Part shown: piece after piece, positions 1 through 64,000 of the stretch
Layout: the number at the start of each line of letters is the position of its first letter
Numbering within the stretch: position 1 is the stretch's first letter
Source of the DNA: a virus
Virus record (IMG/VR): IMGVR_UViG_3300042197_002234
Location: 64,001 to 128,000 of that record
Direction: 5' to 3' (one strand)
Length of the DNA: 64,000 nt
The notes under the pieces: generated by a model
What the model was told of the DNA's origin: nothing
Databases searched by the model: none
What the model saw: the letters and a program-made list of their open reading frames with translations, nothing else
Program-made: the position numbers and the translations under genes

Positions 1-2
1 TT

Positions 3-137
3 AGAGATGGTTTAGTAATTGAAGAAGGTACTTTAGTTTCAATGGGGTCTTTGATAACAAAATCAACAGAACCATTTGGATTTTATATGGGGTCACCCGC
101 TAAAAAACAAGATAAAAAATCATATGATGTGTTATAA
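3..137 (+). CDS. Partial (C-terminus) hexapeptide-repeat acetyltransferase
   Basis: Frame 3 reads RDGLVIEEGTLVSMGSLITKSTEPFGFYMGSPAKK..*, resembling the LbetaH C-terminal 'IGxGAxVGAGSVVTKDVP..G.PA' pattern; runs off the window start. Confidence 0.6.
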   Translation, partial: RDGLVIEEGTLVSMGSLITKSTEPFGFYMGSPAKKQDKKSYDVL

Positions 138-144
138 TTGAAAA

Positions 145-1050
145 ATGTGGGAAAAAAAACAAAATATTTTTAACAAACACCATTCACAAGTTCCAGTTGT
201 GGACGAATATGATTTTTTTTATAGGGTTTATTATTCAACAAGAATAGATGGTAAAAGTACACCTTTATTTATCGATGTTGATAAAGATAACCCTTCAAAA
301 ATAATTAAAGAACACAATAAATCAATTTTGGATTTAGGTGAAAAAGGTTCTTTCGATTGGGCGGGTATTATGCCAACTGAAATAATCAATTATGGAGGTA
401 AAAAATTTTTATATTATATTGGATGGTCATTAAGACAAGATGTGCCTTATCACAACAATTTAGGTTTGGCCATTAGTGAAGATGATGGTCATACTTGGAA
501 AAAATTTTCAAAAGGCCCTATATTTCACACTTCTTATAAAGAACCAGGTTATATTGGTACTGTTGAAATTATGATTGAAAATGGTATATGGAAGATGTGG
601 TATCTATCATGTTTGAATTGGATTGATAATAACGATATAATGGAACCAACTTATGATATAAAATATGCAACGTCATCAAATGGTATTGATTGGATACCTA
701 CTGGTTTAACTTGTATACCTTTAGAAAAAAATGAGGGTGGAATATCATGTGCTAGAGTTATAAAAGAAGAAAACAAATATCATATGTGGTATTCTGTACG
801 AAATAAAATAGATTATCGTAATAATAAAGAAAATTCATATAGAATAAAAAAAGCAGAATCTATTGACGGGATAGTTTGGGAGAAAAATGATAAAATTGAA
901 TTAGATATCTCGGACACAAATGAATGGGAAAATACAATGGTCTGTTACCCCTTTATTATTGAAAAAGAGAAAGAATTACTTATGTTTTATAATGGTAATA
1001 ATTTTGGTAAAACTGGTATAGGTTATGCAAGAAAAAGAAGAATTAATTAA
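145..1050 (+). CDS. Five-bladed beta-propeller glycosidase-like protein (GH32/43/130-like)
   Basis: Repeated blade motifs (LAISEDDGHTW, YATSSNGIDW, AESIDGIVW, YP..I...LLMFYNG). Confidence 0.6.
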   Translation: MWEKKQNIFNKHHSQVPVVDEYDFFYRVYYSTRIDGKSTPLFIDVDKDNPSKIIKEHNKSILDLGEKGSFDWAGIMPTEIINYGGKKFLYYIGWSLRQDVPYHNNLGLAISEDDGHTWKKFSKGPIFHTSYKEPGYIGTVEIMIENGIWKMWYLSCLNWIDNNDIMEPTYDIKYATSSNGIDWIPTGLTCIPLEKNEGGISCARVIKEENKYHMWYSVRNKIDYRNNKENSYRIKKAESIDGIVWEKNDKIELDISDTNEWENTMVCYPFIIEKEKELLMFYNGNNFGKTGIGYARKRRIN

Positions 1051-1759
1051 CGAAGGGTTTATAATTTTTAAAAATTTTTTTCCCAAAAGTACAGTTCAAA
1101 ATTTACTAGAAAATTCTAAAAAAATTTTTCAAATACAATTTAATCATTTTGGATATAACGATTCTTTCACTGAGAATATGATTAAATTATTTCAGGAACA
1201 TCAAGAGGTATTTATTAACTGTGGTAAATTAATTCAAACAGGATTGATTGATTTATATCAATTATCAACCAATAATAAATTAATAAATAAATTAAACGAT
1301 TTAGGTATTACATATCCTAATATGTGTACTAGACCTGTTTTATTTTTTAATCACCCTAAATTAGCCAAAGAAGAACATTATTATAAAACACCCCCTCACC
1401 AAGATTGGCCTTCTATGGAATCTAGTTTAGATTCTGTAGTTGTATGGGTCCCATTAGTTGATGTAAACAGTAAAAATGGTTCTATCATAATTTGGCCAAA
1501 AAGTCATAAAGAAGGTGTTTTACCTTATAAAAATATAGGTGGTTTTGCAACTGTTGAAGGTTTTAAAAATGGATTACAAACTGAATTGGAAGTTGGTGAC
1601 GTAGTTATATTTTCAACTTTATTAGTCCATTCTTCAGGAGACATACTTGATAACTCAATAAGATGGTCGTGTCATTTTAGATATACCAACTTAGAAAATT
1701 ACGAATATATTGAAAGAGGATTCCCAAACCCATATATATACAAACCAATAACCAAATAA
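1025..1759 (+). CDS. PhyH-family 2OG-Fe(II) dioxygenase
   Basis: PHQDW (HxD), VWVPL, PKSHK, GDVVIFSTLLVHSS, R-W/S motifs. Confidence 0.8.
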   Translation: MQEKEELINEGFIIFKNFFPKSTVQNLLENSKKIFQIQFNHFGYNDSFTENMIKLFQEHQEVFINCGKLIQTGLIDLYQLSTNNKLINKLNDLGITYPNMCTRPVLFFNHPKLAKEEHYYKTPPHQDWPSMESSLDSVVVWVPLVDVNSKNGSIIIWPKSHKEGVLPYKNIGGFATVEGFKNGLQTELEVGDVVIFSTLLVHSSGDILDNSIRWSCHFRYTNLENYEYIERGFPNPYIYKPITK

Positions 1760-2460
1760 TGAAATTTGCAGTAGTAATTACAACATATCAAAGAAAAGAT
1801 GGAAGCACTCCGATAGTGTTAAAAAGAGCAATAGATTCTATTTTTAATCAGGATTATAAAAATTTTAAAATTTATATAATAGGTGATAAATACGAAAATA
1901 ATGAAGAATTTGAATCTATTATGAATTTTTATTCTTCAGACAAATTGATTTTTGAAAATTTACCCGAAGCCAAAGAAAGAGATAAATATAAAGACAAATG
2001 GTTAATTTGGTCTTATGCTGGTTGTCACGCTAATAATTATGGAATTCAAAAAGCGGTTGATGATGGTTTTGAATATATTTGTCATTTAGACCATGATGAT
2101 GAATGGTATCCAAATCACTTATCATCCTTAAAGAATGCTATTGATAAAACAAACTCTCTTTGGTTGTGTACTAAATCAGAGTATGTTGGGGGAAGAATCC
2201 TTCCAAATATACATGGAGAAGAATTAATCCCTATTTTACCAATACCACAAGGTTTAATTCATTCGTCAACGTGTATTAATTTTAAAAAAATACCTTTAAG
2301 ACATAGAAACATATATGAAGAAACAGGTAAATTAGGTTTACCAGGTGACGCTGATTTATGGGAAAGAATAGCTAAATATTTAAAAGATAACAACCAAACA
2401 GGGTGTTTGGTAAATAAAATAACATGTAAACACATTGAAGAGGGTTATGAAAGACAATAA
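1759..2460 (+). CDS. Glycosyltransferase family 2
   Basis: VVITTY..RAIDSI..Q N-terminus, LDHDDEW (DxD), GDADLW. Confidence 0.8.
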   Translation: MKFAVVITTYQRKDGSTPIVLKRAIDSIFNQDYKNFKIYIIGDKYENNEEFESIMNFYSSDKLIFENLPEAKERDKYKDKWLIWSYAGCHANNYGIQKAVDDGFEYICHLDHDDEWYPNHLSSLKNAIDKTNSLWLCTKSEYVGGRILPNIHGEELIPILPIPQGLIHSSTCINFKKIPLRHRNIYEETGKLGLPGDADLWERIAKYLKDNNQTGCLVNKITCKHIEEGYERQ

Positions 2461-3187
2461 TAAAATAAAAATAGTTACTTACATAGATAGAAAAAATATA
2501 TTATCTGAAGTTTTTATAAATTACTATTTAAGATTTTTGAACCATAATGAATTTCATTTTTTAATTTTAGACAAAAACTATGATTCTGTCTCAGAATACT
2601 TAAAATCAAAAAATTTTTCAGATATTAATTTTGAAATTGTTAGAAATGATTACATTGGGATGCCCACACTTTTAGATAAACAAAATTCAATTGTAGAAGA
2701 ATTAATATCTAACGGATTTTTAGTTATATATGTTGATTTAGATGAAATTTTATATCATCACAATCTACGTGAATATATCCTAAATTTTGACGGGGACTAT
2801 ATAACTGCGAAAGGTATAGTAATAATACCAAATACTGATGAAGAAATAATTGATGAAAATAAATCTATATTATCTCAAAGAAAATATTGTATAATAGATA
2901 ATGAATATCATTCAAAAGTATCAGTATTAAAATCAAAATTTATATGGACGGGAGGTCGACACAATAAAAATGGATATAAAATATTTGACGATATATATCT
3001 TATAGATATTGGAAAATGCTGCCCACAAATAATGTTAGATAATAATATGACAAGTAATATTTTATATGAAAAGAAAACTGAACGTTATTCTATAACAGAT
3101 AAAAATAGTATTCAAAACATTTTAAATGGGTGGAGAAAATCATTAATTAAAATACCCGAATACATTACCGAAACTAATTTATTTTAA
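2435..3187 (+). CDS. Putative GT-A fold glycosyltransferase
   Basis: YVDLDEIL DxD motif; lies among glycosyltransferases. Confidence 0.45.
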   Translation: MKRVMKDNNKIKIVTYIDRKNILSEVFINYYLRFLNHNEFHFLILDKNYDSVSEYLKSKNFSDINFEIVRNDYIGMPTLLDKQNSIVEELISNGFLVIYVDLDEILYHHNLREYILNFDGDYITAKGIVIIPNTDEEIIDENKSILSQRKYCIIDNEYHSKVSVLKSKFIWTGGRHNKNGYKIFDDIYLIDIGKCCPQIMLDNNMTSNILYEKKTERYSITDKNSIQNILNGWRKSLIKIPEYITETNLF

Positions 3188-3277
3188 TGAATTAATTAAG
3201 AAAACAAATAGCCCTAAACAACCAAGTAGTAACAGTGTCTTTTTGATAAAAAAATTAAAATAAAAAAATAAATATAA

Positions 3278-4003
3278 ATGGTACAAAAGAAAAAAACAAA
3301 CTCAACTTCAGAGTCCGAACCAAAATACAAAACAAAGAAAGAATTAATTTCTCACATAATTAAGAAAAAGACAAAAGAAAAGTTTTTATCTGAAAGTCAA
3401 AGAAAATACTATGATTATTTAATTAACAGTCAAATAACAATCTGTTCAGGTCCCGCGGGTGTTGGTAAAAGTTATATAGCTATGAAGGCAGCAATTGATT
3501 TGTTGTCTGACCCAACAACACCATATGAAAAAATTATAATAGTAAGGCCCGCAGTTGAAGCTGAGGAAAAATTAGGTTCATTACCAGGTGGTGTTGAGGA
3601 AAAATTAGACCCGTATATTTTCCCATCGTATTACTTAATGAATAAAATTATTGGTAAAGAAGCTAGAGAAAAATTAAAAGAAATTGATGTGATTGAAGTG
3701 TTCGCATTAGCTTACATGAGAGGTATGAACATTGATAACTCTATCTTAATTTTTGAAGAGGCTCAAAATTCAACCCCAAGTCAAATGAAATTATTATTGA
3801 CAAGGATTGGATTTAATAGTAAATTCTTTATTTCGGGGGATTTAGAACAAACTGATAGATATAAAGATAAAACTCATTCAGGTTTGTGGGACGCTTTGAA
3901 AAGATTTAAAGATATTGAAAGTATTAATACTTTTGAATTTGATGATAAAGATATTGTTAGAAATCCATTAATTACCAAAATATTAAAAAGATACGAAGAA
4001 TGA
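3278..4003 (+). CDS. phoH: PhoH-family ATPase
   Basis: GPAGVGKS Walker A, RPAVE, LPG, YMRG, EEAQN, GDLEQTD, DIVRNPLI. Confidence 0.95.
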   Translation: MVQKKKTNSTSESEPKYKTKKELISHIIKKKTKEKFLSESQRKYYDYLINSQITICSGPAGVGKSYIAMKAAIDLLSDPTTPYEKIIIVRPAVEAEEKLGSLPGGVEEKLDPYIFPSYYLMNKIIGKEAREKLKEIDVIEVFALAYMRGMNIDNSILIFEEAQNSTPSQMKLLLTRIGFNSKFFISGDLEQTDRYKDKTHSGLWDALKRFKDIESINTFEFDDKDIVRNPLITKILKRYEE

Positions 4004-4596
4004 GAATTGGTGTAGAAATTAACGGGGTTTTAAGAAATACTTTAGGTAAAGTAGAACAAACTTATCAAAAATTTATGATTGATAAGACTGAAGGTATTGA
4101 AACTGACGATGATTTTATTTATGAAATTAAAAAACCAATAACCTCATTATCAATTCAAAATCATTTTACTTTTAAAGATGAGGAAGAACTATATTCTTTT
4201 TTATATGAAGAATTTCCCATGGAGATTTTTGGTCATTCTCAATCAACAGAATATTCAACCTTTAATGATTTAAATGAAATCTACGTTAAATTAAGAAACG
4301 ACCATGATTTTATTATAGTTTCAGATGAAATTGGTAAATCAAAACCAGCATCTTTATTCTTCTTATCTAAATTTGGGTGTGAATTTGAAAAAGTAAAATT
4401 TTATAGTAATACAACAATAAATTCAATGTGGAATGAAATTGATGTTTTACTTACGGCAAATCCCGCCTTATTATTAGAACATCCGTTAGATAAAGTATTA
4501 ATAAAATATAATACTGAATATAATAACGAAATTATAACAAAATACGAAATAAACAAAATAAAAGAACTTGAAGAAGTTATTAAACAATTAAAATAA
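4000..4596 (+). CDS. HAD-like 5'(3')-nucleotidase-like protein
   Basis: MRIGVEINGVLRN resembles a degenerate 'IGIDIDGVL' HAD motif I. Confidence 0.45.
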   Translation: MRIGVEINGVLRNTLGKVEQTYQKFMIDKTEGIETDDDFIYEIKKPITSLSIQNHFTFKDEEELYSFLYEEFPMEIFGHSQSTEYSTFNDLNEIYVKLRNDHDFIIVSDEIGKSKPASLFFLSKFGCEFEKVKFYSNTTINSMWNEIDVLLTANPALLLEHPLDKVLIKYNTEYNNEIITKYEINKIKELEEVIKQLK

Positions 4597-4868
4597 TGTT
4601 AAAAATTTTAGGAGACCATTATTACTTAGATTTAGACGCAATTGATGAGTACATTCAAATAAAAGATAATAAATCTTCATCAGGAGAAACTGAAGGTAAT
4701 CATATTAGTATTGTAAAATATGAAACCATAAAACTAATGTTAGAGGTATTAATGGACGAAAACGAACAAATAGATGAATCTTTGGGTGGTAAAAGCTCCG
4801 AAATAACAATACCTTTTAAATTAGCATTTAACACTTTATTAAATAAAAAATTATTAAACAAATATTAA
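4596..4868 (+). CDS. Hypothetical protein
   Basis: Coupled ORF in the operon. Confidence 0.6.
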   Translation: MLKILGDHYYLDLDAIDEYIQIKDNKSSSGETEGNHISIVKYETIKLMLEVLMDENEQIDESLGGKSSEITIPFKLAFNTLLNKKLLNKY

Positions 4869-4870
4869 AT

Positions 4871-5935
4871 ATGGAACAGGATAAATTAGAAAAATTAGAA
4901 AAATCAATTCAGAACATGAAAGATAAAAAATCAAGAATTTATCTTTTAGTTCAAGATACTAGAGGTAACGCAAAGGCCTCTATATCATACATTTACAATT
5001 TAGGTATGGCGTTGTTGGACGCGGGATATAATCCTATTATGCTACATGAAAAACCTGATTATATGGGCGTTTCAACATGGATGTCAGGTGATTTTATGAC
5101 AGCGTTACCTCACAAAGCGATTGAGGGTGAAAATTTAGAAGTATCACCTGAAGACTTTATAGTTATTCCAGAGCTTTATGGTTTTGTTATGAGTCAAATT
5201 TCTAAATTACCTTGTGGTAAAATAGTTTTATCTCAAGCGTATGACCATCTTTTAGAGACTTTACAACCAGGACAGACTTGGACTCAATTAGGGTTTTTCA
5301 AATGTATTACCACATCAGAAACTCAAAAAGAATATCTTGATGGTGTTATGAAAAACGTATCATATGATATTTTAAAACCTTTTATTTCTGAAGAATTTAT
5401 TAAATCAGAATACCCATCAAAACCAATTATTGCGGTTCATAGTAGAGACCAAAAAGATTCTGTCAACATGATTAAATCTTTTTATATTAAGTTCCCACAA
5501 TATAGATGGGTAACATTTAGAGATATGAGAGGTTTATCTCAAAAAGAATTTGCGAACACATTAAAAGATTGTTGTTTGTCAGTTTGGATTGACGAAACAA
5601 GTTCATACGGTACGTTCCCATTAGAATCCATGAAATGTGGTGTACCAGTATTAGGGTTAGTTCCAAACATGCTACCTGAATGGATGAATGAAGATAATGG
5701 TATTTGGGTTAATAATAAAATACACATTGTAGACTATGTTGCGGATTATATACAAAATTGGTTGGAGGATAACTTAAACCCAAACTTGTATGAATCTATG
5801 TTAAAAACAGTTGAAAATTTATCAACTAAAGAAGAATTTTATAAAGTGTCTGTAAGCCTATTTGAGGGTTACCTAAATAAAAGAATGTCTTCATTTGAAG
5901 AACAATTATCTAAACTACAAACAATAGAAGAATAA
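4871..5935 (+). CDS. GT-B fold glycosyltransferase-like protein
   Basis: C-terminal 'SYGTFPLESMKCGVPV' matches the GT-B 'E.FG.P.LEAM..G.PV' signature. Confidence 0.65.
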   Translation: MEQDKLEKLEKSIQNMKDKKSRIYLLVQDTRGNAKASISYIYNLGMALLDAGYNPIMLHEKPDYMGVSTWMSGDFMTALPHKAIEGENLEVSPEDFIVIPELYGFVMSQISKLPCGKIVLSQAYDHLLETLQPGQTWTQLGFFKCITTSETQKEYLDGVMKNVSYDILKPFISEEFIKSEYPSKPIIAVHSRDQKDSVNMIKSFYIKFPQYRWVTFRDMRGLSQKEFANTLKDCCLSVWIDETSSYGTFPLESMKCGVPVLGLVPNMLPEWMNEDNGIWVNNKIHIVDYVADYIQNWLEDNLNPNLYESMLKTVENLSTKEEFYKVSVSLFEGYLNKRMSSFEEQLSKLQTIEE

Positions 5936-5936
5936 T

Positions 5937-6749
5937 ATGGAAGAGAAAAAAACTTTTGACGTTTCGGTTATTTTACCGATTAAATCAGGAAAATCTAATG
6001 GTTTTACTGAGTATTTTGAAAAATGTATAGAATCCTTGAAGATTCAAAAAGTAGGTATTAATGAACTAATTATTGTTCACACAAACGAAACTTACTTGGT
6101 CGACTACCTAAACAATTTTGATTTTGGCGATTTAAGTGTTATTAAGGTTGAGTGGACTAAAGAACCTAATTACGCATCACAGATTAACATTGGTGTTCGT
6201 AGTGCAAAATCTAAATGGGTATCGTTATTTGAAATGGATGATGAATACTCAAGTATTTGGTTTAAAAATGTTGATTTGTATTCTAACTCATATTCAGATG
6301 TTGACGTATTTTTACCTATTGTTGTGGATACTGACGCTCAAGGTAAGTTTGCTGGTTTTACTAACGAAGCGACTTTCGCAGCTAACTTTACTCCTGAAAT
6401 GGGTATCCTAACTAACGAAACTTTGTTAGATTACCAAAATTTTCAAACATCAGGTATGGTAATTAAAAAGTCATCCTTTATTGATTATGGTTTAATGAAA
6501 CCATCATTTAAACTTACTTTTGGTTATGAATTCTTTTTAAGAATGACACATAACTCAGTTAAAATTATGTCGATTCCAAGAATTGGATACAAACATACTA
6601 ACTTAAGAGATGGTTCTATTTTTTGGAACTACAAAAATGGTGAAGATAGAATGTTAGAGGATGAAGTTAAATTTTGGATAGAGTCGGCCAAGAAAGAATA
6701 TTTCTTTATTAATGATAGAGCCATAAAATATGAACCTCAACAAGTTTAA
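5937..6749 (+). CDS. Glycosyltransferase family 2
   Basis: VSVILPI, NIGVRSAKSKWVSLFEMDDEY. Confidence 0.7.
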   Translation: MEEKKTFDVSVILPIKSGKSNGFTEYFEKCIESLKIQKVGINELIIVHTNETYLVDYLNNFDFGDLSVIKVEWTKEPNYASQINIGVRSAKSKWVSLFEMDDEYSSIWFKNVDLYSNSYSDVDVFLPIVVDTDAQGKFAGFTNEATFAANFTPEMGILTNETLLDYQNFQTSGMVIKKSSFIDYGLMKPSFKLTFGYEFFLRMTHNSVKIMSIPRIGYKHTNLRDGSIFWNYKNGEDRMLEDEVKFWIESAKKEYFFINDRAIKYEPQQV

Positions 6750-7498
6750 TGACTGAAAATTTAAAACTAAGTGGTGAAACAAATGTTGAGTTAAAAAAGA
6801 AAGGTAGAAAACCAAAACAAAAAAATTATTTTGATACCCCTGAAGAAGAGGCTGTTGTTAGATTTTTACAAGCGGAAAGTGACGAGGAACGAAATAAGAT
6901 TTACAATGAGTTTTTAAGAAAACCTTTAGACAAAATGATATCTTCAATTATTAGAAGATACAAACTCTATAGAAAAGACATGGATTTTACGGAAATACAT
7001 GTGGACACTCATTCATTTTTAATGACCAAAGTAGAAAAATTTAAGCCTTCAAAGGAAAAGAAGGCTTATTCTTATTTTGGAACAATTTGTAAAAATTATT
7101 TGATGGGTCAAATAATTAAAGACCAAAAAGAAATTAATAGAAAAATTTCTTACGAGGATATATCATCTAATTTAGAAAACAATCCATCATATTCATATGA
7201 TATTGATTCTGATGTTATTGATTCTGAAAATGTGATAAAAAAATTTTTATTAGAACTTGATAATTTTTTAGATAGTGAAAATTTATCCGAAAACGAATCT
7301 AAGTTAGGGCACGCATTATATGAATTATTTGATAATTACGAACAAATTTTTATTGGTAATGACAATAATAAATTTAATAAAAATGTAATTCTTCTTTCAT
7401 TAAGAGAAATGACAAATTTATCAACTAAAGAAATTAGAGGTTCCATGAAGAAATACAAAATCATGTACTATAATTTAATAGAAAGTATGGTTAAATAA
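6749..7498 (+). CDS. T4 gp55-like late sigma factor (putative)
   Basis: 'KFKPSK..KAYSYFGTICKNYL' resembles the sigma region 2 of gp55 (F...K..NPFAYFTQI..N); basic N-terminus with NYF motif. Confidence 0.6.
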   Translation: MTENLKLSGETNVELKKKGRKPKQKNYFDTPEEEAVVRFLQAESDEERNKIYNEFLRKPLDKMISSIIRRYKLYRKDMDFTEIHVDTHSFLMTKVEKFKPSKEKKAYSYFGTICKNYLMGQIIKDQKEINRKISYEDISSNLENNPSYSYDIDSDVIDSENVIKKFLLELDNFLDSENLSENESKLGHALYELFDNYEQIFIGNDNNKFNKNVILLSLREMTNLSTKEIRGSMKKYKIMYYNLIESMVK

Positions 7499-7525
7499 AA
7501 AAAATCAAAATTAATATTTATAGAT

Positions 7526-7897
7526 ATGCCAAGACCTCAAAAAAAAGAAATTACTTTAACTAAAGAATCTATGTTATCTCTAATGCAAGAGATATATAAT
7601 GAATTAGTTGAACAAAGAAATACCGCAATTAGAATTCAAAATAAAATGTTAAGTATGATGAAGGAACCTGAGGATATGACGTTAATAGGTCCTGTTATCG
7701 AAAAACAACAAAAAATTATCAATGATTGTTTAGAGAAAAAATTAACTCTATCAAAATTACAATCAACCATGTGGGACAAAACTAACACAGGTAGTGAATC
7801 ATTCTCAATCGCGGATTTAGGTATGGACGATGAAACATTACAAAGTTTGATTGAAAAAGATTTGTCGAAAGACAATGATGGTTACAAAATGAAATAA
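7526..7897 (+). CDS. Hypothetical coiled-coil protein
   Basis: ORF preceded by ATATTTATA at 7514-7522. Confidence 0.6.
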   Translation: MPRPQKKEITLTKESMLSLMQEIYNELVEQRNTAIRIQNKMLSMMKEPEDMTLIGPVIEKQQKIINDCLEKKLTLSKLQSTMWDKTNTGSESFSIADLGMDDETLQSLIEKDLSKDNDGYKMK

Positions 7898-7907
7898 GTT
7901 TAATTAA

Positions 7908-9812
7908 ATGTCTTTAGATTTAAATTTAGATTACGATAGTGCTAAAAGAAAAATTGAAGCCTCTAAAAGTTATAATGATTTAAAAAATCAATATGACCAG
8001 GCAACTAAAAAGGGTGGTGATTCTTTTGAAGAGTTTAGTGGTGATGTTACAGAATCTATTGACAAGTTAAAACAAGAAACTAAAAAGTTTCAAAGACAAA
8101 TAAAAAATCAGTTTGAGCAATTACTCGACATTAATAATGTAACAGGTGGAAAAGGAAGTAACTCGATTAGGTATATTAAAAGATTACTTTTAAAAACTCT
8201 TAGAAATATTGAACCAAAAATTTCTGAGATTGTTCAAGACTGTTCACTAAAAGCTATTGGTTGTGACCAAGAGCAAACTTATGACCCTCAAATATTATAC
8301 ATTAAGGTAAGTTCTATAGATTTAATAAACTTACTTAAAAAAGACCCAACATCTGATGATGGTAGGGTTCTATATGAAAAATACCCAATAAATGTTCAAG
8401 TATATCCTTTTGCAATGAATAAAGAATTGTATGAAAGGATACAAAGTGGTAATCCATACTCAGTAGATAATGGTCAGTTATATTTAGGAGCCTCAACACA
8501 ACCTTTATTTGATATTCAATACGTTGAGTTTGATAATTTTGGTCAAACAGGTCCTTGGTTTAAAATAACATTACAATCAAGACTTAACAATGTTAACAAA
8601 GTAGGAACCTTTTTAGTTGATTATTACAAGTCAATTAAACTTGTTGATTTTACAAACATAATGGCTTACATAATGGAGTCATTGAGCGGTGCAATATCAA
8701 TAAGTGCAAATGTGGGAATTGTACAAGCCGATGACACGAGTAAATTTTTATTATTGATTCAAAGAATCTTAGGATTATGTTTTGACGGTAAAAGTGAAAT
8801 TGATGTTAGTGGTATTGCAAAATTAGCCGAGTTAGATGGTGTTGATAATTCATTTTTTGAATTTACTGACATTGATTTAAGAAATATTGACCAACGAATT
8901 ACAAATATAAAAAATGGTGTTGTTGAGTTTGAGGAATGTGGTAATGTAAAGTTACCTGTTAATTTCCAAGAGATATTAGAAGGTTTAAATAATTTAAATT
9001 TTGTTGAGGATAAGGATTTGGTTGATGCTGCGGATGCTTTAACCGACACATTAACTAACAATCCTGCTTGGAAAGGATTTGCGATTGATGGTAATATAAA
9101 TGCCGCGGTAGATTTAAATTTTGTTAAGTTAATTGTTCAAGGATTAATATCAGCATTATTAAGCCCAAAAGTTTTATTACCAATTATGATTTTATTAAAA
9201 TCGTTAGGTAATGACATTGTTGATGTTATTGACACATTGGTTAAATTTATGAAAGAATTTAAAGATTTTGTAATCTGTGTTGTATCAAGAGTTGGGGCAA
9301 TTTTTGTTGAGGAATTATTTAATCTAATTAAGAAAGACATTAAAAATTTATTACAGGCAATAATTTTAGATGTTGCAAAAGAAAAATTAGATAAAAGAAT
9401 TATTATAATATTAAAATTAATTCAATTATTAATACTAATTGCTGAATTTATATCAGATTGGCGAAGGTGTAAAAGCGTGATAGATGAAATATTATGGTTA
9501 CTAAGAATTTTAACTTCTGGTTGGGGCGGTGAAGTACCCTTACCGTTATTGTTCGCGTCTCAATTAATGGACGGATACTCAGAAACAAGAGCGTTTATCG
9601 GAGCCATTGAGGAAATGCAAAAAATGGGTATACCTACAGGGGCAATGCCAGATGGTAGTCCTAACTTAACAGTACTTCAAATGTTTGGCCAAATGAAAGC
9701 GATGGCTAGTGAAGAAGCTGAAAATGGTAAACTACAGGTGGCGATTCCACCATTAACTATGACACCAGCGGGATTAACAGTCCCCGCCAGTGGATTTGGT
9801 AAGAGTGTATAA
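7908..9812 (+). CDS. Large putative virion structural protein
   Basis: 634 aa ORF in a late operon upstream of a baseplate-hub-like gene. Confidence 0.5.
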   Translation: MSLDLNLDYDSAKRKIEASKSYNDLKNQYDQATKKGGDSFEEFSGDVTESIDKLKQETKKFQRQIKNQFEQLLDINNVTGGKGSNSIRYIKRLLLKTLRNIEPKISEIVQDCSLKAIGCDQEQTYDPQILYIKVSSIDLINLLKKDPTSDDGRVLYEKYPINVQVYPFAMNKELYERIQSGNPYSVDNGQLYLGASTQPLFDIQYVEFDNFGQTGPWFKITLQSRLNNVNKVGTFLVDYYKSIKLVDFTNIMAYIMESLSGAISISANVGIVQADDTSKFLLLIQRILGLCFDGKSEIDVSGIAKLAELDGVDNSFFEFTDIDLRNIDQRITNIKNGVVEFEECGNVKLPVNFQEILEGLNNLNFVEDKDLVDAADALTDTLTNNPAWKGFAIDGNINAAVDLNFVKLIVQGLISALLSPKVLLPIMILLKSLGNDIVDVIDTLVKFMKEFKDFVICVVSRVGAIFVEELFNLIKKDIKNLLQAIILDVAKEKLDKRIIIILKLIQLLILIAEFISDWRRCKSVIDEILWLLRILTSGWGGEVPLPLLFASQLMDGYSETRAFIGAIEEMQKMGIPTGAMPDGSPNLTVLQMFGQMKAMASEEAENGKLQVAIPPLTMTPAGLTVPASGFGKSV

Positions 9813-9813
9813 T

Positions 9814-10026
9814 ATGACTAAAAAAGAACAAGCCGAAAAAACTTTAAGAATTGTAAAAGATTTTAAATCACATTCAAATAAAGACTTACAATTTGCGATG
9901 GACTTTATTCAAGAAGATTTTAATTTTACTAAAGAACAAATATTAAAATTAACAGAACATTTAGATAAGTTAGAATTAACTTATAATACGGTATTAAAAG
10001 AATACAAAACAAGAAATAAAAAATGA
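9814..10026 (+). CDS. Hypothetical protein
   Basis: ATG at 9814 (MTKKEQ) is more plausible than the GTG at 9790. Confidence 0.55.
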   Translation: MTKKEQAEKTLRIVKDFKSHSNKDLQFAMDFIQEDFNFTKEQILKLTEHLDKLELTYNTVLKEYKTRNKK

Positions 10027-11645
10027 AAATAGATAATCAAAACAAACATCAAATTTTATTTCCAGGTATTGTAGTCGATGTTAAAGACCCTGCAATGCTA
10101 GGTAGAGTTAGAGCAAGACCTGTAACCAAGGACATTGAATCTATGATTTCAGGTATTGATACGACTAAAATAGAAAATGGTGATTTAAAAGAACAATACA
10201 AATGGACATCTATTGACCCATTAGTATTTATGCCTTTGTTACCGTTTTTTGTTAGCCAAGTTCCAAGAGAAACTGAATATATTCATATTATATACATGAA
10301 TAAACAGTTTCAAAACAAAAATCAGTTTTACATTCAAGGACCTTTTTCATCCCCAATGTTAAGCCCTAATGAGGTCTTTAATTCTGCTGAAAAATATTTA
10401 GCCGCGGGTGATTTAATTAAAGAAATACCTGGTGTTAGAAATCCTGATGGTTCATTTAAAGTTGATTGGAGTGAGGGGGTGTTCCCAATGCCAGGAGATA
10501 ATGCAATTTTAGGTAGAAGATTTTCCGACATTATATTTAAATCAAGACAGGGTGAAACTGGTCTTGAAGATTCTGTTTTAATTAGAGCGGGAAAAACAAA
10601 ATCTTTAGTACCTGGCGAATTACCAAGAGCCAATAATGACAGGTCTTTTTTACAATTAAGTTATTTTGGTCGAGAAAAAATAACAGGTGAAACAAAAAAA
10701 CAAAGTAGGTTTGTTGAGAATGTTAAAGTGGTAAAAAAGATGATAATTTGGGATATTCAAAATTTAGAAAACGGTCAAAATTCATTTAATGGGAGCGTTG
10801 GTTTATATAATGTAATACCATCAGGAAAAGTTAATACTAAAAATTTTCAAGCGGATACTATACTAAATTTATCGATAGGTACTGATTTTTCGGGTCCTTT
10901 GGAGGAAATTAAATTTAATGCGAAGACTTTTGAGGAATCGTCTAATTTAATTAATAAATTTATTGAGGGCGTTTTTAAGGGTAATCTAACTAATATACCA
11001 GATTATCCCGTTAAATCAGCATCAAATTTATCACCAGAACAAACGTTTCCCTTTGTTGTTACACCATCAAAAAAAAGTTATGAAACTGGTATTAAATTTG
11101 CACCTTCACAAGTTATAAATGACGTAAAAGAATTGGTTAATTATACTAAATTTTATGGTAAAATAAAATTAAATACGGGACTAGTTAATAGCGGATGGTT
11201 TTTAGTTTCGGAGAACAAAAATGGTGTGGCAGCTATTGGTCCACAAGTTGATACAAAGATAGATGAATTTACTGAAACAAGTTTTGTGGATAGCGATGTA
11301 AGTTATGCCGTGCTAGGTGGTCAAAATGTTTATTTGTTATCTCAAATGTCCGAAGGTCCAAAAGGTAAAGTAGATTTATATAACACAATTTACGGAATTA
11401 GTCAAGATAAATTTATTGGTGATAATAGCTCGATTCAAAATAGAACATACGCAATGGTTAGGGGTGACGAACTTATGATTTTATTAAGAAAAATATTCTC
11501 ATACGTTACAGGTCACGTTCACGCCATAGCTACAGTACCACCAATTCCTGTGGCTGCTGGTAACGGTCAAACAAGTGCAGAAATTGACGCGATATTAGCA
11601 AACTCAGAAAATACGGTATTAAATCAACAAATAAGGATTAATTGA
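10023..11645 (+). CDS. gp5/VgrG-like baseplate hub/spike protein
   Basis: N-terminal OB motif 'GIVVDVKDPAMLGRVRAR', F..P...E.V, and C-terminal HxH (GHVH) metal-tip motif. Confidence 0.6.
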   Translation: MKIDNQNKHQILFPGIVVDVKDPAMLGRVRARPVTKDIESMISGIDTTKIENGDLKEQYKWTSIDPLVFMPLLPFFVSQVPRETEYIHIIYMNKQFQNKNQFYIQGPFSSPMLSPNEVFNSAEKYLAAGDLIKEIPGVRNPDGSFKVDWSEGVFPMPGDNAILGRRFSDIIFKSRQGETGLEDSVLIRAGKTKSLVPGELPRANNDRSFLQLSYFGREKITGETKKQSRFVENVKVVKKMIIWDIQNLENGQNSFNGSVGLYNVIPSGKVNTKNFQADTILNLSIGTDFSGPLEEIKFNAKTFEESSNLINKFIEGVFKGNLTNIPDYPVKSASNLSPEQTFPFVVTPSKKSYETGIKFAPSQVINDVKELVNYTKFYGKIKLNTGLVNSGWFLVSENKNGVAAIGPQVDTKIDEFTETSFVDSDVSYAVLGGQNVYLLSQMSEGPKGKVDLYNTIYGISQDKFIGDNSSIQNRTYAMVRGDELMILLRKIFSYVTGHVHAIATVPPIPVAAGNGQTSAEIDAILANSENTVLNQQIRIN

Positions 11646-11667
11646 TATTTATAAGTAAAACACTTAA

Positions 11668-13146
11668 ATGTCAATTAATAATTCGTATTTTAGTAAAAAC
11701 AATACTTTAATATCTAATAGTTTTACAAATACAGGTAGAAACCCTGTAACTGAACTGTTTTTTGGTACAACAGCAGTATCTCAATACCCTAATGGTTTTA
11801 GTAGATTTATTTTTAACTTAGACTTATCTCTTCTTTTACAAAAAATTTCGGACGGTACAATAACTACAGGTTGTACTAATAATATGACACATACTTTGAG
11901 AATGGTTAATACTTCAACATTTGATTTAGAACTATTAAATACATCAACATCTCAAGGTAGAATAAGAGCGACATCATTTGATTTAATTCTTTTTAGAATT
12001 CCATATATCAATGATGACCAAAACACCCCTCAAATTTGGGACGAGGGTGTTGGATATGATTTTGCGGATTTAATTTACGAATACAGTAATTTTGATAAGA
12101 ATTTTTCTGATAGACCATCAAATTGGTATCAAACAACAACGATAGGTGTTTGGACTGAAGATGGAATTTACAGTAATGACAATACGGGTAATGTTAATTA
12201 TTCAGGTTTAACTATTGTAGATACGCAACATTTTGAATTTGGTAATGAGAATATTTCGTTTGATATGACAAATGAAATAAACTTAATTATTAATGGTAGT
12301 TTAATAAATGTTGCAGGATGGGGCATTGCGTTTAAGCCTCAAGTAGAAAGTTTAACAGGTCTAACTAATACATATGAGGTACAATTTTTTACTAGACATA
12401 CTCAAACTTTTTACGAACCATTTTTAGAAACGAATTATAATGATTTAATTGATGATGATAGAAATTTATTTTCATTAGGTAAATCAAATAAATTGTATTT
12501 GTATCTCTATGATAGTGGTAACCCAATTAATTTAGATAACAATCCTTTGGTTGACATTTTAGACCTATCTGGTGACCCAATACCAGGTTTAACAGGTTTG
12601 ACAACATGTAGAAGAACAAAAGGGGTTTATGAAGTCGTTATACCTCCGTTAGTAGGATATAAAACACCATGTGTGTTCACTGATAAATGGTACAATCTTA
12701 ATTTAAACGGGTTTCCATTACCAATTCAATATAATGAATTTACTGTACAACCACTTAAAAACTCAATTCAAATTGGTACAAATTCTGCCGACCCAAAATT
12801 ATATGGGTTTGATTTTTACGGTATCAAACAAGATGAAAAAATATTAAATTCTGATATTAGAAAAGTTGGGGTTATCATCAAACAAGCTTACACAACTGAA
12901 AAATTATTACAAAATGTTGATGCGTCTTACAGAGTGTATGTTAGAGAAGGTCAAACAGAAGTTGAAGTTCAAGGTTGGACAAAAATTAACAGGACTCCAA
13001 ACGAATATTATTTCATATTTGACACACGAGATAAAATACCTAATGAATATTATATTGATATTCAGGTTGTGAGTAGTGGAGAAGTTAACACTTACAAAAA
13101 ACAAATAAAATTTCAAATAGTTAATATGAAATATTTGGAACAATAA
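11668..13146 (+). CDS. Putative virion structural (baseplate/tail) protein
   Basis: Beta-rich N/T/S-rich protein; ATATTTATA at 11645-11653. Confidence 0.5.
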   Translation: MSINNSYFSKNNTLISNSFTNTGRNPVTELFFGTTAVSQYPNGFSRFIFNLDLSLLLQKISDGTITTGCTNNMTHTLRMVNTSTFDLELLNTSTSQGRIRATSFDLILFRIPYINDDQNTPQIWDEGVGYDFADLIYEYSNFDKNFSDRPSNWYQTTTIGVWTEDGIYSNDNTGNVNYSGLTIVDTQHFEFGNENISFDMTNEINLIINGSLINVAGWGIAFKPQVESLTGLTNTYEVQFFTRHTQTFYEPFLETNYNDLIDDDRNLFSLGKSNKLYLYLYDSGNPINLDNNPLVDILDLSGDPIPGLTGLTTCRRTKGVYEVVIPPLVGYKTPCVFTDKWYNLNLNGFPLPIQYNEFTVQPLKNSIQIGTNSADPKLYGFDFYGIKQDEKILNSDIRKVGVIIKQAYTTEKLLQNVDASYRVYVREGQTEVEVQGWTKINRTPNEYYFIFDTRDKIPNEYYIDIQVVSSGEVNTYKKQIKFQIVNMKYLEQ

Positions 13147-13169
13147 AAGATATTTATAAATAAAAAAAA

Positions 13170-13532
13170 ATGGCAAATAGAATAATTACAGCAACCACCT
13201 GTGTTGAGGGTGTATCAACCGAATATATTATTAATGATTCAGGTATTGATTTTTCAAAAATATATCAATTAAATAATGGATTATGTGCATCAATCGCTTC
13301 AGGGGAAACAACAAACAATTTCCCTAATATGTCATTCCCTTATGGACCATTTAACGATTGTGACGATTGTTATGAACCATTAAGTGCTAATACCGAATCA
13401 TTGGTTTGTGTTGAGTGTTCAGGTTCAACCTTTACAGTTACACCTCCCCACCCTGTTTACACAAACGGTCAATTTAAAGATATTGTCCAACTAAACGCTA
13501 TCGTTATTGGTGGTAACGGATTAAACGCTTAA
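13170..13532 (+). CDS. Hypothetical Cys-containing protein
   Basis: CxxC motifs; late motif at 13150-13158. Confidence 0.55.
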   Translation: MANRIITATTCVEGVSTEYIINDSGIDFSKIYQLNNGLCASIASGETTNNFPNMSFPYGPFNDCDDCYEPLSANTESLVCVECSGSTFTVTPPHPVYTNGQFKDIVQLNAIVIGGNGLNA

Positions 13533-13551
13533 AATATGAAAAAAAACAATT

Positions 13552-13887
13552 ATGAAAAAAATAATTAGACTAACTGAATCAGAATTAACAAAATTAATTG
13601 AGAATAGTATTAAAAGTATTAGAGAAGAAGATGAAGAATTAGGGGTTAGAGATATGGGATTCAAGGTTGAGCCCAATATTAGAATGACTCCAAGAGAGAA
13701 AGAAGTTGAAAGTTTGTTTGGTAAATACGAAGAACAAATTCCAAATGACGTTCTCAGATATCTAAGAAAAAACCCACAATTACTTATGAATCGTTTGGTC
13801 GATATTTACGGTGAAAAGTTTTTAGACTTTGCAGAAAAAGCGTACATAAATCAAATGAAAAAAAATTTAAAAAATGACAACTATTAA
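13552..13887 (+). CDS. Putative head-packaged protein
   Basis: N-terminus MKKIIRLTESELTKLI..IREE. Confidence 0.5.
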   Translation: MKKIIRLTESELTKLIENSIKSIREEDEELGVRDMGFKVEPNIRMTPREKEVESLFGKYEEQIPNDVLRYLRKNPQLLMNRLVDIYGEKFLDFAEKAYINQMKKNLKNDNY

Positions 13888-14695
13888 ATTAACCGAAAAA
13901 GATTTAAACAGAATTATTAAAAGGGTGATTGTGGAGACATCGCCTGAAGGAATATCTCTAACTTATGATGATGTTGTTAAAGCGTGTCTTGGGTATTTAA
14001 TTGAATGGAGTAAGGGTATGAGACCATTTAAGGACAATCAAGGGTTCACAGGTACGGTAGTAAAAAATGACGAAATGGTTAGTGAACTTAAAAAATATTT
14101 AATATCTCTTCGTGATAAAAAAGAAAAAAGACCTTTAAGTAAGGAGTCTAAGGTGTTATTAAGGACAATTATAAAAATGTTAAAAAAGGTTCAAGATAAA
14201 CAAAGATATATTACATTGGGTTCCACTTACAATGAATCAGTTTTGTCAAAAAATATGGGAAAAATGTTATCAGAACAAAAAACCCAACGATATATGTTCT
14301 TTTCAAATTTAGAACAAATGAGAAGACAGTGTGATTTATTACTTGATTTAGACCATAGTGAAATTGAATCTATTTTAAGTGATGGTCATGATTGGGCTCA
14401 AGACCATATTGCCGAAGCTAAAAATAATATGGACCAAGTATTTGACTTCTTGATGAATGAAACCAAACGATATCACAAAATGGGGGATGAAGTTATGGTT
14501 CCTTCAAACACAGATGTTATGGAAGAAGGTCGTAAAAAGACTGGTACTAAATTATGCGCTCGTGGTAAAGCCGCTGCTAAGGCGAGGTACGACGTATTTC
14601 CAAGTGCATATAGTAATGGGCATGGAGTACAGGTTTGTAAAGGAAAGATAAAAGGTCTTGATGGTAAAAAAAGATGTTCACCACCTTATTGTTAA
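13874..14695 (+). CDS. Multi-module putative head-packaged protein
   Basis: N-terminal IKLTEKDL, internal LSE and MEE motifs, C-terminal basic Cys module (LCARGKAAAKARYDVFPSAY). Confidence 0.5.
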   Translation: MTTIKLTEKDLNRIIKRVIVETSPEGISLTYDDVVKACLGYLIEWSKGMRPFKDNQGFTGTVVKNDEMVSELKKYLISLRDKKEKRPLSKESKVLLRTIIKMLKKVQDKQRYITLGSTYNESVLSKNMGKMLSEQKTQRYMFFSNLEQMRRQCDLLLDLDHSEIESILSDGHDWAQDHIAEAKNNMDQVFDFLMNETKRYHKMGDEVMVPSNTDVMEEGRKKTGTKLCARGKAAAKARYDVFPSAYSNGHGVQVCKGKIKGLDGKKRCSPPYC

Positions 14696-14700
14696 AAAAT

Positions 14701-14730
14701 AAAAGAGACATTTAGTCTCTTTTTTTTTTG
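14701..14730 (+). terminator. Intrinsic terminator
   Basis: aaaagagac-attta-gtctctttt followed by a T-tract. Confidence 0.85.
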
Positions 14731-14761
14731 TGTTTTAATGTCTATCCATATATTTATTAGT

Positions 14762-15247
14762 ATGGGTAGACAATGTAGTAAATGTGGCGATGTTAAATCA
14801 GATAATGATTTTTACCAAACACAAAGAGGTAATAGATGTAAGGAGTGTATTTTAATTGAAACTAGAGAATATAAGAGAAAAAAAAGGTTAGACCCCGAAC
14901 ATAGAAAAATGGAAGGTATTAAGCAAAAAGAAAGAAGGGTTAGTCTTTGGCAAAACACTTTAATACACGATTCAAAACACCGTAAAATTGAGAATACCTT
15001 AACCGTTGATGATGTGAATGAAATGTTTAATAAACAAAACGGTTTATGTTATTGGTTCAAAATCCCTTTAATACCTTCAAATCATAAAAAACACCCACAA
15101 CAACCTTCTTTGGACAGACTTGACAGAAATAAAGGGTATACAAAAGAAAATGTGGTATTATGTTGTTATTCTGCAAACATAGGTCGTAATGAAAATAATT
15201 TAGAAACTTGGTCTGATTTTTTAAAATTACTTTTGATTAATAAATAA
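14762..15247 (+). CDS. HNH-like free-standing (homing) endonuclease
   Basis: CxxC..CxxC zinc finger, C..F..P, 'SLDRLD..KGY.KENVVLCC..AN'; late motif 14750-14758 favours the ATG at 14762. Confidence 0.7.
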   Translation: MGRQCSKCGDVKSDNDFYQTQRGNRCKECILIETREYKRKKRLDPEHRKMEGIKQKERRVSLWQNTLIHDSKHRKIENTLTVDDVNEMFNKQNGLCYWFKIPLIPSNHKKHPQQPSLDRLDRNKGYTKENVVLCCYSANIGRNENNLETWSDFLKLLLINK

Positions 15248-15279
15248 ACTTTACTATATTTGTGTAAATGAAATTTTGA

Positions 15280-15699
15280 ATGATGAATCGGTCCTTAAAA
15301 AGAATATTAAAACGAATGTACGTTAAGTTCGTTCTGTGGCACAAATATAGAGTATTAACGCCTGATATTCATAGAAATTCAAACGAAATGATATGTGTTT
15401 CCATATGTAGAAAACTGGTCTCCCATCATGACTCAGAATTTGCCATAGCACCAATCTCCTACAAAAAATACATAAAAAATAAAACACTAGGTTTGTTTGT
15501 TGTTTTATACGAAAGACAGATTAGTATTACAAACCACGTTTATCATTATGATGTAGTAGTTTCACAAAGAGAGTGGGACAAAATAATGTCCATATACGAC
15601 CAAAAAACTGAAAAGATTAGACAAGAGTATGAGTCTGAAATTCACTCACAAATAAAACACTCTTTACACACAATTTTAGAAAAAGTTAGTAATCCCTAA
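15280..15699 (+). CDS. Hypothetical protein
   Basis: TATATTTG (-7-like) at 15255-15262. Confidence 0.55.
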   Translation: MMNRSLKRILKRMYVKFVLWHKYRVLTPDIHRNSNEMICVSICRKLVSHHDSEFAIAPISYKKYIKNKTLGLFVVLYERQISITNHVYHYDVVVSQREWDKIMSIYDQKTEKIRQEYESEIHSQIKHSLHTILEKVSNP

Positions 15700-15700
15700 C

Positions 15701-16849
15701 TTATTTACTACTTAAAACTTTTTTTACAATTCTAACTAAATCAGATTCGGTTAATTTAATAGTTTTTGAATTACCCATCTGTTCGAATTTATTATTACTG
15801 TAATTAGTAAACTCATGGATTATATTCATAAGTTTACCATATAAATTATACCTGTCAAATAAATTCATAATTTTGTCATAATTTACCACATTATTTTTTT
15901 CGTCATAAATTATTATACCATCAGGGCTTGGGTATCTTCCACCTAAATAAGTTTCATTTGGTTTATTAATATAAAAACCAAATTTAGATGATTCTAATTT
16001 TTTTTGTAATTCTATATCCTTAATGATTAAATACCCCAATGAACCCATTTTATTATGTTTATTAAACATAGTTTCGTCAGATGATGATGTACACCATTTA
16101 GTATTTGCACCGTATTTACATGACGCGGCATGGGTTAATGGTATTACAAATAAGAAATTATCATCTTCATATATTTTTTCTTTTTCATTAGGTTCTATTT
16201 TAAATTTTTCAACAATAGTCTTTTTACTTAAAACATTTTCTTTCTTTGGTTTGTATGAAGTCATTACAGGTTTTTGTCCTTTACCTGTTTGTGTATCTTG
16301 TTTTTCTGCTTTACGTTTTTGTTGACACGCCGCTCTTTTTTGTGAATCACTCATTTTACCAGCAACACCCGCAGCTCTACATTTTGGATAAGCACCTTTT
16401 GATGTATCAGGTCTACCACATGGGGGATGTTTACCATTAACCTTTCTACATATATTAACCCAAGGCCCTTTTGGTTGTTTAGAACCCTTAGGTTTTTTCT
16501 TTGTACCAAACCAAACTGCCAAATCTTCATTCAAAGGTATTTTATCAACATCAATCCATTCACTTTCACCGATAGTTATAAAATCATAATTATTTTCTGC
16601 GTGCTTGGTACCAACTTCGGCTCTTTTTTCAATCTTTTTACGTTTGTGTTTTGGGGTACTCATTTTACCATCCATAGCATCATGTTCTAATTCAGGACTG
16701 TCAAAAGGTGTTACACTAATACTGAAAGGTGCTAATTGTGACTTTTCAAATTCATGATAACCAGGCACTATTGGTGGAACATATCCATCAACACCGTTTG
16801 TTGATGTCATTTCTTTTAAAACCTTTTTTATTATACTTTCTTTTAACAT
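15701..16849 (-). CDS. Multi-module putative head-packaged protein
   Basis: LKE N-terminus, basic Cys module (WF..KGPWVNIC..HPPCGR..YPKC), 'ASCKYGANTKWCT' module, C-terminal IKLTESDL. Confidence 0.5.
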   Translation of the reverse strand: MLKESIIKKVLKEMTSTNGVDGYVPPIVPGYHEFEKSQLAPFSISVTPFDSPELEHDAMDGKMSTPKHKRKKIEKRAEVGTKHAENNYDFITIGESEWIDVDKIPLNEDLAVWFGTKKKPKGSKQPKGPWVNICRKVNGKHPPCGRPDTSKGAYPKCRAAGVAGKMSDSQKRAACQQKRKAEKQDTQTGKGQKPVMTSYKPKKENVLSKKTIVEKFKIEPNEKEKIYEDDNFLFVIPLTHAASCKYGANTKWCTSSSDETMFNKHNKMGSLGYLIIKDIELQKKLESSKFGFYINKPNETYLGGRYPSPDGIIIYDEKNNVVNYDKIMNLFDRYNLYGKLMNIIHEFTNYSNNKFEQMGNSKTIKLTESDLVRIVKKVLSSK

Positions 16850-16893
16850 AATAAATAACTATACTTATAAATATCACAAATTTATAATTAAGG

Positions 16894-17139
16894 ATGCAAG
16901 AGGAAGAATTATTCGGAAAGTTGTTTAAAACAATACCATTGTATAACGAAGGTCATTTAGAGATAATATTACAAACAATGGATAATGAGTCGGCAACATT
17001 TATGTTAATACAAGCGGTTAGACATGCCTTTGATAAAGGTGTTTACTCTATAGGTGAAACCGAGGTTATTTCAAAATCAATCAGAGTGTTATCCAAAAAA
17101 GAAGAAACTCAAGAAATTGAAAAAGAAACCGAAAATTAA
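16894..17139 (+). CDS. Hypothetical protein
   Basis: Clean ORF divergent from 16849. Confidence 0.55.
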   Translation: MQEEELFGKLFKTIPLYNEGHLEIILQTMDNESATFMLIQAVRHAFDKGVYSIGETEVISKSIRVLSKKEETQEIEKETEN

Positions 17140-17175
17140 TTTTGGTGTTTATTTTTTTTTAGTTATCTTTGAAGT

Positions 17176-17757
17176 ATGAAAAACATCCTAACAATATTGT
17201 CAATCTTTTTGTTCAGTGTTCTTAACGCTCAAACAAGAAAAGACACTATTGGTAACAATCTTAATATTAAGTATCTTAATTCTTTATTGTTAGAGGTTAG
17301 TAATGAAATTACCAAAGACAGTGGTGTTACATACGTATATAATGACGTTGCTTTCAAATGTGCGGAATATCAATCTTCTTACTTGTCAGTAAACGCTAAA
17401 ATTCACAATCAAAATAAAAATTGGCATCGCAATTACAAAGAACATAGAGGAGTATTACTTAACAGTTTGTCAGATAGACAAAAATATTTTGACAAAAAAC
17501 AAACTTTAGGTTGTGCTGCGGAAAATTGTACTCTTAAATACTTAGACCCATCTATGACCTACGAAACTTTAGCGAAATCAACAATTCAAAACTTTCTTGA
17601 TTCTGAACCACACAAAAATGTTTTATTAGGTAAAATTATTAAACTAAAATTTTTAAGTTATTCTGCGACAGAAGGAACTTACACTTTTCATGATGGTGTT
17701 AGTGTTGTCACAAAAAAAGTTATTTTTGTTGTTGGTTATTTCAGTGAACCAAAATAA
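17176..17757 (+). CDS. Secreted CAP/SCP-domain-like protein
   Basis: Sec signal peptide (MKNILTILSIFLFSVLNAQ), AAEN and 'FLDSEPHKNVLL' resembling CAP 'W..S.GH..NIL'; TATCTTTG at 17164-17171. Confidence 0.55.
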   Translation: MKNILTILSIFLFSVLNAQTRKDTIGNNLNIKYLNSLLLEVSNEITKDSGVTYVYNDVAFKCAEYQSSYLSVNAKIHNQNKNWHRNYKEHRGVLLNSLSDRQKYFDKKQTLGCAAENCTLKYLDPSMTYETLAKSTIQNFLDSEPHKNVLLGKIIKLKFLSYSATEGTYTFHDGVSVVTKKVIFVVGYFSEPK

Positions 17758-17783
17758 AAAAGGTGGTTAATACCACCTTTTTT
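17756..17783. terminator. Bidirectional terminator
   Basis: aaaaaaggtgg-ttaata-ccacctttttt between convergent genes. Confidence 0.85.
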
Positions 17784-17787
17784 ATTA

Positions 17788-18996
17788 TTATCTTAAATTA
17801 ATTGTTGTTAGTGTAAATTGTAAAACTCTAATATAATAATATTCATCTCTGGCAGCTACTAATACTGGTCTACCTTCAGTAACATATTTTGTACTTGATT
17901 CGGCTCTTGTGTCATAAACACCTTGTTTTTCTCTTGGATTTTGAAATTTACCGAAAGACAACCCCCCAATAAATAATTCGTCACCGCTTATATAAGCTTC
18001 AGGTGTTGTGTTTCCGTTTAATCCTGTACTGTAATCAAAAGTTGGTAATACATCATCACCTAAATCCTTAACATCTGTTTTTAATATACCTGTATTAGTA
18101 TTTGATAATCTTTTAGCGGGAACTACTCCACCGCCAAACTTTGTTAAATCAACAAAAGTTTCAATTTCAGGTATTGCTTCAGCGGGGATTTGGGTTCCTG
18201 AGGTGCCTTGTGTTTTTGTTGTTTTACTACCTAAATCCACACTAACTTCAGTACTTGATGGTTTTACTGTTACCATTCTAAATTCAGAACCCCTTTTATC
18301 TTGTTGGCCATAATAGTTTATACCTGTTTCATATTTAATTTTATTTGTAATATCTTGACCTGTTTTATCTAAAACGTCTTGTATAATTATTTTACCCAAC
18401 TCTTCACCTCTATTATCAGCTAAGTACTGATTCATTTTGCTTGGGTCAGTTTCACCAGCGTACGGTGGAGTGTCTGAATGGTCTAAAGAAGAATACCCTG
18501 AAGGAACATCCAATGTTGGTCTTGCGGAGTCGGCAGTTCCTTGAATTGTGAAAGTAGGTAATTTAGATGTATTAGCAACACTTAAAAAATCAACAATCTT
18601 TTTAATAAATTCGTCGTAAGCTGATTTAGCATCAGGATATCTATCAAATTTTGGTTTAACCATATTATCAGGATATGGAAACAAAGAATCTTTTAATTCT
18701 AATTCGGTAAAAATAGGTTCAGGGGTTTTTCCTGGTGGTGTATCAGGTGTGCTTTCACCTTTAGTACCTAATCTGATTCCACTAGTCATTAAGGTCATGT
18801 TGTATTCACCACCTTCGTATTCCACATTAGTTGCAACAACTCCTGAAGGGTTATTTAATTCAACATTACCTTTGGTTCCTCCTTTCCAATTAAAAGATAC
18901 TTTTTTTGATTTTTGTTCACTGACAACAACACCTCTTTGATAACCAAAAAGGTATTTCATGTTATATAATTCTTCAGTTAGTAATTTTTTTTCCAT
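17788..18996 (-). CDS. Putative head-packaged protein with OmpA-C-like domain
   Basis: 'FTIQGTADS...NQYLADNRGEEL...FRMVTV' matches the OmpA-like pattern I.G.AD..N..L...R...R.V. Confidence 0.5.
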   Translation of the reverse strand: MEKKLLTEELYNMKYLFGYQRGVVVSEQKSKKVSFNWKGGTKGNVELNNPSGVVATNVEYEGGEYNMTLMTSGIRLGTKGESTPDTPPGKTPEPIFTELELKDSLFPYPDNMVKPKFDRYPDAKSAYDEFIKKIVDFLSVANTSKLPTFTIQGTADSARPTLDVPSGYSSLDHSDTPPYAGETDPSKMNQYLADNRGEELGKIIIQDVLDKTGQDITNKIKYETGINYYGQQDKRGSEFRMVTVKPSSTEVSVDLGSKTTKTQGTSGTQIPAEAIPEIETFVDLTKFGGGVVPAKRLSNTNTGILKTDVKDLGDDVLPTFDYSTGLNGNTTPEAYISGDELFIGGLSFGKFQNPREKQGVYDTRAESSTKYVTEGRPVLVAARDEYYYIRVLQFTLTTINLR

Positions 18997-19008
18997 TTAT
19001 ATTATTTT

Positions 19009-19536
19009 TTAAACTTCATCAGATTTAAAAGATACTGCTGAACCTTGTTGTGTTCCACCTTGTTGTGTTCCATCTTGTTGTGTTCCACCTTGTTGTGTTC
19101 CACCTTGTTGTGTTCCACCTTGTTGTGTTCCATCTTGTGGTGTTCCTGTTGTCGGTGCTGATTGAGCTCCTGAAATAACACCACCACAAGCGGTAAACGC
19201 TGTAGTAGTTTTTGGACCCCAAATACCATCCTCAACTAATTTTGTTGGTAACTTATCAGTTGGGCATTTATCATTAATTTTTATCTGTACTTGTAAAACT
19301 TTATCTTTACACGCAGGTTTTTTATTTGCACCTAAACCAGCACAAGTTGCGGTTTTCCATCTTTCTGATGTTGTTCCACCTTGTGGTGTTTGTTGTGCTA
19401 CTGGTTGTTGTGCAGCTGGTTGTTGTGCAGCTGGTTGTTGTGCATCTTGTTGTTCTGATAATCTATTTTTAGCGGTAACGTGTAAATTTAAAATACGTTC
19501 TTTTTCAGATTCTGTTAAAATTATTCTTTTTTTCAT
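19009..19536 (-). CDS. Q/G/T-rich protein with PG-binding-like motif
   Basis: 'LVEDGIWGPKTTTA' resembles PG_binding_1 'DG.fG..T..A'; N-terminus ILTESEKERILNLH. Confidence 0.5.
   Translation of the reverse strand: MKKRIILTESEKERILNLHVTAKNRLSEQQDAQQPAAQQPAAQQPVAQQTPQGGTTSERWKTATCAGLGANKKPACKDKVLQVQIKINDKCPTDKLPTKLVEDGIWGPKTTTAFTACGGVISGAQSAPTTGTPQDGTQQGGTQQGGTQQGGTQQDGTQQGGTQQGSAVSFKSDEV
19043..19147 (-). repeat. 15-bp coding tandem repeat (GGTQQ) x7
   Basis: ccttgttgtgttcca units, 6 near-perfect and 1 degenerate. Confidence 0.9.
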
Positions 19537-19540
19537 TTTA

Positions 19541-20281
19541 TTATGAGGTTAAATATTTGTCCAAATCAGCATCAGTTGGTACTGAAGCTTTTGGTTTAGT
19601 TGTTCCTGCGGTCGCACCAGATGAAGCTGCGGTTTTAAATTCTTTATCATTACAAGTGTAGTTTAATACTTGCTTTGTTGTAATGTCACCTTTTCTTCCA
19701 TTACCAAAGTATCTAAAATTACCAATAACAAATGAACCATTTGATTCCATTTTAATACGCTTCTTATTGGCTAATGTTGGTACACATGGGAAATTTTTGA
19801 ATGTTTCCTCAGCACTTTTTGAAGCCGCTGGTGCTGGGGTTACTTTAGGTACAGTAATTTTAATTGAATTTTCTTTAAAAATATCATTACCACTACTATC
19901 AACATCATCTTGGTAGGTCATTGTAATTCCAATACTTTTTAGGTGATTATAAATTTGTTCAACGTAACTTAAATCGTCGGTACCAAACTCACCATTCAAT
20001 ATATTAACAATTGTTATATACTCACCCATACCATAAGCGGGAATTAAACCATTAACCAAATTAAACATATTACCGTCTTTAATTTCCTGTATTGCAGCAA
20101 CAATTGCGTCCTCATCAGTACCCATACCTACAGCCGCTTTAGCCATTTTGGCAGCAATTCTTTTAGCTGATTTGGTTAATTCATCACTTTGTTCGGTTAA
20201 ATATTGATTTTTTGTGGCAGTTTCATGAAGATTTAAAATTCTATTTCTCTCATCTTCATTTATTAAAAATAAATTTTTCAT
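19541..20281 (-). CDS. Protein with annexin-like repeat
   Basis: 'KAAVGMGTDEDAIVAAI' matches the annexin GxGTDE motif; N-terminus INEDERNRILNLH. Confidence 0.55.
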   Translation of the reverse strand: MKNLFLINEDERNRILNLHETATKNQYLTEQSDELTKSAKRIAAKMAKAAVGMGTDEDAIVAAIQEIKDGNMFNLVNGLIPAYGMGEYITIVNILNGEFGTDDLSYVEQIYNHLKSIGITMTYQDDVDSSGNDIFKENSIKITVPKVTPAPAASKSAEETFKNFPCVPTLANKKRIKMESNGSFVIGNFRYFGNGRKGDITTKQVLNYTCNDKEFKTAASSGATAGTTKPKASVPTDADLDKYLTS

Positions 20282-20343
20282 TTTTTACTAGTTTTTATTA
20301 TATAAATATCACACAATCCAAAAAAAAGTCGTATCTTTGTATT

Positions 20344-20453
20344 GTAATTAAAGGAAACGATTCAGATACAAGATATTTAATTACGTTGTCAGGGCGAAAG
20401 AATCCTGATTTAAACAGGGAAGGAACGATTCAGATACAACCCCCTGTTTTTTT
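20344..20453 (+). ncRNA. Candidate three-hairpin sRNA with two AACGATTCAGATACAA loops
   Basis: TATCTTTG at 20332-20339; stems gtaattaaa/tttaattac, tcagg/cctga, aaacaggg/ccctgttt plus T-tract; no convincing ORF. Confidence 0.65.
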
Positions 20454-20865
20454 ACACCCAAATTACAACTTGGTCTTTACCAACCCTAAATGGATTGTCA
20501 TATGATTCCCTAAAAACTGTTGTAATATATAGTTTCCAATATAAACCCATTTCTTGGTTTGGAACTACTGACATAGCCATTGCCTTTTCGGGTGATTTAA
20601 TAACAAAGGCCTCGCCTTCAGTAATGTCTCCTGATATAATTTTTTCAGCAATTTCATTTCTTGCTTGTTGAACAATATAACTTATTTCACCATTAGAGAT
20701 TTCTCTCTCGTCATAATTTTCAATACCCTCTCTTTTTCTTCTAAGGTAGGCGTGGTGTGTTCTGTCAATATCAAATGCAAAGGTAACTTCGATATTTGCT
20801 GATATTTGAGCAATCCTTTTTTCTAACAAAAGAGATTCCTTGATTAATTGACGTAATAGATTCAT
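20452..20865 (-). CDS. Hypothetical protein
   Basis: N-terminus MNLLRQLIKESLLLE; late motif upstream. Confidence 0.55.
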   Translation of the reverse strand: MNLLRQLIKESLLLEKRIAQISANIEVTFAFDIDRTHHAYLRRKREGIENYDEREISNGEISYIVQQARNEIAEKIISGDITEGEAFVIKSPEKAMAMSVVPNQEMGLYWKLYITTVFRESYDNPFRVGKDQVVIWV

Positions 20866-20885
20866 TACATATAAATACTTTTAAA

Positions 20886-21563
20886 CTAAGTTTTGTTTGA
20901 TTTTCGAATATTTTCCTCGCCCCACAATGGTTGGAGGTTTTCTAATGACCAACATTTCATAAATTCTTCGTCCCCAATTTCTACTATATTATGGACAGAA
21001 ATGGGTGTTATATGGTCAACATGCCAATCACCATAGTTATCCCATGTCATACCGTCTTTAAATTGTTTTTCTAAGTGATTAATAAGTTCTTCAGGTGTAT
21101 ATTTTAGAATATCAAAATAATGTCCGTTTTTTTGAACATTGTTTTCTTTTAATACCTGATAAATAGCGGTTCTAAAATTATTGATTAGTTTATAGATGGG
21201 GTCAGTATCTTTACGATGTTTTTCGTACTTACGTTTATAATCTCTATGTTTATCAATATTTTTTTCTCTCCATTGTTTATGATACTCATTAAGACGTTCT
21301 CTATTTTCTTTAGACCATTTTTGGTGACTTTCTGAAAGTCGTGTTTTATTTTTTTCTCTATATTTTTTATCGGCAACTTTTTTACCGCCTAAAAACTTTC
21401 TTCCACTACCTTTAATAACCACCCCATTTTCTTTTAATATTCTACTTATGGTAAAAGTGGACCAATTAAATTTTTCAGATATTTCGCGTAATCCTTTAAG
21501 TTCATCGACAAACATTACTTTAATTTCATTAATTTCTTTCTCAGTTGGGGTAATCTTTTTCAT
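20886..21563 (-). CDS. HNH homing endonuclease
   Basis: WHVDHITP..CWSLENLQPLW.EEN..K; HTH-like N-terminus; late motif 21568-21576 favours the ATG at 21563. Confidence 0.8.
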   Translation of the reverse strand: MKKITPTEKEINEIKVMFVDELKGLREISEKFNWSTFTISRILKENGVVIKGSGRKFLGGKKVADKKYREKNKTRLSESHQKWSKENRERLNEYHKQWREKNIDKHRDYKRKYEKHRKDTDPIYKLINNFRTAIYQVLKENNVQKNGHYFDILKYTPEELINHLEKQFKDGMTWDNYGDWHVDHITPISVHNIVEIGDEEFMKCWSLENLQPLWGEENIRKSNKT

Positions 21564-21617
21564 ATAATATAAATATAATATATTATTACAAAAAAACAAC
21601 TATTTAATTTTATATAT

Positions 21618-21647
21618 AAAAAAAGGTCAGATTTCTCTGACCTTTTT
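21618..21647 (-). terminator. Major capsid gene terminator
   Basis: ggtcaga-tttc-tctgacc hairpin with A/T tracts. Confidence 0.85.
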
Positions 21648-21668
21648 AAGATTTATTTAAGGGTTTGA

Positions 21669-23522
21669 TTATCTCAATTCTCTTAAATCAAATGTACGAA
21701 CTCCATCAACGGTAATACGTGCGTAGAAGCGGTTGTTCACCATTTTTTTCGCGTATCTCGTCATTATACCTTTTATTGGAGTAAAGTTAAATGGATTGTA
21801 CATTGTAGGAGTTAATTGTAGAGGTACATACGGTGCGTAGATGTAACCTGTGTCTAACAATGACGTTCCTTTGTGTCCAATTAACACTTGGTTAGCTGGG
21901 AAGTAAGGGTCACGGTAAACTTGGTAACGACCTGCTAATGTACCAACTCTTTCAATACCCATGTTGTATTGGTCTTGCTCAGGAGATGCGTTAGATACGT
22001 GGAAGTATTCTAAATCATCAAAGATTGCAGAAACCTCAGATGATACAACAATCCAGTTAGCTCCACCACGAAGTGTTGACTTGTGAATTTGAGCTGACAA
22101 TTGGTTGATAGCTGTAATCAATGTTTGGTTCCAGTCTTTCTGAGTGTAAGAAGTAGTTTGAGAAATTCTTCTCCAACCGTTGTAGTCCCAACGTAGGTTC
22201 CAAGCCGCACCTTTACGTAAGTCACGTAAAATTTCACGGTCAATCTCAGCTGCTACTTGCTCAGATAACAATGCTGTTAACTCAGCTTCAGCGTCGATGT
22301 TATGGAATGCTGCTACGTCTTGAGCCAATTCAGGAGACCATTGTGCTCTTAGTTTTCTTTCTGTTACAGAAACTGTAACTGACTCAAGGTCGAAAGAAAC
22401 TTCACCAATTTTGTCTTCGAATTCTAACTCTTCGTAACGTCTCCATGCTGCGTAGAATGAACTTGAAGTTAAACCTGTCGAAATTGTAGTACCAGTGTAA
22501 CCATCCAAAGATGTTGAGTTACAATCAGCACATACTGGACAAGATAAATCTACTTCCAAGTAAATACAACCATCTGCAGAACAGATATTTTTAAATGAAC
22601 CACCATTACCTGTTGAAGGCCATGATGTAGTTACTGTGTTACCGTATTGAACGATACCTTGACCATATTGTTGAGTAACAACTCTGAACAACAATGGACC
22701 TGTAGATACTGTACAAGGTGAGCCTTCAGCAACTGTTAAACCAGCACCTGTAAAGATAATTAAGTTAGACAAGAACTCTTCTGTGTCCATTTCATTACCA
22801 TTAGGTCCGATTAATTTACCAGCACCTGTGTCAGCGAAACCACACATTTTAACGATAACTTTTCTTGTGTTACCTGAAGCGATAAGACCACTACCATCAG
22901 TTGTACCCGAAATAATCGCATCTTCTAAGTTACCGTTACTCCATTTTTGGATTGAGGTTGTTGCTGTGATAGCTGACCAACGACCTTTAGAATAATCGAA
23001 TAAACCTGCTGGGTCTAAACCTGGTTCAGTTCCTTCGTAGAATAAATCGTAAAGGTTTTTAGAGAATGGTGCTCCACTGTTATAACCCGCTGCTGGGTCA
23101 CCAGGATAGTTACCAGGAGAACCTACAGGTGCGTAGTGGTCACCTGAAGATACATCACTCCACTGAGTGTTAGTACCACCACTGTAACCTTGAATTTTAG
23201 GTACGAAGTAGAACAATTTACCGATAGGTAAGTTCATTGCTTGTACAGAAACGATATCGTTTGCTAACAACTTAGAAAACACACGTCTAACGATTGGGAA
23301 AACCACAGTTTCAAAAGAACCTGAAGAACCGTCAGAAGTTGCTTCGTTAATCAAGAAGCTAGCTTGGTTTTCATAAAGCTGAGCTACGTTTTCTTTTAGG
23401 TGGCCTTTAAGACCTTCAAGGAACCCTAATTTGTCCCATTTGTTAATTGTATCTTCTTTGATAACTTTAAGGTGCTTAAGACCGATGTTACCAACAAGAC
23501 CTGATTCTAATAATGCTCCCAT
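21669..23522 (-). CDS. Major capsid protein (T4 gp23-like)
   Basis: VFPIVRRVF..L.ANDIVSVQ.M..P.G, 'V.VT.RKLRAQWSPELAQD', 'EIDREI', 'YAPYVPL', 'GIMTRYA'. Confidence 0.97.
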   Translation of the reverse strand: MGALLESGLVGNIGLKHLKVIKEDTINKWDKLGFLEGLKGHLKENVAQLYENQASFLINEATSDGSSGSFETVVFPIVRRVFSKLLANDIVSVQAMNLPIGKLFYFVPKIQGYSGGTNTQWSDVSSGDHYAPVGSPGNYPGDPAAGYNSGAPFSKNLYDLFYEGTEPGLDPAGLFDYSKGRWSAITATTSIQKWSNGNLEDAIISGTTDGSGLIASGNTRKVIVKMCGFADTGAGKLIGPNGNEMDTEEFLSNLIIFTGAGLTVAEGSPCTVSTGPLLFRVVTQQYGQGIVQYGNTVTTSWPSTGNGGSFKNICSADGCIYLEVDLSCPVCADCNSTSLDGYTGTTISTGLTSSSFYAAWRRYEELEFEDKIGEVSFDLESVTVSVTERKLRAQWSPELAQDVAAFHNIDAEAELTALLSEQVAAEIDREILRDLRKGAAWNLRWDYNGWRRISQTTSYTQKDWNQTLITAINQLSAQIHKSTLRGGANWIVVSSEVSAIFDDLEYFHVSNASPEQDQYNMGIERVGTLAGRYQVYRDPYFPANQVLIGHKGTSLLDTGYIYAPYVPLQLTPTMYNPFNFTPIKGIMTRYAKKMVNNRFYARITVDGVRTFDLRELR

Positions 23523-23559
23523 TTTTTTGGTTTTTTATTAATTTTTGTTTAGTTTATTT

Positions 23560-25164
23560 TTATTTTATTTTTGCCATTAAATCTTTCATTCTTAAGAACT
23601 GAGGATTTTCATAAGTTTTAGACTCAATCAAGCTAACCGCTGAACCTGTTACTTGAACGTTTTCAATTTTACGCTCAATAGATTCGTTCATTGGTTGACT
23701 TGTCTTAACTGAAAGTTCATCTTTAATGGTCTTGTAAAGATTCTTAGATTCTTTTAGAGACTCAACACCGTCAAATCTTCTCAAGATGTTAATTTTTTCT
23801 TGTTTAGATGTTGAATGTTCAGTGAACAAACGAGTTGCGTATGCTAAGTTTGAGTTAAATACTGCAACTTCATTTAATTTATTTCTGAACACGTTAAGTG
23901 CTTTTCTGTACTCTTCATTTTTCTCTCTAAGAATTTGTACTTCTTTAGCGGTACTTTCGAAAGTTAAGTTTCTATTAGGAGTGATTGCTTTTCTTAAACC
24001 ACGACCTGATTTAGAACCGTTTCCGTAAGTTCTTGCCGCCTCTTTGGTTTCATCCTTTTTAACGGTTTTCATTTTACCGTCCATGTTTTCACCTTCTTTG
24101 TATTCAAATTTTGCCTTACCTGTACCCATGGTTTTGTTAACTTTTTTCTTAATAGTTTTAAAACCACCTTCCATGTTAGGTTTGTTAGAATACACTTTTC
24201 TTTTATTTGGACTACCCATTCCGACACCTTTAGGTTTTACTGTCATTTTAGATTCCATAACGTCATCTAAAGCTTCAACATCACCTTCTTCCATTTCATA
24301 GTCTTTGTAGTGACCATCAACGTCACCCATTTTGCGACCACCTCTTCTCTTGAAGTCGTGTTTGTTTCCACCATATTCACCTTCTTCCATGTCTTCCATT
24401 TCGTCCATTTCGATTTCGTATACAATTTCTTCTCCGTCAGACTCTTCCTCATAAAACATACCACCAGGTCTGTCTTCTTCAGGTTGTGATGGTAAGTCCA
24501 TATAATCATCCATATCATCTATGTCCATGTAATCCATGTTCATATCATCCATGTCGTCCATACCATATTCGTCGTCATCACTCATGAATACTCTTTCAAC
24601 GATATCTTCAATTGACTCTTCGCCTTCCTCAACATCGTACATTTCAGAAAATTCTTCTTCCATGTCTCCATAATCAACACCTTCCATTTCTTCCATGTCA
24701 CCAGTGTAGTCGTCATCATCACCTTCACCAACAATCATGTATTCTTTACCTTCATCTTTAAGATTAATGTTTCCAGCATCATCCTTTACAACAACAATGT
24801 TGTCTTCAGGACCTGCTAAAGAAAATACACGTAAGATTTCATCTTCATCTTCAATGCCAGTTAGGTCGATAGTGTCTTCCTCATCACCCATGTCCATGTC
24901 CATTTCGGTGTCCATGTCAAGTTCGTCGTTATCAGTATCCATTTCGTCACCTTCCATGTCATCCATTTCAGGTTCTTCCATTTCAACGTCTGTGTCAATC
25001 TCCATATCGTCTTCTTCTTGTTCAGACAGAGATTCTTTTACTAATTCTTTGATTTCTTCCTTCATTGTTGAAGCAAGTATTCCTTTTGCATTTTCAGCAA
25101 CCGCTTCTTCCAAGTTTTTCATTTGGATGATTGCTTCTTCTACTAAAGATTTTTCTTTTGCCAT
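23560..25164 (-). CDS. Prohead core/scaffold protein (gp22-like)
   Basis: Highly acidic, coiled-coil, directly upstream of MCP; late motif 25185-25193 favours MAKEK start. Confidence 0.8.
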   Translation of the reverse strand: MAKEKSLVEEAIIQMKNLEEAVAENAKGILASTMKEEIKELVKESLSEQEEDDMEIDTDVEMEEPEMDDMEGDEMDTDNDELDMDTEMDMDMGDEEDTIDLTGIEDEDEILRVFSLAGPEDNIVVVKDDAGNINLKDEGKEYMIVGEGDDDDYTGDMEEMEGVDYGDMEEEFSEMYDVEEGEESIEDIVERVFMSDDDEYGMDDMDDMNMDYMDIDDMDDYMDLPSQPEEDRPGGMFYEEESDGEEIVYEIEMDEMEDMEEGEYGGNKHDFKRRGGRKMGDVDGHYKDYEMEEGDVEALDDVMESKMTVKPKGVGMGSPNKRKVYSNKPNMEGGFKTIKKKVNKTMGTGKAKFEYKEGENMDGKMKTVKKDETKEAARTYGNGSKSGRGLRKAITPNRNLTFESTAKEVQILREKNEEYRKALNVFRNKLNEVAVFNSNLAYATRLFTEHSTSKQEKINILRRFDGVESLKESKNLYKTIKDELSVKTSQPMNESIERKIENVQVTGSAVSLIESKTYENPQFLRMKDLMAKIK

Positions 25165-25278
25165 AATTTGTTTATATTTTAATATATAAATATTACCATT
25201 TAGCAAAAAAGTTTAATTATCACTATTTTGATAAATGGTTTTTTATATACAATAAATATTTCCAAATTCACAAAAAAT

Positions 25279-25304
25279 AAAAAAGGGGACTATTGTCCCC
25301 TTTT
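25279..25304 (-). terminator. Intrinsic terminator
   Basis: ggggac-tatt-gtcccc with tracts. Confidence 0.8.
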
Positions 25305-25328
25305 AATTATTGAAAATAATTGAAATTA

Positions 25329-25538
25329 TTATTCTATCACCTCATCAATTTTACTTTCAACAATGGCTGTGATTCTCCAATCTTGAGTGTAGTTTTCGTA
25401 AACTTTAGTTACTTTAGCCTCAACGTCAGTAGGACTATAACCCCTAACCAATTTTTCTTCTCTTAATTTTTTAATTTTTCCTGATTGGTCATCAACCATA
25501 TCAGTTGTGATTTTTGCTACAAAATACTTTTCGTCCAT
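25329..25538 (-). CDS. Small protein resembling Bacteroidota DUF4494
   Basis: 'YF.AKI...G.IKK..E..LV...S.T.VEA' recalled resemblance; not verified. Confidence 0.4.
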   Translation of the reverse strand: MDEKYFVAKITTDMVDDQSGKIKKLREEKLVRGYSPTDVEAKVTKVYENYTQDWRITAIVESKIDEVIE

Positions 25539-25548
25539 AATATAATTT

Positions 25549-26271
25549 TTAATATCCCAAATAATCGGTTAATCTTTTCATTAAGTCAATAGATTTGTCT
25601 GTAGCTCCACCAGTTTGTTTTTGCATTTTCATTTTATTTTCTTCCTCAATATTTTCTTCAAAGTTAAATCTTTCTTCAGGTTGACTAAATAAATAAGCTC
25701 CAGGTGTTGATGGTGAAGATACCAAGTCAAAACATATTAATTCAAAATCGTCTTGTACTTCATTTTGTTCACCAACTTTTTTAAGTGAACCAACACCACG
25801 AGATGATATACCTAATGTTACACCTTGTCTTAAGTAATTAGCTGCCATGTCCCCCTTAGTAGAAACAATACCTCTTTCATGGAACCCTGGTGAAGTTAAT
25901 AATTTTAGCTTACCCATCAATACAGGCCCGTCCCACCAAATATCGGTTATTATGTGAGATACTCTATCCAAGTCTATAAGAGAAGATTCAGGGTGGTTTA
26001 ACTCAGAAAGAGCCGTTCCTTTTTGAATCATCTTTTTATAATTGTCAGCCTCTCTTTTTAATATACGTTCAGGGTATATTCTACCATTTCTGTTTGGGGT
26101 ATTATACTTTTGTAACACCGCGTAGAATTCAAAAGGTTTGGAATGGTCTAACATTGCTTTAGACTCCATAATAAATTGATTGTTTTCTTCTTTTGGATTA
26201 ATAAATCCCGCATCATATTCAATCAAAATACCTTTACCACTCTCATGAGGTTTTAATATTTTCAAATCCAT
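25549..26271 (-). CDS. Prohead core protease (T4 gp21, peptidase U9)
   Basis: NRNGRIYP, ALSELNHP, VSH, GISSRGVGSL, DFELICFDLVSSPSTPGAY. Confidence 0.95.
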   Translation of the reverse strand: MDLKILKPHESGKGILIEYDAGFINPKEENNQFIMESKAMLDHSKPFEFYAVLQKYNTPNRNGRIYPERILKREADNYKKMIQKGTALSELNHPESSLIDLDRVSHIITDIWWDGPVLMGKLKLLTSPGFHERGIVSTKGDMAANYLRQGVTLGISSRGVGSLKKVGEQNEVQDDFELICFDLVSSPSTPGAYLFSQPEERFNFEENIEEENKMKMQKQTGGATDKSIDLMKRLTDYLGY

Positions 26272-26296
26272 GTTTAATATTTTTATTTAATAAATA

Positions 26297-26767
26297 TCAA
26301 AGATTTGCTATTTGTAGTGTTTCATTATTTGGATTACCTTTTTTTGTCAAATAAAATTTAAAATACTCATTGTTGTAAAAGACTTCATCAAATATGTTAT
26401 TAGCGATTTTTTTAAGTGAATCTTTAATTTCTTTTGATTTGAAATCCTTATCGTCTTTAATTAAGTAAAAATTGATTTCTAAGTTCATAAATGATTTTTT
26501 ACCTAATGAAATTCCACTTGACCTTAAATCTAAATCTACAATAAATTTTTCTTCAAAAAGATTGTTATTAACGGAATCTAATGTTGCGTGTTTTATCGCC
26601 CTGCTCATGTTTAGTACTACTCTATTCCAATTTTCGTACTCATCGATGGGTTCTACCCAAGTTTGGATGTTTAAATAAATTGATTTTAACTTTACTGAAT
26701 CTACTGTACCATAGGTTATTTTTGCAAAGTTATTTGTTTGAATTTTTGAGGTTTTCCCCTTTTTCAT
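26297..26767 (-). CDS. Hypothetical protein
   Basis: ORF in the head module. Confidence 0.55.
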   Translation of the reverse strand: MKKGKTSKIQTNNFAKITYGTVDSVKLKSIYLNIQTWVEPIDEYENWNRVVLNMSRAIKHATLDSVNNNLFEEKFIVDLDLRSSGISLGKKSFMNLEINFYLIKDDKDFKSKEIKDSLKKIANNIFDEVFYNNEYFKFYLTKKGNPNNETLQIANL

Positions 26768-26857
26768 TTGTCTTCATATTTTCCCTGTTTATTTTTTTAA
26801 TAATAATAGGTATATTTAGAGTTATAGTCAAAAAACTAATAAATTGAAAGGAAATAT

Positions 26858-27052
26858 ATGATTATTGTAAAAGTAGACAAAAATTCTAATTTGGAAAAGG
26901 CCTTAAAAGTTTACAAAAGTAAAATTATTAAGACAAGACAACTTTCTGAAATTAATAACAGAAAAGAGTTTGTTAAAAAATCGGTTAAGAGAAGACAACA
27001 GATTTTAAAGGCTAAATACGTACAAAAAACATTTAAATCAAATAACGATTAA
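26858..27052 (+). CDS. rpsU: Ribosomal protein bS21
   Basis: M.IVKV...NLEKALK.YK.K..KT..L.E...RKEFVK.SVKRR..I.KA.Y; 64 aa; antisense within the head genes. Confidence 0.9.
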   Translation: MIIVKVDKNSNLEKALKVYKSKIIKTRQLSEINNRKEFVKKSVKRRQQILKAKYVQKTFKSNND

Positions 27053-27768
27053 ATATTTTCGTTTAGACCTTTTAATTTAAAATATGATAATTTATCGTAT
27101 TTTTCAGAAATAACTTTTGATAAAGTTTCATCAATTTTTGATTTAGTACTTTTATCAATTGTTTCATTTTTTAAGTTTGTTAATTTTGTAACAACACTTT
27201 CTTTAATAGTTTCAAACTCACTGACATATTTTGAATCGTCCTCTGATAAAATTTTAATTAATTCTTTTTTGTCAGATTCATTTAGAGATTCTATGTAATT
27301 ACTAATAGTCTTATTAGCTAAATTAACCATAGAACTAATTGGGATTAAAGGTGTTTCAGACTTAGTTAAAGGTTTTTTCTTAAGTGTTTCCGAAATAAGT
27401 CTTCGGCTTTCAAGTCTAGACTCAATCATTAAAACATTATTTGAAAATAAATTATCAATATTTTTATATTGGTTTTCAACTATAGTGTTTTTAACCCAAT
27501 TCTTAATTTTATTAACATCACTTTCATTTATTTTATTTACGGTATTTTCATATACAGTAATACACTCATTGATGTAATCAAAAACTAAATTATTATCAAT
27601 ACCTTTGTTAGATGATAAATTATCGTACAAATAGTAAATTTTAGAAATATTTTTATTTTCTAAAACATACTTTTTAAAGTTTTTTAGTTCTTCTTTAAGG
27701 GTACCTTTTTTATACGATTCTAATAAGGTATTTTCTATTCTTGATTTTAATATTCCGAAATTCATCAT
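27049..27768 (-). CDS. Hypothetical head-module protein
   Basis: Helical, many L/I-x-E motifs; late motif 27779-27787. Confidence 0.55.
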   Translation of the reverse strand: MMNFGILKSRIENTLLESYKKGTLKEELKNFKKYVLENKNISKIYYLYDNLSSNKGIDNNLVFDYINECITVYENTVNKINESDVNKIKNWVKNTIVENQYKNIDNLFSNNVLMIESRLESRRLISETLKKKPLTKSETPLIPISSMVNLANKTISNYIESLNESDKKELIKILSEDDSKYVSEFETIKESVVTKLTNLKNETIDKSTKSKIDETLSKVISEKYDKLSYFKLKGLNENI

Positions 27769-27786
27769 TGTTTTTAATTATAAATA

Positions 27787-29592
27787 TCAATCTCTTAATA
27801 TTTTACTTAATTGAGCTTCTATTTCACCCAAAGAATTTCTTGCTTTCGACAAGTCAATATAATCCTCAGCGTGTAACAAATCATCACTTTCTAATAAAAT
27901 ATTCAAATTATCTCTTTTTACAGATTCAGGCGTTATCTCGCCGCCACCTTCAGATGGTGGAGGAGGTGGTGGCATTTCACCACCCATTTCGCCGCCTGGA
28001 GGTGGTGGTGGAGCCGCAGCCGCGTTAGCGGTATCACCTGTTTTAGAGCCGTAAAGTTTGTCAATATTGTCAAAAACACCTGTGTGACTAATAATTGTTG
28101 CGGTATTTGTAAGTTCCGCACCTACAGCTTTTTCAATTCTCTGTTGTTGTAAATCAAGTTTGATTTCTTCGTCTGAGAAACCTAATACGTGTTTTTTAGC
28201 CCAAGTAACAGAAACTGGTGCAATACCTTCAATTGCGGTAACAGCATCTTTATATAATAAAATTTTTTCTTTCCAAACTTCAATTTTTAATAAATCAGCT
28301 TGAGTTGACGGATTGGTTAATGCTAATGTAAAATTAGATAATTCATCTTCAAAACCTAATAAAAATAAATGAATGATTGCGATTTTATTTAATTCCGCTA
28401 TCATACATTTTTGTATTCTATTAATAGTTCTTGCGAAACGAATATCCATTAATGATAAATTTTTACCATCACCAACAGGTTCTTCAAATCCTAAAAACGC
28501 TTTAGGAACACGAAGAGCCGTTAACAATTTCTTTTGGATGTACTCGATGTCGGCAATCTCCGCTAAATTCTGAGCTCCAGGTAATGTATCGATTGGGCTT
28601 GGAGCTGCGGGGTCTCTAACTGGAATAAAATAATCTTGGTCAACCGCCATTTGATTAAATCTCATGTCAACATTTCCTGTTTTAGAATCAACAACTTGGT
28701 CTCTTTTAAATTTATTTGCAACACGTTGTACATATGGTTCAACATCTTTGTCGTCCATGTTTCCAACATATACTTTAAACACTCTTCTTTCAGGAGCCCT
28801 TGATGTTCTATAAATTAACATCGCGTCTTCAGATAATAAAAGTTGTTTCCAAATACGTCTGGCTTTTTCTAACATAGATGTACCATATGGAAGTTTTCTG
28901 TCATCACCCAACAATCTAAAATGAGCTATTTCCCAAGAATTAAATTCCATATCCTTGGCTTTCCATTTAAATCTTAAACCTTTGTTTTCAACAGGTTCTT
29001 CAACGTTAGCTGATTTAGCCGCCATACCTCTTTCAAGACGTTCAATCTCGATATTTGGTAATTGCATGCACCCAACAACACCCTTGTCAGAATCTAATTT
29101 TAAATAAACAAAGTTATCTCCATACTTACAAGTGTTTCTTGTCCACATTGGTAAGTTTGTATTAATGTCTAAAACATTATTAAATAAATCAACAAGAATT
29201 GATTTAATACGTTTTGACTCTGAATAGATTTGTAACATATAACCATTTTGGTCAACAGTTGTTGATTCTTCTCCGTAAATGTCTAATGCAGCGGAAATCT
29301 CAGGGGTATACTCCATAGATTCGTAATCGTAGAACGAAGCTAAACGAGTCGGTTCATAATAAACGGCTTGTGTATATAAATTACTTTCAATTTTAGTCCA
29401 CTGATTAGCAAGATAATAAGTTTGTTGAGCCTGCAATTTTTGCATCTCATACTCTTGTTTGGATGTAGTTCTAAGTAATTCTTTTTTATCTAATTTATAG
29501 GTTGGGTAGTCCTGCTTCAATAATGAATTAGGACCAAAGGCTTGGGACAACCTTTGCCAAACTGTAAATTGATTATTTTGATTATTTTCCAT
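27787..29592 (-). CDS. Portal protein (T4 gp20-like)
   Basis: YESMEYTPEISAALD, LEKARRIWKQL.L.EDA..IYR..RAPERRVF, EDYF/QDYFIP, IEY..KKL..AL.VP. Confidence 0.95.
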   Translation of the reverse strand: MENNQNNQFTVWQRLSQAFGPNSLLKQDYPTYKLDKKELLRTTSKQEYEMQKLQAQQTYYLANQWTKIESNLYTQAVYYEPTRLASFYDYESMEYTPEISAALDIYGEESTTVDQNGYMLQIYSESKRIKSILVDLFNNVLDINTNLPMWTRNTCKYGDNFVYLKLDSDKGVVGCMQLPNIEIERLERGMAAKSANVEEPVENKGLRFKWKAKDMEFNSWEIAHFRLLGDDRKLPYGTSMLEKARRIWKQLLLSEDAMLIYRTSRAPERRVFKVYVGNMDDKDVEPYVQRVANKFKRDQVVDSKTGNVDMRFNQMAVDQDYFIPVRDPAAPSPIDTLPGAQNLAEIADIEYIQKKLLTALRVPKAFLGFEEPVGDGKNLSLMDIRFARTINRIQKCMIAELNKIAIIHLFLLGFEDELSNFTLALTNPSTQADLLKIEVWKEKILLYKDAVTAIEGIAPVSVTWAKKHVLGFSDEEIKLDLQQQRIEKAVGAELTNTATIISHTGVFDNIDKLYGSKTGDTANAAAAPPPPPGGEMGGEMPPPPPPSEGGGEITPESVKRDNLNILLESDDLLHAEDYIDLSKARNSLGEIEAQLSKILRD

Positions 29593-29629
29593 ATTAAAAA
29601 TTTAATCTCAATTAATAATAATTAAATAG

Positions 29630-29791
29630 TTAGGTTCTTTTAATCTTATTAATGTTAATGTCATTATTTGGTTTCTGTTCATTTATTGTGTTATCACCAC
29701 CAGGTTTTACATTACTAACACCTTGTCCTGTAACATTTAATTTACTACCGTTAATAATATTTCTCGATTTTTTTCTCTGAACAAATCCCAT
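29630..29791 (-). CDS. 53-aa hypothetical protein (not in the ORF track)
   Basis: MGFVQRKKSRNIINGSKLNVTGQG...; late motif at 29804-29812. Confidence 0.55.
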   Translation of the reverse strand: MGFVQRKKSRNIINGSKLNVTGQGVSNVKPGGDNTINEQKPNNDININKIKRT

Positions 29792-29811
29792 ATTAGTTTT
29801 TATTATAAATA

Positions 29812-31581
29812 TTATCTAACCCCAAATAACCAACCATACTTATGATAATCTTCTTTTGTAAAATTTTGACCACCAAACTGCCTAATCCTATCGTTGTTAT
29901 TTGGTATAACAGGATTAAAACTTAAAGCCTCTCTTGATTGTTCATTAGTGTTTACTGACCAAGACTCAATCATCGCTTTAGTGTGTTCAGTAACTTTTGT
30001 TAGACTAGCAAATGATGATTCGGCAACATAGGTCGCCATCGCTATTGACATAATTAAGTCATCATGTCGTCCTTTTTGGTGGTCTGGTCTACCATTAATG
30101 TAAACAAAAGTGTCCATTTCATTATATAAACGTGTACTATAAATTCTAAAACTATGTCTCATAGCTTCTTCATATGAAGATATAATTTGGACTCGTTTGT
30201 TGTTAAAATTTATTCCTGGTATTTTTTCTAAAGCCTTTGGGTCGTATTTCCATTTATTTGCGGTATCAACACCATCAATATATAAATCTCTATAACCCAT
30301 TTCTTGTAATTTTCTTGATGTTGAGACTCCCATACCGCCAGTTATATCGACAACAATAAACGCATTGTACATACTACCCCATTTATAACATATTTCAGCC
30401 ATTGTGTCGGGTGGTAATTTACCCACAAATTCAGCAACCTGTTCTCTTTCATCAAAATCAATAATTTGAAATGAACTAAAGTCTTCACTATCTCCACGAC
30501 TAACGTCAACCCCCATAACATATTTGTGACCCAAAACAGGTTCCTTCCAAATCCAAAGTGAGTTAGAAACCATTTTGTTTTGTGGTTCTTTTAACATGTT
30601 TTCTTTTATGTTTTGCATTAATTTAGAATCAAAAACATTGTCACCTGAACCTAAAAAGTTACACTCTAATTCCTGAGAAACTTTTCTTTTATCGTATTTA
30701 AGTTTTTTAACCATTGCTTCAAACCAAGATGAACATGGTTTGTACCCCATTGATATTAAAGACTTAACCTCATTAAAATCTCTATTATTAATAGGAATGT
30801 GTTCCCAACTAATATTAGTTTTTAAATCATATTCTTCTTTGTTTAACAAATAGTGAACAATATCGTCAGTTTTTACAAAATATAAATCTTTAGTGTATCG
30901 TGGGTCTCGGTACCAATACATTTCAGAAATTCTGAAATCATTCATATTTCTTAGTGATTGGTCATAAATTTCATAATAAATTGCGTCGTGTCCGTTTGGC
31001 GTTGATATTACAATAACTTTACCTCCAGTAGATAGAGACGCCATACAAGCCGCCCAAAAGTCACTATCGGCTTCAATAAACGCAGCTTCGTCAAATACAA
31101 GTATTGTTGGTGTAAAACCTCTTAAAGCGTCTTTAGATGTTGCCACGGCTTTCACCTCACAACCGTTATTTAACTTATAGTGTTTTTGAGAATTTTTTTC
31201 AGGTGCAAAATCAATACCAACCCAAGAAGGCCACTGACCTACAAAAGCTCTAATTTTATTGGCCATCTCTAAAGACGTGTCCAATTTATTAGCAATAATT
31301 AGAATTTTTTCAGGTTTTGATTTTTTAGCGAATGCTAATTTTTTTGAAATCCATGCCGCGGTAACTGTTGAAACTCCAGCCTGACGATATTTTAACGCAA
31401 TATTTTCATTGTATTTTTCATAATCACTTAACAATGAAAGTTGGTCGGGAAATAACTCTAATGGTACGTATTTGGATACCGTGTTGTCGTAAGTTTCTAA
31501 ATAAGTTTTAAGTGCGTAATGATTGTCTTTTTGACATTTTACATATTCTATTAAAACTTGTTCTTTTGTAAGATTACTCAT
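29812..31581 (-). CDS. Terminase large subunit (gp17-like)
   Basis: KYRQAGVST, LVFDEAAF Walker B, ISTPNG, QELEC.F, GVDVSRG, HDDLIMS. Confidence 0.95.
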   Translation of the reverse strand: MSNLTKEQVLIEYVKCQKDNHYALKTYLETYDNTVSKYVPLELFPDQLSLLSDYEKYNENIALKYRQAGVSTVTAAWISKKLAFAKKSKPEKILIIANKLDTSLEMANKIRAFVGQWPSWVGIDFAPEKNSQKHYKLNNGCEVKAVATSKDALRGFTPTILVFDEAAFIEADSDFWAACMASLSTGGKVIVISTPNGHDAIYYEIYDQSLRNMNDFRISEMYWYRDPRYTKDLYFVKTDDIVHYLLNKEEYDLKTNISWEHIPINNRDFNEVKSLISMGYKPCSSWFEAMVKKLKYDKRKVSQELECNFLGSGDNVFDSKLMQNIKENMLKEPQNKMVSNSLWIWKEPVLGHKYVMGVDVSRGDSEDFSSFQIIDFDEREQVAEFVGKLPPDTMAEICYKWGSMYNAFIVVDITGGMGVSTSRKLQEMGYRDLYIDGVDTANKWKYDPKALEKIPGINFNNKRVQIISSYEEAMRHSFRIYSTRLYNEMDTFVYINGRPDHQKGRHDDLIMSIAMATYVAESSFASLTKVTEHTKAMIESWSVNTNEQSREALSFNPVIPNNNDRIRQFGGQNFTKEDYHKYGWLFGVR

Positions 31582-31587
31582 AATTTA

Positions 31588-32943
31588 TTAGTTTCTTGAG
31601 ATACCCAAGCCACCTAATAAATCATCAAGGTCATCATCGTCCATACCATAATCATCTTTATCTAGCGCTGTTTCAGCCTCATATTGACGTAACTCTTGAA
31701 TAATTTCATTAACCATTCTTTGTATAAACTGAGCCCCTTGAGGGTTGCCTGAAAGTATTAATTTAGCAATTCTGAAAAATTCTTCAGCCGAAAGTTTAGA
31801 AAATCTCATAAATAAATAATGTTGTATATGTTTTTTGTCTTCGTCAAAAAGTTCTGCGGGATAAGCCTCTGTAAATTTTTCCCAAAATATAGGACCTAAT
31901 CTCATGTCCCATATTTCAGCAGGTAAAGTGTCTTCAGCCCCCATAACCATTTCGGCTTGTCTTGGGTCATCAGGTAGTCCATGTGTACCAAACACTTCAT
32001 ATACACCTTTTATCAATTCGTGCATCAATAGTGGGAATGTCGCAGCTCTTGCTTTAACTGTTGGCGGTTCTGTGTCTGGTTCAACTTCAGTTTGACCTAG
32101 TTGACCTCCACCTGAACCCGCCATACCTTCCATGTCAGGATAAACCCAATATAAGTGGTCCATTAAAGATTGTGTTACACCATAAAGACCAACTAATTCA
32201 GGGTTTAATCTGTTTAATTCATCCTGTACTAAATGGAACATATAGTGACCTTTTTTAGCCGCTCCTTGAATCAAAGAGTTAATAAATCTTCTTTTAGCTC
32301 TTTCCATATTGAATTTTTCAAATTCATCTACAAAATCTTCTAAATCTTCTTTGTGGTCTTCAGCTTCTTTGAACGCGTCTTCAACATCTTCTTTACTTGG
32401 TTCTTCAGGTTCACTTCTCATCCCTTCGGCAGAACTCATAGGGCCAGAAACTAATTTGGCATCAAACTGTAAAGCTCCTTCAGGAATACCCATTTCTTTT
32501 TTTACTAAATCTACCGCCAAATTTTCAAGATATTCTTTATTATTTCTTTCAACTGATTGTATTTTTTGTAAACCTTGCATCGCCATCATCATTAATTGCA
32601 TTAATGGATTAGCTCCTTGTAAAGGTTGCGTAGTACCTAAATAATTTCTAACTTTATTTACGGAATCTTTAAATCTTTTAGATGATACAAGTTCAACAAA
32701 GTCTCTATCGCCTTTTGGCATTGCGGGGTGTTCAGAATATGGTGTTTGTTTTGAAGTAATCTTTCTTTCGATACCAGGTTCCATTCTTTCAGGACCCTCA
32801 TAATCAATTGGTGCTTCTTTTAAAGATTTTTTTACTTCGTTTAGTAAAGTATATTCTTTTTTAGTTAAACCTTCGTTAACTAATTTTTTTTGTAAATCGT
32901 TTTTCAATTTTAAAGACTTTTCTATTTTAGTATTAAGAGCCAT
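31588..32943 (-). CDS. Conserved hypothetical (likely head-associated) protein
   Basis: LKE processing-like motif, HELIKG motif. Confidence 0.5.
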   Translation of the reverse strand: MALNTKIEKSLKLKNDLQKKLVNEGLTKKEYTLLNEVKKSLKEAPIDYEGPERMEPGIERKITSKQTPYSEHPAMPKGDRDFVELVSSKRFKDSVNKVRNYLGTTQPLQGANPLMQLMMMAMQGLQKIQSVERNNKEYLENLAVDLVKKEMGIPEGALQFDAKLVSGPMSSAEGMRSEPEEPSKEDVEDAFKEAEDHKEDLEDFVDEFEKFNMERAKRRFINSLIQGAAKKGHYMFHLVQDELNRLNPELVGLYGVTQSLMDHLYWVYPDMEGMAGSGGGQLGQTEVEPDTEPPTVKARAATFPLLMHELIKGVYEVFGTHGLPDDPRQAEMVMGAEDTLPAEIWDMRLGPIFWEKFTEAYPAELFDEDKKHIQHYLFMRFSKLSAEEFFRIAKLILSGNPQGAQFIQRMVNEIIQELRQYEAETALDKDDYGMDDDDLDDLLGGLGISRN

Positions 32944-32945
32944 AA

Positions 32946-33938
32946 TTATTTTAAATTAATTCCTATTTCATCAAAAGATAACCATGTTGGTAAACTTTTT
33001 CTACCTGCTTTTGGAGCTGGTTTAACACCAGGTTTTGGTTGATACGGTGTTGCAGGTTTACTTGGTTTAGTTGGCGTATCAATGTCAATATCAGGTTTAA
33101 CAGGAGCTTCTTTACCTGCTTTAGGAGCTGGTTTAACACCTGGTTTTGGTTGATATGGAGTAGCTGGTTTACTTGGTTTAGTAGGTGTATCAACATCTGG
33201 TTTAACTTCAGGTCTTGCAGGTGCTGTTTGAGTGCCTTGTTCTTTAACCAAATTTAAAAATTCTTTTTTGGTCATTTTAGGTGTTATGTGTTTTTCAATC
33301 AATCTTAAAACTTGTTTTTCCATTTCACTTTCACCAAATGTAGGATTTATAGATACATTATTCAACTGTTTTTTTAACCCACCCGCAAAAGCTGAAGCGA
33401 CTTTCTTAGTGTAATTTGACATACCACTTTCTTTAGTTTCCTCTTTTTTCTTTTCAGGTAACTTTTTGAAGTTTTTTGTTTTTGATGCAAACTCATCAGC
33501 CATTTTACACCATTTCTTTTGTTCTTTAGTTTTTCCATCACCACATTTTGCAAAGAAATATTTTTGTTGTTTTTTGGATTCAAACTTCTCCATTAATCTT
33601 TTGTATTCCTCCTCTAATTCACCAGTTCCGTCGCCATAATTTTTAAATCCGTCGTCAGAGTCTGGACCTACTTGATGTGGGTCTTGGGTTCTTTCACCCT
33701 TTTCAAAATCCATAGGGTCTTCTTCATCCTCATATACTTCAAATGTTGACCCAGTTTGTTTAAGTTTGTCAATCTCAGCTTGATTTTTGCTGGATACCAT
33801 AACTTTTTCATTTGTTTCACCCTTAGACTCAAGTAATTTTTTATATAAAGTATTAACTTGAGATTCACTCAAATTAGTAACAGTTGATGGTTTAAGTCCG
33901 TATTGGATTAATTTTAATTGTTTTTGGTTAGTTTTCAT
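32946..33938 (-). CDS. Hypothetical protein with duplicated Pro/Lys-rich C-terminal repeat
   Basis: KPD..DTPTKPSKPATPYQPKPGVKPAPKAG occurs twice. Confidence 0.55.
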   Translation of the reverse strand: MKTNQKQLKLIQYGLKPSTVTNLSESQVNTLYKKLLESKGETNEKVMVSSKNQAEIDKLKQTGSTFEVYEDEEDPMDFEKGERTQDPHQVGPDSDDGFKNYGDGTGELEEEYKRLMEKFESKKQQKYFFAKCGDGKTKEQKKWCKMADEFASKTKNFKKLPEKKKEETKESGMSNYTKKVASAFAGGLKKQLNNVSINPTFGESEMEKQVLRLIEKHITPKMTKKEFLNLVKEQGTQTAPARPEVKPDVDTPTKPSKPATPYQPKPGVKPAPKAGKEAPVKPDIDIDTPTKPSKPATPYQPKPGVKPAPKAGRKSLPTWLSFDEIGINLK

Positions 33939-34338
33939 ATACTACCTTTGTTTCAAATTCTAAAACGATGTCACGTTCATACAATTTATCTTTTACAGAT
34001 TTTTCATCGTCACCAAATCTAAATACTAATCTGGTTTTATAATCAAAATCTATATCTTCACTTTCATTTTCCCATGCTAAGGCGATTACACCATCTATCG
34101 CATCAATCATAGAAAAAAAGTCGGAGTTTTGAACTACCGACATTGTTATCTTATCATTTTTTAGAACACCTACTTTTTTGATATGTTCTAAATTAGGTGG
34201 AAACGGGTATCCGTTTGATGGTTTTGAATCCCAATTTTCACCCCATATATTTTCTTTAGTTTCAGAAAATACAAATTCATATATGTTATCACCTTTGTAA
34301 TTAGGCCCAAGTTCATTAACATATATTAAAAAACTCAT
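33928..34338 (-). CDS. Hypothetical protein
   Basis: Coupled ORF. Confidence 0.55.
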   Translation of the reverse strand: MSFLIYVNELGPNYKGDNIYEFVFSETKENIWGENWDSKPSNGYPFPPNLEHIKKVGVLKNDKITMSVVQNSDFFSMIDAIDGVIALAWENESEDIDFDYKTRLVFRFGDDEKSVKDKLYERDIVLEFETKVVYEN

Positions 34339-35600
34339 AAAATTTGACCGTTTACTGAAACCTTAATTTGTTTATTTCTAATTTCAAATACTAAATTTTT
34401 ACTTTTAGTTTTACCCAATAGTTTAGCATTTGGATATTTTGAAATTAATTTTTTAGACATGATTTCTTGTGAAACTGTTTCGGATACTACTTTAATTTTG
34501 TTTAAAGTTTTCTCTTTGTGCTCAACAATTTGTTGTTTTTTAGCAATTATTTGTTTTTTCTCATTTTCAGTAATTGTAAAATATTTTTTCAAAACACTAT
34601 CAACTTTTGATTCAGTAAACATACCTTCAATCATATCAGAAATTTTCTTTTCATGTCTACTTTCTTTAGTTTCAACATCCATACCCTCTTCAACATTCGA
34701 AAATAAATCATCAACAAATTTATCAGCTGTCATTTCTTCAGCCATTTCACCTTCAGGTGCCGTTGGTTCAACAGGTTCTTCAACTTCCATATCAACATCA
34801 ACTTCTTCCTCACCACCTTCCATACCAACTTCTTCTTCAGCACCTTCTAATTTATTAACAATGTCTTCCATATCTTCTTCATCCAAATTATCTAAATTTA
34901 ATGCTGATAATACAGAATTAATAACATATTTAATATCTTTAGAAGACATTTGTTGTTCTTCATCGTCATTTAATGTTCTAATTTTTTGAGCTAATTTTCC
35001 TGTTAACTTTTGTATTGTTTTAAAAGTTACAACTTCTTCCTCACCTTCATCACCTTTATCTTCCATATCAACATCAACATCCATTTCGGTGTCAACATCC
35101 ATTTCAGGTGACGGTTCAGGAGTTGGTTTATCTACAGGTGTTTCAGGTGCGGGTGCTGGAGCGGGTGCGGGTGCTGGAGCGGGCGCCTGTTCTTTAGTTT
35201 CACCAAACTTTAAAATATATTTGGTGGCTGCTTTTTCATAAACATCGCCCTCAAACAAATTAACATTACCCTCATAACCTTCGTTTAAGTTAACTTCTTT
35301 AGCAATTAAATTAAGTCTTTTAAACGCTTGTGAATAAGAAGGATAATATTTTCTATTCTTCATAGGTTCAATATAATCCATTCCAACAGATTCGTTTAAT
35401 GATTTTTTAATTACATATCCATTTTTTTCTTTAACAATGTGGTATTTATTCCCATCGGCTAAAGTTTTTGAATAATCAATGCTCGTGTCCTCGTTTACAG
35501 GATTTGGCGTGTGTTCGTTATATCTAGAAATTTCAAGGATACGACTAATTTTATCCATTCCCTGTAATTTTTCACTTCCAATTGGTTTTAATTTTCCCAT
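34335..35600 (-). CDS. Acidic hypothetical protein with PAPAPA linker
   Basis: Late motif 35630-35638; many L/V-x-E motifs. Confidence 0.55.
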   Translation of the reverse strand: MGKLKPIGSEKLQGMDKISRILEISRYNEHTPNPVNEDTSIDYSKTLADGNKYHIVKEKNGYVIKKSLNESVGMDYIEPMKNRKYYPSYSQAFKRLNLIAKEVNLNEGYEGNVNLFEGDVYEKAATKYILKFGETKEQAPAPAPAPAPAPAPETPVDKPTPEPSPEMDVDTEMDVDVDMEDKGDEGEEEVVTFKTIQKLTGKLAQKIRTLNDDEEQQMSSKDIKYVINSVLSALNLDNLDEEDMEDIVNKLEGAEEEVGMEGGEEEVDVDMEVEEPVEPTAPEGEMAEEMTADKFVDDLFSNVEEGMDVETKESRHEKKISDMIEGMFTESKVDSVLKKYFTITENEKKQIIAKKQQIVEHKEKTLNKIKVVSETVSQEIMSKKLISKYPNAKLLGKTKSKNLVFEIRNKQIKVSVNGQIL

Positions 35601-35675
35601 TTTAGTTTTTTTTTAAAAATTATTTTATATATAAATATACGACGAATTAAAAATGTTTGTTTTTAAGTTTCAAAC

Positions 35676-37415
35676 TTATTGCTTAAATAATGAACCTATT
35701 GTTCCACTAAATAAATTAATTAAATCGTCTTGAGTTATAGTACCTGTATTTACTGTAGGAGTTTCTGTGGATGATGGCTCTATTGTTGTTATAGTTTTAC
35801 CACCTTTTATGTATGGTTCAGGGTCCACAGGTTTACCATTTTCATACAATTCAAAGTGTAAATGAGCCCCTCCTGAATTGCCACTACCAATATCACCTTT
35901 AGCACCACCTGTTAATCCAAGAGAATCACCTTGTGCGATAGTATCACCTTTTTTAACATCTATCTTCTTTAAATGACAATATCTACTTTTTAATCCGTTT
36001 CCGTGGTCAATAAATAAAGTACCACCACAAGAATTATTTCTTATTTCAGAATCAACAACAATTCCATTCGCTGGTGAAATTACATTAGTTCCTGATGGAA
36101 CTGCAATATCAATACCACTATGTTTTTTACCCCATCTAGAGCCAAACTTACTACTAATATTTGTGCTGTTAACAGGGTTTAAAAATTTTGTTTGAACTTC
36201 TTTATATGATTCTTTAGATGCGGTTGTTTTACCCGCAAAAATTTCTTCAGAGTTTTTCAATAAATCACGTAAATGTTTTCCATATGGTAGTCCAATGTGA
36301 ACATGGGTCATGTTGTTATTATTAGTCCATTCTGAAATATCACCAATTCTATCACCTACGTTAACTTCATCACCAGGTTTTAATTCAACATTTTTTAAAT
36401 GAGTGTAAAATATATCAGGGTATCCATCACTACCTTTTATTGATACTTGGGTACCGTATACTTTACCTGAATTTTTACCTGTATCCCTAATTTTACTTAC
36501 CTTACCTTTAGTGTATGAGTTGACTAATGTACCTGCGGGAGCAAAAACATCCCAAGCGTTATCTGATTGCCAATTACCAAAAGCTCTGGACCCGTGATTT
36601 TTTGGTCCGTTTTCTAAATCAGTTTTAAAAACACCACCAATATTTGTGGTACTTTCCTTTAAAGATAATAATTTATCCGAATGTTTGTTTTGAGAATTAT
36701 ATAGTTTTTCAATATACCCATTTCTTCTTAATATTTTGAATACAATATTTTCATCGGAATATTCACCACCTTTTTCAAGACCACAAGTTCTATATTTTTT
36801 TAATTTTTCTTTATACTTTTTAAGTATTTTGTTAGCTTCTTCTATAGACTCATCTTCAATGTTTTCAACAACACCGTCGATAATATTCATCCATTGTTGA
36901 GCTTTAGATTTAATTAATTTTTTGTCTATTTTAATATTCTCTTTTTTAGGGGTAACTAACCATTCATCATTTAAAACTGAAAACACACCACTACTAAAAT
37001 GAGACTCAGATTCATTCTGAACATAAAGTTCAACATCATATCCATATATAGTAATATCATGTTTATCATTATATATTGTTTTTTTTAACCTAAAAAGTTC
37101 TTCGTATAATGGTAGTTCTTTTTTTGAAAATTGATTAAAATCGGTTAAAATATGTAAATCAATATCAGAGTATTTAGACCAATTATAATTAGCCAATGAA
37201 CCAGTCATTAAAACATCTGAAACAATAATATCAACATCTAAAAAATTTACAAATTCGTTTGCGATTTCTAATAATCTATTTCTAACTTTTGGGTTCATCA
37301 TATATGATTGACCGTCAGGGTCTCCCATATATTTTTCTTTTGGTAAATACCAAATCTTAGGATTAAGGTTGTCCTGTTGATTAAATGATGATAAGATTGA
37401 TTGTATATTACCCAT
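35676..37415 (-). CDS. Pol-beta-family nucleotidyltransferase fused to two M23 peptidase domains
   Basis: TGSLANYNWSKYSDIDLH (GS..DxD); M23 #1 YTHL..HVH; M23 #2 HSGID..YCHL..GAHLHFE. Confidence 0.8.
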   Translation of the reverse strand: MGNIQSILSSFNQQDNLNPKIWYLPKEKYMGDPDGQSYMMNPKVRNRLLEIANEFVNFLDVDIIVSDVLMTGSLANYNWSKYSDIDLHILTDFNQFSKKELPLYEELFRLKKTIYNDKHDITIYGYDVELYVQNESESHFSSGVFSVLNDEWLVTPKKENIKIDKKLIKSKAQQWMNIIDGVVENIEDESIEEANKILKKYKEKLKKYRTCGLEKGGEYSDENIVFKILRRNGYIEKLYNSQNKHSDKLLSLKESTTNIGGVFKTDLENGPKNHGSRAFGNWQSDNAWDVFAPAGTLVNSYTKGKVSKIRDTGKNSGKVYGTQVSIKGSDGYPDIFYTHLKNVELKPGDEVNVGDRIGDISEWTNNNNMTHVHIGLPYGKHLRDLLKNSEEIFAGKTTASKESYKEVQTKFLNPVNSTNISSKFGSRWGKKHSGIDIAVPSGTNVISPANGIVVDSEIRNNSCGGTLFIDHGNGLKSRYCHLKKIDVKKGDTIAQGDSLGLTGGAKGDIGSGNSGGAHLHFELYENGKPVDPEPYIKGGKTITTIEPSSTETPTVNTGTITQDDLINLFSGTIGSLFKQ

Positions 37416-37446
37416 AATACTATAAATAGTATGGTAAATACATTTA

Positions 37447-37689
37447 TTACAACTTGGTATATTTGTATTTCTTAGAAATATCTGAACTAAAAAATTTTCC
37501 TTGAGATTCTGTCATTCTAAAACGAGTGTATATTTCGTGAGGGACAGAATCGTATTTATATTTAAGACCATTTTTAAATTCAACAATCATTTCTTTTGAT
37601 TCTGTATCGTATTCTGTTCTTACGATATTACTTGACTGGACTTCATTCAATATCTTCGTCCCAATTATCTCTTCTTTCGTTATTGCCAT
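37447..37689 (-). CDS. KTSC-domain protein
   Basis: SSNI....YD.ES..M.VEFKNG..Y.Y..VP..IY..F....S.GKFF. Confidence 0.85.
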   Translation of the reverse strand: MAITKEEIIGTKILNEVQSSNIVRTEYDTESKEMIVEFKNGLKYKYDSVPHEIYTRFRMTESQGKFFSSDISKKYKYTKL

Positions 37690-37984
37690 TTTCTAAAGGT
37701 GTTAATAAATCTATTTTATATAATTCACTTTTAAGGTAATCCGAGAAATCACTAAAGTCAACACTATCACCAAAGTAACTCTTTATTTCGGAAAACAACT
37801 CATCACGTGAATTAAGAAATCTGTGATGTAACGACATTAATTCATTTGGATAGTTGGGTGGATTTCTTAATTCATATTCGGTCCAACCCTCTCTCTGAAA
37901 AAATTTTCTAATTTTATAATAATTTTCAATTAGCTCTTTATCAGCGTTTAAAGTTTTAATGAATTTTTCCAAACGTACATTCAT
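37643..37984 (-). CDS. Hypothetical protein
   Basis: Late motif 37988-37996. Confidence 0.5.
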   Translation of the reverse strand: MNVRLEKFIKTLNADKELIENYYKIRKFFQREGWTEYELRNPPNYPNELMSLHHRFLNSRDELFSEIKSYFGDSVDFSDFSDYLKSELYKIDLLTPLENGNNERRDNWDEDIE

Positions 37985-38053
37985 AACAATAAATATGAAG
38001 TAGGTTGATATTTTACCAAACTATAATTATGTTTATGTCATACATTTTATATT

Positions 38054-40096
38054 ATGATAGAATCAATGGATAATGGTAACAAAGGTAAAACACCTAAAAC
38101 AGGTTCAGAATCTTCAACTCCTGTACTTGATAACTTTAGTCGAGATTTAATTAAATTAGCTGAGCAAGGTAAGTTAGACCCTGTAATTGGTAGAGAAAGA
38201 GAAATTACAAGAATTGCTCAAATTCTATCTCGTAGAAAGAAAAATAACCCGATTATTATAGGTGAACCTGGTTGTGGTAAGACGGCAATTGTTGAGGGAT
38301 TAGCAATTAAAATTTTCAATGGAGATTGTCCTCGTAATTTAATGGATAAAAGAATTGTATCTCTCGATATGACATCGATTGTTGCGGGTACAAAATATCG
38401 TGGTCAGTTTGAGGAAAGAATGAAAGTTATTATTGAAGAGCTACAAACAACTCCAAATACAATTGTGTTTATCGATGAAATTCACACTATTGTTGGGGCA
38501 GGCAATTCTTCAGGTTCTTTAGATGCTTCAAATATTTTTAAACCCGCACTTGCTCGTGGGGAAATTCAATGCGTAGGGGCGACAACTCTTGATGAATATC
38601 GTAAGAATTTTGAAAAGGATGGGGCTTTAGAACGTCGTTTTCAAAAGGTTATTGTAGATGCTGCCACTAAAGAAGAAACATTAGAAATACTTTTAAACGC
38701 TAAAGACAAATATGAAACATTTCATAAAGTTTCATTCTCAAATGAAATATTAAAATTATGTGTGGATTTAGCAGATAGATATATAACTGACCGTGAGTTT
38801 CCCGATAAGGCTTTTGATATTATTGATGAGGTTGGAGCTCGTAGTCAGGTCGAAATTAAAATGCCTGAGATAATTGAAAAATTAAAACAGGAGGCGGCTC
38901 AGGTTAAATTAGATAAACTTGAGGTGGTTAAAAGACAGAACTATGAAGAAGCTGCAAATCTTAGAGATAAGGAAAAACGTATTCTAACCAAATTAGAAAA
39001 TGAAAAAGTTAAATTTGAACAAGAACTTTTAACAAGTAAAAAAGAAGTTTTACCTGAATTGGTTTATGAGGTTGTTTCTAACATGACCAAAATACCAATC
39101 AATAAATTAAATTCAGATGAAACTAAATCTTTATCTGAACTTGAAAATGTTTTATCAAGTAAAGTAATAGGTCAATCTGAAGCGGTGTCAAAAATTGCAA
39201 AGTCAATCCGTCGTAATAGAATCGGAATTAAAGACCCCAAAAAACCTATTGGTTCATTTATTTTCTTGGGTTCAACAGGGGTTGGTAAAACATATTTAGC
39301 AAAACAATTAGCAAAAGAGATTTTTGGTAGTGAAGATAACATGATTCGTGTGGATATGTCAGAATACCAAGAGAAACACACCATCTCACGTTTGATTGGG
39401 GCACCTCCTGGATATGTGGGATATGATGAAGGTGGTCAATTAACCGAACAGGTTAAAAACAAACCTTACTCAGTGGTTTTGTTTGATGAGATTGAAAAGG
39501 CAAATAAAGATATTTTTGCAACTCTTCTACAAGTTTTGGATGATGGTCATTTAACTGATGGTCTTGGACGTAAAATTAACTTTAAAAATTGTGTTATAAT
39601 TATGACATCAAATGTTGGTGTTAAAAAACTACAAGATTTTGGTGTTGGTGTTGGATTTGAGACGAAGGCAAGTTCTTATATTAAAGAAGAACAAAAACGA
39701 GATATGTTAAAGAAAGAACTTAAAAAGTTTTTTGCACCTGAGTTTTTAAATAGGATTGATGAAATTATTATCTTTAATTCATTGGTTAAAGATGATGTTA
39801 AAAAAATTGTTAAGATTGAACTTGAGCAATTAATAAAAAGATTGGTAGGTTTAAACTATAATGTAAAGTTTGATGACACAATTTTAGAAATGATTTCTGA
39901 AGTAGGGTTTGATGAAATGTATGGTGCTAGACCTATTAAAAGAGCAATTCAGGATAAGTTGGAGGATTTCATATCTGAAGAGATACTTAAAGGTTCTATA
40001 GTTGAAAATACCGAATATACTTTAGTTTCGGAAAACAATGAGGTAAAATTTAAGGGTGAGAACAAAAAGGGGAAAAAGAAAAAAGAGGGTGAATAA
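38054..40096 (+). CDS. clpC: ClpC-like AAA+ unfoldase lacking the N-terminal domain
   Basis: GEPGCGKT, FIDEIH, UVR coil (YEEAANLRD), GSTGVGKT, LFDEIEK, VGF ClpP-docking loop, GARP. Confidence 0.9.
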   Translation: MIESMDNGNKGKTPKTGSESSTPVLDNFSRDLIKLAEQGKLDPVIGREREITRIAQILSRRKKNNPIIIGEPGCGKTAIVEGLAIKIFNGDCPRNLMDKRIVSLDMTSIVAGTKYRGQFEERMKVIIEELQTTPNTIVFIDEIHTIVGAGNSSGSLDASNIFKPALARGEIQCVGATTLDEYRKNFEKDGALERRFQKVIVDAATKEETLEILLNAKDKYETFHKVSFSNEILKLCVDLADRYITDREFPDKAFDIIDEVGARSQVEIKMPEIIEKLKQEAAQVKLDKLEVVKRQNYEEAANLRDKEKRILTKLENEKVKFEQELLTSKKEVLPELVYEVVSNMTKIPINKLNSDETKSLSELENVLSSKVIGQSEAVSKIAKSIRRNRIGIKDPKKPIGSFIFLGSTGVGKTYLAKQLAKEIFGSEDNMIRVDMSEYQEKHTISRLIGAPPGYVGYDEGGQLTEQVKNKPYSVVLFDEIEKANKDIFATLLQVLDDGHLTDGLGRKINFKNCVIIMTSNVGVKKLQDFGVGVGFETKASSYIKEEQKRDMLKKELKKFFAPEFLNRIDEIIIFNSLVKDDVKKIVKIELEQLIKRLVGLNYNVKFDDTILEMISEVGFDEMYGARPIKRAIQDKLEDFISEEILKGSIVENTEYTLVSENNEVKFKGENKKGKKKKEGE

Positions 40097-40109
40097 CCCT
40101 CTTTTTTTT
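40081..40109. terminator. Bidirectional terminator
   Basis: aaaagagggt-gaata-accctctttt. Confidence 0.85.
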
Positions 40110-40938
40110 AATCGAATAACGAATATCTACCGTATCTTGGATTGGAGATGTATTTATATTTATCGTACCCCAAACTCTCAATGAGTTCTTTACCTGTTTT
40201 AATACCGTTATATACATCCTCAACAACTACATACTCATTTGGTGTGTGATATCTGTAATACCCAATCGCAAAATTAATACAAGAAAAGTCGAACAACTTT
40301 TTAAGCATATACACATCAGTATATGGATGTGACTCGTATCGTCTTTCTCGATTAAATGTTTCGGTCAAAACTTTATCACATTTTTCAAAGAAATTACTCG
40401 TTGAATCAAAAAGTTGAACTCCCATACAATATTGACTAACCATAGAATTGCCAGGAGCATCAAATTGAATTGCATAACCCACGTTATCAAAGAAGTTCTT
40501 ACTTGCGTTTTTGGAACCGTGGCATCCTGTTTCTTCTGAAACAAAAAAAGCCACTTTTAAATTAGGTAATTCTTTTAAAAGTTCCAAACAGGCGAAAACA
40601 CCACACTTATCGTCACCACCAATACCTGTTGGTTTTCCTTTGTCATTATAACCTTTTAACGCAAGTTTTAATTCACCTTGGTCATTAGGTAATTGTTCTT
40701 CATGAACATTAATAATATCAAGTTGGTGTACAGTATCTGTATGTGCAACAACACATGGAAAATACTCAATATTTTCATCAGTTTGTTTAGTAACATAAAT
40801 GTTGTAATAGTCATCAACCTCAAATGAAAAATTATTCTTGGTTAACCAATCAACCAAAAATTCAATCATTCTGTCTTCTTTATACGTTTTTGTTGGAACG
40901 GATAGTACATCCTTCAACAATTGATAATCTCTTTCCAT
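40108..40938 (-). CDS. M20/M28/M42-family metallopeptidase
   Basis: AHTDTV, GGDDKCG, EETG, FD; the track's extension (MSYLCI) covers a TACCTTTG promoter, so the start is set at 40938. Confidence 0.8.
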   Translation of the reverse strand: MERDYQLLKDVLSVPTKTYKEDRMIEFLVDWLTKNNFSFEVDDYYNIYVTKQTDENIEYFPCVVAHTDTVHQLDIINVHEEQLPNDQGELKLALKGYNDKGKPTGIGGDDKCGVFACLELLKELPNLKVAFFVSEETGCHGSKNASKNFFDNVGYAIQFDAPGNSMVSQYCMGVQLFDSTSNFFEKCDKVLTETFNRERRYESHPYTDVYMLKKLFDFSCINFAIGYYRYHTPNEYVVVEDVYNGIKTGKELIESLGYDKYKYISNPRYGRYSLFD

Positions 40939-40956
40939 AATACAAAGGTAAGACAA

Positions 40957-42018
40957 TTATTTCAATTTACGAAATTTTTTTTGTTCAAATAATTCAGGCT
41001 GATATAAAAACACATTAAAATCTTCGGGACTGTAACTTCTTCTATCCTGATTACTATACGGTTTTTGTGTTGCAACCATAAGTAATTGTTTTTTAACATC
41101 AACATCATAAATATTAAAAGTTAAATCAGGGTTTTTTGGGGTTTTGTACCATGTTCCAACTTTATATTTATCTAATATAGGTGATACTTCATCAATAAAC
41201 TTTTTCATGTCCACAAAATCTTCATCATCAGTTAGTTTATCCATTATTTTTTCTAATTGGTAATCAACATTTCTATCAAAACTTTCTTGGTCAAAATCAA
41301 TACAATCTTGTTCGTACATGTATTCATACCAACTACCACCAATACTAATATCTTTACCTATTTTTTCTAAAACTTCATAAATAGTTAAAGAAGTATCGTT
41401 AACCATTTTGTATAAACTTAATAATACAGATACTGTAGTGTAATAACTATAAAAACACCCTCTTGAAAATATACCATATTGTTGAAATGCTTCACAAGTT
41501 TCAGACTCAATCATTTCTGCAGCACCTCTATTTTTACAATTATTTCTTTCTGAGGTATATTCCCATTTGATTTCATCAACTTGTCTTTCAAACATTGTTT
41601 CTAACAAATTAGACGCTTGTTCAAAATCTTCATCATCTTCAAGTTTAGAATATTTTGGAGCAATTAATTTTAATATATCAGAAACTTTTGATATGTTTTC
41701 AGGTCCAAAACCTCTAATAATATATCCTTGTTTCCAATCGTCATCAACCCAATCGCTACTTTCAAACTCAAAAGTATCATAATTTGAGTATACCCCATTT
41801 GCGAACCATATATCATCATCAGATAAATCAAATAATTTCCAATAATCCTCATTATCTGAAAATCTTAACCTAACTAAACTTTTACCAGGAACTGAAGAAT
41901 TAAATCTATAACTATAAATTAAATCATCTAATCTTTCTAATTCATAGCCAGAAATTTCTTCACCATTCTTAATCTTGACTAAAGCATCGTATATTTCACT
42001 GTTGTTTGATGATTCCAT
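40957..42018 (-). CDS. Acidic hypothetical protein
   Basis: Late motif 42035-42043. Confidence 0.55.
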   Translation of the reverse strand: MESSNNSEIYDALVKIKNGEEISGYELERLDDLIYSYRFNSSVPGKSLVRLRFSDNEDYWKLFDLSDDDIWFANGVYSNYDTFEFESSDWVDDDWKQGYIIRGFGPENISKVSDILKLIAPKYSKLEDDEDFEQASNLLETMFERQVDEIKWEYTSERNNCKNRGAAEMIESETCEAFQQYGIFSRGCFYSYYTTVSVLLSLYKMVNDTSLTIYEVLEKIGKDISIGGSWYEYMYEQDCIDFDQESFDRNVDYQLEKIMDKLTDDEDFVDMKKFIDEVSPILDKYKVGTWYKTPKNPDLTFNIYDVDVKKQLLMVATQKPYSNQDRRSYSPEDFNVFLYQPELFEQKKFRKLK

Positions 42019-42107
42019 GAATATTTATCTTAACAATAAATATTAACTTATTTGGATATTCAAAAAAGTTTCGTATATTTGTATAAGAATTAAGTTCTTT
42101 AACATAT

Positions 42108-42502
42108 GGGGGTAACTCGGAATTGACTGACATAGTTGGTTATTCGGGGCACGCAGTGAGAGGGTTCCTATCACTTAAATCTATGGAGTCAACGATTAGA
42201 CGGCAACGTTCTAAACAAAATGGCGACTATCGGTCTTATCCGTGAAGACGCTGCGGTTGTAGCCTAAGGGATTAGGAAACACCATTCGGGTCGGGAGGAC
42301 ATTAACCCAGGAACAGAAGTCCTTATCAGGTGTGGTTTCTATCTTAAAAGGAACAAGTGGAGGATTAGTTCTCAGTAAACCGAACCACTTTAAAAATAAG
42401 GGAATTGTGAAATTTCGGAACATTAGCTTAAATGTTGTCCTAAGCGTGTAGTCCTTAGTAGTCAAGATGGACAAGACGACGGTTCGAACCCGTCTACCTC
42501 CA
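42108..42502 (+). ncRNA. ssrA: tmRNA
   Basis: 5' GGGGGTA..AATTGAC; 3' T-arm GACGGTTCGAACCCGTC + TACCTCCA (G3.U70); tag ORF 42202-42267 GNVLNKMATIGLIREDAAVVA*; TATATTTG promoter 42074-42081. Confidence 0.92.
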
Positions 42503-42506
42503 CTTA

Positions 42507-43058
42507 TTAAACCTCATCTTCGGATGAGGTTTTTTTATTTAAACTAATTAGTTCACAAAATGAAATCATTTCCTCATGGGTCATAGAATTTTTTGCCAAA
42601 TTGGCGGCGATTGATATAAACTGTATGTTCCCTTTCACATAACCTTGTGATGAATCAACCCTATCGATGGATGCTGTTTTTAATTTATCATTACATCCGT
42701 TAATTTTGGGTAAAGATAACTCAACTCCAGTATACACACATGTATTTTGACGTTCCCATAGTTCTTTTAAATATTCTAAATCAATATCAAATTCATAATT
42801 ACGTTGCTTGACCCTTCGTAATAAATCTCTAAATCCTGTAAACTCATCTTTACGATTACTAGAATGTTTTGTAATGTCATATCCTGACCGATTATTAATT
42901 AATTTTTTGGTATTATATAATCCAACACACCTTCTACCACAAAAATTAAGTCTACCCTTGTCCAAATTTCTTTTTATTTCACTAGTTGGTTTATCGAATT
43001 CTAACCCACATTGGTAACAAACACATTTTTCGGTTTTTCGTTTATAAAATTTATTCAT
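42507..43058 (-). CDS. HNH-like free-standing endonuclease
   Basis: CxxC..FC..C, C.YTG, 'SIDRVDSSQGYVKGNIQF...AN'; late motif 43073-43081. Confidence 0.7.
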   Translation of the reverse strand: MNKFYKRKTEKCVCYQCGLEFDKPTSEIKRNLDKGRLNFCGRRCVGLYNTKKLINNRSGYDITKHSSNRKDEFTGFRDLLRRVKQRNYEFDIDLEYLKELWERQNTCVYTGVELSLPKINGCNDKLKTASIDRVDSSQGYVKGNIQFISIAANLAKNSMTHEEMISFCELISLNKKTSSEDEV

Positions 43059-43126
43059 ATCTTTTATTTTTCAATAAATATTGTGGATGTTAGGAAAAGT
43101 TGTGGATGTAGTAAAATTTAGTACAT

Positions 43127-43165
43127 AAAAAAAGGGAAGAACTTTTCGCGAGTTGTTCTTCCCTT
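43127..43165 (-). terminator. Terminator of the large ncRNA transcript
   Basis: gggaagaac/gttcttccc stem with T-tract on the minus strand. Confidence 0.8.
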
Positions 43166-43549
43166 GTTTTGTCCTAGGAATTTAAACCTACCGAGTCGTT
43201 AGTGACACAACTGCGGAACCCTATTTCGTTGGGTGGTACTAGTTTCACGAGTATTTTATTTTCAGTTTACATGTTTTAAGACCGTTAAACATTGTGGTTA
43301 TAATACTGTCCACATCCTAAAAATTAGTCTTTACCATTTTTTTACATTAACCATGGTGGTCTTGGTTTGACCCTACAGGGTAACTTTACTTTTTTAGTTT
43401 TTTTATGGAACAAAAACATGGTGTTGTTTGATTACTTATCAATCACCCTAAAACCTGTTGGAATAATTTGAAGGTCAGTTTTGACTCATGACTTCAGAGG
43501 ACTTACCACAATCACCTTCCTACATTGATTGGAGTCACTTGTTTTTCGG
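43166..43549 (-). ncRNA. Unassigned structured non-coding segment 3' of the GOLLD-like RNA
   Basis: No ORF; stems caatca/tgattg and tgactc/gagtca; lies between the GOLLD-like RNA and the terminator. Confidence 0.4.
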
Positions 43550-44400
43550 CTTAGGCTGAGAATACACCTTTTGTTGAGAACCTTTAGGGACATTATTGTT
43601 TCTTCCCGTTTCCACTTCCTTTTGAGAAGTATTTCTCAGTGACGGTTATTTAGGTGAACCACTCCTTGAGGTTTGAATTACTCTCATCTTACTTGACTCT
43701 TTCCGAGGATGCCTCCCCAGTTCGTCCTTGCGGGACTAAAGGTTTTTCGGATAACTACACGTTGGCTTGGGACCTCAGTGTGCAATGAACGGCTCATTAC
43801 TAAGTAGTCACCTTTCATTCAAACCTGACGGACACTTTTCCTTTTATTATTATTAAATGGTCTTTAATTTCAAATAAAGAGTTTTGTGTCGTGGATTGTC
43901 GAAGTAGTGGTCCGTCTGAGGATTTGTTATCTTTTGAACAACAAAATACCAAACTACTCCGTGAGATGTCCCCACCTCCATACTTCAAGACTACTTCGAG
44001 AAAATCCCTTTGGTAAAGGAAATTCAAGGATAATGTCGGCACCACCCGTTTGTTATCATACCTTTCGGTTTTAAGTATCCTATGATATTGGAACCCTCAA
44101 TAATGATTTTGGAAAACCATGTTTTGATTGATTCCTACGGGTTATTCCTATTGGTGTTCCCACCTCAAACAGACGACCCACATCGCCTGTTCATCTAACC
44201 ACTTTCCCTACAGCGTTGCCCTCGGTACTAAAGGTTAAACGGTATCCCGCTTGTGTACTCGACCTCGGTTTCCCAAGACGCAAATCTGTCAACACAACAG
44301 ACTCACTTTATCCCACTTTCGTGGTTTATTTAACGACCATACACGGCCGATTATCGTTTTCAAGTTATCATCACTCCGAAGAGTTACTTTCACCTGATGG
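43550..44400 (-). ncRNA. GOLLD-like giant ornate RNA (~850 nt)
   Basis: GC-richer, no credible ORF, many GNRA/UUCG hairpins; the segment GGAGTAG..ATTTTGTTGTTCAAAAG..ACACAAAAC..ACGGGAAGAAACAATAA..CAGCCTA (43960-43552) resembles my recollection of the conserved GOLLD 3' half. Confidence 0.6.
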
Positions 44401-44413
44401 ATAATTCAATAAG

Positions 44414-44741
44414 TCAAAGAACTTTTGAGAGTTGTATCTGAATCGTTGTCATTCTCAATTGTTTTACAAAGTTAAGAAGATTTTTTCTATTTGTCAAATT
44501 TTTCTTAAACTTTTTTTTTGATTACTATAACCGTTGTGGTAATATGTTTCACTTACACTTTAAATGCGAAGGACATCTGCTTTATTTCATACAGTTGAAA
44601 GTTTGTCCCGTAGTCACTTTCCTCACATACAACAGTAGCCCTACGGACCTAGACTGTTTCTGTAACCAATATTTTCAAAGAACTTTTGAGAGTTGTATCT
44701 GAATCGTTGTCATTCTCAATTGTTTTACAAATTTAAGAAGA
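44414..44741 (-). repeat. Direct repeat pair: promoter - hairpin - boxA-like unit
   Basis: 44414-44470 identical to 44675-44731 (57 nt, 261 nt apart), extendable with 1 mismatch to 44480/44741. Confidence 0.95.
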
Positions 44742-44781
44742 ATTTTTTAATCTTCCAAATTTTTAAAGAACTTTTTTTTAA

Positions 44782-44866
44782 TTTCAGACTGTGCTACCGT
44801 CACACCTAATTTGATTAATTATGTGGTTAATTAATCTCGGAATTACACCATGTGTCTTTTCTGAAA
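44782..44866 (-). ncRNA. Candidate four-way-junction sRNA
   Basis: Closing stem tttcaga/tctgaaa; hairpins acac/gtgt, gattaatta/taattaatc, tgtg..gcaca; TACCTTTG promoter 44874-44881. Confidence 0.5.
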
Positions 44867-45036
44867 TGTTTTACAAAGGTAATAAAAAAAATGTGTCTGT
44901 CAATACCCTGAGCGATATTTTTTTTTAATTTAATAATAAATATAGCCATTTTGTTAAAAATTCATTTTTTTTTAGCTTGATTGTTGATTTTTTGGTATTT
45001 GTAACCTATTTATTAATCAAATTAAATTATTTAACT

Positions 45037-45210
45037 ATGAAAAAACTATTTTTCGCAACAATGATTACACTTTCTATGGTTATGGTATCATGTGGAGGAA
45101 ACAACACCGAGGCTACGACTGAATTAACTGACTCAACCGCTGTTGATTCTACTTTGGTAGATACTACAGCCGTATCAGTTGATACTGTTTCTGTGGATAC
45201 TGCAAACTAA
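45037..45210 (+). CDS. Small lipoprotein with repeated D(S/T)x sequons
   Basis: MKKLFFATMITLSMVMVSC lipobox; DST/DST/DTT/DTV/DTA; start moved from 44977 to ATG 45037. Confidence 0.75.
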   Translation: MKKLFFATMITLSMVMVSCGGNNTEATTELTDSTAVDSTLVDTTAVSVDTVSVDTAN

Positions 45211-45233
45211 AACTGATTGAAGAATCTAAAAAG

Positions 45234-45261
45234 AAAAACCCCTCATATGAGGGGTTTTTTT
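45234..45261. terminator. Bidirectional terminator
   Basis: aaaaacccctc-atat-gaggggttttt. Confidence 0.85.
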
Positions 45262-45871
45262 ATTTCATTAATTTTTTAATCCTTACAATTTCTTCGTTTA
45301 AATTATCTTCATCTTCACTTTTGTCGTCATCTTTTTTCTTTTTAGAAAATAAGTTTTTAACATCTTTTTTAATTTCCTTACCTACGTGAGTTGCAAGACT
45401 AAATGGTGACAAAAGAATGTCCATAAACGGATTTGGATTTTCTTCAGTATCTAATTTTGGTTTTTGTGTTGTCGTTTTAGTAGTTGTTTTATCTGATTTT
45501 TTTTCTTTATCTATTTTTAGTTTTTTACTAAAAAAGTTAGAAAGTTGTTGTTTACTATCTTTGTCATTAACAATATAAAATTTAATTTTATCATCAGAAA
45601 ATTTACCAATCATGGCACCCTGTTTAACTTTTTCACCATAACTAACATTTATGTTTTCAACATCGCAAAAAACAGAGTAAAATATGTTTTCATCAAACAT
45701 ATGTTTAATTTTAATATAGTTTCTACAATTTGGTGTTTGGTCAAACACTACAATACCCTCGTAAGGTGAAACTATTTTAGTATTTGGGGATGAAGATAAT
45801 TCGGCAACTTTTTGACTTTCGTATTTAAAATCACCATAAGGAGCTGGGTTTATAAATGTTGTTTCTGACAT
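45260..45871 (-). CDS. Degenerate M23/LytM-fold protein
   Basis: SP..G.V..IKIKH..Y...V.YGEKVKQG..IG fold pattern, but no HxxxD/HxH zinc ligands. Confidence 0.6.
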   Translation of the reverse strand: MSETTFINPAPYGDFKYESQKVAELSSSPNTKIVSPYEGIVVFDQTPNCRNYIKIKHMFDENIFYSVFCDVENINVSYGEKVKQGAMIGKFSDDKIKFYIVNDKDSKQQLSNFFSKKLKIDKEKKSDKTTTKTTTQKPKLDTEENPNPFMDILLSPFSLATHVGKEIKKDVKNLFSKKKKDDDKSEDEDNLNEEIVRIKKLMK

Positions 45872-45873
45872 AA

Positions 45874-46476
45874 TTAATTATTTAAATGACCCATGAGAAC
45901 ACCCCCTATTGATGCCGCATGATTACTAATGTGGTTTATTGATTCCATACCAAGTTTGGTTTTTTTCTTAACATAATCAACACCTAATACACCAATAAAT
46001 TTATCGTCAATAGTTTTTATTGAAAAAAGATAAGCAGATTTACATCTAGTATCTTCTGCAACATATTTTAGCCCATATGTTGCAACAGTTTCATCTTTAA
46101 AATCAGGAATTTCAATAATATCATTTTCTAATAATTGATTTATTGACCTACTAAAAAGATTTACGGGAATGTTTTGAAAATTTAACTGAATTGAATTTGT
46201 ACTAGGCGTAACTGTTTCGTAAATAAAACTAAATTTGGCCATTGATTTTCCCGTGGGATAAAAATGACCTCCATTGTGAAATTGTAGTATCCAAACTCTA
46301 TCCGCAGAAAACTCATCTTTAATATGTTCAATTTTGGTTGTAACTAATTCACTGACACGTAAAGCATCTTTTACCATATCAGGGGTTTTCTTTTTTTCAA
46401 ACCTATTTTTTAAATATAAAAGAACTACAGGTCCCAAAATACCTGTAATAAATGCAACAATAACTTCTGTACCCAT
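45874..46476 (-). CDS. T4 gpT-like holin (N-terminal TM + GAF-like domain)
   Basis: Single N-terminal TM, then 'ADRVWILQFHNG' and 'IGVLGVDY' GAF-like motifs. Confidence 0.6.
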   Translation of the reverse strand: MGTEVIVAFITGILGPVVLLYLKNRFEKKKTPDMVKDALRVSELVTTKIEHIKDEFSADRVWILQFHNGGHFYPTGKSMAKFSFIYETVTPSTNSIQLNFQNIPVNLFSRSINQLLENDIIEIPDFKDETVATYGLKYVAEDTRCKSAYLFSIKTIDDKFIGVLGVDYVKKKTKLGMESINHISNHAASIGGVLMGHLNN

Positions 46477-46544
46477 TATTTATTAAATATTTCTGTTTAA
46501 TAAATATTAAAAAATAAAAAAAAAATACGACATTATGTCGTATT

Positions 46545-47624
46545 TTATAATTTTTCAAATTTTGGTTTTAGTAGTCTCCATACAATATGGTCATATGGTT
46601 TTTTATCCCACATTGCAAACATTACTGACCACAATTTAGGATTTACATATTTTTTAACATATTCCGCAAACTCTTTTTTAGAAGGTTCAGGGTCTACATC
46701 ATTATATTTACCATACCTAAAATAATCGTGTATTTTACCACAATATTCACCTATTTGATAGTGTGAATACCTTAAACCGCTTTCATATTGTTTTATTTTT
46801 TGATAAAACTCGTCAGGTATATTATCTAATAAAACTGACATATCACCATTTGATGATAGGACTTCCCACACCGAAGTTGTTGACACATTGGTCATTATCT
46901 TATGAAGACGCAAATATTCTTCACCTTTAACTTTCATTCTATCACCATTTGAAAATTTGATAACAAAACCTTCATGAGTATCTGCAATCATTTGTTTCAA
47001 ATAAGTGTAGTCGGTTATCCCATTATATTTTCTAACTAAGTTAAATCCTAAATTATTTAGTAAGTTTTTAAAACGGATATCATTTTCATTACCTGCGTGA
47101 ATATCAACCTCAACACCAGTTTTAGTGTGAATCATACCTAACAATACCAAGTCCTCAAAATCATACTGACAAACAATTCTATTTTCAGGATATATTATCT
47201 CGAATAAATAAGTGTAGTCAGTGTGTAATTTTTCGTAGTCATACTTTTTAAGTAATTCAGTTCCTTTGATAGATTGGTCAGAAGTAAATGAACCACGAGT
47301 CGCTAATACCCACTCACCTTTGTAATTAAACAAAATACCCAAAGAACCATCCATTTTTTCAAAAACTTCAAAATCGGAGGTTGCTACGTGACGATTTTCT
47401 TCCATATTGAAAAACTTCTTAAATGGTCTGGCAACTACGTTTCCTTCATTATCAGTAACTAAACCGCGACATTGCAGAGTTATTTCATCCCATAATCTGT
47501 ATTGGTCATATTGCACACCGTATTGAGTCTTTGGTGTATAATTCCAAATAGTCAAAGGAAGAGTTGGGTGAACTTGTTTCATCACCAACCCTTCCTCAAG
47601 ATATTTGTTTAACACTTCTAACAT
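46545..47624 (-). CDS. T4 Rnl1-like RNA ligase
   Basis: CRGLV..VARPF.KFFN, EKMDGSLG, FEII, EGFVI, KVK.EEY. Confidence 0.9.
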   Translation of the reverse strand: MLEVLNKYLEEGLVMKQVHPTLPLTIWNYTPKTQYGVQYDQYRLWDEITLQCRGLVTDNEGNVVARPFKKFFNMEENRHVATSDFEVFEKMDGSLGILFNYKGEWVLATRGSFTSDQSIKGTELLKKYDYEKLHTDYTYLFEIIYPENRIVCQYDFEDLVLLGMIHTKTGVEVDIHAGNENDIRFKNLLNNLGFNLVRKYNGITDYTYLKQMIADTHEGFVIKFSNGDRMKVKGEEYLRLHKIMTNVSTTSVWEVLSSNGDMSVLLDNIPDEFYQKIKQYESGLRYSHYQIGEYCGKIHDYFRYGKYNDVDPEPSKKEFAEYVKKYVNPKLWSVMFAMWDKKPYDHIVWRLLKPKFEKL

Positions 47625-47640
47625 AACACAAAGATACTAA

Positions 47641-48681
47641 TTATTTTTCATTTAATAAAAAATTATTTGAAATCGCTTTAAAACTAATTTTATTATCAAA
47701 TGAACGAACCACAACACCTTCTCTTTCAGTTTGTCTATTTAAAACTGAAGTACCTTCAGCATATTTCAACATACCCTCAACAGTATTTGGTAGTAGAAAT
47801 GGTAGTTCCAAACAAGGAACGTATTGTAAATTTAATGTTTCCATCAATTCTAAAAATTGTGACATTGTCATTCTTTCATGTTTGTCAATATCAAAAGCAT
47901 TAAAAAACATTACTTTTTGACCTTTAATTTTATACGGATTCCCTTGGATGCCTTCACCAATAAGTTCACCTTGTAAACAGATATTTTTACCAGTTGATTT
48001 AAGTTTTTCTTCCAAGTTCATTTCTCTAGCTACTTTCCAAAAAGTATTACCTTCCGTTTCAAGTAATTCTAAATTACGAGAACATACGCCAAACTCACCA
48101 TCTTTATAATAAAATGTTGATGATGACCCATCAAGTTTTTCAGTAACGTAAAACTGATTTTTTGATTGGTATAAAAATTCTTGATATTCTTTTGTAATAT
48201 TTTGAACTCTTTCTTCGTCGGTTTTTTGTAGAAAAGATGGGAATAAACCTTTAACCTTACCTGCAAGTTCTGCAGGGATTGGTGGTTCATATTTTACGAT
48301 ACCCAACATTTCAGTTATATCAAGACCTTCAAATGGTGTAACATAAATGTTTGTATCGGGTGGGTTCAAAACGATGATTGGTAAAATCAAACCTTGCGAT
48401 ACTTGACCCCTTAATTTAATAGTTTTCAATCTGAACCCTTCTTGGTCACCCATTTTTTTATATGAACTCTTTCTCAAGAATTCAAATTCAGGACGTACAG
48501 GTAAAAATGAATCAATTTCGCAATAAATTACCATATCACCTACTTTGTGACCAACATCTTTTGCAACCACAACTTTCCATCCGTCTACAGTTGCCAATTC
48601 AATTTTATCCGCCCCTTCAATTGGGGATATGTCTGAAATTTTTCTAATCGATGCTAACTTTCTTTCTGTTTTTACTTCCAT
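47641..48681 (-). CDS. RNA ligase, DRB0094/Rnl5 family
   Basis: RKLASI..I..I.GAD.IE OB domain, TEKLDGSS, GELIGEGIQGN, REGVV, FKAISN. Confidence 0.9.
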   Translation of the reverse strand: MEVKTERKLASIRKISDISPIEGADKIELATVDGWKVVVAKDVGHKVGDMVIYCEIDSFLPVRPEFEFLRKSSYKKMGDQEGFRLKTIKLRGQVSQGLILPIIVLNPPDTNIYVTPFEGLDITEMLGIVKYEPPIPAELAGKVKGLFPSFLQKTDEERVQNITKEYQEFLYQSKNQFYVTEKLDGSSSTFYYKDGEFGVCSRNLELLETEGNTFWKVAREMNLEEKLKSTGKNICLQGELIGEGIQGNPYKIKGQKVMFFNAFDIDKHERMTMSQFLELMETLNLQYVPCLELPFLLPNTVEGMLKYAEGTSVLNRQTEREGVVVRSFDNKISFKAISNNFLLNEK

Positions 48682-48838
48682 AACATTCTAATTTATTGTT
48701 TGTAACATTCCATAAATTTTTTTTACCTTCGGTCATGTGACAATTATGTGATTTTTTTGTTCTATCAGAAAAATCAATAATCATATCATTATGACGATTT
48801 CTAACAATATGTGGACATTCTTTACAATGTTTTTCCAT
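48644..48838 (-). CDS. Small Cys/His-rich protein
   Basis: CKECPH..CH..C; overlaps the downstream gene. Confidence 0.45.
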   Translation of the reverse strand: MEKHCKECPHIVRNRHNDMIIDFSDRTKKSHNCHMTEGKKNLWNVTNNKLECYGSKNRKKVSID

Positions 48839-48843
48839 TTATT

Positions 48844-49515
48844 TTACCCCTTATCTTTATTTATAATCTCATCGGTGTGGTGGTCATTATCCATTTCAGA
48901 AACTTTGTCTCTGTTTCTAAGTAATGGAACAACTTCACGCATAACGTGATAAGGTCTAAACTCAGGGTGACCATCCATACCAACATCCATACGTTGACCA
49001 ACACCAAACCTTTTGTTTGTTGGTAAGTGACAATGGCCATGTAAGTGCATAACACCTTTGTTCAACCCATCCCAAGAACTAATTGGGTAGTGCATCAAAC
49101 GAAAGGTGTATTCATCTATTTTTAATGTGTTATAGTGAGTAACACTTAAAAACAATCTTTGAATATCTTCCCTGTCATTTTCAATGTGGTGGTCGTGGTT
49201 TCCAAGAACTAAGTGAATGTTTTTACAAACAATTCGGTCCCAAAACTCTTTAATAGATTCAAACCCACCAAAACTCCAATCACCAAGACAAATTAAAATA
49301 TCGTCTTGCATAACATAGTTGTTAATGTTATTAACAATCTCAGAGTTCATTCTTTCCAAATCAGAAAAGTTACGAGTTTGACTTATAGGAATTGAACCAT
49401 CGGGCATACGCCAATTAGTAGTACCACGACAAATGTTTTTGTGGTTATAGTGTGGGTCTGAAAAAATCCACACGTCAGGTAATTTACCTTTTGATATTTC
49501 TTTAATTTTAATCAC
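48844..49515 (-). CDS. Calcineurin-like metallophosphoesterase
   Basis: SDPHYNH, LGD, GNHD, HYP, HGHCH. Confidence 0.9.
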   Translation of the reverse strand: MIKIKEISKGKLPDVWIFSDPHYNHKNICRGTTNWRMPDGSIPISQTRNFSDLERMNSEIVNNINNYVMQDDILICLGDWSFGGFESIKEFWDRIVCKNIHLVLGNHDHHIENDREDIQRLFLSVTHYNTLKIDEYTFRLMHYPISSWDGLNKGVMHLHGHCHLPTNKRFGVGQRMDVGMDGHPEFRPYHVMREVVPLLRNRDKVSEMDNDHHTDEIINKDKG

Positions 49516-50203
49516 GATACAAAGATAAGAAAAAATTCTCTAATTTATCAAGGTTCATAGTAACATTTTTTGGAACATGTGACGGACCGTTGATTGGTTT
49601 CACATCTTTAGTTTGACTTGTCAACTCAAATATTGATTTTGTTTTGGTACCAACATTATATAAACCAAGTGCGTTATGTTTAATTAAATCAACAACCAAT
49701 TTAGTAATAACTGGTGTATAATCGGCATTTGTATAAACATCGACCCAAGCACTTTCATAAGGAAATGGGTGAGGTTTATGAGACAATCGACATATTAAAT
49801 ATTTTTTACCATGATTTATAATGTATTCATCCGCCATTAATTTAGTATATGAATACCAATTTTTATCATGAACAGGGATATCTCTTTCAGTCGCATTTTC
49901 AACTGAATTAACATATACATAATCTGTAGATATATGAACCAGTTTTTTACCATGGTTGTCACAAAATTTTACCAAATTTGTGACAAATTTATAGTTAACA
50001 TCAACCATTGATTCTATGTTGTTAGAATATGTGTCAGTGTTTGCAATACAATTTACAATTACATCATATGGTAACATTTTATATAACCAATAATCAAAAT
50101 TATCCACCCCAATTTCATCTTTCTTTCTTGATAAAAAATCCCAACCTGTTTGGTTTACGATTTCACTACCAAGTTTTCCGTAACCTAAAACTAATACTTT
50201 CAT
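49508..50203 (-). CDS. RmlD-like NDP-sugar reductase
   Basis: VLGYGKLG, VNCIA, HISTDYV, YxxxK (YSYTK). Confidence 0.8.
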   Translation of the reverse strand: MKVLVLGYGKLGSEIVNQTGWDFLSRKKDEIGVDNFDYWLYKMLPYDVIVNCIANTDTYSNNIESMVDVNYKFVTNLVKFCDNHGKKLVHISTDYVYVNSVENATERDIPVHDKNWYSYTKLMADEYIINHGKKYLICRLSHKPHPFPYESAWVDVYTNADYTPVITKLVVDLIKHNALGLYNVGTKTKSIFELTSQTKDVKPINGPSHVPKNVTMNLDKLENFFLSLYRD

Positions 50204-50688
50204 ACTAAAATACTTTCTAATTTAAACCATTTAGGAACTTCTCTACCTTTCCAATTTGCAAAACCTGATTTAGCTCCTCTATAATAATTTCTGTAAGACT
50301 CAACAACACTATTAACTTTATATTCTTGAGGCATTGCTCTTGCAGGTTCGGTAAAACCTATGTCAGGTATATTTGGTCTATTTGAAATACACCACATAAT
50401 AACTTCTAACGATTTATGTTGTTTACCGTAACGATATGTATATTCATTACACAACTCAAGACCTAACTCACACAAGTAAAGGTAGTTTGACAAACTTTCA
50501 CGAGCCCAAATAGCGCAAGGGTGATTTTTGTGAGATAATTTGTACGGAACTTGAGGGGTGACTTGAGGGGTCATATGGTGAACACCACACAAAAGTTGTG
50601 CGGTCTCAAGTATCATCTTGACAACGTGTTTGTCAACATGATACTGAGCACACTTTTTAACATCCCAATCTAAAATAAAAATATTCAT
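50200..50688 (-). CDS. Pyrimidine-dimer DNA glycosylase/DenV-like family protein
   Basis: MNIFILD...CAQYH.DKHVVKM.LE.AQLL, HKNHP..IW, EYTYRYGKQH; real start 50688. Confidence 0.75.
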   Translation of the reverse strand: MNIFILDWDVKKCAQYHVDKHVVKMILETAQLLCGVHHMTPQVTPQVPYKLSHKNHPCAIWARESLSNYLYLCELGLELCNEYTYRYGKQHKSLEVIMWCISNRPNIPDIGFTEPARAMPQEYKVNSVVESYRNYYRGAKSGFANWKGREVPKWFKLESILV

Positions 50689-50689
50689 A

Positions 50690-51103
50690 TTAAACCGTAT
50701 GAGGAATTTGAACTCTAACACAATTTTGGGGTAATCTATTAATGTGTCGATAGTTATTAATATATCCCATAATATTTCCTGAACCAATTGCGTTTGCTGA
50801 GTGAACAACAACATCAACCACAGGTTTACCATCCATCCATTCATTAACTAACCATTTAGCCACGTCATAACCCGTTTTTTCCTCAATGTTATCATAGTTT
50901 AGTTCGTAATTCTGATAAACATTACGATGCCACTCAGCCATAGCGGTATCACCTAAATCATGGTCTAATGAAATAATATCGATGTTTTCTAACCCAATTT
51001 CATTTACTTTATCAACAAACTCCTCATAAGAACGGACCACAATCCATTTATTTTCTTCAACAGGAGTTCTAACATCATCCAAATAAATTCTTTTCTTTTC
51101 CAT
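50690..51103 (-). CDS. Cyclic-phosphate-processing receiver-like domain protein
   Basis: IYLDDVR.P, ISLDHDLG, TGYD..KWL, VHSAN..G. Confidence 0.75.
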   Translation of the reverse strand: MEKKRIYLDDVRTPVEENKWIVVRSYEEFVDKVNEIGLENIDIISLDHDLGDTAMAEWHRNVYQNYELNYDNIEEKTGYDVAKWLVNEWMDGKPVVDVVVHSANAIGSGNIMGYINNYRHINRLPQNCVRVQIPHTV

Positions 51104-51202
51104 TTTTAATAACTTTATCAGCAAATATAATCATAATTTCTGTAATAAAAAACCCCACCTATTGGATGGGGTTAATATTTTGAAACCTTGTTGTTTTATT
51201 TT

Positions 51203-51952
51203 TTAATATTTTGTACCGCAGTGAGGACAGAATTTATGAGAATCTTTTTTTCTCTTTGTACCACATTCACCACAATATACTTTTAAATCTTTAGATTCAT
51301 AAGGTTTTTGAGAATTAGGTAATATTTTCCATTCTGAAACCACACTTGACCATGTATCAAATTTCATATTTACATATGAAAATTCTTGGTCACTTTTACC
51401 CCCCATCTCAATACGTCCAGTTTCAATTGATTTCACGTTTGAACTGTATTTACAAGACACTTCTGAAGTGTAGTTTGAATTAGTCATTCCTAAACCATTT
51501 GTGGTGAATGTTGGATTATAATACCTTTTATTAGATGAGTCACCTAACCAGTCGTTATAAACCCAGTCAGTAGACCAATTACCACCATAAGATATTTTAG
51601 GTAATGCTTCGTTATAAAACTCAATTCTAACGTCTCCGTTATTTTGAATTGCTTCCATAACTTCCCTTGAATTGGAATCGACTTCATATGTGTCGAATTT
51701 AAATTTACGGGACTCATCCAAATACCTCTCAAGAAATACTCGTTGACCTGGTTTAAGAACAATACCTCCACCTGAGATATAGGTTCCGTTAATTTTTATT
51801 TTAGATAAAACCGTTGTTTTTGTCGGGTTGAATAACTCAATTTCGAATTCATCCCCATTGTTAAGATAGACATTTTGTCCAAATTGTTTAAGACGTTGTT
51901 TGTCTTTTGTGATAAACGCACATGGCGTTGATTGTTTTGTTTGATAATACAT
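51203..51952 (-). CDS. Conserved hypothetical protein with C-terminal zinc ribbon
   Basis: YCGECG..FCPHCG. Confidence 0.6.
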   Translation of the reverse strand: MYYQTKQSTPCAFITKDKQRLKQFGQNVYLNNGDEFEIELFNPTKTTVLSKIKINGTYISGGGIVLKPGQRVFLERYLDESRKFKFDTYEVDSNSREVMEAIQNNGDVRIEFYNEALPKISYGGNWSTDWVYNDWLGDSSNKRYYNPTFTTNGLGMTNSNYTSEVSCKYSSNVKSIETGRIEMGGKSDQEFSYVNMKFDTWSSVVSEWKILPNSQKPYESKDLKVYCGECGTKRKKDSHKFCPHCGTKY

Positions 51953-52096
51953 TTTTTCCTTATTTTAATTTTTATGTTTATTGAACCCCACTTCGTTGGT
52001 AGTTAGCCAACTCAACTGTTACAAGAACAGGTGGACCTCATCAACAAGGTTTCAAGGATAAATATAGTAGTATCTGTTTTTTTTGTAAATGTTTTT

Positions 52097-52939
52097 TTAA
52101 TTTGTAGTACAATTAACAAATTCGTATCCATTACTTGTTTTTCTCCAAACAATAAATACAAGTTCAATTTTACTCAAATCCCAATTGGAATTATAATCAA
52201 TAACACGGGACCAATGGTACACCTCACCACTTGACAAATTGTTAAAAATTTCTTCACCGAAAGCTCCTGATGTGGTTGCGGATTTAGCCAATACGTGGTG
52301 ATGAATGTGGGGATTTTGAGAACTACCATTTTGAGATGCCGTAATCTCTTTATGTAAAAATAATGCAGACATGGTATATACACCTGATAAATTTTCAAAG
52401 GATTTAATATACACATTAACATTTAATTTACCAGCGTTTTTACCCGCACCTTGGGTTATGTGACTACCAATAGATAATTTTGGCGTTTGACTATTTTTAT
52501 TTGTTATTTCACCTGGTATTCCTGAAGTACTTGTACCTACAAAATTGTCATTGACAAAGAAATTAGGCGTGCCTGTATACTGCCATTTTGTAGAAAATTC
52601 ATCAACCAAAGGACCGTTGTCAGGTGTGGTTAACCCATCGTTAATTTGTAAAGACATTGCCAACACATTACCTTTATGGTTGTTATATAATTCCTCAAAT
52701 CTAGTGACACCCCATCCACCACAAGGACCACACCAAGTTGCGGTAAATTTACCAAAAATGGAGTTTTGTGTACTATCAACATACACACAAGACCCGTCAT
52801 TTATAATCGCATTTGGGTTATAATTAACCGATTTTGAATCGGTGCATCCTTTAATTGCCGAATCATCATCAACCAATAATGTTGGTTCTTGACAACTAGC
52901 CAATATAAAGAATAATAAAAATAATAAGTAGTTTTTCAT
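52097..52939 (-). CDS. Omp28-related thioredoxin-fold lipoprotein
   Basis: Lipobox LASC, GCTD..S.NYNP.A..DGSC repeat, TATWCGPC, GTP.F.V, C-terminal Ig-like domain with H.HVL. Confidence 0.75.
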   Translation of the reverse strand: MKNYLLFLLFFILASCQEPTLLVDDDSAIKGCTDSKSVNYNPNAIINDGSCVYVDSTQNSIFGKFTATWCGPCGGWGVTRFEELYNNHKGNVLAMSLQINDGLTTPDNGPLVDEFSTKWQYTGTPNFFVNDNFVGTSTSGIPGEITNKNSQTPKLSIGSHITQGAGKNAGKLNVNVYIKSFENLSGVYTMSALFLHKEITASQNGSSQNPHIHHHVLAKSATTSGAFGEEIFNNLSSGEVYHWSRVIDYNSNWDLSKIELVFIVWRKTSNGYEFVNCTTN

Positions 52940-53006
52940 AATTAATTTTGAAATATTGTATAGATTATATATACATAAATATAATAATTTTTACTTTAAT
53001 TTAAAG

Positions 53007-53504
53007 TTATTTTATTTCAAACGCACAACGGACAACACGACGTTTTTTAATTGCATCTTCAGTGTTACCAATAACAACACCATCTTTAATGGTAAAAGCG
53101 TGACCACGAACAAGAATGAAAAAAGTACCTTTAGGATTTTGTTTTATAAAAGTACCAACGGTCATTTCACGTTTAATTTTTTGACCTTTAACTTTAACTT
53201 CATAAACCAAAGAATTTGCCATCCAATTATTAGTACGATTACCAACTGTATACACACGTTTACCGTTAACTTCAGTATTATTGTCAGACATATTAACCAA
53301 TTTTGATGAGGTCATAAACGTACCTTTTCTTGGTTTTCTTTTAAAATGTTCGGCAACATATTGGTGAGCAAAATCATAGTCAACTTCAAATGACGAGGCA
53401 AAAGCTCTAACAACACAATCATTTGTTTCACCTTTAGCGATTGAGGATTCAAAATATCCTTTAATAGCTTCGTATCTGTTGCAATATGGGAGTCTGTCAT
53501 TCAT
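53007..53504 (-). CDS. Hypothetical protein (NDCVVRA..H putative Cys hydrolase)
   Basis: Cys/His motifs; TATCTTTG promoter 53509-53516 sets the start. Confidence 0.5.
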   Translation of the reverse strand: MNDRLPYCNRYEAIKGYFESSIAKGETNDCVVRAFASSFEVDYDFAHQYVAEHFKRKPRKGTFMTSSKLVNMSDNNTEVNGKRVYTVGNRTNNWMANSLVYEVKVKGQKIKREMTVGTFIKQNPKGTFFILVRGHAFTIKDGVVIGNTEDAIKKRRVVRCAFEIK

Positions 53505-53555
53505 AATACAAAGATACAAAAAAAATCTGAACCAAAAAAATATTGGTAAAAAAAG

Positions 53556-53629
53556 TGGACCCTGCAGGGCTTGAACCTGCGACCCCTGCATTATGAGTGC
53601 AACGCTCTAACCATCTGAGCTAAGAGTCC
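53556..53629 (-). tRNA. tRNA-Ile2/Met (CAT)
   Basis: Full cloverleaf, loop CT CAT AA, C4-G69, A73 favours Ile2. Confidence 0.85.
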
Positions 53630-53819
53630 TAAAAATAAAAAATGATGTGGGGTATTCCTATTTAGTTTAAATTAACCAGTAGTCTGTTAATGTACACTTG
53701 TTGGTTTTACATCCCCACACCAATAACACACTCATAAGCATTCTACTTCCAGCTCCGAGAAATCGTATCTAACTTAGCCCATCTCACCGCTGTATGGGTA
53801 CTTAAGTTTATGTGTTTTG

Positions 53820-53891
53820 TAGCCCCTACGGGAATCGAACCCGTCTTTTTAGGATGAAAACCTAATGTCCTAACCGATAGACGAAAGGGCC
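53820..53891 (-). tRNA. tRNA-Glu (TTC)
   Basis: TTAGG TT TTC AT CCTAA; T-loop TTCGATT. Confidence 0.9.
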
Positions 53892-53949
53892 ATAAATAAA
53901 AGGTGTTGAATCATCCCTACGCCATTATAGGAACACCTTTTGTTTTAAT

Positions 53950-54425
53950 ATTTGGCGAATTAATATTCCTACCTATATTCCCAAGATTCGTCAGAACATA
54001 GTAACCATCCAAGGTAGGCCTATACTATTACACTCCGTCCATATTTACTCACCTAATCAGATTAGTCATAGGTTTTTCAGATACAGCGTTCAGTGCTACC
54101 CTCAGGACATCTTCACCCTACCCCATAGTTACGTGGTGGTCTCACTCGGAAGAAGAGTGTGTATTGTAGAATTGTCCAGTATTTCTACAACTTGTGGATT
54201 GTATTATGACTAATTAAAGCCCCTAACCCCCTTAATCCATAATGGGGAACTCTTGTTTTAAAGATTCCAACATACCTGAAAGAACTTCCCCTTCTCAGTG
54301 AACACCGTTTATAAGGTGTTATATGTTTTTCACTTTGTGTGTATCTATCCCCCATAGCCCCAAAGACTTCTAGTCGGGGTTCACACACCATAACAGTCGA
54401 GTACTACTGTTAATCGTGGGGTCAT
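53950..54425 (-). ncRNA. Candidate ~470-nt multibranched ncRNA in the tRNA array
   Basis: Perfect helices 54061-54070/54205-54214, 54164-54171/54183-54190, 54391-54397/54406-54412, and others. Confidence 0.55.
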
Positions 54426-54429
54426 TTGC

Positions 54430-54521
54430 TGATTAAAGGGAATCGAACCCAATCCTCCGACCCCGTTTACCCCTATGAGGGGGCCACTAGGGTCAGTATG
54501 CCCATTACATCATAACCAATC
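54430..54521 (-). ncRNA. tRNA-like RNA with extended anticodon arm (apex CAT)
   Basis: D-like and T-loop (GGGTTCGATTCCC) present; weak acceptor stem. Confidence 0.5.
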
Positions 54522-54568
54522 GTCAGTTTCGAACCTGACAGTTCAAGGTTAATTACTCCTTGAGTTTG

Positions 54569-54646
54569 TTGCGATTTGTGGACTCGAACCACACAGGGGG
54601 TGCGACCCAACTCGGTTCATGAGACCGACCTTACACCTGTATCGCA
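54569..54646 (-). ncRNA. D-arm-reduced tRNA-like RNA (CAT) with long variable arm
   Basis: TCGGT CTCATGA ACCGA; variable arm GGG/CCC; TGTGG TTCGAGT CCACA. Confidence 0.6.
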
Positions 54647-54651
54647 GTTTT

Positions 54652-54736
54652 TGGTACTCGGAGCGGGACTCGAACCCGCACGGACAATGTCCAGCAGATT
54701 TTAAGTCTGCCTTGGCTACCTTTACAACACCCGAGC
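54652..54736 (-). tRNA. tRNA-Leu (TAA)
   Basis: GCAGA CT TAA AA TCTGC; variable arm; encoded CCA. Confidence 0.95.
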
Positions 54737-54808
54737 GTTTATTTCAAAGAACACTACAAAGATAAAGAACAAATTTCATATGAACAATACCTTTATAATT
54801 TTTTTTTG

Positions 54809-54912
54809 TCCACTCTGTTGGATTCGAACCAACTTACTCACTCTATATTCGGATACTGCAGTATCAGGCGATATAGAGGTCATCGTGTTTTACCACATAA
54901 CACTAAGAGTGA
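54809..54912 (-). ncRNA. tRNA-like RNA with extended anticodon arm
   Basis: Acceptor TCACTCT/AGAGTGG, D arm GTGTT/AACAC, T arm GTTGG TTCGAAT CCAAC; long stem CTCTATAT/ATATAGAG + GATAC-TGCA-GTATC. Confidence 0.65.
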
Positions 54913-54917
54913 ATTTG

Positions 54918-54991
54918 TAGTCGGGGTGGGAATTGAACCCACGACCTTGATGATATAAGCATCCTGCTCTCGACCCCTGAGCTACCCGACC
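54918..54991 (-). tRNA. tRNA-Ile (TAT)
   Basis: GGATG CT TAT AT CATCA; full cloverleaf. Confidence 0.88.
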
Positions 54992-54997
54992 AAATGC

Positions 54998-55205
54998 CCC
55001 CACCCTGAGATTCCAGGTGAGTAGATATATCGGTTTTCTTTCTTTCAATAAACCTGTGGGTCTTACCCTCTTAAAATTAGTCAACACTACTGGGAGGGAT
55101 TGTGTCGGTTCCCTTTGTTCCCACGATGTCCCACTCGCGCCGTAGACATTCTGCGGAATCATTCTTAAAGTCTTGATTCGAAGACTCTGAGTATCTCTTA
55201 CTCAT
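54998..55205 (-). ncRNA. Candidate structured RNA
   Basis: Hairpins tgagta/tactca, agtctt/aagact, ccgcaga/tctacgg, gtggg/cccac. Confidence 0.4.
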
Positions 55206-55207
55206 TG

Positions 55208-55279
55208 AGCTTCCACCCAGGGTCGAACTGGGGACTACTGATTACAAGTCAGTTATTTTACCTGCTAAACTACAGAAGC
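55208..55279 (-). tRNA. tRNA-Thr (TGT)
   Basis: ACTGA CT TGT AA TCAGT. Confidence 0.92.
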
Positions 55280-55289
55280 TTATTTATCG

Positions 55290-55436
55290 TATCTCCGATG
55301 GGAATCGAACCCACCTTGTAAATTACTTGTCAATTGCTCTGACTTATCTCTACAAACTAGTATAAGTAGTGTTAGGCCAATTAACCATCATTTACCCACT
55401 CACTGTTTTTGGTGCGACCTCAACAGATACGGAGAT
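55290..55436 (-). ncRNA. tRNA-top-half RNA with a non-tRNA ~115-nt body
   Basis: Perfect acceptor ATCTCCG/CGGAGAT + A73; T arm GTGGG TTCGATT CCCAT; no anticodon arm. Confidence 0.65.
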
Positions 55437-55442
55437 GTTTTG

Positions 55443-55522
55443 TACCGAAGGAGAGACTCGAACTCTCACGCCATATGCAGATGCTTCTAAAACATCCGTG
55501 TCTACCATTCCACCACTTCGGC
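55443..55522 (-). tRNA. tRNA-Leu (TAG)
   Basis: GATGT TT TAG AA GCATC. Confidence 0.92.
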
Positions 55523-55633
55523 AATTTGTGGGTAGGGTCCTCCCACATTAGACTTAAGGTTTCGGATTCTTTAAAGACAATTCCTAAATGTCAACCGCCC
55601 GCATGTCCTTCACCTTAAAGCGGGAGCCCCTTA

Positions 55634-55709
55634 TGGAGCGAGAGACGAGATTTGAACTCGCGACCCCAACCTTGGCAAGGTTGTGCTCTACCAACTGAGC
55701 TACTCCCGC
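55634..55709 (-). tRNA. tRNA-Gly (GCC)
   Basis: CAACC TT GCC AA GGTTG; CCA encoded. Confidence 0.95.
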
Positions 55710-55714
55710 AATTA

Positions 55715-55914
55715 AAAGAAACTTTCCTTCTACGCTCACCGTAGTTTTGGATTTTACTGATGGTTGGTTCCCCATCACCTGTTATGAGTGCACCATAGAG
55801 CAGGGTCCATCACAGAGTCCTTCGGGTCATGTACCTTCGTTATAGTTGCGACCTATTTGAAGCCGAAGTACCTTTCAACGGTGCTAATCCGTCTTCTGTA
55901 AGGAAAGGTTCTTT
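55715..55914 (-). ncRNA. Candidate 200-nt multibranched RNA
   Basis: 14/15-bp closing helix 55715-55729/55900-55914 enclosing at least 4 hairpins. Confidence 0.55.
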
Positions 55915-55917
55915 TTG

Positions 55918-55990
55918 AGCAGGTGGAGGTAATCGAAACCTCATCTTCAGAGTGGAAATCTGACATAATATGCCATTATACGACACCTGC
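55918..55990 (-). tRNA. tRNA-Gly (TCC)
   Basis: TCAGA TT TCC AC TCTGA. Confidence 0.9.
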
Positions 55991-56085
55991 GTATTCGAGT
56001 CAGAGTAGTCACGGCCACCTCTGTTCCTTCTGACTCTTATTATAACCGTGGCAAAATGTGGCTCGACCCAAGTTATAATCATTAG

Positions 56086-56160
56086 TTGCGGGGGTAGGAT
56101 TCGAACCTACGTCATTCGGCTTATGAGACCGAGCTGGAACCAACTCCAGTCCACCCCGCC
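56086..56160 (-). tRNA. tRNA-Met (CAT), initiator-like
   Basis: TCGGT CT CAT AA GCCGA; 1:72 mismatch. Confidence 0.85.
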
Positions 56161-56165
56161 ATTTG

Positions 56166-56237
56166 CGGTCCGTGCGGGAGTCGAACCCGCCACACTGCCG
56201 TGACAGGGCAGCATTATAGCCGATTAACTAACGGACC
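56166..56237 (-). tRNA. tRNA-Asp (GTC)
   Basis: CTGCC CT GTC AC GGCAG; G73. Confidence 0.93.
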
Positions 56238-56243
56238 TAATTG

Positions 56244-56318
56244 TGGAGACAGTGGGAATTGAACCCACCACACTTTCCTTGCAAGGGAAAATCGCCAAGC
56301 CTTGGTACATGTGTCCCC
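56244..56318 (-). tRNA. tRNA-Ala (TGC)
   Basis: TTTCC CT TGC AA GGAAA; G3.U70. Confidence 0.93.
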
Positions 56319-56414
56319 ATTTTTTTTTCTTCACCAATATGTCAAAGAACCTTTATCTTTTTAACAACACTACAAAGTTACAAAAGAAATTTTAAAAAAA
56401 CAACATCCTTGAAA

Positions 56415-56446
56415 AACAAAAAACCCACCTTTTTATGGGTGGGTTT
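56415..56446 (-). terminator. Attenuator terminator 1
   Basis: AAACCCACC-CATAAAAA-GGTGGGTTT TTTG. Confidence 0.9.
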
Positions 56447-56471
56447 GGTATTTCATAGTGTTAGTTTAAAA

Positions 56472-56543
56472 TCATACCATACCCACCTGAGTCAATCCTA
56501 TTGCTTCAGTTGTGCCTAAAAGTATGATATCTAAATTTCTCAT
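56472..56543 (-). CDS. Leader peptide 1 MRNLDIILLGTTEAIGLTQVGMV (not in the ORF track)
   Basis: ATG 56543, TGA 56472; A-rich upstream; last codons complementary to the terminator 5' strand. Confidence 0.8.
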   Translation of the reverse strand: MRNLDIILLGTTEAIGLTQVGMV

Positions 56544-56616
56544 TTTTTGCGTTATTGTTTTTTCTTAAATATACCCATTTTTAAAAAAGTATCAATATTA
56601 AGTTTAAAAATACCGA

Positions 56617-56811
56617 TTATTTTTTTGCTTCGGTAATTTTTTCTTTAAACTCAAACCTAATTGTATCACCAACACTATACTTTCGATTGGTACCAATAAT
56701 ACCCGTTTCTAAATGATTTTCAGCGTTTTTTACCTCATAGGTATAGGTTCCGTTAACATCAATGTCACAACAAAGAACCAAAAAAAGTTTAATAATTACA
56801 ATCTCTTTCAT
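56617..56811 (-). CDS. Hypothetical protein
   Basis: MKEIVIIKLF.. start is more plausible than 56883. Confidence 0.45.
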   Translation of the reverse strand: MKEIVIIKLFLVLCCDIDVNGTYTYEVKNAENHLETGIIGTNRKYSVGDTIRFEFKEKITEAKK

Positions 56812-56815
56812 ATGA

Positions 56816-57283
56816 TTAATTTTTAGTAAATGATTTATCTGCCCAAGTTTTAGCACCCATACGCTCCCAAATTTGGATATCACACATTTCAGGGAAAGAA
56901 GTTCTCATGTCACCAACAGTCAACACTTCCAAGAACCCTTTGTCAATACCAAACCACTTTCCGCTCTTGGTGGTGTATACGTTCATCCAATGACCGTACT
57001 CATTTTTAACCTGAATGTTAACCAAGGCGTTTTTCTTGAATCCAGCGATTACGTTTTTAGGGTAATCAGTTGTGTCACTCATTGTAATGAAACCAGCCTT
57101 ACATTTTACTGCCACACGAAACTCATATTTTTTATCAGTGTCTTTAATGTGGTTTGACACCATTACGTTTATTAATTTGTCTTTGATTCGAGTTTTGAAT
57201 GAACCGAAGAATACATCTCCAGCCATTGTTCCTACAGTTTCTACGATAATTGAGCTTGGGGTGTTTGTGTTGGTATTTGTCAT
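56816..57283 (-). CDS. Hypothetical protein
   Basis: TATCTTTG promoter 57305-57312. Confidence 0.6.
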   Translation of the reverse strand: MTNTNTNTPSSIIVETVGTMAGDVFFGSFKTRIKDKLINVMVSNHIKDTDKKYEFRVAVKCKAGFITMSDTTDYPKNVIAGFKKNALVNIQVKNEYGHWMNVYTTKSGKWFGIDKGFLEVLTVGDMRTSFPEMCDIQIWERMGAKTWADKSFTKN

Positions 57284-57342
57284 ATTATTTCCGATTTTGT
57301 TATACAAAGATACAACAAAATTTCAAACTACCAAAACTTTTT

Positions 57343-57804
57343 TTAAAAAAGATAAGAATGTCTGTATTGTAATGGAATTGCTAACCCAAAACCCCAATAT
57401 TTTTCATTAGACACACTATAAGCAATTGCTATATCCCATTGATTTCTTTTTTGAGTTATCATCTTTAATGGGTGAAATTTAACCCAAACTTCAGGTTTTA
57501 TTTCTTTATTGGTATTTGGTAATGTATTGAATTTAATACCCGTACCGATAACTAATCCATTTTTTAAAACACCATAATTAATTCCAAATCTGTTTAAATA
57601 AGGGCTTGGATTCATTTGTCCTATCGGTGCTGAAACCATCCACATATTGTAACCTCCTCCCGCATGAATACCAAACCCTTTGGTGTCCAAGTTTTCCATA
57701 GATAACATAAAACTTTGTTCACCAGGAAAATATGTAATACCTGAGTACTGACCCCACACTTTTGACGTAAAAAATAACGTCAATATAAAAATTATTTTTT
57801 TCAT
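57343..57804 (-). CDS. Secreted outer-membrane beta-barrel-like protein
   Basis: Signal peptide, alternating hydrophobic strands, terminal Phe. Confidence 0.5.
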   Translation of the reverse strand: MKKIIFILTLFFTSKVWGQYSGITYFPGEQSFMLSMENLDTKGFGIHAGGGYNMWMVSAPIGQMNPSPYLNRFGINYGVLKNGLVIGTGIKFNTLPNTNKEIKPEVWVKFHPLKMITQKRNQWDIAIAYSVSNEKYWGFGLAIPLQYRHSYLF

Positions 57805-57807
57805 TTG

Positions 57808-57893
57808 TGGAAGTGGTAGGATTCGAACCTACAAGTTTACCGCAAGGGACCTGTTTTACAGACAGGCGAGCACACCATTTGCTCAACACTTCC
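57808..57893 (-). tRNA. tRNA-Tyr (GTA)
   Basis: CCTGT CT GTA AA ACAGG; variable arm. Confidence 0.93.
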
Positions 57894-58104
57894 AAGTTAG
57901 GAAAGAGGAAGATGGTTCAGTGGACATCCTCTTTTACGATTGGCGTTACTCAGGTGTATATCTCCAAACTCCGATGATACCGACCGATATACACTCTCAT
58001 GTCATAGGTATCACCATTCCCCAATCAACCTATAATTTTAAACTAACACCATGACTCCTTTCGACCTTGCACGAGTCGTATCATTCAACTCTGTGTTAGT
58101 TTTG

Positions 58105-58179
58105 CTCCCTCGACAGGATTCGAACCTGTGACCCAACGGTTAACAGCCGTTTGCTCTAAACCTACTGAGCTACGAAGGA
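58105..58179 (-). tRNA. tRNA-Asn (GTT)
   Basis: AACGG CT GTT AA CCGTT; G73. Confidence 0.93.
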
Positions 58180-58184
58180 ATTTG

Positions 58185-58255
58185 CACGGATAGAAGGACT
58201 CGAACCTCCACCAACAGTTTTGGAGACTGGGATGCTACCATTACACCATATCCGT
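58185..58255 (-). tRNA. tRNA-Trp (CCA)
   Basis: CCAGT CT CCA AA ACTGT; G73. Confidence 0.92.
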
Positions 58256-58262
58256 GTGTTTG

Positions 58263-58336
58263 AGGTCAGAGTCAGATTTGAACTGACGAATACTTGTTTT
58301 GCAGACAAGCCCCTTAAACCACTTGGGTATCTGACC
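58263..58336 (-). tRNA. tRNA-Cys (GCA)
   Basis: CTTGT CT GCA AA ACAAG; U73. Confidence 0.93.
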
Positions 58337-58393
58337 TTAGAGTGTAGTGGGGGGTACCTCCCCTGTGGTTACTACACATTTAACCCACTTTAG

Positions 58394-58468
58394 TGTCCCC
58401 GACAGGGCTCGAACCTGTGACCCGTACATTAAAAGTGTACTGCTCTAATCCAACTGAGCTACGAAGAC
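58394..58468 (-). tRNA. tRNA-Lys (TTT)
   Basis: GTACA CT TTT AA TGTAC. Confidence 0.93.
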
Positions 58469-58531
58469 ATAATTTACGGCTCAAAGAATCTGAGTTTGTG
58501 GCTCAGAAACGCCCAATTTTGAGCCGTATTG

Positions 58532-58606
58532 TAGTCAAGGTTGGACTTGAACCAACGACCTTCTGCGTATCAGGCAGACGCTCTAAACCGACTGAGCTAC
58601 ATGACT
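58532..58606 (-). tRNA. tRNA-Ile (GAT)
   Basis: TCTGC CT GAT AC GCAGA. Confidence 0.9.
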
Positions 58607-58695
58607 ATGTTTTAGTTTTACTGAGCAAATATAACCATTTTTTGGTATATAACGCTCTGTTTTACTATTTTTTTTTTAATATTACCCGACATCAA

Positions 58696-59241
58696 TCATT
58701 TTGATTCAAACTTTTTAATAAAATTTTCACGATAATTGTCAATTATTTGTGAAATTTCACTTCTATACTTTGAGTGTATGTAGTGATGGTGTGTCGGACA
58801 TAACGGTATTAGGTTTTCTATTGAGTTATTAGTATGAACTTCATCGTAGTGGTGAACCGCAACTATTTTATTTTCACCACAAACAACACATTTGTGTTCA
58901 TGATGTTCAAAACAGATTCTACGATAACCATTTTTAGTTTCCGAATATTTACCCCAATTAGGGTTATTTTCACCACTTCTAAAATAAGTATTAGAACAAG
59001 AATGAGAACATGTAACTTTTTCATCTCTATTACCTTTTGAAGTTTCAAAAGATTTGTTACAAACAGGACATTCTTTAATTATTCTATTATAGATTAATTT
59101 TCTACTCCTCAAATGACTAATATCCACCCCATTTTGGTTTATGAATGATTCAAACTTTTTTCTATTTGACCCATTATCATATCCAAACATTTTTATTATC
59201 GCTTCTGACTTAGTTTTCGATGTTTTAATTATATCCTCCAT
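58696..59241 (-). CDS. HNH endonuclease inserted in the tRNA array
   Basis: CPVC..CSHSC, CVVC, VHHYDE.HTNN..ENL.PLCPTHH; late motif 59245-59253. Confidence 0.85.
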   Translation of the reverse strand: MEDIIKTSKTKSEAIIKMFGYDNGSNRKKFESFINQNGVDISHLRSRKLIYNRIIKECPVCNKSFETSKGNRDEKVTCSHSCSNTYFRSGENNPNWGKYSETKNGYRRICFEHHEHKCVVCGENKIVAVHHYDEVHTNNSIENLIPLCPTHHHYIHSKYRSEISQIIDNYRENFIKKFESK

Positions 59242-59304
59242 ACTAATAAATATCTAAATTTGTCGTAAAGTCAAATTTTAATCAAAACTTGTTTAAACGA
59301 TTAG

Positions 59305-59379
59305 TCGGGTAGACTGGACTCGAACCAGCACAATGTCCTCATCCCAAATGAGGCGACCTACCAATTGGTCTACTACCCG
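59305..59379 (-). tRNA. tRNA-Pro (TGG)
   Basis: CCTCA TT TGG GA TGAGG. Confidence 0.93.
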
Positions 59380-59389
59380 TTACTTTCAG

Positions 59390-59475
59390 CGGAAGGAGAG
59401 GGGCTCGAACCCTCGCGGCTTTGACACCCTAACAGTTTAGCAAACTGCCCCCTTCACCAACTTGGGTACCCTTCC
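59390..59475 (-). tRNA. tRNA-Ser (GCT)
   Basis: GCAGT TT GCT AA ACTGT; variable arm; G73. Confidence 0.92.
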
Positions 59476-59512
59476 TTTTTTTCCGACCTAGCTCGGGAAC
59501 ACACATCGGATG

Positions 59513-59584
59513 TAGTTCTTGAAGGACTTGAACCCTCAATTCCTCGTCCGTAGCGAGACGTGTTATCCATTACACCAAAGAACT
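59513..59584 (-). tRNA. tRNA-Arg (ACG)
   Basis: TCTCG CT ACG GA CGAGG. Confidence 0.92.
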
Positions 59585-59588
59585 ATTT

Positions 59589-59678
59589 TGGCGGAAGCGA
59601 AGGGAATCGAACCCCCAACACGCTATTAACGTGCTACTTGTTTTCAAGACAAGCTCCTCGTCCATTCGGACCACTTCC
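59589..59678 (-). tRNA. tRNA-Ser (TGA)
   Basis: CTTGT CT TGA AA ACAAG; CCA encoded. Confidence 0.95.
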
Positions 59679-59782
59679 ATTTTTTTAGGTCGTGACGAAC
59701 CCATCTGTCACTTCTTAATAGATTCTTGTAGTTTACTTACCGCGGTTCAATCCGTTACTAACAGGGAACCCAACCTATTTTG

Positions 59783-59854
59783 GGTGTAGGGACGGTACCG
59801 ACCCGTCTTATCTAGTTCCACAAACTAGTGCATCACCTTAATGCTTCAAACACC
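59783..59854 (-). tRNA. tRNA-His (GTG), divergent
   Basis: CTAGT TT GTG GA ACTAG; G-1/C73; atypical T-loop GTCGGTA and 2 acceptor mismatches. Confidence 0.7.
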
Positions 59855-59863
59855 ATGTAAAAT

Positions 59864-60000
59864 TGATGGTAATTGGATTTATCAGGAATCCCGTCCACGA
59901 CTTCACACACCATTAGAGAGTTGAGTATTTCTACTTATCCTTAGTGTGTACCCTTGCGTCACGTCTCTCCACGCTTACCAATCTACGCCTTGTACCATCA
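59864..60000 (-). ncRNA. Candidate 137-nt structured RNA
   Basis: Perfect closing helix tgatggta/taccatca. Confidence 0.4.
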
Positions 60001-60006
60001 ATTTTG

Positions 60007-60140
60007 TAGTCAGGGTCGGACTCGAACCGAATACCGTTCAAGACGGATTAGACAACCTTACGACTCCATAGAACCCACAAGTGTCTGGGACTATTGGTCT
60101 TGGGGACTCGGGTACCATCCCTCATTACGTCCACCTAACT
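60007..60140 (-). ncRNA. tRNA-top-half RNA with expanded body
   Basis: Acceptor AGTTAGG/CCTGACT + A73; TCGG TTCGAGT CCGA; no canonical anticodon arm. Confidence 0.6.
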
Positions 60141-60215
60141 ATTTACCCCACTTCACCAGCTTAACGGACTGGCTGCCATGTGGGAGTGGGGGTTTCCTGT
60201 TATTTCAGGACTCCG

Positions 60216-60288
60216 TGGTGAGAGCTGGAATCGAACCAGCGGCACGTAGGGCTTCAACCTACTGCTCTACCTACTGAGCTATCACACC
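60216..60288 (-). tRNA. tRNA-Phe (GAA)
   Basis: GTAGG TT GAA GC CCTAC. Confidence 0.92.
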
Positions 60289-60298
60289 ATATAAAAAA

Positions 60299-60435
60299 TG
60301 ATAGTGTTGGGATACCCGTCTCGTCCCAATCTTAACTGCTTAATCGTAGTTTTACGAGGCCTCGGCAGAGGGTGTTGAACACTGTGAACCTTACAACTAC
60401 TTTGTCGACTTTCATTGTAAGAGTGACCACTATCA
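60299..60435 (-). ncRNA. Candidate 137-nt structured RNA
   Basis: Perfect closing helix tgatagtg/cactatca; ttggga/tcccaa. Confidence 0.4.
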
Positions 60436-60569
60436 ATATTTTTTCTATTTCAAAGAACCCTTTTCGTCTGGGGTGTAGGTAACCCTATCAAACCTACACC
60501 CCCATCGTTTGTGAATACAAAGTTACAAAACATTTTTCTAACTAACAAGTACCCACTTATTTTTTTTTG

Positions 60570-60643
60570 TAGTCCCTGTCGGATTCGAACCAACGACCCT
60601 CTGCATGTAAGGCAGATGCTCTAACCAACTGAGCTAAAGGACT
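60570..60643 (-). tRNA. tRNA-Val (TAC)
   Basis: TCTGC CT TAC AT GCAGA. Confidence 0.93.
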
Positions 60644-60649
60644 ATTAAG

Positions 60650-60719
60650 TTGCGTGTTCGGGGTTCGAACCCGATTGACCTTCCTTATGAGAGAAAGTTC
60701 TTTTCCCCTAAGCCACGCA
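60650..60719 (-). tRNA. tRNA-Met (CAT), divergent D arm
   Basis: TTTCT CT CAT AA GGAAG; TCGGG TTCGAAC CCCGA; short D arm. Confidence 0.6.
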
Positions 60720-60726
60720 ATTTATG

Positions 60727-60797
60727 TTACCCCCCAAGGATTCGAACCTCGATTAAGTGGACCAAAACCACTTGTCCTGCCATTAGACGAGAGGGTA
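60727..60797 (-). tRNA. tRNA-Gln (TTG)
   Basis: AGTGG TT TTG GT CCACT. Confidence 0.92.
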
Positions 60798-60830
60798 ATT
60801 TTAGGTTACCAATATGTCAAAGAACCCGTA

Positions 60831-60865
60831 AAACAAAAAACCCCGAACTTTTTATGGTTCGGGGT
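60831..60865 (-). terminator. Attenuator terminator 2
   Basis: ACCCCGAAC-CATAAAAA-GTTCGGGGT TTTTTGTTTT. Confidence 0.9.
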
Positions 60866-60897
60866 CTGTTATCTGTTTTACTTTCAAATATCCACAA

Positions 60898-60987
60898 TTA
60901 TTCCGAACCAATATTTTGCACACGTGGATACCAGCAATTTTTAAATTGCGACTTACTGATAATGACCATATGTTTATTAGTTCTCAT
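60898..60987 (-). CDS. Leader peptide 2 MRTNKHMVIISKSQFKNCWYPRVQNIGSE (not in the ORF track)
   Basis: ATG 60987, TAA 60898; TAACTTTG promoter 61011-61018; last codons complementary to the terminator 5' strand. Confidence 0.8.
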   Translation of the reverse strand: MRTNKHMVIISKSQFKNCWYPRVQNIGSE

Positions 60988-61047
60988 TGTATTTTAATTT
61001 ATAAGTATTACAAAGTTAAGAAAAATTTTAGACAAGTCAAACTTTTT

Positions 61048-61305
61048 TTAAAATCTTTTCGCAATTTTAAGAATTGTTTCCTCTTCTTCCCTAGTTAACA
61101 TCAACCTACTGTTAGATAATTTATCCAAAGCGATTCCCCATTCTAACTCCATAATGTTTTTTCGTTCTTCAGGAACATTGTAATAAGTTGGTTTGATATG
61201 ACCATCCTCGGTCAGAATATCAATCAATTCTTTAATTTCTCTTTTTGAACAAGCGTCAACAAAATCGCTTGGGTCTATGTCTACATAAGATTCAAATTCT
61301 GGCAT
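61048..61305 (-). CDS. Hypothetical protein
   Basis: Clean ORF. Confidence 0.6.
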   Translation of the reverse strand: MPEFESYVDIDPSDFVDACSKREIKELIDILTEDGHIKPTYYNVPEERKNIMELEWGIALDKLSNSRLMLTREEEETILKIAKRF

Positions 61306-61317
61306 ATTTTTTTAATA

Positions 61318-61551
61318 TTAAATGGTTTCGTCAATTTTATCTTGAATTTCAATAATTTTTGATTCAATGTATCTTTCTAATTTTTCTGACACATTAAGAT
61401 ATTGTTCCCTTAGTTTATGAAATTCTTCATCATTAATTTCTTTAAAAGAACTATAATGCTTGAAACAATAGTGGAATCCTTCCGCACCTATTCTGTATCG
61501 AACCATTTCAAAGTTCTCTAATTCTTCATGTAAATAATCTATATTACTCAT
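61318..61551 (-). CDS. Hypothetical protein
   Basis: Coupled ORF. Confidence 0.6.
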   Translation of the reverse strand: MSNIDYLHEELENFEMVRYRIGAEGFHYCFKHYSSFKEINDEEFHKLREQYLNVSEKLERYIESKIIEIQDKIDETI

Positions 61552-62267
61552 TGGTTTAATTTTCTTTTACAGTTATTACAAAATTCTTTACGGTTAGTAC
61601 CATTAACTTTCATTAAACAGTCTTCGTCGTCGCAGTGATTTAGACCAAAGTTGTGACCTAATTCATGATTAGCAACATTCTGTAGGTTAGAAATTCTATA
61701 GTTACCGTTAATCTTTAATTGATAAGTACTAACAACAGCGGCGTCATGGTAAAATCTTGCGTAACCACTAATTAATTCAAGGTTATTCTCATGAGAACAC
61801 AAAGGATGATTAGTAACATATACGTGACGACCATCACCATCACCTTCTTCCAAGTTTAAAGTTTCAAGAGCATTAACATATTCACCGTTAATGAAATAAC
61901 GAGAGCTAGGGTTTGAATGTGGATTACCGATTTTAGTTTCTAAACCGTAAAAATTTTCGATTCCCTGGCAAACAGTCTCCAAATCTTCATGACTGTAATC
62001 ACCAAAACCATGAACATATACAATGTTTTTCGGTTTTTTAGTTTCAGATTTAACAACAGGTTTAGTTGATGGTTTATTTTTTACATCAACTGATTTACCA
62101 TATTTACCTAACTTATGTTCTTTGTCATAAGAATCCGCATATTCAGCAGCACTTTGTTTGAATTTATCAATACTATAGTTGTGTTTTTCGGCAAGTTCAA
62201 ATAAAGAACCAACAATTACTACAACAATACAAAGATTTACAATTGATTTTAATGGTGATGTTTTCAT
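61548..62267 (-). CDS. Membrane-anchored metzincin zinc protease (archaemetzincin/M54-like)
   Basis: N-terminal TM, HELGHNFGLNHC..CLM..FC..C. Confidence 0.85.
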   Translation of the reverse strand: MKTSPLKSIVNLCIVVVIVGSLFELAEKHNYSIDKFKQSAAEYADSYDKEHKLGKYGKSVDVKNKPSTKPVVKSETKKPKNIVYVHGFGDYSHEDLETVCQGIENFYGLETKIGNPHSNPSSRYFINGEYVNALETLNLEEGDGDGRHVYVTNHPLCSHENNLELISGYARFYHDAAVVSTYQLKINGNYRISNLQNVANHELGHNFGLNHCDDEDCLMKVNGTNRKEFCNNCKRKLNQ

Positions 62268-62321
62268 ACTACAAAGATACTAAAATTATTTTAACTACCA
62301 AAAAATAATGATAAATATTTG

Positions 62322-62393
62322 TAGGCCCACCAGGACTCGAACCTGGAATAGAAGCTTAGAAGGCTACTGTTATATCCCTTTAACTATGGGCCC
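62322..62393 (-). tRNA. tRNA-Arg (TCT)
   Basis: GTAGC CT TCT AA GCTTC. Confidence 0.92.
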
Positions 62394-62402
62394 TAATCTA
62401 AA

Positions 62403-62582
62403 TTAGATTTGTTTGATGATGTACTTATGACCTGAATCTGAGTTTTTTTCAAAAAGAGACCTCATTTTTTCAGCCTCTTCTTGAGTTTCAAACTCCATTA
62501 CATCATCTTGACCGTCTAACAAAACAACAGGTAATTCAACGTTAGTTGTCATCTGTTTAATCATTTTAACTATAATATACAT
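62403..62582 (-). CDS. Hypothetical protein
   Basis: Start uncertain. Confidence 0.5.
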   Translation of the reverse strand: MYIIVKMIKQMTTNVELPVVLLDGQDDVMEFETQEEAEKMRSLFEKNSDSGHKYIIKQI

Positions 62583-62616
62583 AACACTGTAAAGGTAATA
62601 CAAAAAATTAAAATAA

Positions 62617-63705
62617 TCAAACTCTTTTTTTACCACCAAAAACATTAGGAGTTAAATTAGTTCTATTTGGTCTGACATTTTTTAGCATATTTGCTTGAGC
62701 TGATAATGAGTTTTTCTTTAATTCTAATGTTTCTTGTCTATTTTTGGGTTTGTTTTGTATTACAGGTTTAATATTTTTTTCTGTTGGTTTATATATAGAC
62801 CTATTATTGATAATTTGATTAACTAAATCGTATTTAACAGTATCTTTAATTTTATCTTTATTAGGATTAAATGGTTTATCATTTATTTTAAATAAAATAT
62901 CATTAAGTAAGTTTAAAGATGTTTGTTTATATTCTAAATCAGTATTATTTCTAAAATCATTATCATAATCATAAACTAATTTTAGTTTTTTATAGGGTGG
63001 TAAAGAATATATATATTTAGCAGTTCTACTTTGTAGTGTTGAATCTTTAATCGCCCCAGTTATTGAGTACGATTGATTTTCATGCCAATTATAAATGTAT
63101 GTAATTTCGTTAATAAATTTGTAATGTTCATTACCCGCCATTTCTAACATAGGTAAACCTATTCCAATATCTACTGCAGCTTTTAAATAATCATTTTCAA
63201 AAATTAAATCTTTTAAATTTATTGACCTAAATAAAAAAGCCCTATATGTTCTCATATGTGAAAAATTCCATGGAGTACTTCTAGCTTTGTCAGGATTTGC
63301 TTTACCATAATTCATACTTCTACCATTTGTATCAACCCATTTAGTACCGCAAATCCAAATATTTTGGTCAGTATAGATTTTATTGATTAACCCAAAAACA
63401 TTATTATCCAACAATTTATCATCACCATCAATTTCTATAATAACATCAGCCCATTCAATATCACCATTATTATAAATTATATCTATAAAGTTTTTAGCTT
63501 TGTATTTTTTTTGTTTATTTTTTATTAAAACAAATCTTTCATCACCATCTATTGTTTTTTCTGCGATAGAATACGAATTGTCGGTAGACATATCGTCAAC
63601 AAGATAACAAACAAAATTTGTAAAATATTGATTTTTTATTGAATTTATACAATCTGATATATATTTTTCAGAATTCCAAAATGTTGATACAACTACTAAT
63701 TTCAT
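62617..63705 (-). CDS. Glycosyltransferase family 2
   Basis: WNSEKYI..CI.SI..Q, VDD.STD, IDGDD. Confidence 0.85.
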   Translation of the reverse strand: MKLVVVSTFWNSEKYISDCINSIKNQYFTNFVCYLVDDMSTDNSYSIAEKTIDGDERFVLIKNKQKKYKAKNFIDIIYNNGDIEWADVIIEIDGDDKLLDNNVFGLINKIYTDQNIWICGTKWVDTNGRSMNYGKANPDKARSTPWNFSHMRTYRAFLFRSINLKDLIFENDYLKAAVDIGIGLPMLEMAGNEHYKFINEITYIYNWHENQSYSITGAIKDSTLQSRTAKYIYSLPPYKKLKLVYDYDNDFRNNTDLEYKQTSLNLLNDILFKINDKPFNPNKDKIKDTVKYDLVNQIINNRSIYKPTEKNIKPVIQNKPKNRQETLELKKNSLSAQANMLKNVRPNRTNLTPNVFGGKKRV

Positions 63706-63769
63706 AAAAAAGGGGTATGGTCTATTTATAAATAGGTTCACTAACTTATTTTTTAAAAAATATCATAAA

Positions 63770-64000
63770 ATGTCTGAAAACAAATACATAATTCCTTCGC
63801 CGAGAGTGTTTCATGTTATACCGTGGAATAGTGACAAAAATATTGGTAAGTCATATAATGAGATGATGGCGATGGTTAGAAGTAATGATTGGGTTTGTTT
63901 TTTAGATGGAGATGCGGTTCACACAACATCATTTTTTGGTGTTAGGATTGAGGAGGTAATTAAAAATAATCCTGATTATTCTTTATTTACTTGTTACACA
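63770..64000 (+). CDS. Partial GT2-like protein (runs off the window)
   Basis: MSENKY..NIGKSYN...DWVCFLDGDA. Confidence 0.6.
   Translation, partial: MSENKYIIPSPRVFHVIPWNSDKNIGKSYNEMMAMVRSNDWVCFLDGDAVHTTSFFGVRIEEVIKNNPDYSLFTCYT

Follow-up and report, generated by a model that had tools for sequence, protein, structure and literature searches.

Background

Sponge RNAs of the CsrB/RsmZ type display a short GGA motif several times in hairpin loops. The phage RNA described here is similar in that one motif is repeated in hairpin loops, but this motif is 16 nt long rather than a short GGA, and the RNA has no Rfam match to such sponges. The pseudo-ToxI and captured ToxI of phage PhiTE, which act against ToxIN, are likewise phage-encoded repeated small-RNA units, with a dose that is raised by copy number and a proposed role in neutralising a host protein (PMC3475682). 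Each ToxI unit is an H-type pseudoknot, and the units form a tandem array which precedes the toxin (PMC5086642), whereas the phage hairpin is a simple stem with a 20-nt loop, for which a cognate host toxin locus was not found. The Racr RNA anti-CRISPRs (PMC10651486) are also small, promoter-driven phage hairpin RNAs which act as protein decoys, but the hairpin studied here is not similar to the type II-C repeats tested and has no Rfam CRISPR match. Within the Bacteroidota, FopS/RbpB of Bacteroides provides another multi-copy sRNA family, in which FopS acts by base-pairing through a single-stranded 5′ seed (PMC11697453), but the phage hairpin has no Rfam match to FopS.

Type III toxin-antitoxin systems (ToxIN/AbiQ, CptIN, TenpIN) resemble the present locus in the close linkage of a repeated small RNA to an RNase-like gene, and by definition their antitoxin repeats precede the toxin within a single operon and are separated from it by a terminator (PMC5086642). 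In the phage locus the RNA and the gene are convergent and not bicistronic, the gene product has a predicted RelE/BECR-like fold, and the RNA also occurs without the gene. Nor is there a pseudoknotted monomer of the type III kind, as the alignment is accounted for by one covarying stem and an open loop, for which no conserved partner was seen. On these comparisons the RNA would work most like the protein decoys (pseudo-ToxI, Racr, CsrB), while belonging to none of the described families by the tests made. Few phage counter-defence RNAs are known (pseudo-ToxI, Racr, tRNAs) and every case has exposed a host system. Sequence comparison indicates that the RNA described here is a real, mobile hairpin RNA of Bacteroidota phages, previously uncatalogued, and it represents a widespread and highly conserved phage RNA module which is missing from Rfam.

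Results and discussion

The locus and its four motif copies

The stretch of DNA analysed (hereafter the window; 64,000 nt, positions 64,001 to 128,000 of IMG/VR record IMGVR_UViG_3300042197_002234) comes from a 195.5-kb (195,527-nt) virus genome which is approximately 65% complete. With a T4-like major capsid gene and a bS21 gene (26858-27052) in the window, and a tmRNA, 25 tRNAs, a freshwater-1 RNA and GOLLD among the RNAs of the window and genome, its gene and RNA content fits that of the bS21 myophages that infect Bacteroidetes, as described in PMC9723584; no mention of non-coding, small or intergenic RNA turned up when that paper was searched by term.

The 16-mer which a sequence-only reading of the window had reported is present exactly at 20356-20371 and 20424-20439 on the plus strand and at 44432-44447 and 44693-44708 on the minus strand. 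There are no further exact copies in the 195,527-nt genome, giving four in all, and allowing up to 3 mismatches adds just two other matches, both unrelated. All four copies are enclosed by a stem, as had been proposed, with arms at 20344-20352/20376-20384 (9 bp) for copy 1 and 20412-20419/20442-20449 for copy 2, both on the plus strand, and TTGAGA/TCTCAA for both minus-strand copies. The proposal that every copy has a different stem holds for the plus strand, but the window shows three stems and not four, because the minus-strand copies share theirs as parts of a duplicated promoter and hairpin unit. The claim of a promoter before each copy was correct for three of the four, for which TAnnTTTG boxes are found at 20332-20339 (plus) and at 44728-44735 and 44467-44474 (minus), but not for the copy at 20424, which lies within the terminal hairpin of the transcript that also carries copy 1.

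On the plus strand, the sRNA is a three-hairpin RNA which runs from just past the TAnnTTTG box to a U tract. The box (20332..20339) is of the Bacteroidota housekeeping-sigma -7 type, lies 16 nt ahead of loop 1, is conserved in alignment A3 and is a host-type promoter of the sRNA, which is presumably active early. Hairpin 1 (20344..20384) displays copy 1 on its 9-bp stem; it is followed by a middle spacer hairpin (20389..20408), which is variable in sequence, covaries and is missing from shorter relatives, and by hairpin 3 (20412..20453), with copy 2 in its loop and then the U tract. Hairpin 3 and the U tract would form the terminator of the sRNA, and hairpin 3 probably also terminates the convergent gene; a simple terminator scan gives it no score because its loop is longer than 8 nt. 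The divergent neighbour (19541-20281, minus strand) is commonly found upstream only in the closest phage group and has no Pfam match at E 0.001. An overlapping plus-strand ORF (20212-20505) was rejected as spurious, because the distance between loops in relatives does not keep to multiples of three.

A near-invariant loop on covarying stems

Across the phages the hairpin unit is approximately 40-45 nt long, with a covarying stem of 6-10 bp and a loop of about 20 nt (20 nt being the modal length) that reads RRN-AACGAUU[C/U/A]AGAUAC[A/U]A. The single-sequence fold of the sRNA is only moderately stable (z -1.74) and so the support for the fold is comparative. An initial constrained-fold control was too lax, with 52% of chance hits passing, and a contiguous-stem test was used instead. 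Among the matches listed, a contiguous stem of at least 6 bp was present in 110 of the 119 phage copies (those with a promoter upstream or occurring in multiples) compared to 17 of 149 chance bacterial hits, and cross-paired flanks reached the same threshold in 30%. The covariation score of the 8-bp stem in 61 non-redundant units was 0.714 compared to 0.271 for shuffled pairings, a value which is not to be read as a probability because the rows are related, although the stems are plainly different sequences; the 61 units contain 177 two-sided stem changes and all slid registers score much worse. The output of RNAalifold on alignment A3 was left aside, as it paired upstream promoter sequence and missed hairpin 3 owing to register shifts.

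The promoter and the motif share a strand in 65 cases and lie on opposite strands in 2, the promoter-motif spacing is 16 or 19 nt in 58 of the 65 promoter-linked units, and G-U cells in the stems outnumber A-C cells (47 vs 21). The strand bias and the G-U excess bear out the earlier suggestion of a structured small RNA, with a conserved loop on variable stems, that acts at the RNA level; on these grounds, together with the existence of promoterless copies, a DNA-level operator or cruciform was rejected. The hairpin RNA is presumably transcribed.

Loop bases 2-7 and 9-14 are nearly invariant and base 8 is C, U, A or, once, G. The invariance of the core is somewhat overstated because the search patterns fixed part of it; second loops, which were found free of pattern constraint, show the same base conservation. 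No variants missing base 8 were found in hairpins. One lineage carries A5G+U12C, hinting at an internal pair, and a scan for the A5G/U12C variant gave 118 stretches, which is about the chance rate. Each RNA has one to four loops with a loop-to-loop spacing of 32-69 nt, from which the multi-loop RNA is judged not to be coding, and the same motif is shown repeatedly in the loops of variable stems, which is a sponge-like display.

Distribution among phages

The conservation in relatives that the RNA-level proposal had called for was found: an exact scan of IMG/VR gave at least 118 stretches with the motif, to which the C8U variant adds 71, and the motif recurs in well over 100 phage contigs, including viruses of freshwater Bacteroidota. 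Two to four loops are present at approximately 30 loci among the matches listed by the exact scan. The settings comprise sRNAs of one to four loops, promoter arrays ahead of GOLLD and sites between tRNA genes, with U-tract-ended copies ahead of a tRNA cluster (L021, L066, L342, L390, L404) and promoterless copies wedged between tRNA genes (L389, L004, L347, L388). Three single units are found in the 634-kb phage LR745206, which is of a size class with Bacteroidetes as predicted hosts (PMC7162821), and an intact two-loop RNA is present in a complete phage of 31 kb that is unrelated and has terminal repeats, where it lies among small genes each with its own promoter; in this 31-kb phage gp23 is absent and no homolog of the convergent BECR-fold gene, described below, was detected. 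The unit is autonomous and modular, and is mobile between unrelated phages.

A blastn search of INPHARED gave promoter-like matches only, the match in a Lak phage not being the motif, and an Rfam search of 20200-20600 and 43950-45000, at gathering and E-value thresholds, gave only snoRNA noise (E ~0.5-1). The core 12-mer was not found in the searchable literature; the hairpin RNA may be among the unnamed candidates of a viral candidate-RNA catalogue (PMC10690425).

Relationship of the hairpin to GOLLD

On the minus strand of the window, a unit of -7 box and single-loop hairpin (44686..44735, loop 44693-44708) is followed by a boxA-like sequence (44675-44684) and then by a separate conserved RNA cassette of approximately 150 nt. 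Its duplicate (44425..44474, loop 44432-44447) precedes a boxA-like sequence (44414-44423), after which comes the GOLLD gene. The 3′ part of the GOLLD RNA (43553..43961, minus strand) matches Rfam RF02032 with 327.7 bits, and its 5′ half (43961-44410, minus strand) is conserved, extends approximately 450 nt past the Rfam model and can be aligned with relatives over about 800 nt.

That two copies begin transcripts here, directly ahead of boxA-like sequences and GOLLD, and that the distance from the promoter is fixed at 16/19 nt, could indicate a cis element of stable-RNA transcripts (a boxB/put-like antitermination site, a signal for processing or a stabilising 5′ element) whose factor would also be titrated by the stand-alone RNA. 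We consider this quite improbable. The region upstream of GOLLD in relatives is an array of rRNA-like tandem promoters, each with a short cassette, and the last promoter ahead of boxA and GOLLD is usually without the motif hairpin, which occurs instead as a cassette of its own higher in the array, in the gaps between tRNA genes, or with a U tract at its end; many copies have such a U tract and then a fresh promoter. A hairpin just before boxA, as a boxB-boxA leader would have, occurs in the window but not in most relatives examined, and seven host rRNA leaders that were inspected have tandem promoters and boxA but not the motif loop. The idea that the sRNA titrates a factor of the GOLLD leader is therefore not upheld, as the GOLLD-proximal promoter lacks the hairpin in most relatives examined, and on the arrangements compared the hairpin is not a GOLLD-leader element.

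Upstream of GOLLD, exchangeable small-RNA cassettes form an array with the architecture of the tandem promoters of host rRNA; in its other cassettes likeness to rRNA was not above 8-10-mers. The cassette between the two hairpin units (44500-44672, minus strand) is structured and conserved over approximately 150 nt, is also present in L096 and is without an Rfam match, and a promoter-driven multi-hairpin cassette (44775-44873, minus strand) stands at the head of the array. Relatives hold further cassette types, for example one with the core GAUGAAAGAUACUCGG in L027, L067, L304-L307 and L365.

The convergent gene and its link to the RNA

The sRNA converges on a gene for a 137-aa protein (20452..20865, minus strand), just upstream of which an A/T-rich ATTTATAT box would be a late promoter. 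The protein has an N-terminal (I/L)xE-type tag and a predicted RelE/BECR-like fold in which H38 and R42 are conserved (at least 90%). The best structural alignments (VIA) of its predicted model (pLDDT 80) are with CdiA-CT, RelE/ParE, colicin E5 and T4 RegB, and nearly all of the top VIA rows belong to the RelE/ParE/CdiA/colicin E5/RegB group, with Z scores of 5-6 (maximum 6.0) that are weak. The protein matches a RegB-annotated viral model (E 1.4e-3); it has no Pfam match, and Foldseek and sequence searches against the PDB gave nothing significant. A putative BECR RNase is a plausible assignment from the model. BECR-like domains are also found fused in larger phage proteins (nucleotidyltransferase, cytidylyltransferase-like, PAP2 and DUF6267; BFVD and Atlas hits), and the domain may be a reusable RNA-binding module and not a stand-alone toxin.

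Fifty-eight loci were fetched via the protein, with the motif RNA present in 46, a pseudoknot-like RNA in 7 and neither in 5 (one of which is cut by a contig end). The multi-loop form usually faces the BECR-fold gene, the motif RNA abuts the 3′ end of the gene, and the two are convergent in all loci examined. In a metagenome scan, all 15 real hits lay at the 3′ end of the gene (14 with the ORF visible, 1 cut by a contig end), while the upstream neighbours varied.

Such linkage, in 46/58 loci and in 15/15 metagenome hits despite differing upstream neighbours, could mean that the RNA is an antitoxin or inhibitor of the neighbouring RelE/BECR-fold protein, so that an early RNA would silence a late-made, probably head-packaged putative RNase in a type III-like but convergent arrangement. 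The resemblance of the fold to RelE, CdiA-CT, colicin E5 and T4 RegB, with conserved His and Arg, would agree with this, as would the single hairpin which phages without the adjacent RNA keep elsewhere (G006, G007, G009). We regard it as unlikely, as the RNA is found without the gene in the complete G014 and in host MAGs, and in L032 both loops are kept while the gene is cut down to a C-terminal remnant of its last 12 codons; in L033/L093 and L025/L402 other genes replace the BECR gene and the RNA is retained. The slot may also hold the unrelated pseudoknot RNA (in 7/58 loci, and in 37/93 of the loci of that RNA), two tRNA-Leu genes or nothing, the distant protein homologs being those that face the pseudoknot RNA or the two tRNA-Leu genes. 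The RNA type switches at least 8 times on the protein tree (a quick tree with long branches), there is no sign of co-evolution in that the loop is unchanged while the protein drifts to approximately 30% identity, and the structural similarity is weak at Z 5-6 for an RNase activity that is itself putative. On the simplest reading, the slot accepts small RNAs driven by host promoters, and their last hairpin would serve to end the late gene as well.

The pseudoknot RNA is a second, likewise uncatalogued phage RNA of approximately 130 nt, with a 5′ H-type pseudoknot (GGGUYGAACCRAGA...ACCC...CUYGG), a T-loop-like hairpin and a terminator, and is without an Rfam match. It occurs in 93 IMG/VR stretches (loci L272:2840-2990 on the minus strand, L290, L507-L510, L512 and L649-L741), in 37 of which it is convergent to the same BECR gene, and never near the motif RNA; its pseudoknot recalls those of type III antitoxins. 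In L511 (2411-2610, minus strand) the slot that the sRNA normally occupies is taken by two tRNA-Leu-like genes, opposite a distant BECR homolog. In one phage group (L452, L454, L463, L474) the gene upstream of the sRNA resembles, by eye, ribosomal protein S1, and S1 is the cofactor required by T4 RegB.

A proposed decoy for a host protein

The reading which we favour, at a probability of about one half, is that the RNA serves early in infection as a decoy that sequesters a host protein; the earlier idea of a sponge or decoy is kept as the best reading, and a GOLLD-leader factor as its target is given up. The stem would need only to pair, and the loop of approximately 20 nt carries the near-invariant sequence with its one free position. 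Host RNA polymerase would transcribe the unit from strong rRNA-type promoters, or tRNA polycistrons would release it by cleavage, either of which should lead to early accumulation at high copy number. The phages would obtain a higher dose by linking 2-4 loops within a single sRNA or by multiplying promoter and hairpin cassettes, and the loops would capture and hold a protein of the Bacteroidota host that recognises RNA in a sequence-specific manner. The most plausible target would be a nuclease of host defence or a factor associated with the ribosome, given that the RNA is found in the company of tRNAs, tmRNA and GOLLD and that its core agrees with the 16S 790 loop apart from one added base.

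The invariant loop on freely covarying stems argues for a decoy, as do the variable number of loops per RNA, the stand-alone copies and those wedged between tRNA genes, the units in the 634-kb and 31-kb phages, the persistence of the RNA where the BECR gene is a remnant or has been replaced, the four bases accepted at position 8 and the fact that no complementary target stood out. On the other side, a natural host counterpart is rare (three related MAGs), the 790-loop match is post hoc, with an extra base in every natural copy and an A5G+U12C lineage, and the strong linkage to the BECR gene would be explained only through the shared terminator.

A long single-stranded loop could instead pair, in the manner of C4-like RNAs, with a host or phage transcript as a trans-acting antisense RNA, and most of the substitutions (C8U, A1G, G4A, A5G) are wobble-compatible. 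The occurrence of C, U, A and G at base 8 fits an exposed base better than strict pairing, and A or G at this position would disrupt a central pair. The complement is not found beyond chance in the phage genome, the 13-mer occurs about as often as the control on either strand of 201 Bacteroidia genomes, and no significant duplex was found with 16S, 23S, tmRNA, GOLLD, the tRNA region or the neighbouring mRNA. Antisense action is thus not evident and we hold it to be very improbable. An RNA anti-CRISPR, in the form of a solitary repeat mimic, was considered as Bacteroidota type II-C repeats likewise end ...ACAAC after an internal -7 box, but in a sample of ten II-C repeats 6-11 of the 16 positions do not match the motif (types I-B, III and VI were compared via Rfam only) and there is no Rfam match to a CRISPR or riboswitch. 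Judged against these repeats the hairpin is not a type II-C CRISPR repeat mimic, and either an RNA anti-CRISPR or a small-molecule aptamer seems very improbable.

When base 8 is skipped, the ten invariant loop bases of the hairpin core, GATTAGATAC, equal ten loop bases (786-795) of 16S helix 24, the 790 loop. The probability of such a match in shuffles, calculated post hoc, is 0.007 for 16S and 0.02-0.03 when 23S and both strands are added, and plain local alignment gives p 0.06-0.14. Compared to helix 24, the hairpin always has one extra base, lacks the closing pair and has a larger loop, and an internal A5-U12 pair is not expected from the geometry of the 790 loop in rRNA. We take the match as a suggestive lead. 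It is doubtful, and decidedly unlikely, that the hairpin is a deliberately imperfect copy of the universally conserved 790 loop, a mass-made rRNA decoy which absorbs a ribosome-targeting host nuclease or factor or disarms the phages' own packaged RelE-like RNase; if this were true, it would extend to rRNA the phage tRNA trick against anticodon nucleases, and would indicate that Bacteroidota have a defence directed at the ribosome which has yet to be described.

For the protein decoy in general, the retention of the loop almost letter for letter in unrelated phages of 31-634 kb suggests one conserved Bacteroidota binding partner that is worth neutralising and, as the unit is modular and only 45 nt long, the partner should be directly fishable in Flavobacterium johnsoniae.

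Copies of the RNA in host genomes

Mimicry of a host antitoxin RNA, which the sequence-only reading had offered as an alternative, is not supported, as host copies were found in only three MAGs and no toxin gene was recognised alongside them. An exact scan of GTDB gave matches at about chance level, with one real host copy (L225), and exact copies in 201-401 sampled Bacteroidia genomes were at the level of reversed controls. The covariance model found true copies, scoring 33-43 bits, in three related Bacteroidota MAGs, G222, G225 (twice) and G228, and nothing above 29 bits in approximately 450 further Bacteroidota genomes. No BECR homolog was detected in the three MAGs. The G222 and G225 copies consist of a short hairpin, the motif hairpin and a U tract, and are flanked by ordinary genes, a Pmp3/YqaE gene for example; the copy in G228 is truncated by its contig start. 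The host copies are rare and may have been captured from phages. The first hairpin resembles the 16S helix-34 region in two host copies (p 0.03 and 0.0007; post hoc) but not in the third. In these host copies (L225:6371-6450, L421, L449; G222 and G225 only) the first hairpin has a conserved AYGACGUCA loop, which is either 16S helix-34-like or a palindromic DNA site.

Follow-up and report, generated by a model that had tools for sequence, protein, structure and literature searches.

Phage tRNA arrays are viewed as compensating for codon usage, for the degradation of host tRNAs or for tRNA-targeting defences. The stretch of DNA analyzed here (the window, 64,000 nt), whose source is an uncultured giant phage with a Bacteroidota-type host, carries two large tRNA blocks, each preceded by a short open reading frame (ORF) and a hairpin, which raises the question of whether the expression of each block responds to how fast the codons of its ORF are decoded. 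The original prediction was that both arrangements are attenuators of the trp type, and this reading is supported by observations on anatomy, statistics, conservation in 30 cassettes and covariation of the predicted antiterminator strand, in the absence of expression data.

Organization of the tRNA cassettes

Both cassettes lie on the minus strand with all their parts, and these follow the same order: promoter motif, ORF, antiterminator, terminator, boxA and tRNAs (Table 1). The common upstream architecture that had been proposed for the two blocks, including leaders that open with ATG AGA and one identical terminator loop, was recovered in full. The boxA that follows each terminator had previously been overlooked.

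Table 1. Features of the two tRNA cassettes, with coordinates in the window.
Feature	Position	Strand	Description
Promoter-like element TATATTTA	56566-56573	-	22 nt upstream of leader 1 start codon
Leader ORF 1	56472-56543	-	23 codons and stop; starts ATG AGA
Putative antiterminator 5' strand, cassette 1	56473-56488	-	Last four codons and beginning of stop codon
Intrinsic terminator 1	56411-56446	-	9-bp stem, loop CATAAAAA, T run; terminator-like site 56446-56421
Promoter motif TAACTTTGTA	56371-56380	-	Between terminator 1 and boxA
boxA GGTTCTTTGACATATTGGT, cassette 1	56333-56351	-	16 nt before tRNA-Ala
tRNA block 1	53555-56316	-	Ala, Asp, Met, Gly(UCC), Gly(GCC), Leu(UAG), Thr, Ile(UAU), Leu(UAA), Glu, Met
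freshwater-1 RNA	55814-55752	-	Inside block 1
Internal promoter and boxA-like site	54764-54738	-	Inside block 1; promoter motif 54755-54764
Bacteroidota -7 type promoter motif TAACTTTG	61011-61018	-	23 nt upstream of leader 2 start codon; match 61009-61018
Leader ORF 2	60898-60987	-	29 codons and stop; starts ATG AGA
Putative antiterminator 5' strand, cassette 2	60902-60911	-	Codons 26-29; pairs with terminator 5' arm and part of loop
Intrinsic terminator 2	60828-60867	-	11-bp stem, loop CATAAAAA, T run; terminator-like site 60867-60838
boxA GGTTCTTTGACATATTGGT, cassette 2	60808-60826	-	About 10 nt past terminator 2, about 10 nt ahead of tRNA-Gln
tRNA block 2	57807-60797	-	Gln, CAU tRNA-like, Val, Phe, His, Ser, Arg, Ser, Pro, Ile(GAU), Lys, Cys, Trp, Asn, Tyr
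Internal entry in block 2	60445-60525	-	Promoter motif 60525-60516, hairpin without T run, second boxA-like site 60459-60445

The TAWCTTTGTA promoter motif also stands ahead of ordinary genes at 53507, 57303 and 62270. The element ahead of leader 1 recurs at equal spacing in many related cassettes, and a sigma-70-type match (10/12) was found near it at 56595-56568. Block 1 comprises 11 tRNAs. In block 2, which is interrupted by an HNH-like ORF (59241-58696) and long structured spacers, default ARAGORN returned 13 tRNAs; the predicted count of 15 is reached with His(GUG) (59853-59782), detected only at a relaxed ARAGORN threshold and scoring 30.2 bits in Rfam, above the gathering score, and with the CAU tRNA-like gene (60719-60650), which at 22.7 bits remains below it.

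Internal promoter motifs, already raised as a caveat, were found at all three expected places (56371-56380, 54755-54764 and 60516-60525), and internal promoters would contribute expression outside the control of the gate. The caveat weighs most on cassette 1, where transcripts starting between terminator 1 and boxA would bypass the attenuator; no promoter motif was found between terminator 2 and tRNA-Gln, the region that holds boxA. At the internal entry of block 2 no leader ORF was found, and transcription starting there would reach Phe and the tRNAs that follow without passing a gate.

Correspondence between leader codons and tRNA blocks

The amino acids are divided between the two leaders as they are between the two blocks, and the proposed absences (K, H, S, F, C, W, Y and P from leader 1; A, D and L from leader 2) were both verified. 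Leader 2 contains codons for every amino-acid type and all 14 anticodons of block 2, as had been claimed, and none of the other ATG ORFs of comparable length in the genome (237 with leader 2 included) covers that block (P = 6.6e-4 at the amino-acid level and 1e-5 at the codon level). The same claim for leader 1 stands for amino-acid types (8/8) and only partly for anticodons: 9/10 are covered if strict wobble is applied, the exception being Leu-UAG, for which this leader offers only CTT, and 10/10 are reached only with four-way wobble. Taken alone, the match of leader 1 is only modestly significant (P = 0.03-0.1 at the amino-acid level and 0.005-0.03 at the codon level). When leader and block pairs were swapped, just 5/12 and 5/8 amino-acid types were covered.

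The correspondence is tightest in the interior of the leaders, where codons 4-18 of leader 1 and 4-26 of leader 2 specify only amino acids with tRNAs in the respective block (15/15 and 23/23; P about 1.4e-5 and 1.6e-5), and residues without a block tRNA are confined to codons 2-3 and the last, antiterminator-forming codons. It extends to isoacceptors: leader 1 has two ATA codons and block 1 a tRNA-Ile(UAU), the Ile codons of leader 2 are only ATT and ATC and block 2 has tRNA-Ile(GAU), and the two Gly anticodons and the two Ser anticodons are each matched by a codon in the leader of their block.

Predicted terminator and antiterminator structures

The hairpins that follow the leaders coincide with the two strongest terminator-like sites in 53000-62500, and display the canonical terminator form, with a GC-rich stem and directly after it at least six T. 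Such hairpins could instead serve mainly in RNA processing, or as a boxB-like element of a Nus-type site, leader translation then acting on processing or stability; rRNA leaders do pair a hairpin (boxB) with boxA, and the internal boxA-like site at 60459 follows a hairpin that has no T run. However, it is the leaderless internal boxA sites that lack a T run, whereas the post-leader hairpins have the form and regional rank of terminators, and we find this explanation highly improbable.

Regarding the terminator reading, the last codons of both leaders had been predicted to pair with the 5' strand of the terminator, and they indeed carry a copy of its 3' arm (56488-56473 and 60911-60902) that can pair with the 5' arm in the nascent RNA. 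In cassette 1 the putative antiterminator helix, formed with 56453-56438, has 13 bp with interruptions and a duplex energy of -14.8 kcal/mol; that of cassette 2 (-14.3 kcal/mol) is stronger than 98.7% of random 45-mers. The antiterminator forms in both cassettes when the nascent RNA is folded, and full-length folds contain a helix, comparable to the trp 1:2 helix, in which the early codons of the leader pair with the late ones. With a ribosome set at codon 8, the minimum-energy fold of cassette 1 is the antiterminator without the terminator. The full-length minimum-energy folds retain the terminator, in cassette 2 even when a ribosome occupies codon 8; the switch would therefore have to rely on kinetics, which is also the case in known attenuators.

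Comparison with other phage cassettes

A search of related phages and a permutation test had been suggested as checks of the original prediction, and both were strongly positive. Thirty cassettes from IMG/VR contigs were selected by hairpin, boxA and tRNA only, without using the leader; every one of them (30/30) has an ATG ORF of 19-36 codons whose stop lies 21-38 nt ahead of the hairpin. Leaders cover their own blocks at 0.977, versus 0.736 for permuted leaders, and 0/20,000 permutations reach the observed value. Leaders homologous to leader 1 occur in L095 and L232, and those homologous to leader 2 in L094, L232, L158, L150 and L200. Several of the cassettes are homologous and not fully independent, and many tRNA blocks in other loci are truncated by the locus ends; the test still holds with 16 leader-family representatives (0.958 versus 0.688, top permuted value 0.852, 0/20,000). 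Codon choice tracks the block anticodons beyond amino-acid content, with an observed coverage of 0.945 versus 0.849 +/- 0.020 under synonymous resampling (0/5,000 reach it). Small blocks illustrate the trend: the leader of a Pro-Pro-His-Gln block is rich in Gln/Pro/His, that of Asp-Asp-Glu-Glu-Val in Asp/Glu/Val, and that of Ser-Tyr-His-His-Ser-Leu-Leu-Leu in Ser/Leu/His/Tyr.

The antiterminator was likewise recovered across cassettes. In 24/29, with unrelated stem sequences, the duplex beats 95% of same-locus random 45-mers, and the median position of the strand is -21 to -8 from the stop codon, in or just past the last codons; as far as sequence comparison can tell, the putative antiterminator strand covaries with very different terminator stems. 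Furthermore, the gap from hairpin to boxA is at most 25 nt in 22/27 cassettes and a promoter motif occurs there in only 3/27 other cassettes, therefore the array is normally reached through the terminator.

These data also bear on two non-regulatory explanations. The short ORFs may encode functional small proteins whose genes end at the hairpins, with the arrays on separate promoters and the amino-acid match due to co-adaptation to the phage tRNAs. Promoter motifs do exist inside both blocks and after terminator 1, and leader families are recognisable at the peptide level; but co-adaptation could alter codon choice and not amino-acid composition, the peptides diverge freely apart from composition, the short gap before boxA leaves no room for a promoter in 22/27 cassettes, the spacing from stop to hairpin is fixed, and the last codons copy the terminator 3' arm whatever the stem sequence, so that we give this explanation very little credence. 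Chance placement of short ORFs and terminators upstream of arrays could invoke the weak amino-acid-level P value of leader 1. It is already refuted, and its likelihood is negligible, given joint window statistics of about 1e-6, an ORF in every independently ascertained cassette, and permutation tests that never matched the observed values.

Identity of the boxA element

The 19-nt GGTTCTTTGACATATTGGT agrees without a mismatch, over 17-19 nt, with the boxA that Bacteroidota rRNA operons carry in their 16S-23S spacer. Exact matches among bacterial genomes are almost all in Bacteroidota, and the five rRNA operons that were inspected have the motif downstream of the spacer tRNAs and ahead of 23S. 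Compared with the Aquifex boxA 12-mer (PMC3177189), 9/12 positions match. In this same phage, boxA also precedes a GOLLD RNA. As in the rRNA-operon antitermination site (boxA with NusB/NusE, NusA, NusG and SuhB), the identical motif precedes long untranslated structured RNA genes; in contrast to that site, the phage boxA is on a tRNA array directly behind a proposed attenuator, and Nus binding has not been shown.

Discussion

We consider it likely that each cassette places a tRNA operon under a trp-type, ribosome-mediated (leader-peptide) transcription attenuator that senses decoding speed, and that Nus-type antitermination follows; leader translation, termination, readthrough, Nus binding and the physiological trigger are inferred. 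According to this model, a phage promoter would launch a transcript in which the first 70-90 nt specify a short peptide with interior codons decoded by the tRNAs encoded downstream. With fast decoding, the ribosome would reach the last codons and stop, masking the antiterminator 5' strand, the GC-rich terminator hairpin would fold and RNA polymerase would halt. Conversely, a scarce, damaged or uncharged tRNA would make a codon slow and the ribosome lag, the antiterminator would capture the terminator 5' arm, and the polymerase would continue into boxA. By analogy with the rRNA operons of the host, boxA probably brings in NusB/NusE and their partners, and transcription could thereby proceed through the long, untranslated array of tRNAs without premature (Rho-type) termination.

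The same hardware could have evolved to signal amino-acid starvation (uncharged tRNA) rather than tRNA abundance or integrity, as the anatomy is that of trp-type attenuators and the mechanism is blind to the difference between a missing and an uncharged tRNA. However, extra tRNA does not cure an amino-acid shortage and would hence leave the signal uncorrected, and the leaders follow the exact tRNA gene set, including isoacceptor anticodons, and not a metabolic pathway; we regard starvation as an unlikely signal. Host anticodon nucleases as a trigger of the proposed attenuator are an inference only. Much tRNA expression may bypass the gate, through the promoter past terminator 1 and the internal promoter and boxA sites of both blocks. 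Most regulatory codons occur a single time, whereas trp and his leaders contain runs of them, and therefore sensitivity per tRNA may be low.

The closest known systems are the enterobacterial amino-acid operon leaders (trpL, hisL, leuL, pheL), and nearest among them are the multivalent leaders of thr and ilvGMEDA, which respond to more than one amino acid. Shared with these are the promoter, the short translated ORF (translation being inferred for the phage), regulatory codons, an upstream helper helix, a GC hairpin with U run, an antiterminator helix that excludes the terminator helix and has one strand where the ORF ends, and the logic by which slow decoding leads to readthrough. Unlike them, the phage cassettes are viral, carry a boxA behind the terminator, sample 8-14 amino acids, most of them a single time, where the enterobacterial leaders have runs of one to three amino acids, and control tRNAs rather than biosynthetic enzymes, the output directly replacing the sensed molecule. 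No sequence homology to the enterobacterial leaders was found, Rfam giving only sub-threshold Thr_leader and Phe_leader matches over the terminator part. T-box riboswitches also choose between terminator and antiterminator in a leader in response to tRNA state, but they bind one uncharged tRNA through a specifier codon and T-box loop, without translation, and control aminoacyl-tRNA synthetase and amino-acid genes, whereas the phage cassettes use an ORF in which many tRNAs are read out together; an Rfam search (E up to 1) gave no T-box match in the cassettes.

What these cassettes have in common with known phage tRNA arrays is the type of gene cluster and the idea of phage tRNAs making up for lost decoding capacity. 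The literature searched holds no account of a decoding-speed sensor or a leader-peptide attenuator on tRNA genes, and treats the arrays as simply expressed. If the proposed attenuation is correct, it would constitute a feedback loop sustaining the supply of each block's own tRNAs, and the phage probably raises the output of a tRNA set when ribosomes read the codons of that set slowly.

Organization of the two tRNA cassettes

All 25 tRNA genes detected by default ARAGORN in the source IMG/VR record (195.5 kb, completeness estimate 65%) lie within the window (bases 64001-128000), on the minus strand. Block 1 comprises 11 genes and block 2 comprises 13 under these default settings; the 15 tRNAs originally predicted for block 2 are reached with a tRNA-His(GUG), recovered once the threshold is relaxed slightly, and a CAU-anticodon tRNA-like gene that remains below the Rfam gathering score. 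Both blocks stand at the end of a cassette whose parts follow a common order, except for a further promoter motif in cassette 1. As had been predicted, both leader ORFs begin with ATG AGA, and CATAAAAA forms the loop of both terminators. Among the terminator-like sites of the region 53000-62500, these two hairpins rank highest, with tail-fold energies of -17.5 and -25.4 kcal/mol, and a predicted intrinsic terminator thus lies between each leader ORF and the first tRNA gene.

The original prediction carried the caveat that internal promoters would give basal expression, and promoter plus boxA sites were indeed found inside both blocks (60525-60445 and 54764-54738). Given these sites and the promoter motif that follows the terminator in cassette 1, gating would cover only part of the tRNA expression.

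Other elements were observed in and around the blocks. Neither block includes a lone tRNA-Arg(UCU) that immediately follows an 80-aa ORF; the codon it reads, AGA, is codon 2 of both leaders. Block 2 is interrupted midway by a 181-aa ORF that looks like a homing-endonuclease-type insertion, and a freshwater-1 RNA occurs in block 1 between two Gly tRNAs. The inter-tRNA spacers in 53630-60440 are long and GC-richer, and neither ORFs nor Rfam matches occur in them; T-arm-like GGNNTCGAACC motifs are present in several (about 54440, 54575, 54815, 55300 and 60015, plus-strand text). The spacers may represent tRNA-like RNAs that are degenerate or unusual, or structured RNAs of another kind.

Features of the two tRNA cassettes and of other non-coding RNA units in the window
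Feature	Position	Strand	Remarks
Lone tRNA-Arg(UCU)	62321-62393	-	
Promoter motif TAACTTTG, cassette 2	61018-61011	-	22-23 nt 5' of leader 2 start codon
Leader ORF 2	60987-60898	-	29 codons
Terminator 2	60867-60828	-	
19-nt motif (boxA), cassette 2	60826-60808	-	
Block 2	60797 to 57807	-	tRNA-Gln first
tRNA-like gene, CAU anticodon, block 2	60719-60650	-	Rfam 22.7 bits, below gathering score
tRNA-His(GUG), block 2	59853-59782	-	Rfam 30.2 bits, above gathering score
181-aa ORF, block 2	58696-59241	-	Weak HNH endonuclease match, E = 0.005, below Pfam cut-off
Promoter-like TATATTTA, cassette 1	56573-56566	-	22-23 nt 5' of leader 1 start codon
Leader ORF 1	56543-56472	-	23 codons
Terminator 1	56446-56411	-	
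Further promoter motif, cassette 1	56380-56371	-	After terminator
19-nt motif (boxA), cassette 1	56351-56333	-	Same as in cassette 2
Block 1	56316 to 53555	-	tRNA-Ala first
Freshwater-1 RNA, block 1	55752-55814	-	RF02979, 76.3 bits
Example inter-tRNA spacers	53892-54651, 54992-55206, 55280-55441, 59854-60214, 60289-60440		
Second promoter-boxA unit	about 44735-44683		
Promoter motif upstream of GOLLD RNA	44474-44465		
boxA-like site upstream of GOLLD RNA	about 44422		
GOLLD RNA	43553-43961 (unit 43553-44474)	-	Rfam 327.7 bits
tmRNA	42108-42505	+	Rfam 68.7 bits, above gathering score

Leader codons match the downstream tRNA genes

Each leader had been proposed to hold a cognate codon for every tRNA of its own block. 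This holds in full for leader 2, in which no amino-acid type or anticodon of the block is without a codon; leader 1 covers 8/8 amino-acid types, and the claim falls short at the anticodon level, where strict wobble rules give 9 of 10 (10/10 if Leu-UAG reads CTT). The leaders are complementary as proposed. When they are exchanged between the blocks, coverage is no more than 5/12 and 5/8 of the amino-acid types. When compared with random peptides drawn from the phage's own codon usage, the match of leader 2 is clear (P = 6.6e-4 for amino acids, 1e-5 for anticodons) and that of leader 1 weaker (P about 0.1 and 0.03); with windows cut from real genes as the reference, leader 2 gives corresponding values of 0.003 and about 0, and leader 1 gives 0.03 and 0.005. 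A match no better than that of random ORFs of the same length would have refuted the proposal, and of the genome's 237 ATG ORFs of comparable length, leader 2 alone covers block 2.

The correspondence is concentrated in the body of the leaders: codons 4-18 of leader 1 (15/15, P about 1.4e-5) and codons 4-26 of leader 2 (23/23, P about 1.6e-5) all specify amino acids of their own block, the few non-block residues being confined to codons 2-3 and the last codons. It also extends to isoacceptors, with two ATA codons in leader 1 beside an Ile(UAU) gene in block 1, Ile codons ATT and ATC only in leader 2 beside an Ile(GAU) gene in block 2, and codons for both Gly and both Ser anticodons in their leaders. 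Most regulatory codons occur singly within the leaders, which limits the attenuator reading.

The cassette design recurs in other phages

IMG/VR searches with the boxA motif, alone or preceded by a T run, returned many contigs. Cassettes were accepted when boxA had a stable hairpin with a T run no more than 110 nt upstream and a tRNA gene no more than 300 nt downstream, ORFs being ignored in the selection. Thirty cassettes qualified, and the search for leader ORFs in related phages, suggested together with the original prediction, found an ATG ORF of 19-36 codons in 30/30, with its stop codon 21-38 nt before the hairpin. Leader composition tracks the tRNA set across cassettes, most plainly in small blocks: the leader is rich in Gln, Pro and His before a Pro-Pro-His-Gln block, in Asp, Glu and Val before Asp-Asp-Glu-Glu-Val, in Lys and Tyr before Lys-Lys-Val-Tyr-Tyr, and in Ser, Leu, His and Tyr before Ser-Tyr-His-His-Ser-Leu-Leu-Leu.

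The permutation test that had likewise been suggested was performed on 29 non-redundant cassettes, including the two of the window, with Met left out of the amino-acid types. Coverage of the amino acids of the own block was 0.977, against 0.736 for permuted leaders, and strict anticodon-level coverage was 0.945 against 0.647; in neither case did any of 20,000 permutations reach the observed value. With one representative per leader family (16 cassettes) the result was 0.958 against 0.688, with a permuted maximum of 0.852 (0/20,000). Furthermore, resampling of synonymous codons with the peptides fixed gave 0.849 +/- 0.020 and never attained the observed 0.945 (0/5,000), so codon choice also follows the anticodons, with the caveat that the codon usage of this phage was applied to all loci.

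A cassette of the same kind precedes a Trp-His-His-Phe-Lys-Ser array in LR756501, the published genome of a 735-kb uncultured phage. Many blocks at the other loci are cut off by locus ends and some cassettes share ancestry; homologues of the window leaders occur in several contigs, their sequences diverging freely. With all 30 sampled cassettes and the 735-kb genome in agreement, the design is widespread and constitutes a general rule rather than a peculiarity of a single contig.

BLAST against GenBank phages yielded no close relative of the leader regions, the matches being to tRNA genes, to a 36-nt terminator stretch of LR756501, and to a boxA-like site that has no tRNAs with it in Cellulophaga phages phi46:3 and phi13:2. 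The leader 2 peptide had no meaningful match by tblastn. In the cultured phage phi46:3 (KC821622.1, locus L353) this site lies at about 21067-21097 with one core mismatch, and is overlaid on the opposite strand by an annotated 36-aa hypothetical CDS; ARAGORN found no tRNA gene in the 5-kb stretch around it. Relatives of a neighbouring 155-aa protein (68% identical) were found on contigs L004-L006, none of which has an adjacent tRNA array, and a search with the peptidase-like neighbour gave no match.

Bacterial chromosomes were also surveyed. In a sample of 401 Bacteroidota genomes, 46 had matches to the terminator-boxA pattern, its reversed form used as control was matched at a similar rate, and tRNA genes followed at 0/20 of the sites examined. 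The design was thus not found outside phages in the genomes searched, and it appears confined to phages.

A proposed switch between antiterminator and terminator

The last leader codons had been predicted to pair with the 5' strand of the terminator, and copies of the terminator 3' arm are indeed located there, at 56488-56473 and 60911-60902 (positions -14 to -3 and -11 to -2, counted relative to the stop). In both window cassettes, nascent RNA ending before the 3' arm folds into the antiterminator, whereas the full-length RNA adopts the terminator together with a helix of early with late leader codons that resembles the trp 1:2 helix; this helix, seen in the minimum-energy folds of the two window leaders, may be the helper that would enforce termination of an untranslated leader. 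For leader 1, a ribosome footprint placed at codon 8 switches the minimum-energy fold to the antiterminator, and with the footprint at the stop codon the terminator alone remains. For cassette 2, a thermodynamic switch was rejected, since the terminator is the most stable fold in every case, and the choice between the two structures would have to be kinetic.

Across the 29 cassettes, the leader end (last 11 codons plus 12 nt) was compared with random 45-mers of the same locus for pairing with the terminator 5' arm, and performed better than 95% of them in 24. As the stems are unrelated in sequence, this pairing amounts to three-way covariation. The median position of the antiterminator strand is -21 to -8 from the stop codon. 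Moreover, the gap between hairpin and boxA is at most 25 nt in 22/27 cassettes, too short for a promoter, and contains a promoter motif in only 3/27; the terminator is thus normally the sole way into the tRNA array. No T-box riboswitch was matched by Rfam at E up to 1 in 52500-64000, and over the terminators Rfam returned only sub-threshold matches, to Thr_leader and Phe_leader.

A putative rRNA-type boxA precedes the tRNA arrays

The 19-nt motif GGTTCTTTGACATATTGGT, located 3' of both terminators, was missed in the original prediction; shorter versions occur ahead of other RNA genes at 60459, 54752, 44683 and 44422. Exact 17-mer matches in bacterial genomes are almost all from Bacteroidota, and in 5/5 of the rRNA operons that were checked, the motif lies between the spacer tRNAs and the 23S rRNA, the classical place of the spacer boxA. 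The possibility that it is a phage promoter was discarded because the same motif is found at the matching position in host rRNA operons. The phage motif agrees with the Aquifex boxA 12-mer at 9/12 positions (PMC3177189). We therefore read it as a putative rRNA-type boxA, in the absence of binding data; by analogy with known rRNA operons, it would probably bind Nus factors (NusB/NusE) and yield a termination-resistant polymerase. Together with the TAnnTTTG promoter motifs, the putative boxA points to a Bacteroidota host.

Similar units accompany other RNAs. A promoter motif and a boxA-like site lie upstream of a GOLLD RNA, and the 45-nt leader of this unit is repeated in a second promoter-boxA unit that precedes another, unnamed structured RNA; the phage thus places rRNA-type boxA before several non-coding RNAs besides tRNAs. 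In several viral contigs, a DUF2693-FD RNA (RF02926, 75.2 bits; L021, 5097-5172) has this boxA motif about 10 nt behind it, constituting another boxA-using phage non-coding RNA unit; stretches identical to that of L021 were found in L034, L046, L053, L067, L103 and L108. The phage also encodes a tmRNA that default ARAGORN did not report.

Discussion

Leader-peptide attenuation is textbook for amino-acid operons. Our analysis confirms the observation made on the two tRNA blocks and supports its reading as trp-type attenuation, with the hallmarks of a leader ORF after a promoter motif, codons matched to the tRNAs supplied, an intrinsic terminator and an antiterminator strand that a ribosome could mask; leader translation and tRNA-responsive readthrough are inferred, as no expression data are available. 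According to this attenuation model, under fast decoding the ribosome would cover the antiterminator strand and transcription would stop, whereas slow decoding of any sampled codon would leave this strand free and allow readthrough into boxA and the tRNA array, with Nus factors probably protecting the long untranslated transcript. Since the tRNAs, as output, would correct the slow decoding that serves as signal, each tRNA set would be governed by its own homeostat.

The natural trigger cannot be told from the sequence; candidates are heavy translation late in infection, shut-off of the host, and anticodon nucleases of the host. A more specific proposal, which we regard as possible yet rather unlikely, is that the leaders act as multi-channel alarms for attack on the tRNA pool, such that once any one of the sampled tRNAs is lost, whether to a host anticodon nuclease or because the phage itself shuts off its host, the ribosome stalls at the corresponding codon and the whole replacement set is turned on. 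If true, this would constitute a sense-and-respond counter-defence circuit combining an attenuator with borrowed rRNA antitermination.

A full-text search found no paper on leader-peptide attenuation of tRNA genes or on boxA in phage tRNA arrays, its incomplete coverage precluding proof of novelty. Our results support the view that the attenuator design is widespread in phages with Bacteroidota-type signals, with no experimental test so far. The attenuator reading makes it possible to ask experimentally whether the arrays are triggered by host defences that target tRNAs, and the cassettes could be adopted in Bacteroidota synthetic biology as compact, naturally occurring sensors of how available tRNAs are. 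The joining of an attenuator to a host rRNA-type boxA suggests that phages use Nus antitermination, as inferred here, for their own structured RNAs, including the GOLLD RNA of this genome. With decoding speed at given codons as the sensor and the tRNAs reading those codons as the output, a direct loop would be closed, by which the virus would tune its translation capacity tRNA by tRNA; this would revise the current view of how and when phage tRNA arrays are switched on, and would explain their split into blocks.

Follow-up and report, generated by a model that had tools for sequence, protein, structure and literature searches.

A candidate leader-peptide attenuator ahead of a tRNA gene block in a T4-like phage of Bacteroidota-type hosts

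The amino-acid operon attenuators of enterobacteria include the thr leader, with its Thr and Ile codons, the ilvGMEDA leader (Ile, Leu and Val), trpL and hisL. Leader-peptide attenuation also acts on a component of the translation machinery in the pheST attenuator, which has the pheM leader. The locus described here resembles the enterobacterial leaders in having a short open reading frame before an intrinsic terminator, and a terminator and an antiterminator that are mutually exclusive; a predicted upstream helix would correspond to their protector helix. As in those leaders, the codons of the short frame correspond to the product that would be sensed. The locus differs in that the regulated genes are tRNAs rather than enzymes, and in that the panel comprises 8-14 amino acids, each represented by 1-4 codons in scattered positions, where the classic leaders have tandem runs. 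Moreover, it lies in a phage, carries Bacteroidota-type signals without a Shine-Dalgarno sequence and has a boxA after the terminator.

The pheST attenuator shares with this locus a target in the translation machinery, but pheM has Phe codons only and controls a tRNA synthetase, whereas here a mixed codon panel precedes the tRNA genes themselves. As with T-box riboswitches, tRNA status would decide between termination and read-through ahead of genes for translation supply; T-boxes, however, bind uncharged tRNA directly and need no open reading frame. No T-box (Rfam model, specifier loop and T-box sequence) was matched at E up to 10, and the Rfam leader families Trp_leader, Phe_leader and Thr_leader stayed below their gathering thresholds (Phe_leader 25.8 against 55, Trp_leader 19.9 against 41, and also 27.6 against 55 bits). 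Full-text literature searches turned up no description of tRNA genes controlled by a leader-peptide attenuator.

The window, by which is meant the whole stretch of 64,000 nucleotides that was analysed, is bases 64001-128000 of the 195.5-kb IMG/VR virus record IMGVR_UViG_3300042197_002234, estimated to be 65% complete. The source is a T4-like lake phage of Bacteroidota-type hosts, and the window codes for a T4-type major capsid protein, portal and terminase as well as the ribosomal protein bS21. All 25 tRNAs called by ARAGORN are on the minus strand, between 53555 and 62393. The region ahead of tRNA block 1 is likely to be a ribosome-mediated, leader-peptide transcription attenuator that gates upstream read-through into the block. 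Slow reading of the leader codons by the ribosome probably lets more transcription into the block-1 tRNA genes. A preliminary description of this DNA had placed block 1 under the control of such an attenuator. A translated-leader switch between terminator and antiterminator is still the best reading, given its recurrence, its covariation and a composition that tracks the block, but it is not the sole control, as an internal promoter and a boxA follow the terminator. The features are collected in Table 1.

Table 1. Positions of the attenuator features and associated genes in the window
Feature	Position	Strand	Description
Promoter-like element ahead of leader 1	56566..56595	-	TTGATAC-N15-TATATTTA; TATATTTA box ends 22 nt before the ATG; pattern match, putative
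Leader ORF 1	56472..56543	-	23 codons + TGA; ATG at 56543, TGA 56474-56472; product MRNLDIILLGTTEAIGLTQVGMV
Segment A	56521..56535	-	Codons 3-8; pairs with B' (56478-56465) in ribosome-free MFE folds
Segment B, antiterminator 5' strand	56475..56487	-	GGTGGGTATGGTA; last four codons and final G of the preceding Gln codon
Segment C	56438..56450	-	TACCAAACCCACC; common to antiterminator and terminator, includes the whole 5' stem
Intrinsic terminator	56412..56446	-	9-bp stem; AAACCCACC / loop CATAAAAA / GGTGGGTTT = 56446-56421, then U-tract TTTGTTTTT
Internal Bacteroidota-type promoter	56373..56404	-	GTTG-N20-TAACTTTG; putative, motif-based
rrn-type boxA 19-mer	56333..56351	-	GGTTCTTTGACATATTGGT; between internal promoter and tRNA-Ala (56316)
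tRNA block 1	53555..56316	-	Ala, Asp, Met(CAT), Gly(UCC), Gly(GCC), Leu(UAG), Thr, Ile(UAU), Leu(UAA), Glu, Met(CAT)
Attenuator 2 (sister element)	60808..61041	-	Promoter 61041-61011, leader ORF 60987-60898, terminator 60867-60838, boxA 60826-60808
tRNA block 2	60797-57807	-	Preceded by attenuator 2
Ribosomal protein bS21 ORF	26858-27052	+	64 aa; PF01165, E=2.5e-10

Competing helices in the leader RNA

Computation establishes the leader open reading frame, the alternative pairings and how they covary, the agreement of leader and tRNA set, the boxA identity and the promoter motifs. On re-check, the coordinates previously given for the reading frame, the antiterminator pairing and the terminator were all correct. 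As had been proposed, segment B complements segment C at 12/13 positions, and the pairing uses the entire 5' stem of the terminator. The B:C duplex has an energy of -21.2 kcal/mol against -8.0 kcal/mol for shuffled B, and an equally good duplex was found in 0/200 shuffles and with 0/28 non-cognate terminators. The whole leader 1 region folds with z = -3.8. The claim that the antiterminator excludes the terminator was borne out in that B:C outweighs the terminator hairpin (-13.2 kcal/mol) and prevails in folds of the full-length RNA with a ribosome placed at codons 3-13.

Across related contigs, cognate B:C duplexes have a mean of -11.6 kcal/mol against -7.0 kcal/mol for non-cognate ones, and long cognate complements accompany quite different terminators (contigs L042, L046, L057 and L007). 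In an alignment of 10 family-1 sequences (A3) the helix is 96% paired, with 3/8 pairs compensatory and a score that 0/500 shuffles reach, and every slid register scores below the observed one. The window and contig L025 were left out of these column-wise counts because their B:C register differs from that of the other family-1 members, and per-sequence duplex energies were used for both.

Four segments, rather than three, would make up the switch, with an extra upstream hairpin, A:B', predicted in the MFE folds of the window, where it overlaps B:C by just 4 nt. An equivalent long-range helix is given by RNAalifold for 10 relatives, in which compensatory changes at 2 of its pairs amount to weak covariation. 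When a ribosome is masked onto the window RNA, an A site at codons 3-13 leads to the antiterminator. The terminator is obtained from codon 14 onwards, with the ribosome on the stop codon, and with no ribosome at all. The ribosome-free fold consists of the A:B' hairpin (56535-56521 with 56478-56465) together with the terminator. Segment C starts 21 nt past the stop codon, and a ribosome at the stop would mask B and not C.

Co-transcriptional folding, which had been put forward as a check, was run and gave a growing transcript that passes from A:B' to B:C once C is complete, and then to A:B' with the terminator once D is complete. The barrier from B:C to the terminator is estimated at about 8.5 kcal/mol. 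In a transcript without a ribosome, A:B' may retain B and so favour termination, an outcome that is uncertain because A:B' and B:C overlap by only those 4 nt and because of this barrier. A clean switch is obtained in equilibrium masked-ribosome folds of the window and of contigs L025, L017, L030 and L042, but not in most relatives, where the terminator wins at equilibrium regardless of the masked position. For these, kinetic control must be assumed and the fold before D emerges was used instead. The pre-D folds have the same polarity across families, with C sequestered except when the ribosome stands on the last 7-9 codons, which makes the general logic a race between ribosome and polymerase.

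From these features we infer translation of the reading frame, ribosome stalling, read-through and promoter activity. RNA polymerase would come from the promoter-like element directly ahead of leader 1 or from the promoter at 57335, and the 23-codon leader would be translated whilst A:B', B:C and C:D (the terminator) compete within the RNA. A lead ribosome delayed in roughly the first 13-15 codons, almost all of which are for Leu, Asp, Ile, Gly, Thr, Glu or Ala, would leave B free to pair with the emerging C, thereby blocking the terminator and allowing the polymerase to continue through boxA into the tRNA genes. A ribosome already on the final codons or at the stop codon would sit over B, so that C:D forms and transcription stops near 56415. 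With no ribosome, B would be held by A:B' and termination favoured. The outcome would be negative feedback, in that tRNA synthesis rises when the codons that the block serves are decoded slowly. For block 1, which has its own host-type promoter and boxA, the attenuator would add a regulated component to a constitutive one.

Alternative helices and covariation do not in themselves need translation, and the same three pairings could be set by a factor other than the ribosome, such as a TRAP-like or PyrR-like protein or a tRNA that binds directly as in a T-box. This is unlikely. Neither a T-box nor any other Rfam family was found, the best matches being the sub-threshold hits to Phe_leader (25.8 bits) and Trp_leader (19.9 bits). 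Such a switch would also leave unexplained the open frame, the ATG-AAA or ATG-AGA starts, the indels of 3 nt, the fixed distance from stop codon to stem and the agreement of the block with the leader's amino acids and codons.

Leader composition and tRNA content

Block 1 holds the 11 downstream tRNAs that had been listed in the preliminary description, and 8/8 of their amino acids are present in the leader peptide. After Met1, 17/22 residues are from block 1, which is a modest excess over random proteome windows (p=0.024 and 0.008). The 5/22 residues from outside the block are R2, N3, Q19, V20 and V23, and codons 4-18 specify block-1 amino acids at 15/15 positions. The regulatory codons are scattered, with 1-4 per amino acid and no tandem runs.

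At the level of codons the agreement is looser. Individual leader codons had been paired with individual tRNAs of the block; ATA does match Ile(UAU). Non-standard wobble is needed for Leu(UAG) to read CTT and for Thr(UGU) to read ACT. The codon-level match of leader 1 alone is not above synonymous expectation (12/16 against 11.3). Isoleucine codons differ between the two leaders, with leader 1 using ATA and leader 2 using ATT and ATC, and the block-2 tRNA is Ile(GAU). When the representatives of 11 families are pooled, the block anticodons can read 200/232 codons by strict wobble rules, where synonymous sampling leads to an expectation of 178.4 (p<5e-5).

The leader of attenuator 2 contains all the block-2 amino acids, and its codons 4-26 are 23/23 from block 2, counting His(GTG) and CAT tRNAs. 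These are two atypical tRNAs that default ARAGORN missed and relaxed settings recovered, His(GTG) at 59783-59853 (-) and the CAT-anticodon tRNA at 60650-60719 (-). The latter has the anticodon loop CTCATAA, and His and Met occupy the corresponding places in relatives.

Partition of the block-exclusive residues between the two leaders of this genome gives 20:4 against 5:14 (Fisher p=2e-4), and an unrelated pair of leaders in L042 gives p=7e-5. In different families the block amino acids found in the block's own leader are 8/8, 12/12, 13/13, 14/14 and 17/17. Leaders of other families mirror their blocks in the same manner, for example MKLLNNIELNLRRLEPSLGSPLIR before Glu-Asn-Leu-Arg-Met-Leu and MKNRMNICDYRNINNINECEDYALYGLEVS before Asp-Tyr-Cys-Met-Ile-Asn-Arg-Arg. 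Amongst homologues, an amino acid occurs in the leader in 93/96 cases when its tRNA is in the block and in 19/48 when it is absent, a count that ignores phylogeny.

Leader 1 has homologues of the same length class in L025 and in other contigs, and the alignment indels within the reading frame are multiples of 3. Between the window and L025 the core residues are scrambled, with swaps solely among block-1 amino acids. As the core is scrambled and yet confined to the amino-acid set of the block, selection appears to act on composition and not on the peptide sequence.

These comparisons bear on whether the promoter, small reading frame and terminator are a gene in their own right, which yields a functional micropeptide or a small RNA and is placed before the tRNAs by coincidence. 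Several family-1 peptides are indeed alike (MKNLHILLIGGDLAE...), and the terminated transcript would have a length of about 130-150 nt. A gene of this kind is nevertheless highly improbable, given that the window and L025 keep the composition of the core and not its sequence, that unrelated leader families each reflect their own block and that the 3' codons are set by pairing with the terminator. A small hydrophobic toxin was considered separately and rejected, since leader 1 contains D, E and several T residues and leader 2 is polar.

Promoters and boxA around the terminator

A promoter-like TTGA(C/T)AC...TATATTTA element is conserved in sequence ahead of the family-1 leaders, the TTGACAC...TATATTTATAAC arrangement being kept in L004, L005, L009, L018, L030, L034, L050 and L056. 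Other promoter-like sites in the window match the pattern TTTG-N19-TAnnTTTG, which we take to be that of Bacteroidota promoters. A canonical promoter at 57335-57305 would also feed the leader 1 region, with no minus-strand terminator in between. The preliminary description had stated that the motif upstream of the leader also precedes bS21, and this is so: the window has two exact copies of GGTATATTTA, one 22 nt ahead of the leader ATG and one 39 nt ahead of the bS21 reading frame, against a chance expectation that we estimate from base composition at about 0.5 exact copies.

The -7 box of the internal promoter, TAnnTTTG, lies +36 to +40 after the terminator and is kept in most family-1 loci whose flanks diverge. 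In L005 the internal promoter is absent and boxA follows the terminator directly. With a promoter and a boxA between the terminator and tRNA-Ala, block 1 could be transcribed without passing the attenuator, which would then modulate only upstream read-through. At attenuator 1 a promoter would thus reach the tRNAs without the terminator in its path, and at attenuator 2 and in L005 the terminator lies on the only path.

By its sequence, the 19-mer after the terminator is the boxA of Bacteroidota rRNA-operon spacers, an identification made here. Two exact copies are present in the genome, one behind each attenuator. The 19-mer is found exactly in 57 IMG/VR contigs, almost all with tRNAs beside it, and its 17-mer core in >120 genome stretches, most of them from Bacteroidota. 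In the three records checked, from Pedobacter, Flavihumibacter and Niabella, the core lies between the spacer tRNAs and the 23S rRNA. Like the boxA of rrn operons and of lambda nut, the 19-mer contains GTTCTTTGACA, and 17 nt are identical to the sequence at the boxA position of Bacteroidota rrn spacers. What sets it apart from the rrn boxA is its use by a phage, in which it stands before tRNA arrays, inside them, and before the GOLLD and tmRNA genes. BoxA works with NusB and S10 (PMC10931766). As boxA lies after the attenuator, the regulated stop would be passed before the polymerase is modified, if boxA has its predicted role.

None of 120 bacterial stretches with the 17-mer has an array of five or more same-strand tRNAs, and the three checked with Rfam are rRNA spacers. 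Further boxA-like copies of GTTCTTTGA are present inside both tRNA blocks, at 54744-54752 and 60450-60458 (-), and in many related contigs the full 19-mer is placed between tRNAs, as though antitermination factors were taken up anew at those points.

Two other genes of this phage, those for GOLLD and tmRNA, serve as a control, as both have a promoter and a boxA with neither leader nor terminator. GOLLD RNA (RF02032, 327.7 bits) is at 43553-43961 (-), downstream of canonical promoters and boxA-like sites at 44414-44759, and the phage tmRNA (RF00023, 68.7 bits) is at 42051-42505 (+), with a TTTG-N19-TATATTTG promoter and the boxA-like GTTCTTTAA ahead of it. A canonical Bacteroidota promoter followed by boxA (GTTCTTTGACATATTG) was also seen in megaphages of gut and environmental origin, namely in Prevotella phage Lak-A2 (L180, 3990-4180) and in a 735-kb uncultured phage (L181, about 4000-4090). 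These two were rejected as relatives of the leader, with promoter and boxA only and no leader seen at those sites. No cultured relative of the leader was found among GenBank phages.

Recurrence in related contigs

The sister element, attenuator 2, has a 29-codon leader (MRTNKHMVIISKSQFKNCWYPRVQNIGSE) behind a canonical promoter, and no promoter lies between its terminator and tRNA-Gln. For a wider comparison, IMG/VR contigs with the same downstream 19-mer were taken, and terminators up to 160 nt (<=160 nt) upstream of a tRNA or boxA were considered. An ATG reading frame of 22-37 codons that ends 21-37 nt before the stem precedes 49/52 of these terminators, the three exceptions being one locus truncated at an edge and two reading frames with a GTG start. 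Such a frame is found in 34/36 distinct upstream regions, where shuffles lead one to expect 2.9. The 30 unique leaders start with ATG-AAA in 26/30 cases and with ATG-AGA in 3/30. The leaders fall into homologous families, and the cases of recurrence are therefore not fully independent.

It might be argued that the hairpin merely ends an upstream unit, made up of tRNA block 2 and three small genes, that block 1 is driven solely by its internal promoter and boxA, and that the short reading frame and the complement to the stem are functionless. The canonical promoter and boxA between terminator and tRNAs, both here and in most family-1 loci, would be in keeping with this, as would the modest statistics of leader 1 taken alone. 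It is very unlikely all the same. A leader frame stands before 49/52 such terminators, whereas shuffled upstream regions have one in about 8% of cases (2.9/36), segment B covaries with C, and leader composition tracks the tRNA block across unrelated families. Neither L005 nor attenuator 2 has an internal promoter to which transcription of the tRNAs could be left, and a conserved promoter-like element right before a bare terminator would be senseless.

Leader-peptide attenuation thus remains the preferred reading of the leader 1 region. Attenuator 2 and the family-1 element of L005, both without an internal promoter, fit its simple scheme. We lean towards the view that these elements form a class of multiplexed leader-peptide attenuators in large Bacteroidota phages, which sense, codon by codon, the decoding of exactly those codons that a block serves and boost that block when decoding is slow. 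If so, the supply of tRNA would be under product feedback, and the same device could raise an alarm in response to host defences by which tRNAs are cut or depleted. Trp-style attenuation would then be applied to tRNA genes, the first such case that we have found, and phages with large tRNA sets would dose them by demand. A response of the phage tRNAs to a shortage of host tRNA, or to a tRNA-cleaving defence, becomes testable. As natural and compact sensors, the elements would report the decoding capacity for many codons simultaneously, and would extend leader-peptide attenuation and the use of boxA to Bacteroidota phages. The combination of an ATG-AAA leader, a stop codon 21-37 nt before a terminator and a boxA could moreover act as a signature for the boundaries of tRNA operons in uncultured phages.

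Several other features were observed in and around the tRNA arrays. A freshwater-1 RNA (RF02979, 76.3 bits against a gathering score of 72) lies within tRNA block 1 at 55752-55814 (-), between the two tRNA-Gly genes; none was seen in 12 related loci examined. To our knowledge no host organism is known for this motif, which is found here in a T4-like phage. A permuted tmRNA (RF04321, 67.6 bits) is beside the tRNA array of a related contig (L057, 3-177, +). In tRNA block 2 an ORF of 181 aa (58696-59241, -) is inserted between Pro and Ile(GAU) and has a weak match to HNH_2 that is under the cutoff (E=0.005). Near or flanking the array are genes for a ClpB-like double AAA+ protein (38054-40096, +), an Omp28-like protein (52097-52939, -) and a zinc-metallopeptidase-like protein (61548-62267, -).

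Follow-up and report, generated by a model that had tools for sequence, protein, structure and literature searches.

tRNA genes are usually regarded as constitutive or growth-rate controlled. The locus described here, in which a short open reading frame (ORF) and an intrinsic terminator stand ahead of a block of viral tRNA genes, raises the question of whether such genes can be switched by the decoding of a leader peptide and, if so, which codons that leader responds to. The window, i.e. the whole stretch of DNA that was analyzed (64,000 nucleotides), corresponds to bases 64001–128000 of an IMG/VR virus record, a metagenomic sequence of 195,527 bases from an uncultured virus with a G+C content of 31.6%. 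A preliminary description, made from the letters of the window, had proposed that the ORF belongs to an attenuator controlling the tRNAs behind it. Judging from sequence features, we are fairly confident that the element is a multivalent transcription attenuator of the leader-peptide (ribosome-mediated) type, standing as a gate before a phage tRNA operon, and that slow reading of the leader codons would probably result in more of the matching tRNAs being made.

Two blocks of tRNA genes

ARAGORN finds 25 tRNA genes genome-wide, all on the minus strand and located between 53555 and 62393 of the window; the features described below lie on the minus strand as well, and coordinates are those of the window. 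Block 2 begins with tRNA-Gln(TTG), a CAT tRNA-like sequence (60650–60719) and tRNA-Val(TAC), which together span 60569–60797 and have the promoter of the leader as their sole promoter. The rest of the block (57807–60288) consists of Phe, His (marginal), Ser(TGA), Arg(ACG), Ser(GCT), Pro, an HNH-like ORF, Ile(GAT), Lys, Cys, Trp, Asn and Tyr. Block 1 (53555–56316) contains Ala, Asp, Met, Gly(TCC), Gly(GCC), Leu(TAG), Thr, Ile(TAT), Leu(TAA), Glu and Met. The preliminary description had listed Met and His among the tRNAs of block 2 on a par with the rest; the other listed tRNAs are indeed there, but these two are only marginal calls. The His(GTG) gene (59853–59782) scores 30.2 bits in Rfam, with a cut-off of 29, and is called by ARAGORN only with a relaxed threshold, while the presumed Met gene (60719–60650) resembles a tRNA but scores low (22.7 bits), and its CAT anticodon is plausible. 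The arrays of relatives hold His and Met at corresponding places.

A distant blastn search with the region 60500–62300 against a GenBank phage collection returned tRNA similarity only and no annotated relative. The promoters and the rRNA-type boxA discussed below point to a Bacteroidota-type host.

Promoters and the boxA element

On the minus strand, the elements ahead of block 2 follow each other in the order promoter, leader ORF, terminator, boxA and tRNA-Gln. The leader transcript is predicted to be driven by a Bacteroidota-type promoter (TTTG-N19-TAACTTTG) at 61011–61041, which was found by pattern search and is conserved in three homologous loci (alignment A1). Promoter calls were made with Bacteroidota-type boxes, whose pattern occurs 10 times in the window where 4.2 occurrences are expected; a scan with the sigma-70 consensus gave 45 sites against 42 expected and was uninformative. 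Between 61011 and 60525 there is no Bacteroidota-type −7 box, in agreement with the earlier claim that no promoter separates the terminator from the first tRNAs, and tRNA-Gln, the CAT tRNA-like gene and tRNA-Val therefore depend on readthrough of the terminator. This dependence is strict for these three genes but does not extend to the whole block, as the genes from Phe onward would also be fed by an internal promoter-like site (TTG-N20-TAACTTTG, 60548–60518) that is accompanied by a boxA-like element (60465–60446) and lies ahead of tRNA-Phe (60446–60548 in all). The paralogous attenuator ahead of block 1 has a similar arrangement, with a promoter-like site (TTG, 20 nt, TAACTTTG) and a boxA at 56333–56403, between its terminator and tRNA-Ala. 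Because of these promoter-like sites, which were likewise found by pattern search, the attenuators are not the sole input to most of the tRNAs, for which they probably add onto a basal input.

The 19-nt boxA-type element at 60808–60826 starts two bases after the terminator tail, is followed ten bases further by tRNA-Gln, and has an identical copy at 56333–56351. What the preliminary description had called boxA-like turns out to be a real element of the rRNA type, as judged by exact sequence match. Its 18-nt core (the first 18 bases) recurs exactly in at least 116 viral stretches and, among the matches listed, these viral cores lie almost always 8–15 nt before a tRNA and often between two tRNAs. 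The exact 18-mer is also found in 63 bacterial genome stretches, mostly from Bacteroidota, many of them in the 16S–23S spacers of rRNA operons, after the 16S 3′ end and tRNA-Ala. We considered whether the element could be a hidden promoter and rejected this, since it sits just before or between tRNAs (8–15 nt before their starts) and inside host rRNA spacers; by sequence and placement, it is a transcribed rRNA-type boxA. The core is thus identical to that of the boxA in rRNA operons, whereas the phage element lies downstream of a regulated terminator and directly before tRNA genes. In bacterial genomes, the motif matches rRNA operons or unrelated contexts, without leader ORFs.

The leader ORF and its terminator

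The leader ORF spans 60898–60987 and comprises 29 codons followed by TAA, in the frame and with exactly the peptide that had been quoted for it (60987–60898, minus strand). Codons 4–25 make up the sensor part and the last four codons lie inside the antiterminator strand. Downstream, an intrinsic terminator (60867–60838) forms a hairpin of 11 pairs, six of them G-C, with a loop of 8 nt and a T-rich tail. Four regions can be distinguished in the leader transcript. For region 1 (60975–60983, codons 2–5), the minimum-free-energy structure of the whole leader predicts pairing with region 2 as long as the leader is free of ribosomes. Region 2 (60903–60913) is the antiterminator strand; it contains TGGTTCGG, overlaps the last codons of the ORF and is invariant in all four members of the leader family. 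Region 3 (60855–60867) contains CCGAACCA and covers the 5′ arm of the terminator and the first loop bases, as defined by the terminator call, RNAfold and duplex energies. Region 4 (60828–60848) is the 3′ arm together with the T-rich tail, as defined by the terminator call and the full-leader fold.

Direct reading of the sequence upholds the claimed eight-of-eight pairing: TGGTTCGG (60910–60903, minus strand) and CCGAACCA (60862–60855) are fully complementary. RNAfold forms this antiterminator helix once the 3′ arm of the terminator is omitted; with the 3′ arm included, it returns the terminator plus a pairing of codons 2–5 with the antiterminator strand (1:2 and 3:4). The latter 1:2 helix has 9 bp in the minimum-free-energy fold (60983–60975 with 60913–60905), and the full-leader fold has an energy of −49.3 kcal/mol (z = −6.1). 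The terminator and the antiterminator are therefore predicted by folding to be mutually exclusive, with a 1:2 helix predicted as well. Every sequence-level part of a leader-peptide attenuator is present at the locus: an ORF with a promoter, a terminator, an antiterminator, cognate codons and a region 1.

The paralogue, attenuator 1 (56421–56543), consists of a 23-codon leader (56543–56472) and a terminator (56446–56421) whose loop is the same as that of terminator 2 and whose stem is different. It has its own complementarity, as GGTGGGT at the end of the ORF pairs with ACCCACC in the 5′ arm. In both leaders codon 2 is AGA (ATG AGA), where leaders elsewhere mostly have ATG AAA, and the AGA-reading tRNA-Arg(TCT) gene (62321–62393) belongs to neither gated block, lying by itself upstream of attenuator 2.

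A simpler view of the hairpin would be that it terminates transcription of the upstream protein genes (62267–61048), that the ORF arose by chance, and that the tRNAs are transcribed from an unrecognized promoter or by leaky readthrough. Terminators at the ends of gene clusters are common, with 38 in this genome, and DNA of such a low G+C content yields many short ORFs. Against this, the upstream gene and the ORF are separated by a consensus promoter, and pairing of an ORF end to the 5′ arm occurs at only two of the 38 intrinsic terminators genome-wide, both ahead of tRNA blocks, with duplex energies of −14.3 and −20.4 kcal/mol; the remaining terminators all reach −6.3 kcal/mol or weaker. Together with the codon coverage (P < 1e-4) and the conservation of ORF, frame and pairing in other phages, both described below, this leads us to give the chance-ORF explanation hardly any credence. 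We therefore continue with the reading of the element as an attenuator.

Match between leader codons and the downstream tRNA block

The leader peptide had first attracted attention because it contains 17 different amino acids. This count is correct but is weak evidence when taken alone, since random 29-residue windows of the phage proteome give P = 0.03. The codons themselves are far more telling: each of the 13 ARAGORN tRNAs from Gln to Tyr has a cognate codon in the leader, as the preliminary description had paired them (P = 7.5e-5, for the 28 codons after the start, with random 28-codon windows from the phage's own long ORFs as the null). Conversely, block 2 reads 22 of these 28 codons (P = 0.008 in random proteome windows), and both values were jointly reached in none of 200,000 random proteome windows. 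The codons that block 2 cannot read are ACT, GGT and GAA, plus AGA, which is served by the stand-alone upstream tRNA-Arg(TCT).

As the phage has two leaders and two blocks, each block can be held against the other. Leader 2 has 22 codons that are read by block 2 versus 4 that are read by block 1, while leader 1 has 16 codons read by block 1 versus 5 read by block 2 (Fisher p = 3.4e-5 for the own-versus-other split across both leaders). The codon match, which is far beyond chance, is to the leader's own block and not to the other block of the same phage.

A class of leaders in viral contigs

Elements of this kind were searched for in other viral contigs with a codon-blind detector that requires a terminator, a tRNA no more than 200 nt downstream, and an ORF of 14–50 codons ending shortly before the stem, and that chooses the ORF by pairing energy alone. 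The resulting class comprises 89 elements, which come from 73 viral contigs and represent 48 distinct leaders. Its leaders are 22–44 codons long, mostly start with Met-Lys, and have their stop codon 19–37 nt before the stem. Of 24 representative leaders, only 11 have a strict TAnnTTTG box in the 70 nt preceding them.

Three of the contigs (L120, L047 and L094) contain homologues of leader 2, with the same order of tRNAs behind them. In their alignment (A1), the promoter and the start codon are conserved, and TGGTTCGG, the terminator and the boxA are invariant. The conserved core of the peptide shows synonymous third-position changes (AAG/AAA, CAA/CAG, TGC/TGT and CCA/CCG/CCC), and a 3-nt indel is in-frame, so that the frame is kept. 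Synonymous changes combined with an in-frame indel are the signature of a decoded frame.

Conservation of the core in four phages could also mean that the ORF is there for its product, a functional micropeptide, that it has a promoter and a terminator of its own, and that it stands before the tRNAs incidentally. Yet across the class, the peptides have no common sequence past the first residues, and their composition differs exactly as the downstream tRNA sets do; moreover, it is RNA pairing and not peptide sequence that constrains the last codons. We accordingly find a micropeptide very unlikely and keep to a leader whose codons, and not whose product, matter.

The specificity seen within the window holds across the class. 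In 24 non-redundant leader/block pairs, the own block reads 61–78% of the leader codons versus 42–51% after permutation (61% with strict wobble; 78% with relaxed wobble and the last six codons excluded). The own-block match has a z of 8–9 and was not equaled once in 50,000 permutations. Seen from the other side, leaders contain a codon for 94% of the tRNAs in their own block, versus 71% when tRNAs are compared with other leaders (same 24 pairs). Eight contigs carry two leaders, and a comparison within these contigs controls for the codon usage of the phage; here, sensor codons read by the own block only number 243 versus 43 read by the other block only (Wilcoxon p = 6e-4). The match reaches the level of isoacceptors, with CGA and CGC found in leaders ahead of blocks with Arg(TCG) and Arg(GCG), AGA with Arg(TCT), and ACC and ACT with Thr(GGT). 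One Thr/Ser-rich leader (L037) precedes three Ser and two Thr tRNAs.

These comparisons bear on the most serious competing explanation, in which the switch is real but senses global translation capacity or amino-acid supply (as under starvation, host shut-off or ribosome-targeting stress), its broad sampling of codons making it a general speedometer. Leader-peptide attenuators respond to charged tRNA, as in trp and his attenuation, and amino-acid starvation would open the gate too; in addition, the large leaders sample 13–18 codon families. A general sensor would need no exclusion of the codons of the other block, yet such an exclusion is seen in the two-leader contigs, and the extension of the match to isoacceptors is a second point against it. 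We thus regard a purely global sensor as improbable, and a gate tuned to its own tRNAs as the better account.

The RNA pairing covaries as well. In 21 elements whose stems are highly diverse, the mean duplex energy between antiterminator strand and terminator arm is −15.5 kcal/mol when both belong to one element and −8.5 kcal/mol when the arm is taken from another (p < 5e-5); the own arm is the best partner in 13 of the 21. For the 1:2 duplex the effect is modest (−16.4 kcal/mol for own versus −13.4 kcal/mol for permuted partners). An ungapped pairing search missed bulged antiterminators (the L008 type, one family), which were recovered by duplex folding.

Cognate codons are not spread evenly along the leaders. 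In the last six codons, which make up the antiterminator strand, the match is lost, with about 40% of codons being cognate; at 7–27 codons from the stop the share is mostly 70–100%, and it is highest at 11–14. This profile fits a ribosome footprint that needs to stay clear of region 2.

Evolutionary change between close leader variants gave no significant signal: substitutions agreed with differences in tRNA content in 22 cases versus 13 (p = 0.18). One leader family offers an anecdotal case, to be read beside this pooled p of 0.18, in which the variant of contig L087 departs from the common form (L103) at eight codons; the block behind this variant is limited to Trp, Ile, Phe, Gly, Asp and Gln, and all eight changes lead to codons of these six tRNAs. 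Within the gated block of two contigs from related phages (L142 and L143), ARAGORN calls a tRNA whose anticodon, TTA, reads TAA, a stop codon.

Proposed mechanism

The sequences show the anatomy of the element, its specificity, its covariation and its codon match; that the ORF is translated, in which direction the switch works, that Nus factors are recruited and which physiological signal is read are inferences, as follows. Host RNA polymerase would start at the promoter at 61041–61011 and transcribe the 29-codon ORF, which samples at least one codon for every tRNA encoded at 60797–57807. If decoding is fast, the ribosome would reach the stop codon, where it is expected to cover region 2 (60913–60903) while falling short of the stem, 19–37 nt away in the class; the hairpin at 60867–60838 could then form, and transcription would terminate before the tRNAs. 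If decoding of any sampled codon is slow, which could stem from a scarce, uncharged or cleaved tRNA, the ribosome would stall upstream and leave region 2 free to pair with the 5′ arm, resulting in readthrough. When no ribosome is present, region 1 would pair with region 2, which again would lead to termination.

After readthrough, the boxA presumably sets up Nus-factor antitermination for the untranslated array, and the polymerase would go on to transcribe the genes from Gln to Val, the CAT tRNA-like gene included, and then the remainder of the block. Such a loop would be self-limiting, as more phage tRNA would mean faster reading of the leader, thereby shutting the gate.

Comparison with known regulatory systems

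The element resembles the leaders of ilvGMEDA (Ile/Leu/Val) and thr (Thr/Ile), which likewise contain a translated short ORF with regulatory codons and sense more than one amino acid. In these leaders, too, the 3′ end of the ORF is part of an antiterminator that excludes an intrinsic terminator, and a 1:2 helix leads to termination by default. The differences lie in what is sensed and what is regulated. Whereas the ilv and thr leaders contain runs of codons for one to three amino acids and regulate biosynthetic enzymes, the phage leader contains 13–15 codon families once to three times each (up to 18 elsewhere in the class) and would regulate tRNA genes; unlike them, it is also phage-borne, has a Bacteroidota-type context, and is followed by a boxA. 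The Rfam models Thr_leader and Phe_leader score 27.6 and 25.8 bits, respectively, against a cut-off of 55, with only the terminator part aligning, and the leader element matches no Rfam family at threshold.

Attenuation by a leader peptide is known for a gene of the translation apparatus: in E. coli, pheST responds to the Phe codons of its own leader, pheM. There, one amino acid is sensed, and a chromosomal synthetase operon is regulated, in which the phage element differs. Leader-peptide attenuation also exists in Bacteroidota, as exemplified by the Bacteroid-trp leader motif in Rfam; this motif concerns a single amino acid and a biosynthetic operon, and it had no match in the Rfam scan of the tRNA region. 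T-box riboswitches are similar in being terminator/antiterminator switches that report tRNA status and feed back on the supply of charged tRNA. They bind uncharged tRNA directly via a specifier codon and without translation, whereas the sensor of the phage element is an ORF; the T-box Rfam model gave no match at E ≤ 1 in 52000–64000.

A full-text literature search found no published case of leader-peptide attenuation of tRNA genes. We lean towards the view that Bacteroidota phages run their tRNA arrays as closed-loop supply circuits, in which each leader samples the codons of its own tRNAs, detects a shortage and lets the matching set be transcribed, and that this constitutes an undescribed class of tRNA-gene regulation. 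The shortage could come from decay of host tRNAs, from anticodon nucleases or from a mismatch in codon usage. If true, this would explain how large phages dose their tRNA sets and would provide a testable link between phage tRNAs and the depletion of host tRNAs, including depletion by tRNA-cleaving defenses. The leaders would also be natural sensors of decoding speed that cover many codons and could be put to use as reporters, and the combination of a short MK-initiated ORF, ORF-end/terminator pairing and a boxA would serve as a signature for annotating phage tRNA operons and their regulatory units.

Other features of the tRNA region

Several further features were noted in and around the arrays. 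Just 5′ of the leader promoter, a 239-aa ORF (61548–62267, minus strand) contains a zinc-metallopeptidase motif region, with scores of 31.7 bits for Peptidase_M54 and 27.7 bits for Peptidase_M10. The HNH-like ORF between Pro and Ile of block 2 (58696–59241, minus strand) encodes 181 aa, and its match to HNH_2 is weak (E = 0.005, below the cut-off). Near 60003–60050, the stretch 60006–60166 (minus strand) has a tRNA-like 3′ half, consisting of a T arm and an acceptor strand, and ARAGORN with a relaxed threshold calls a candidate intron-containing tRNA with the anticodon CTA there. Two long stretches of the arrays are without an ORF or tRNA (53891–54652 and 60289–60445, both minus strand), the latter beginning directly after the promoter-like site and boxA-like element ahead of tRNA-Phe; both may be unknown structured RNAs. 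Lastly, block 1 contains a freshwater-1 RNA (Rfam RF02979) at 55752–55814 (minus strand), between Gly(TCC) and Gly(GCC), which scores 76.3 bits and is thereby above the cut-off of 72.
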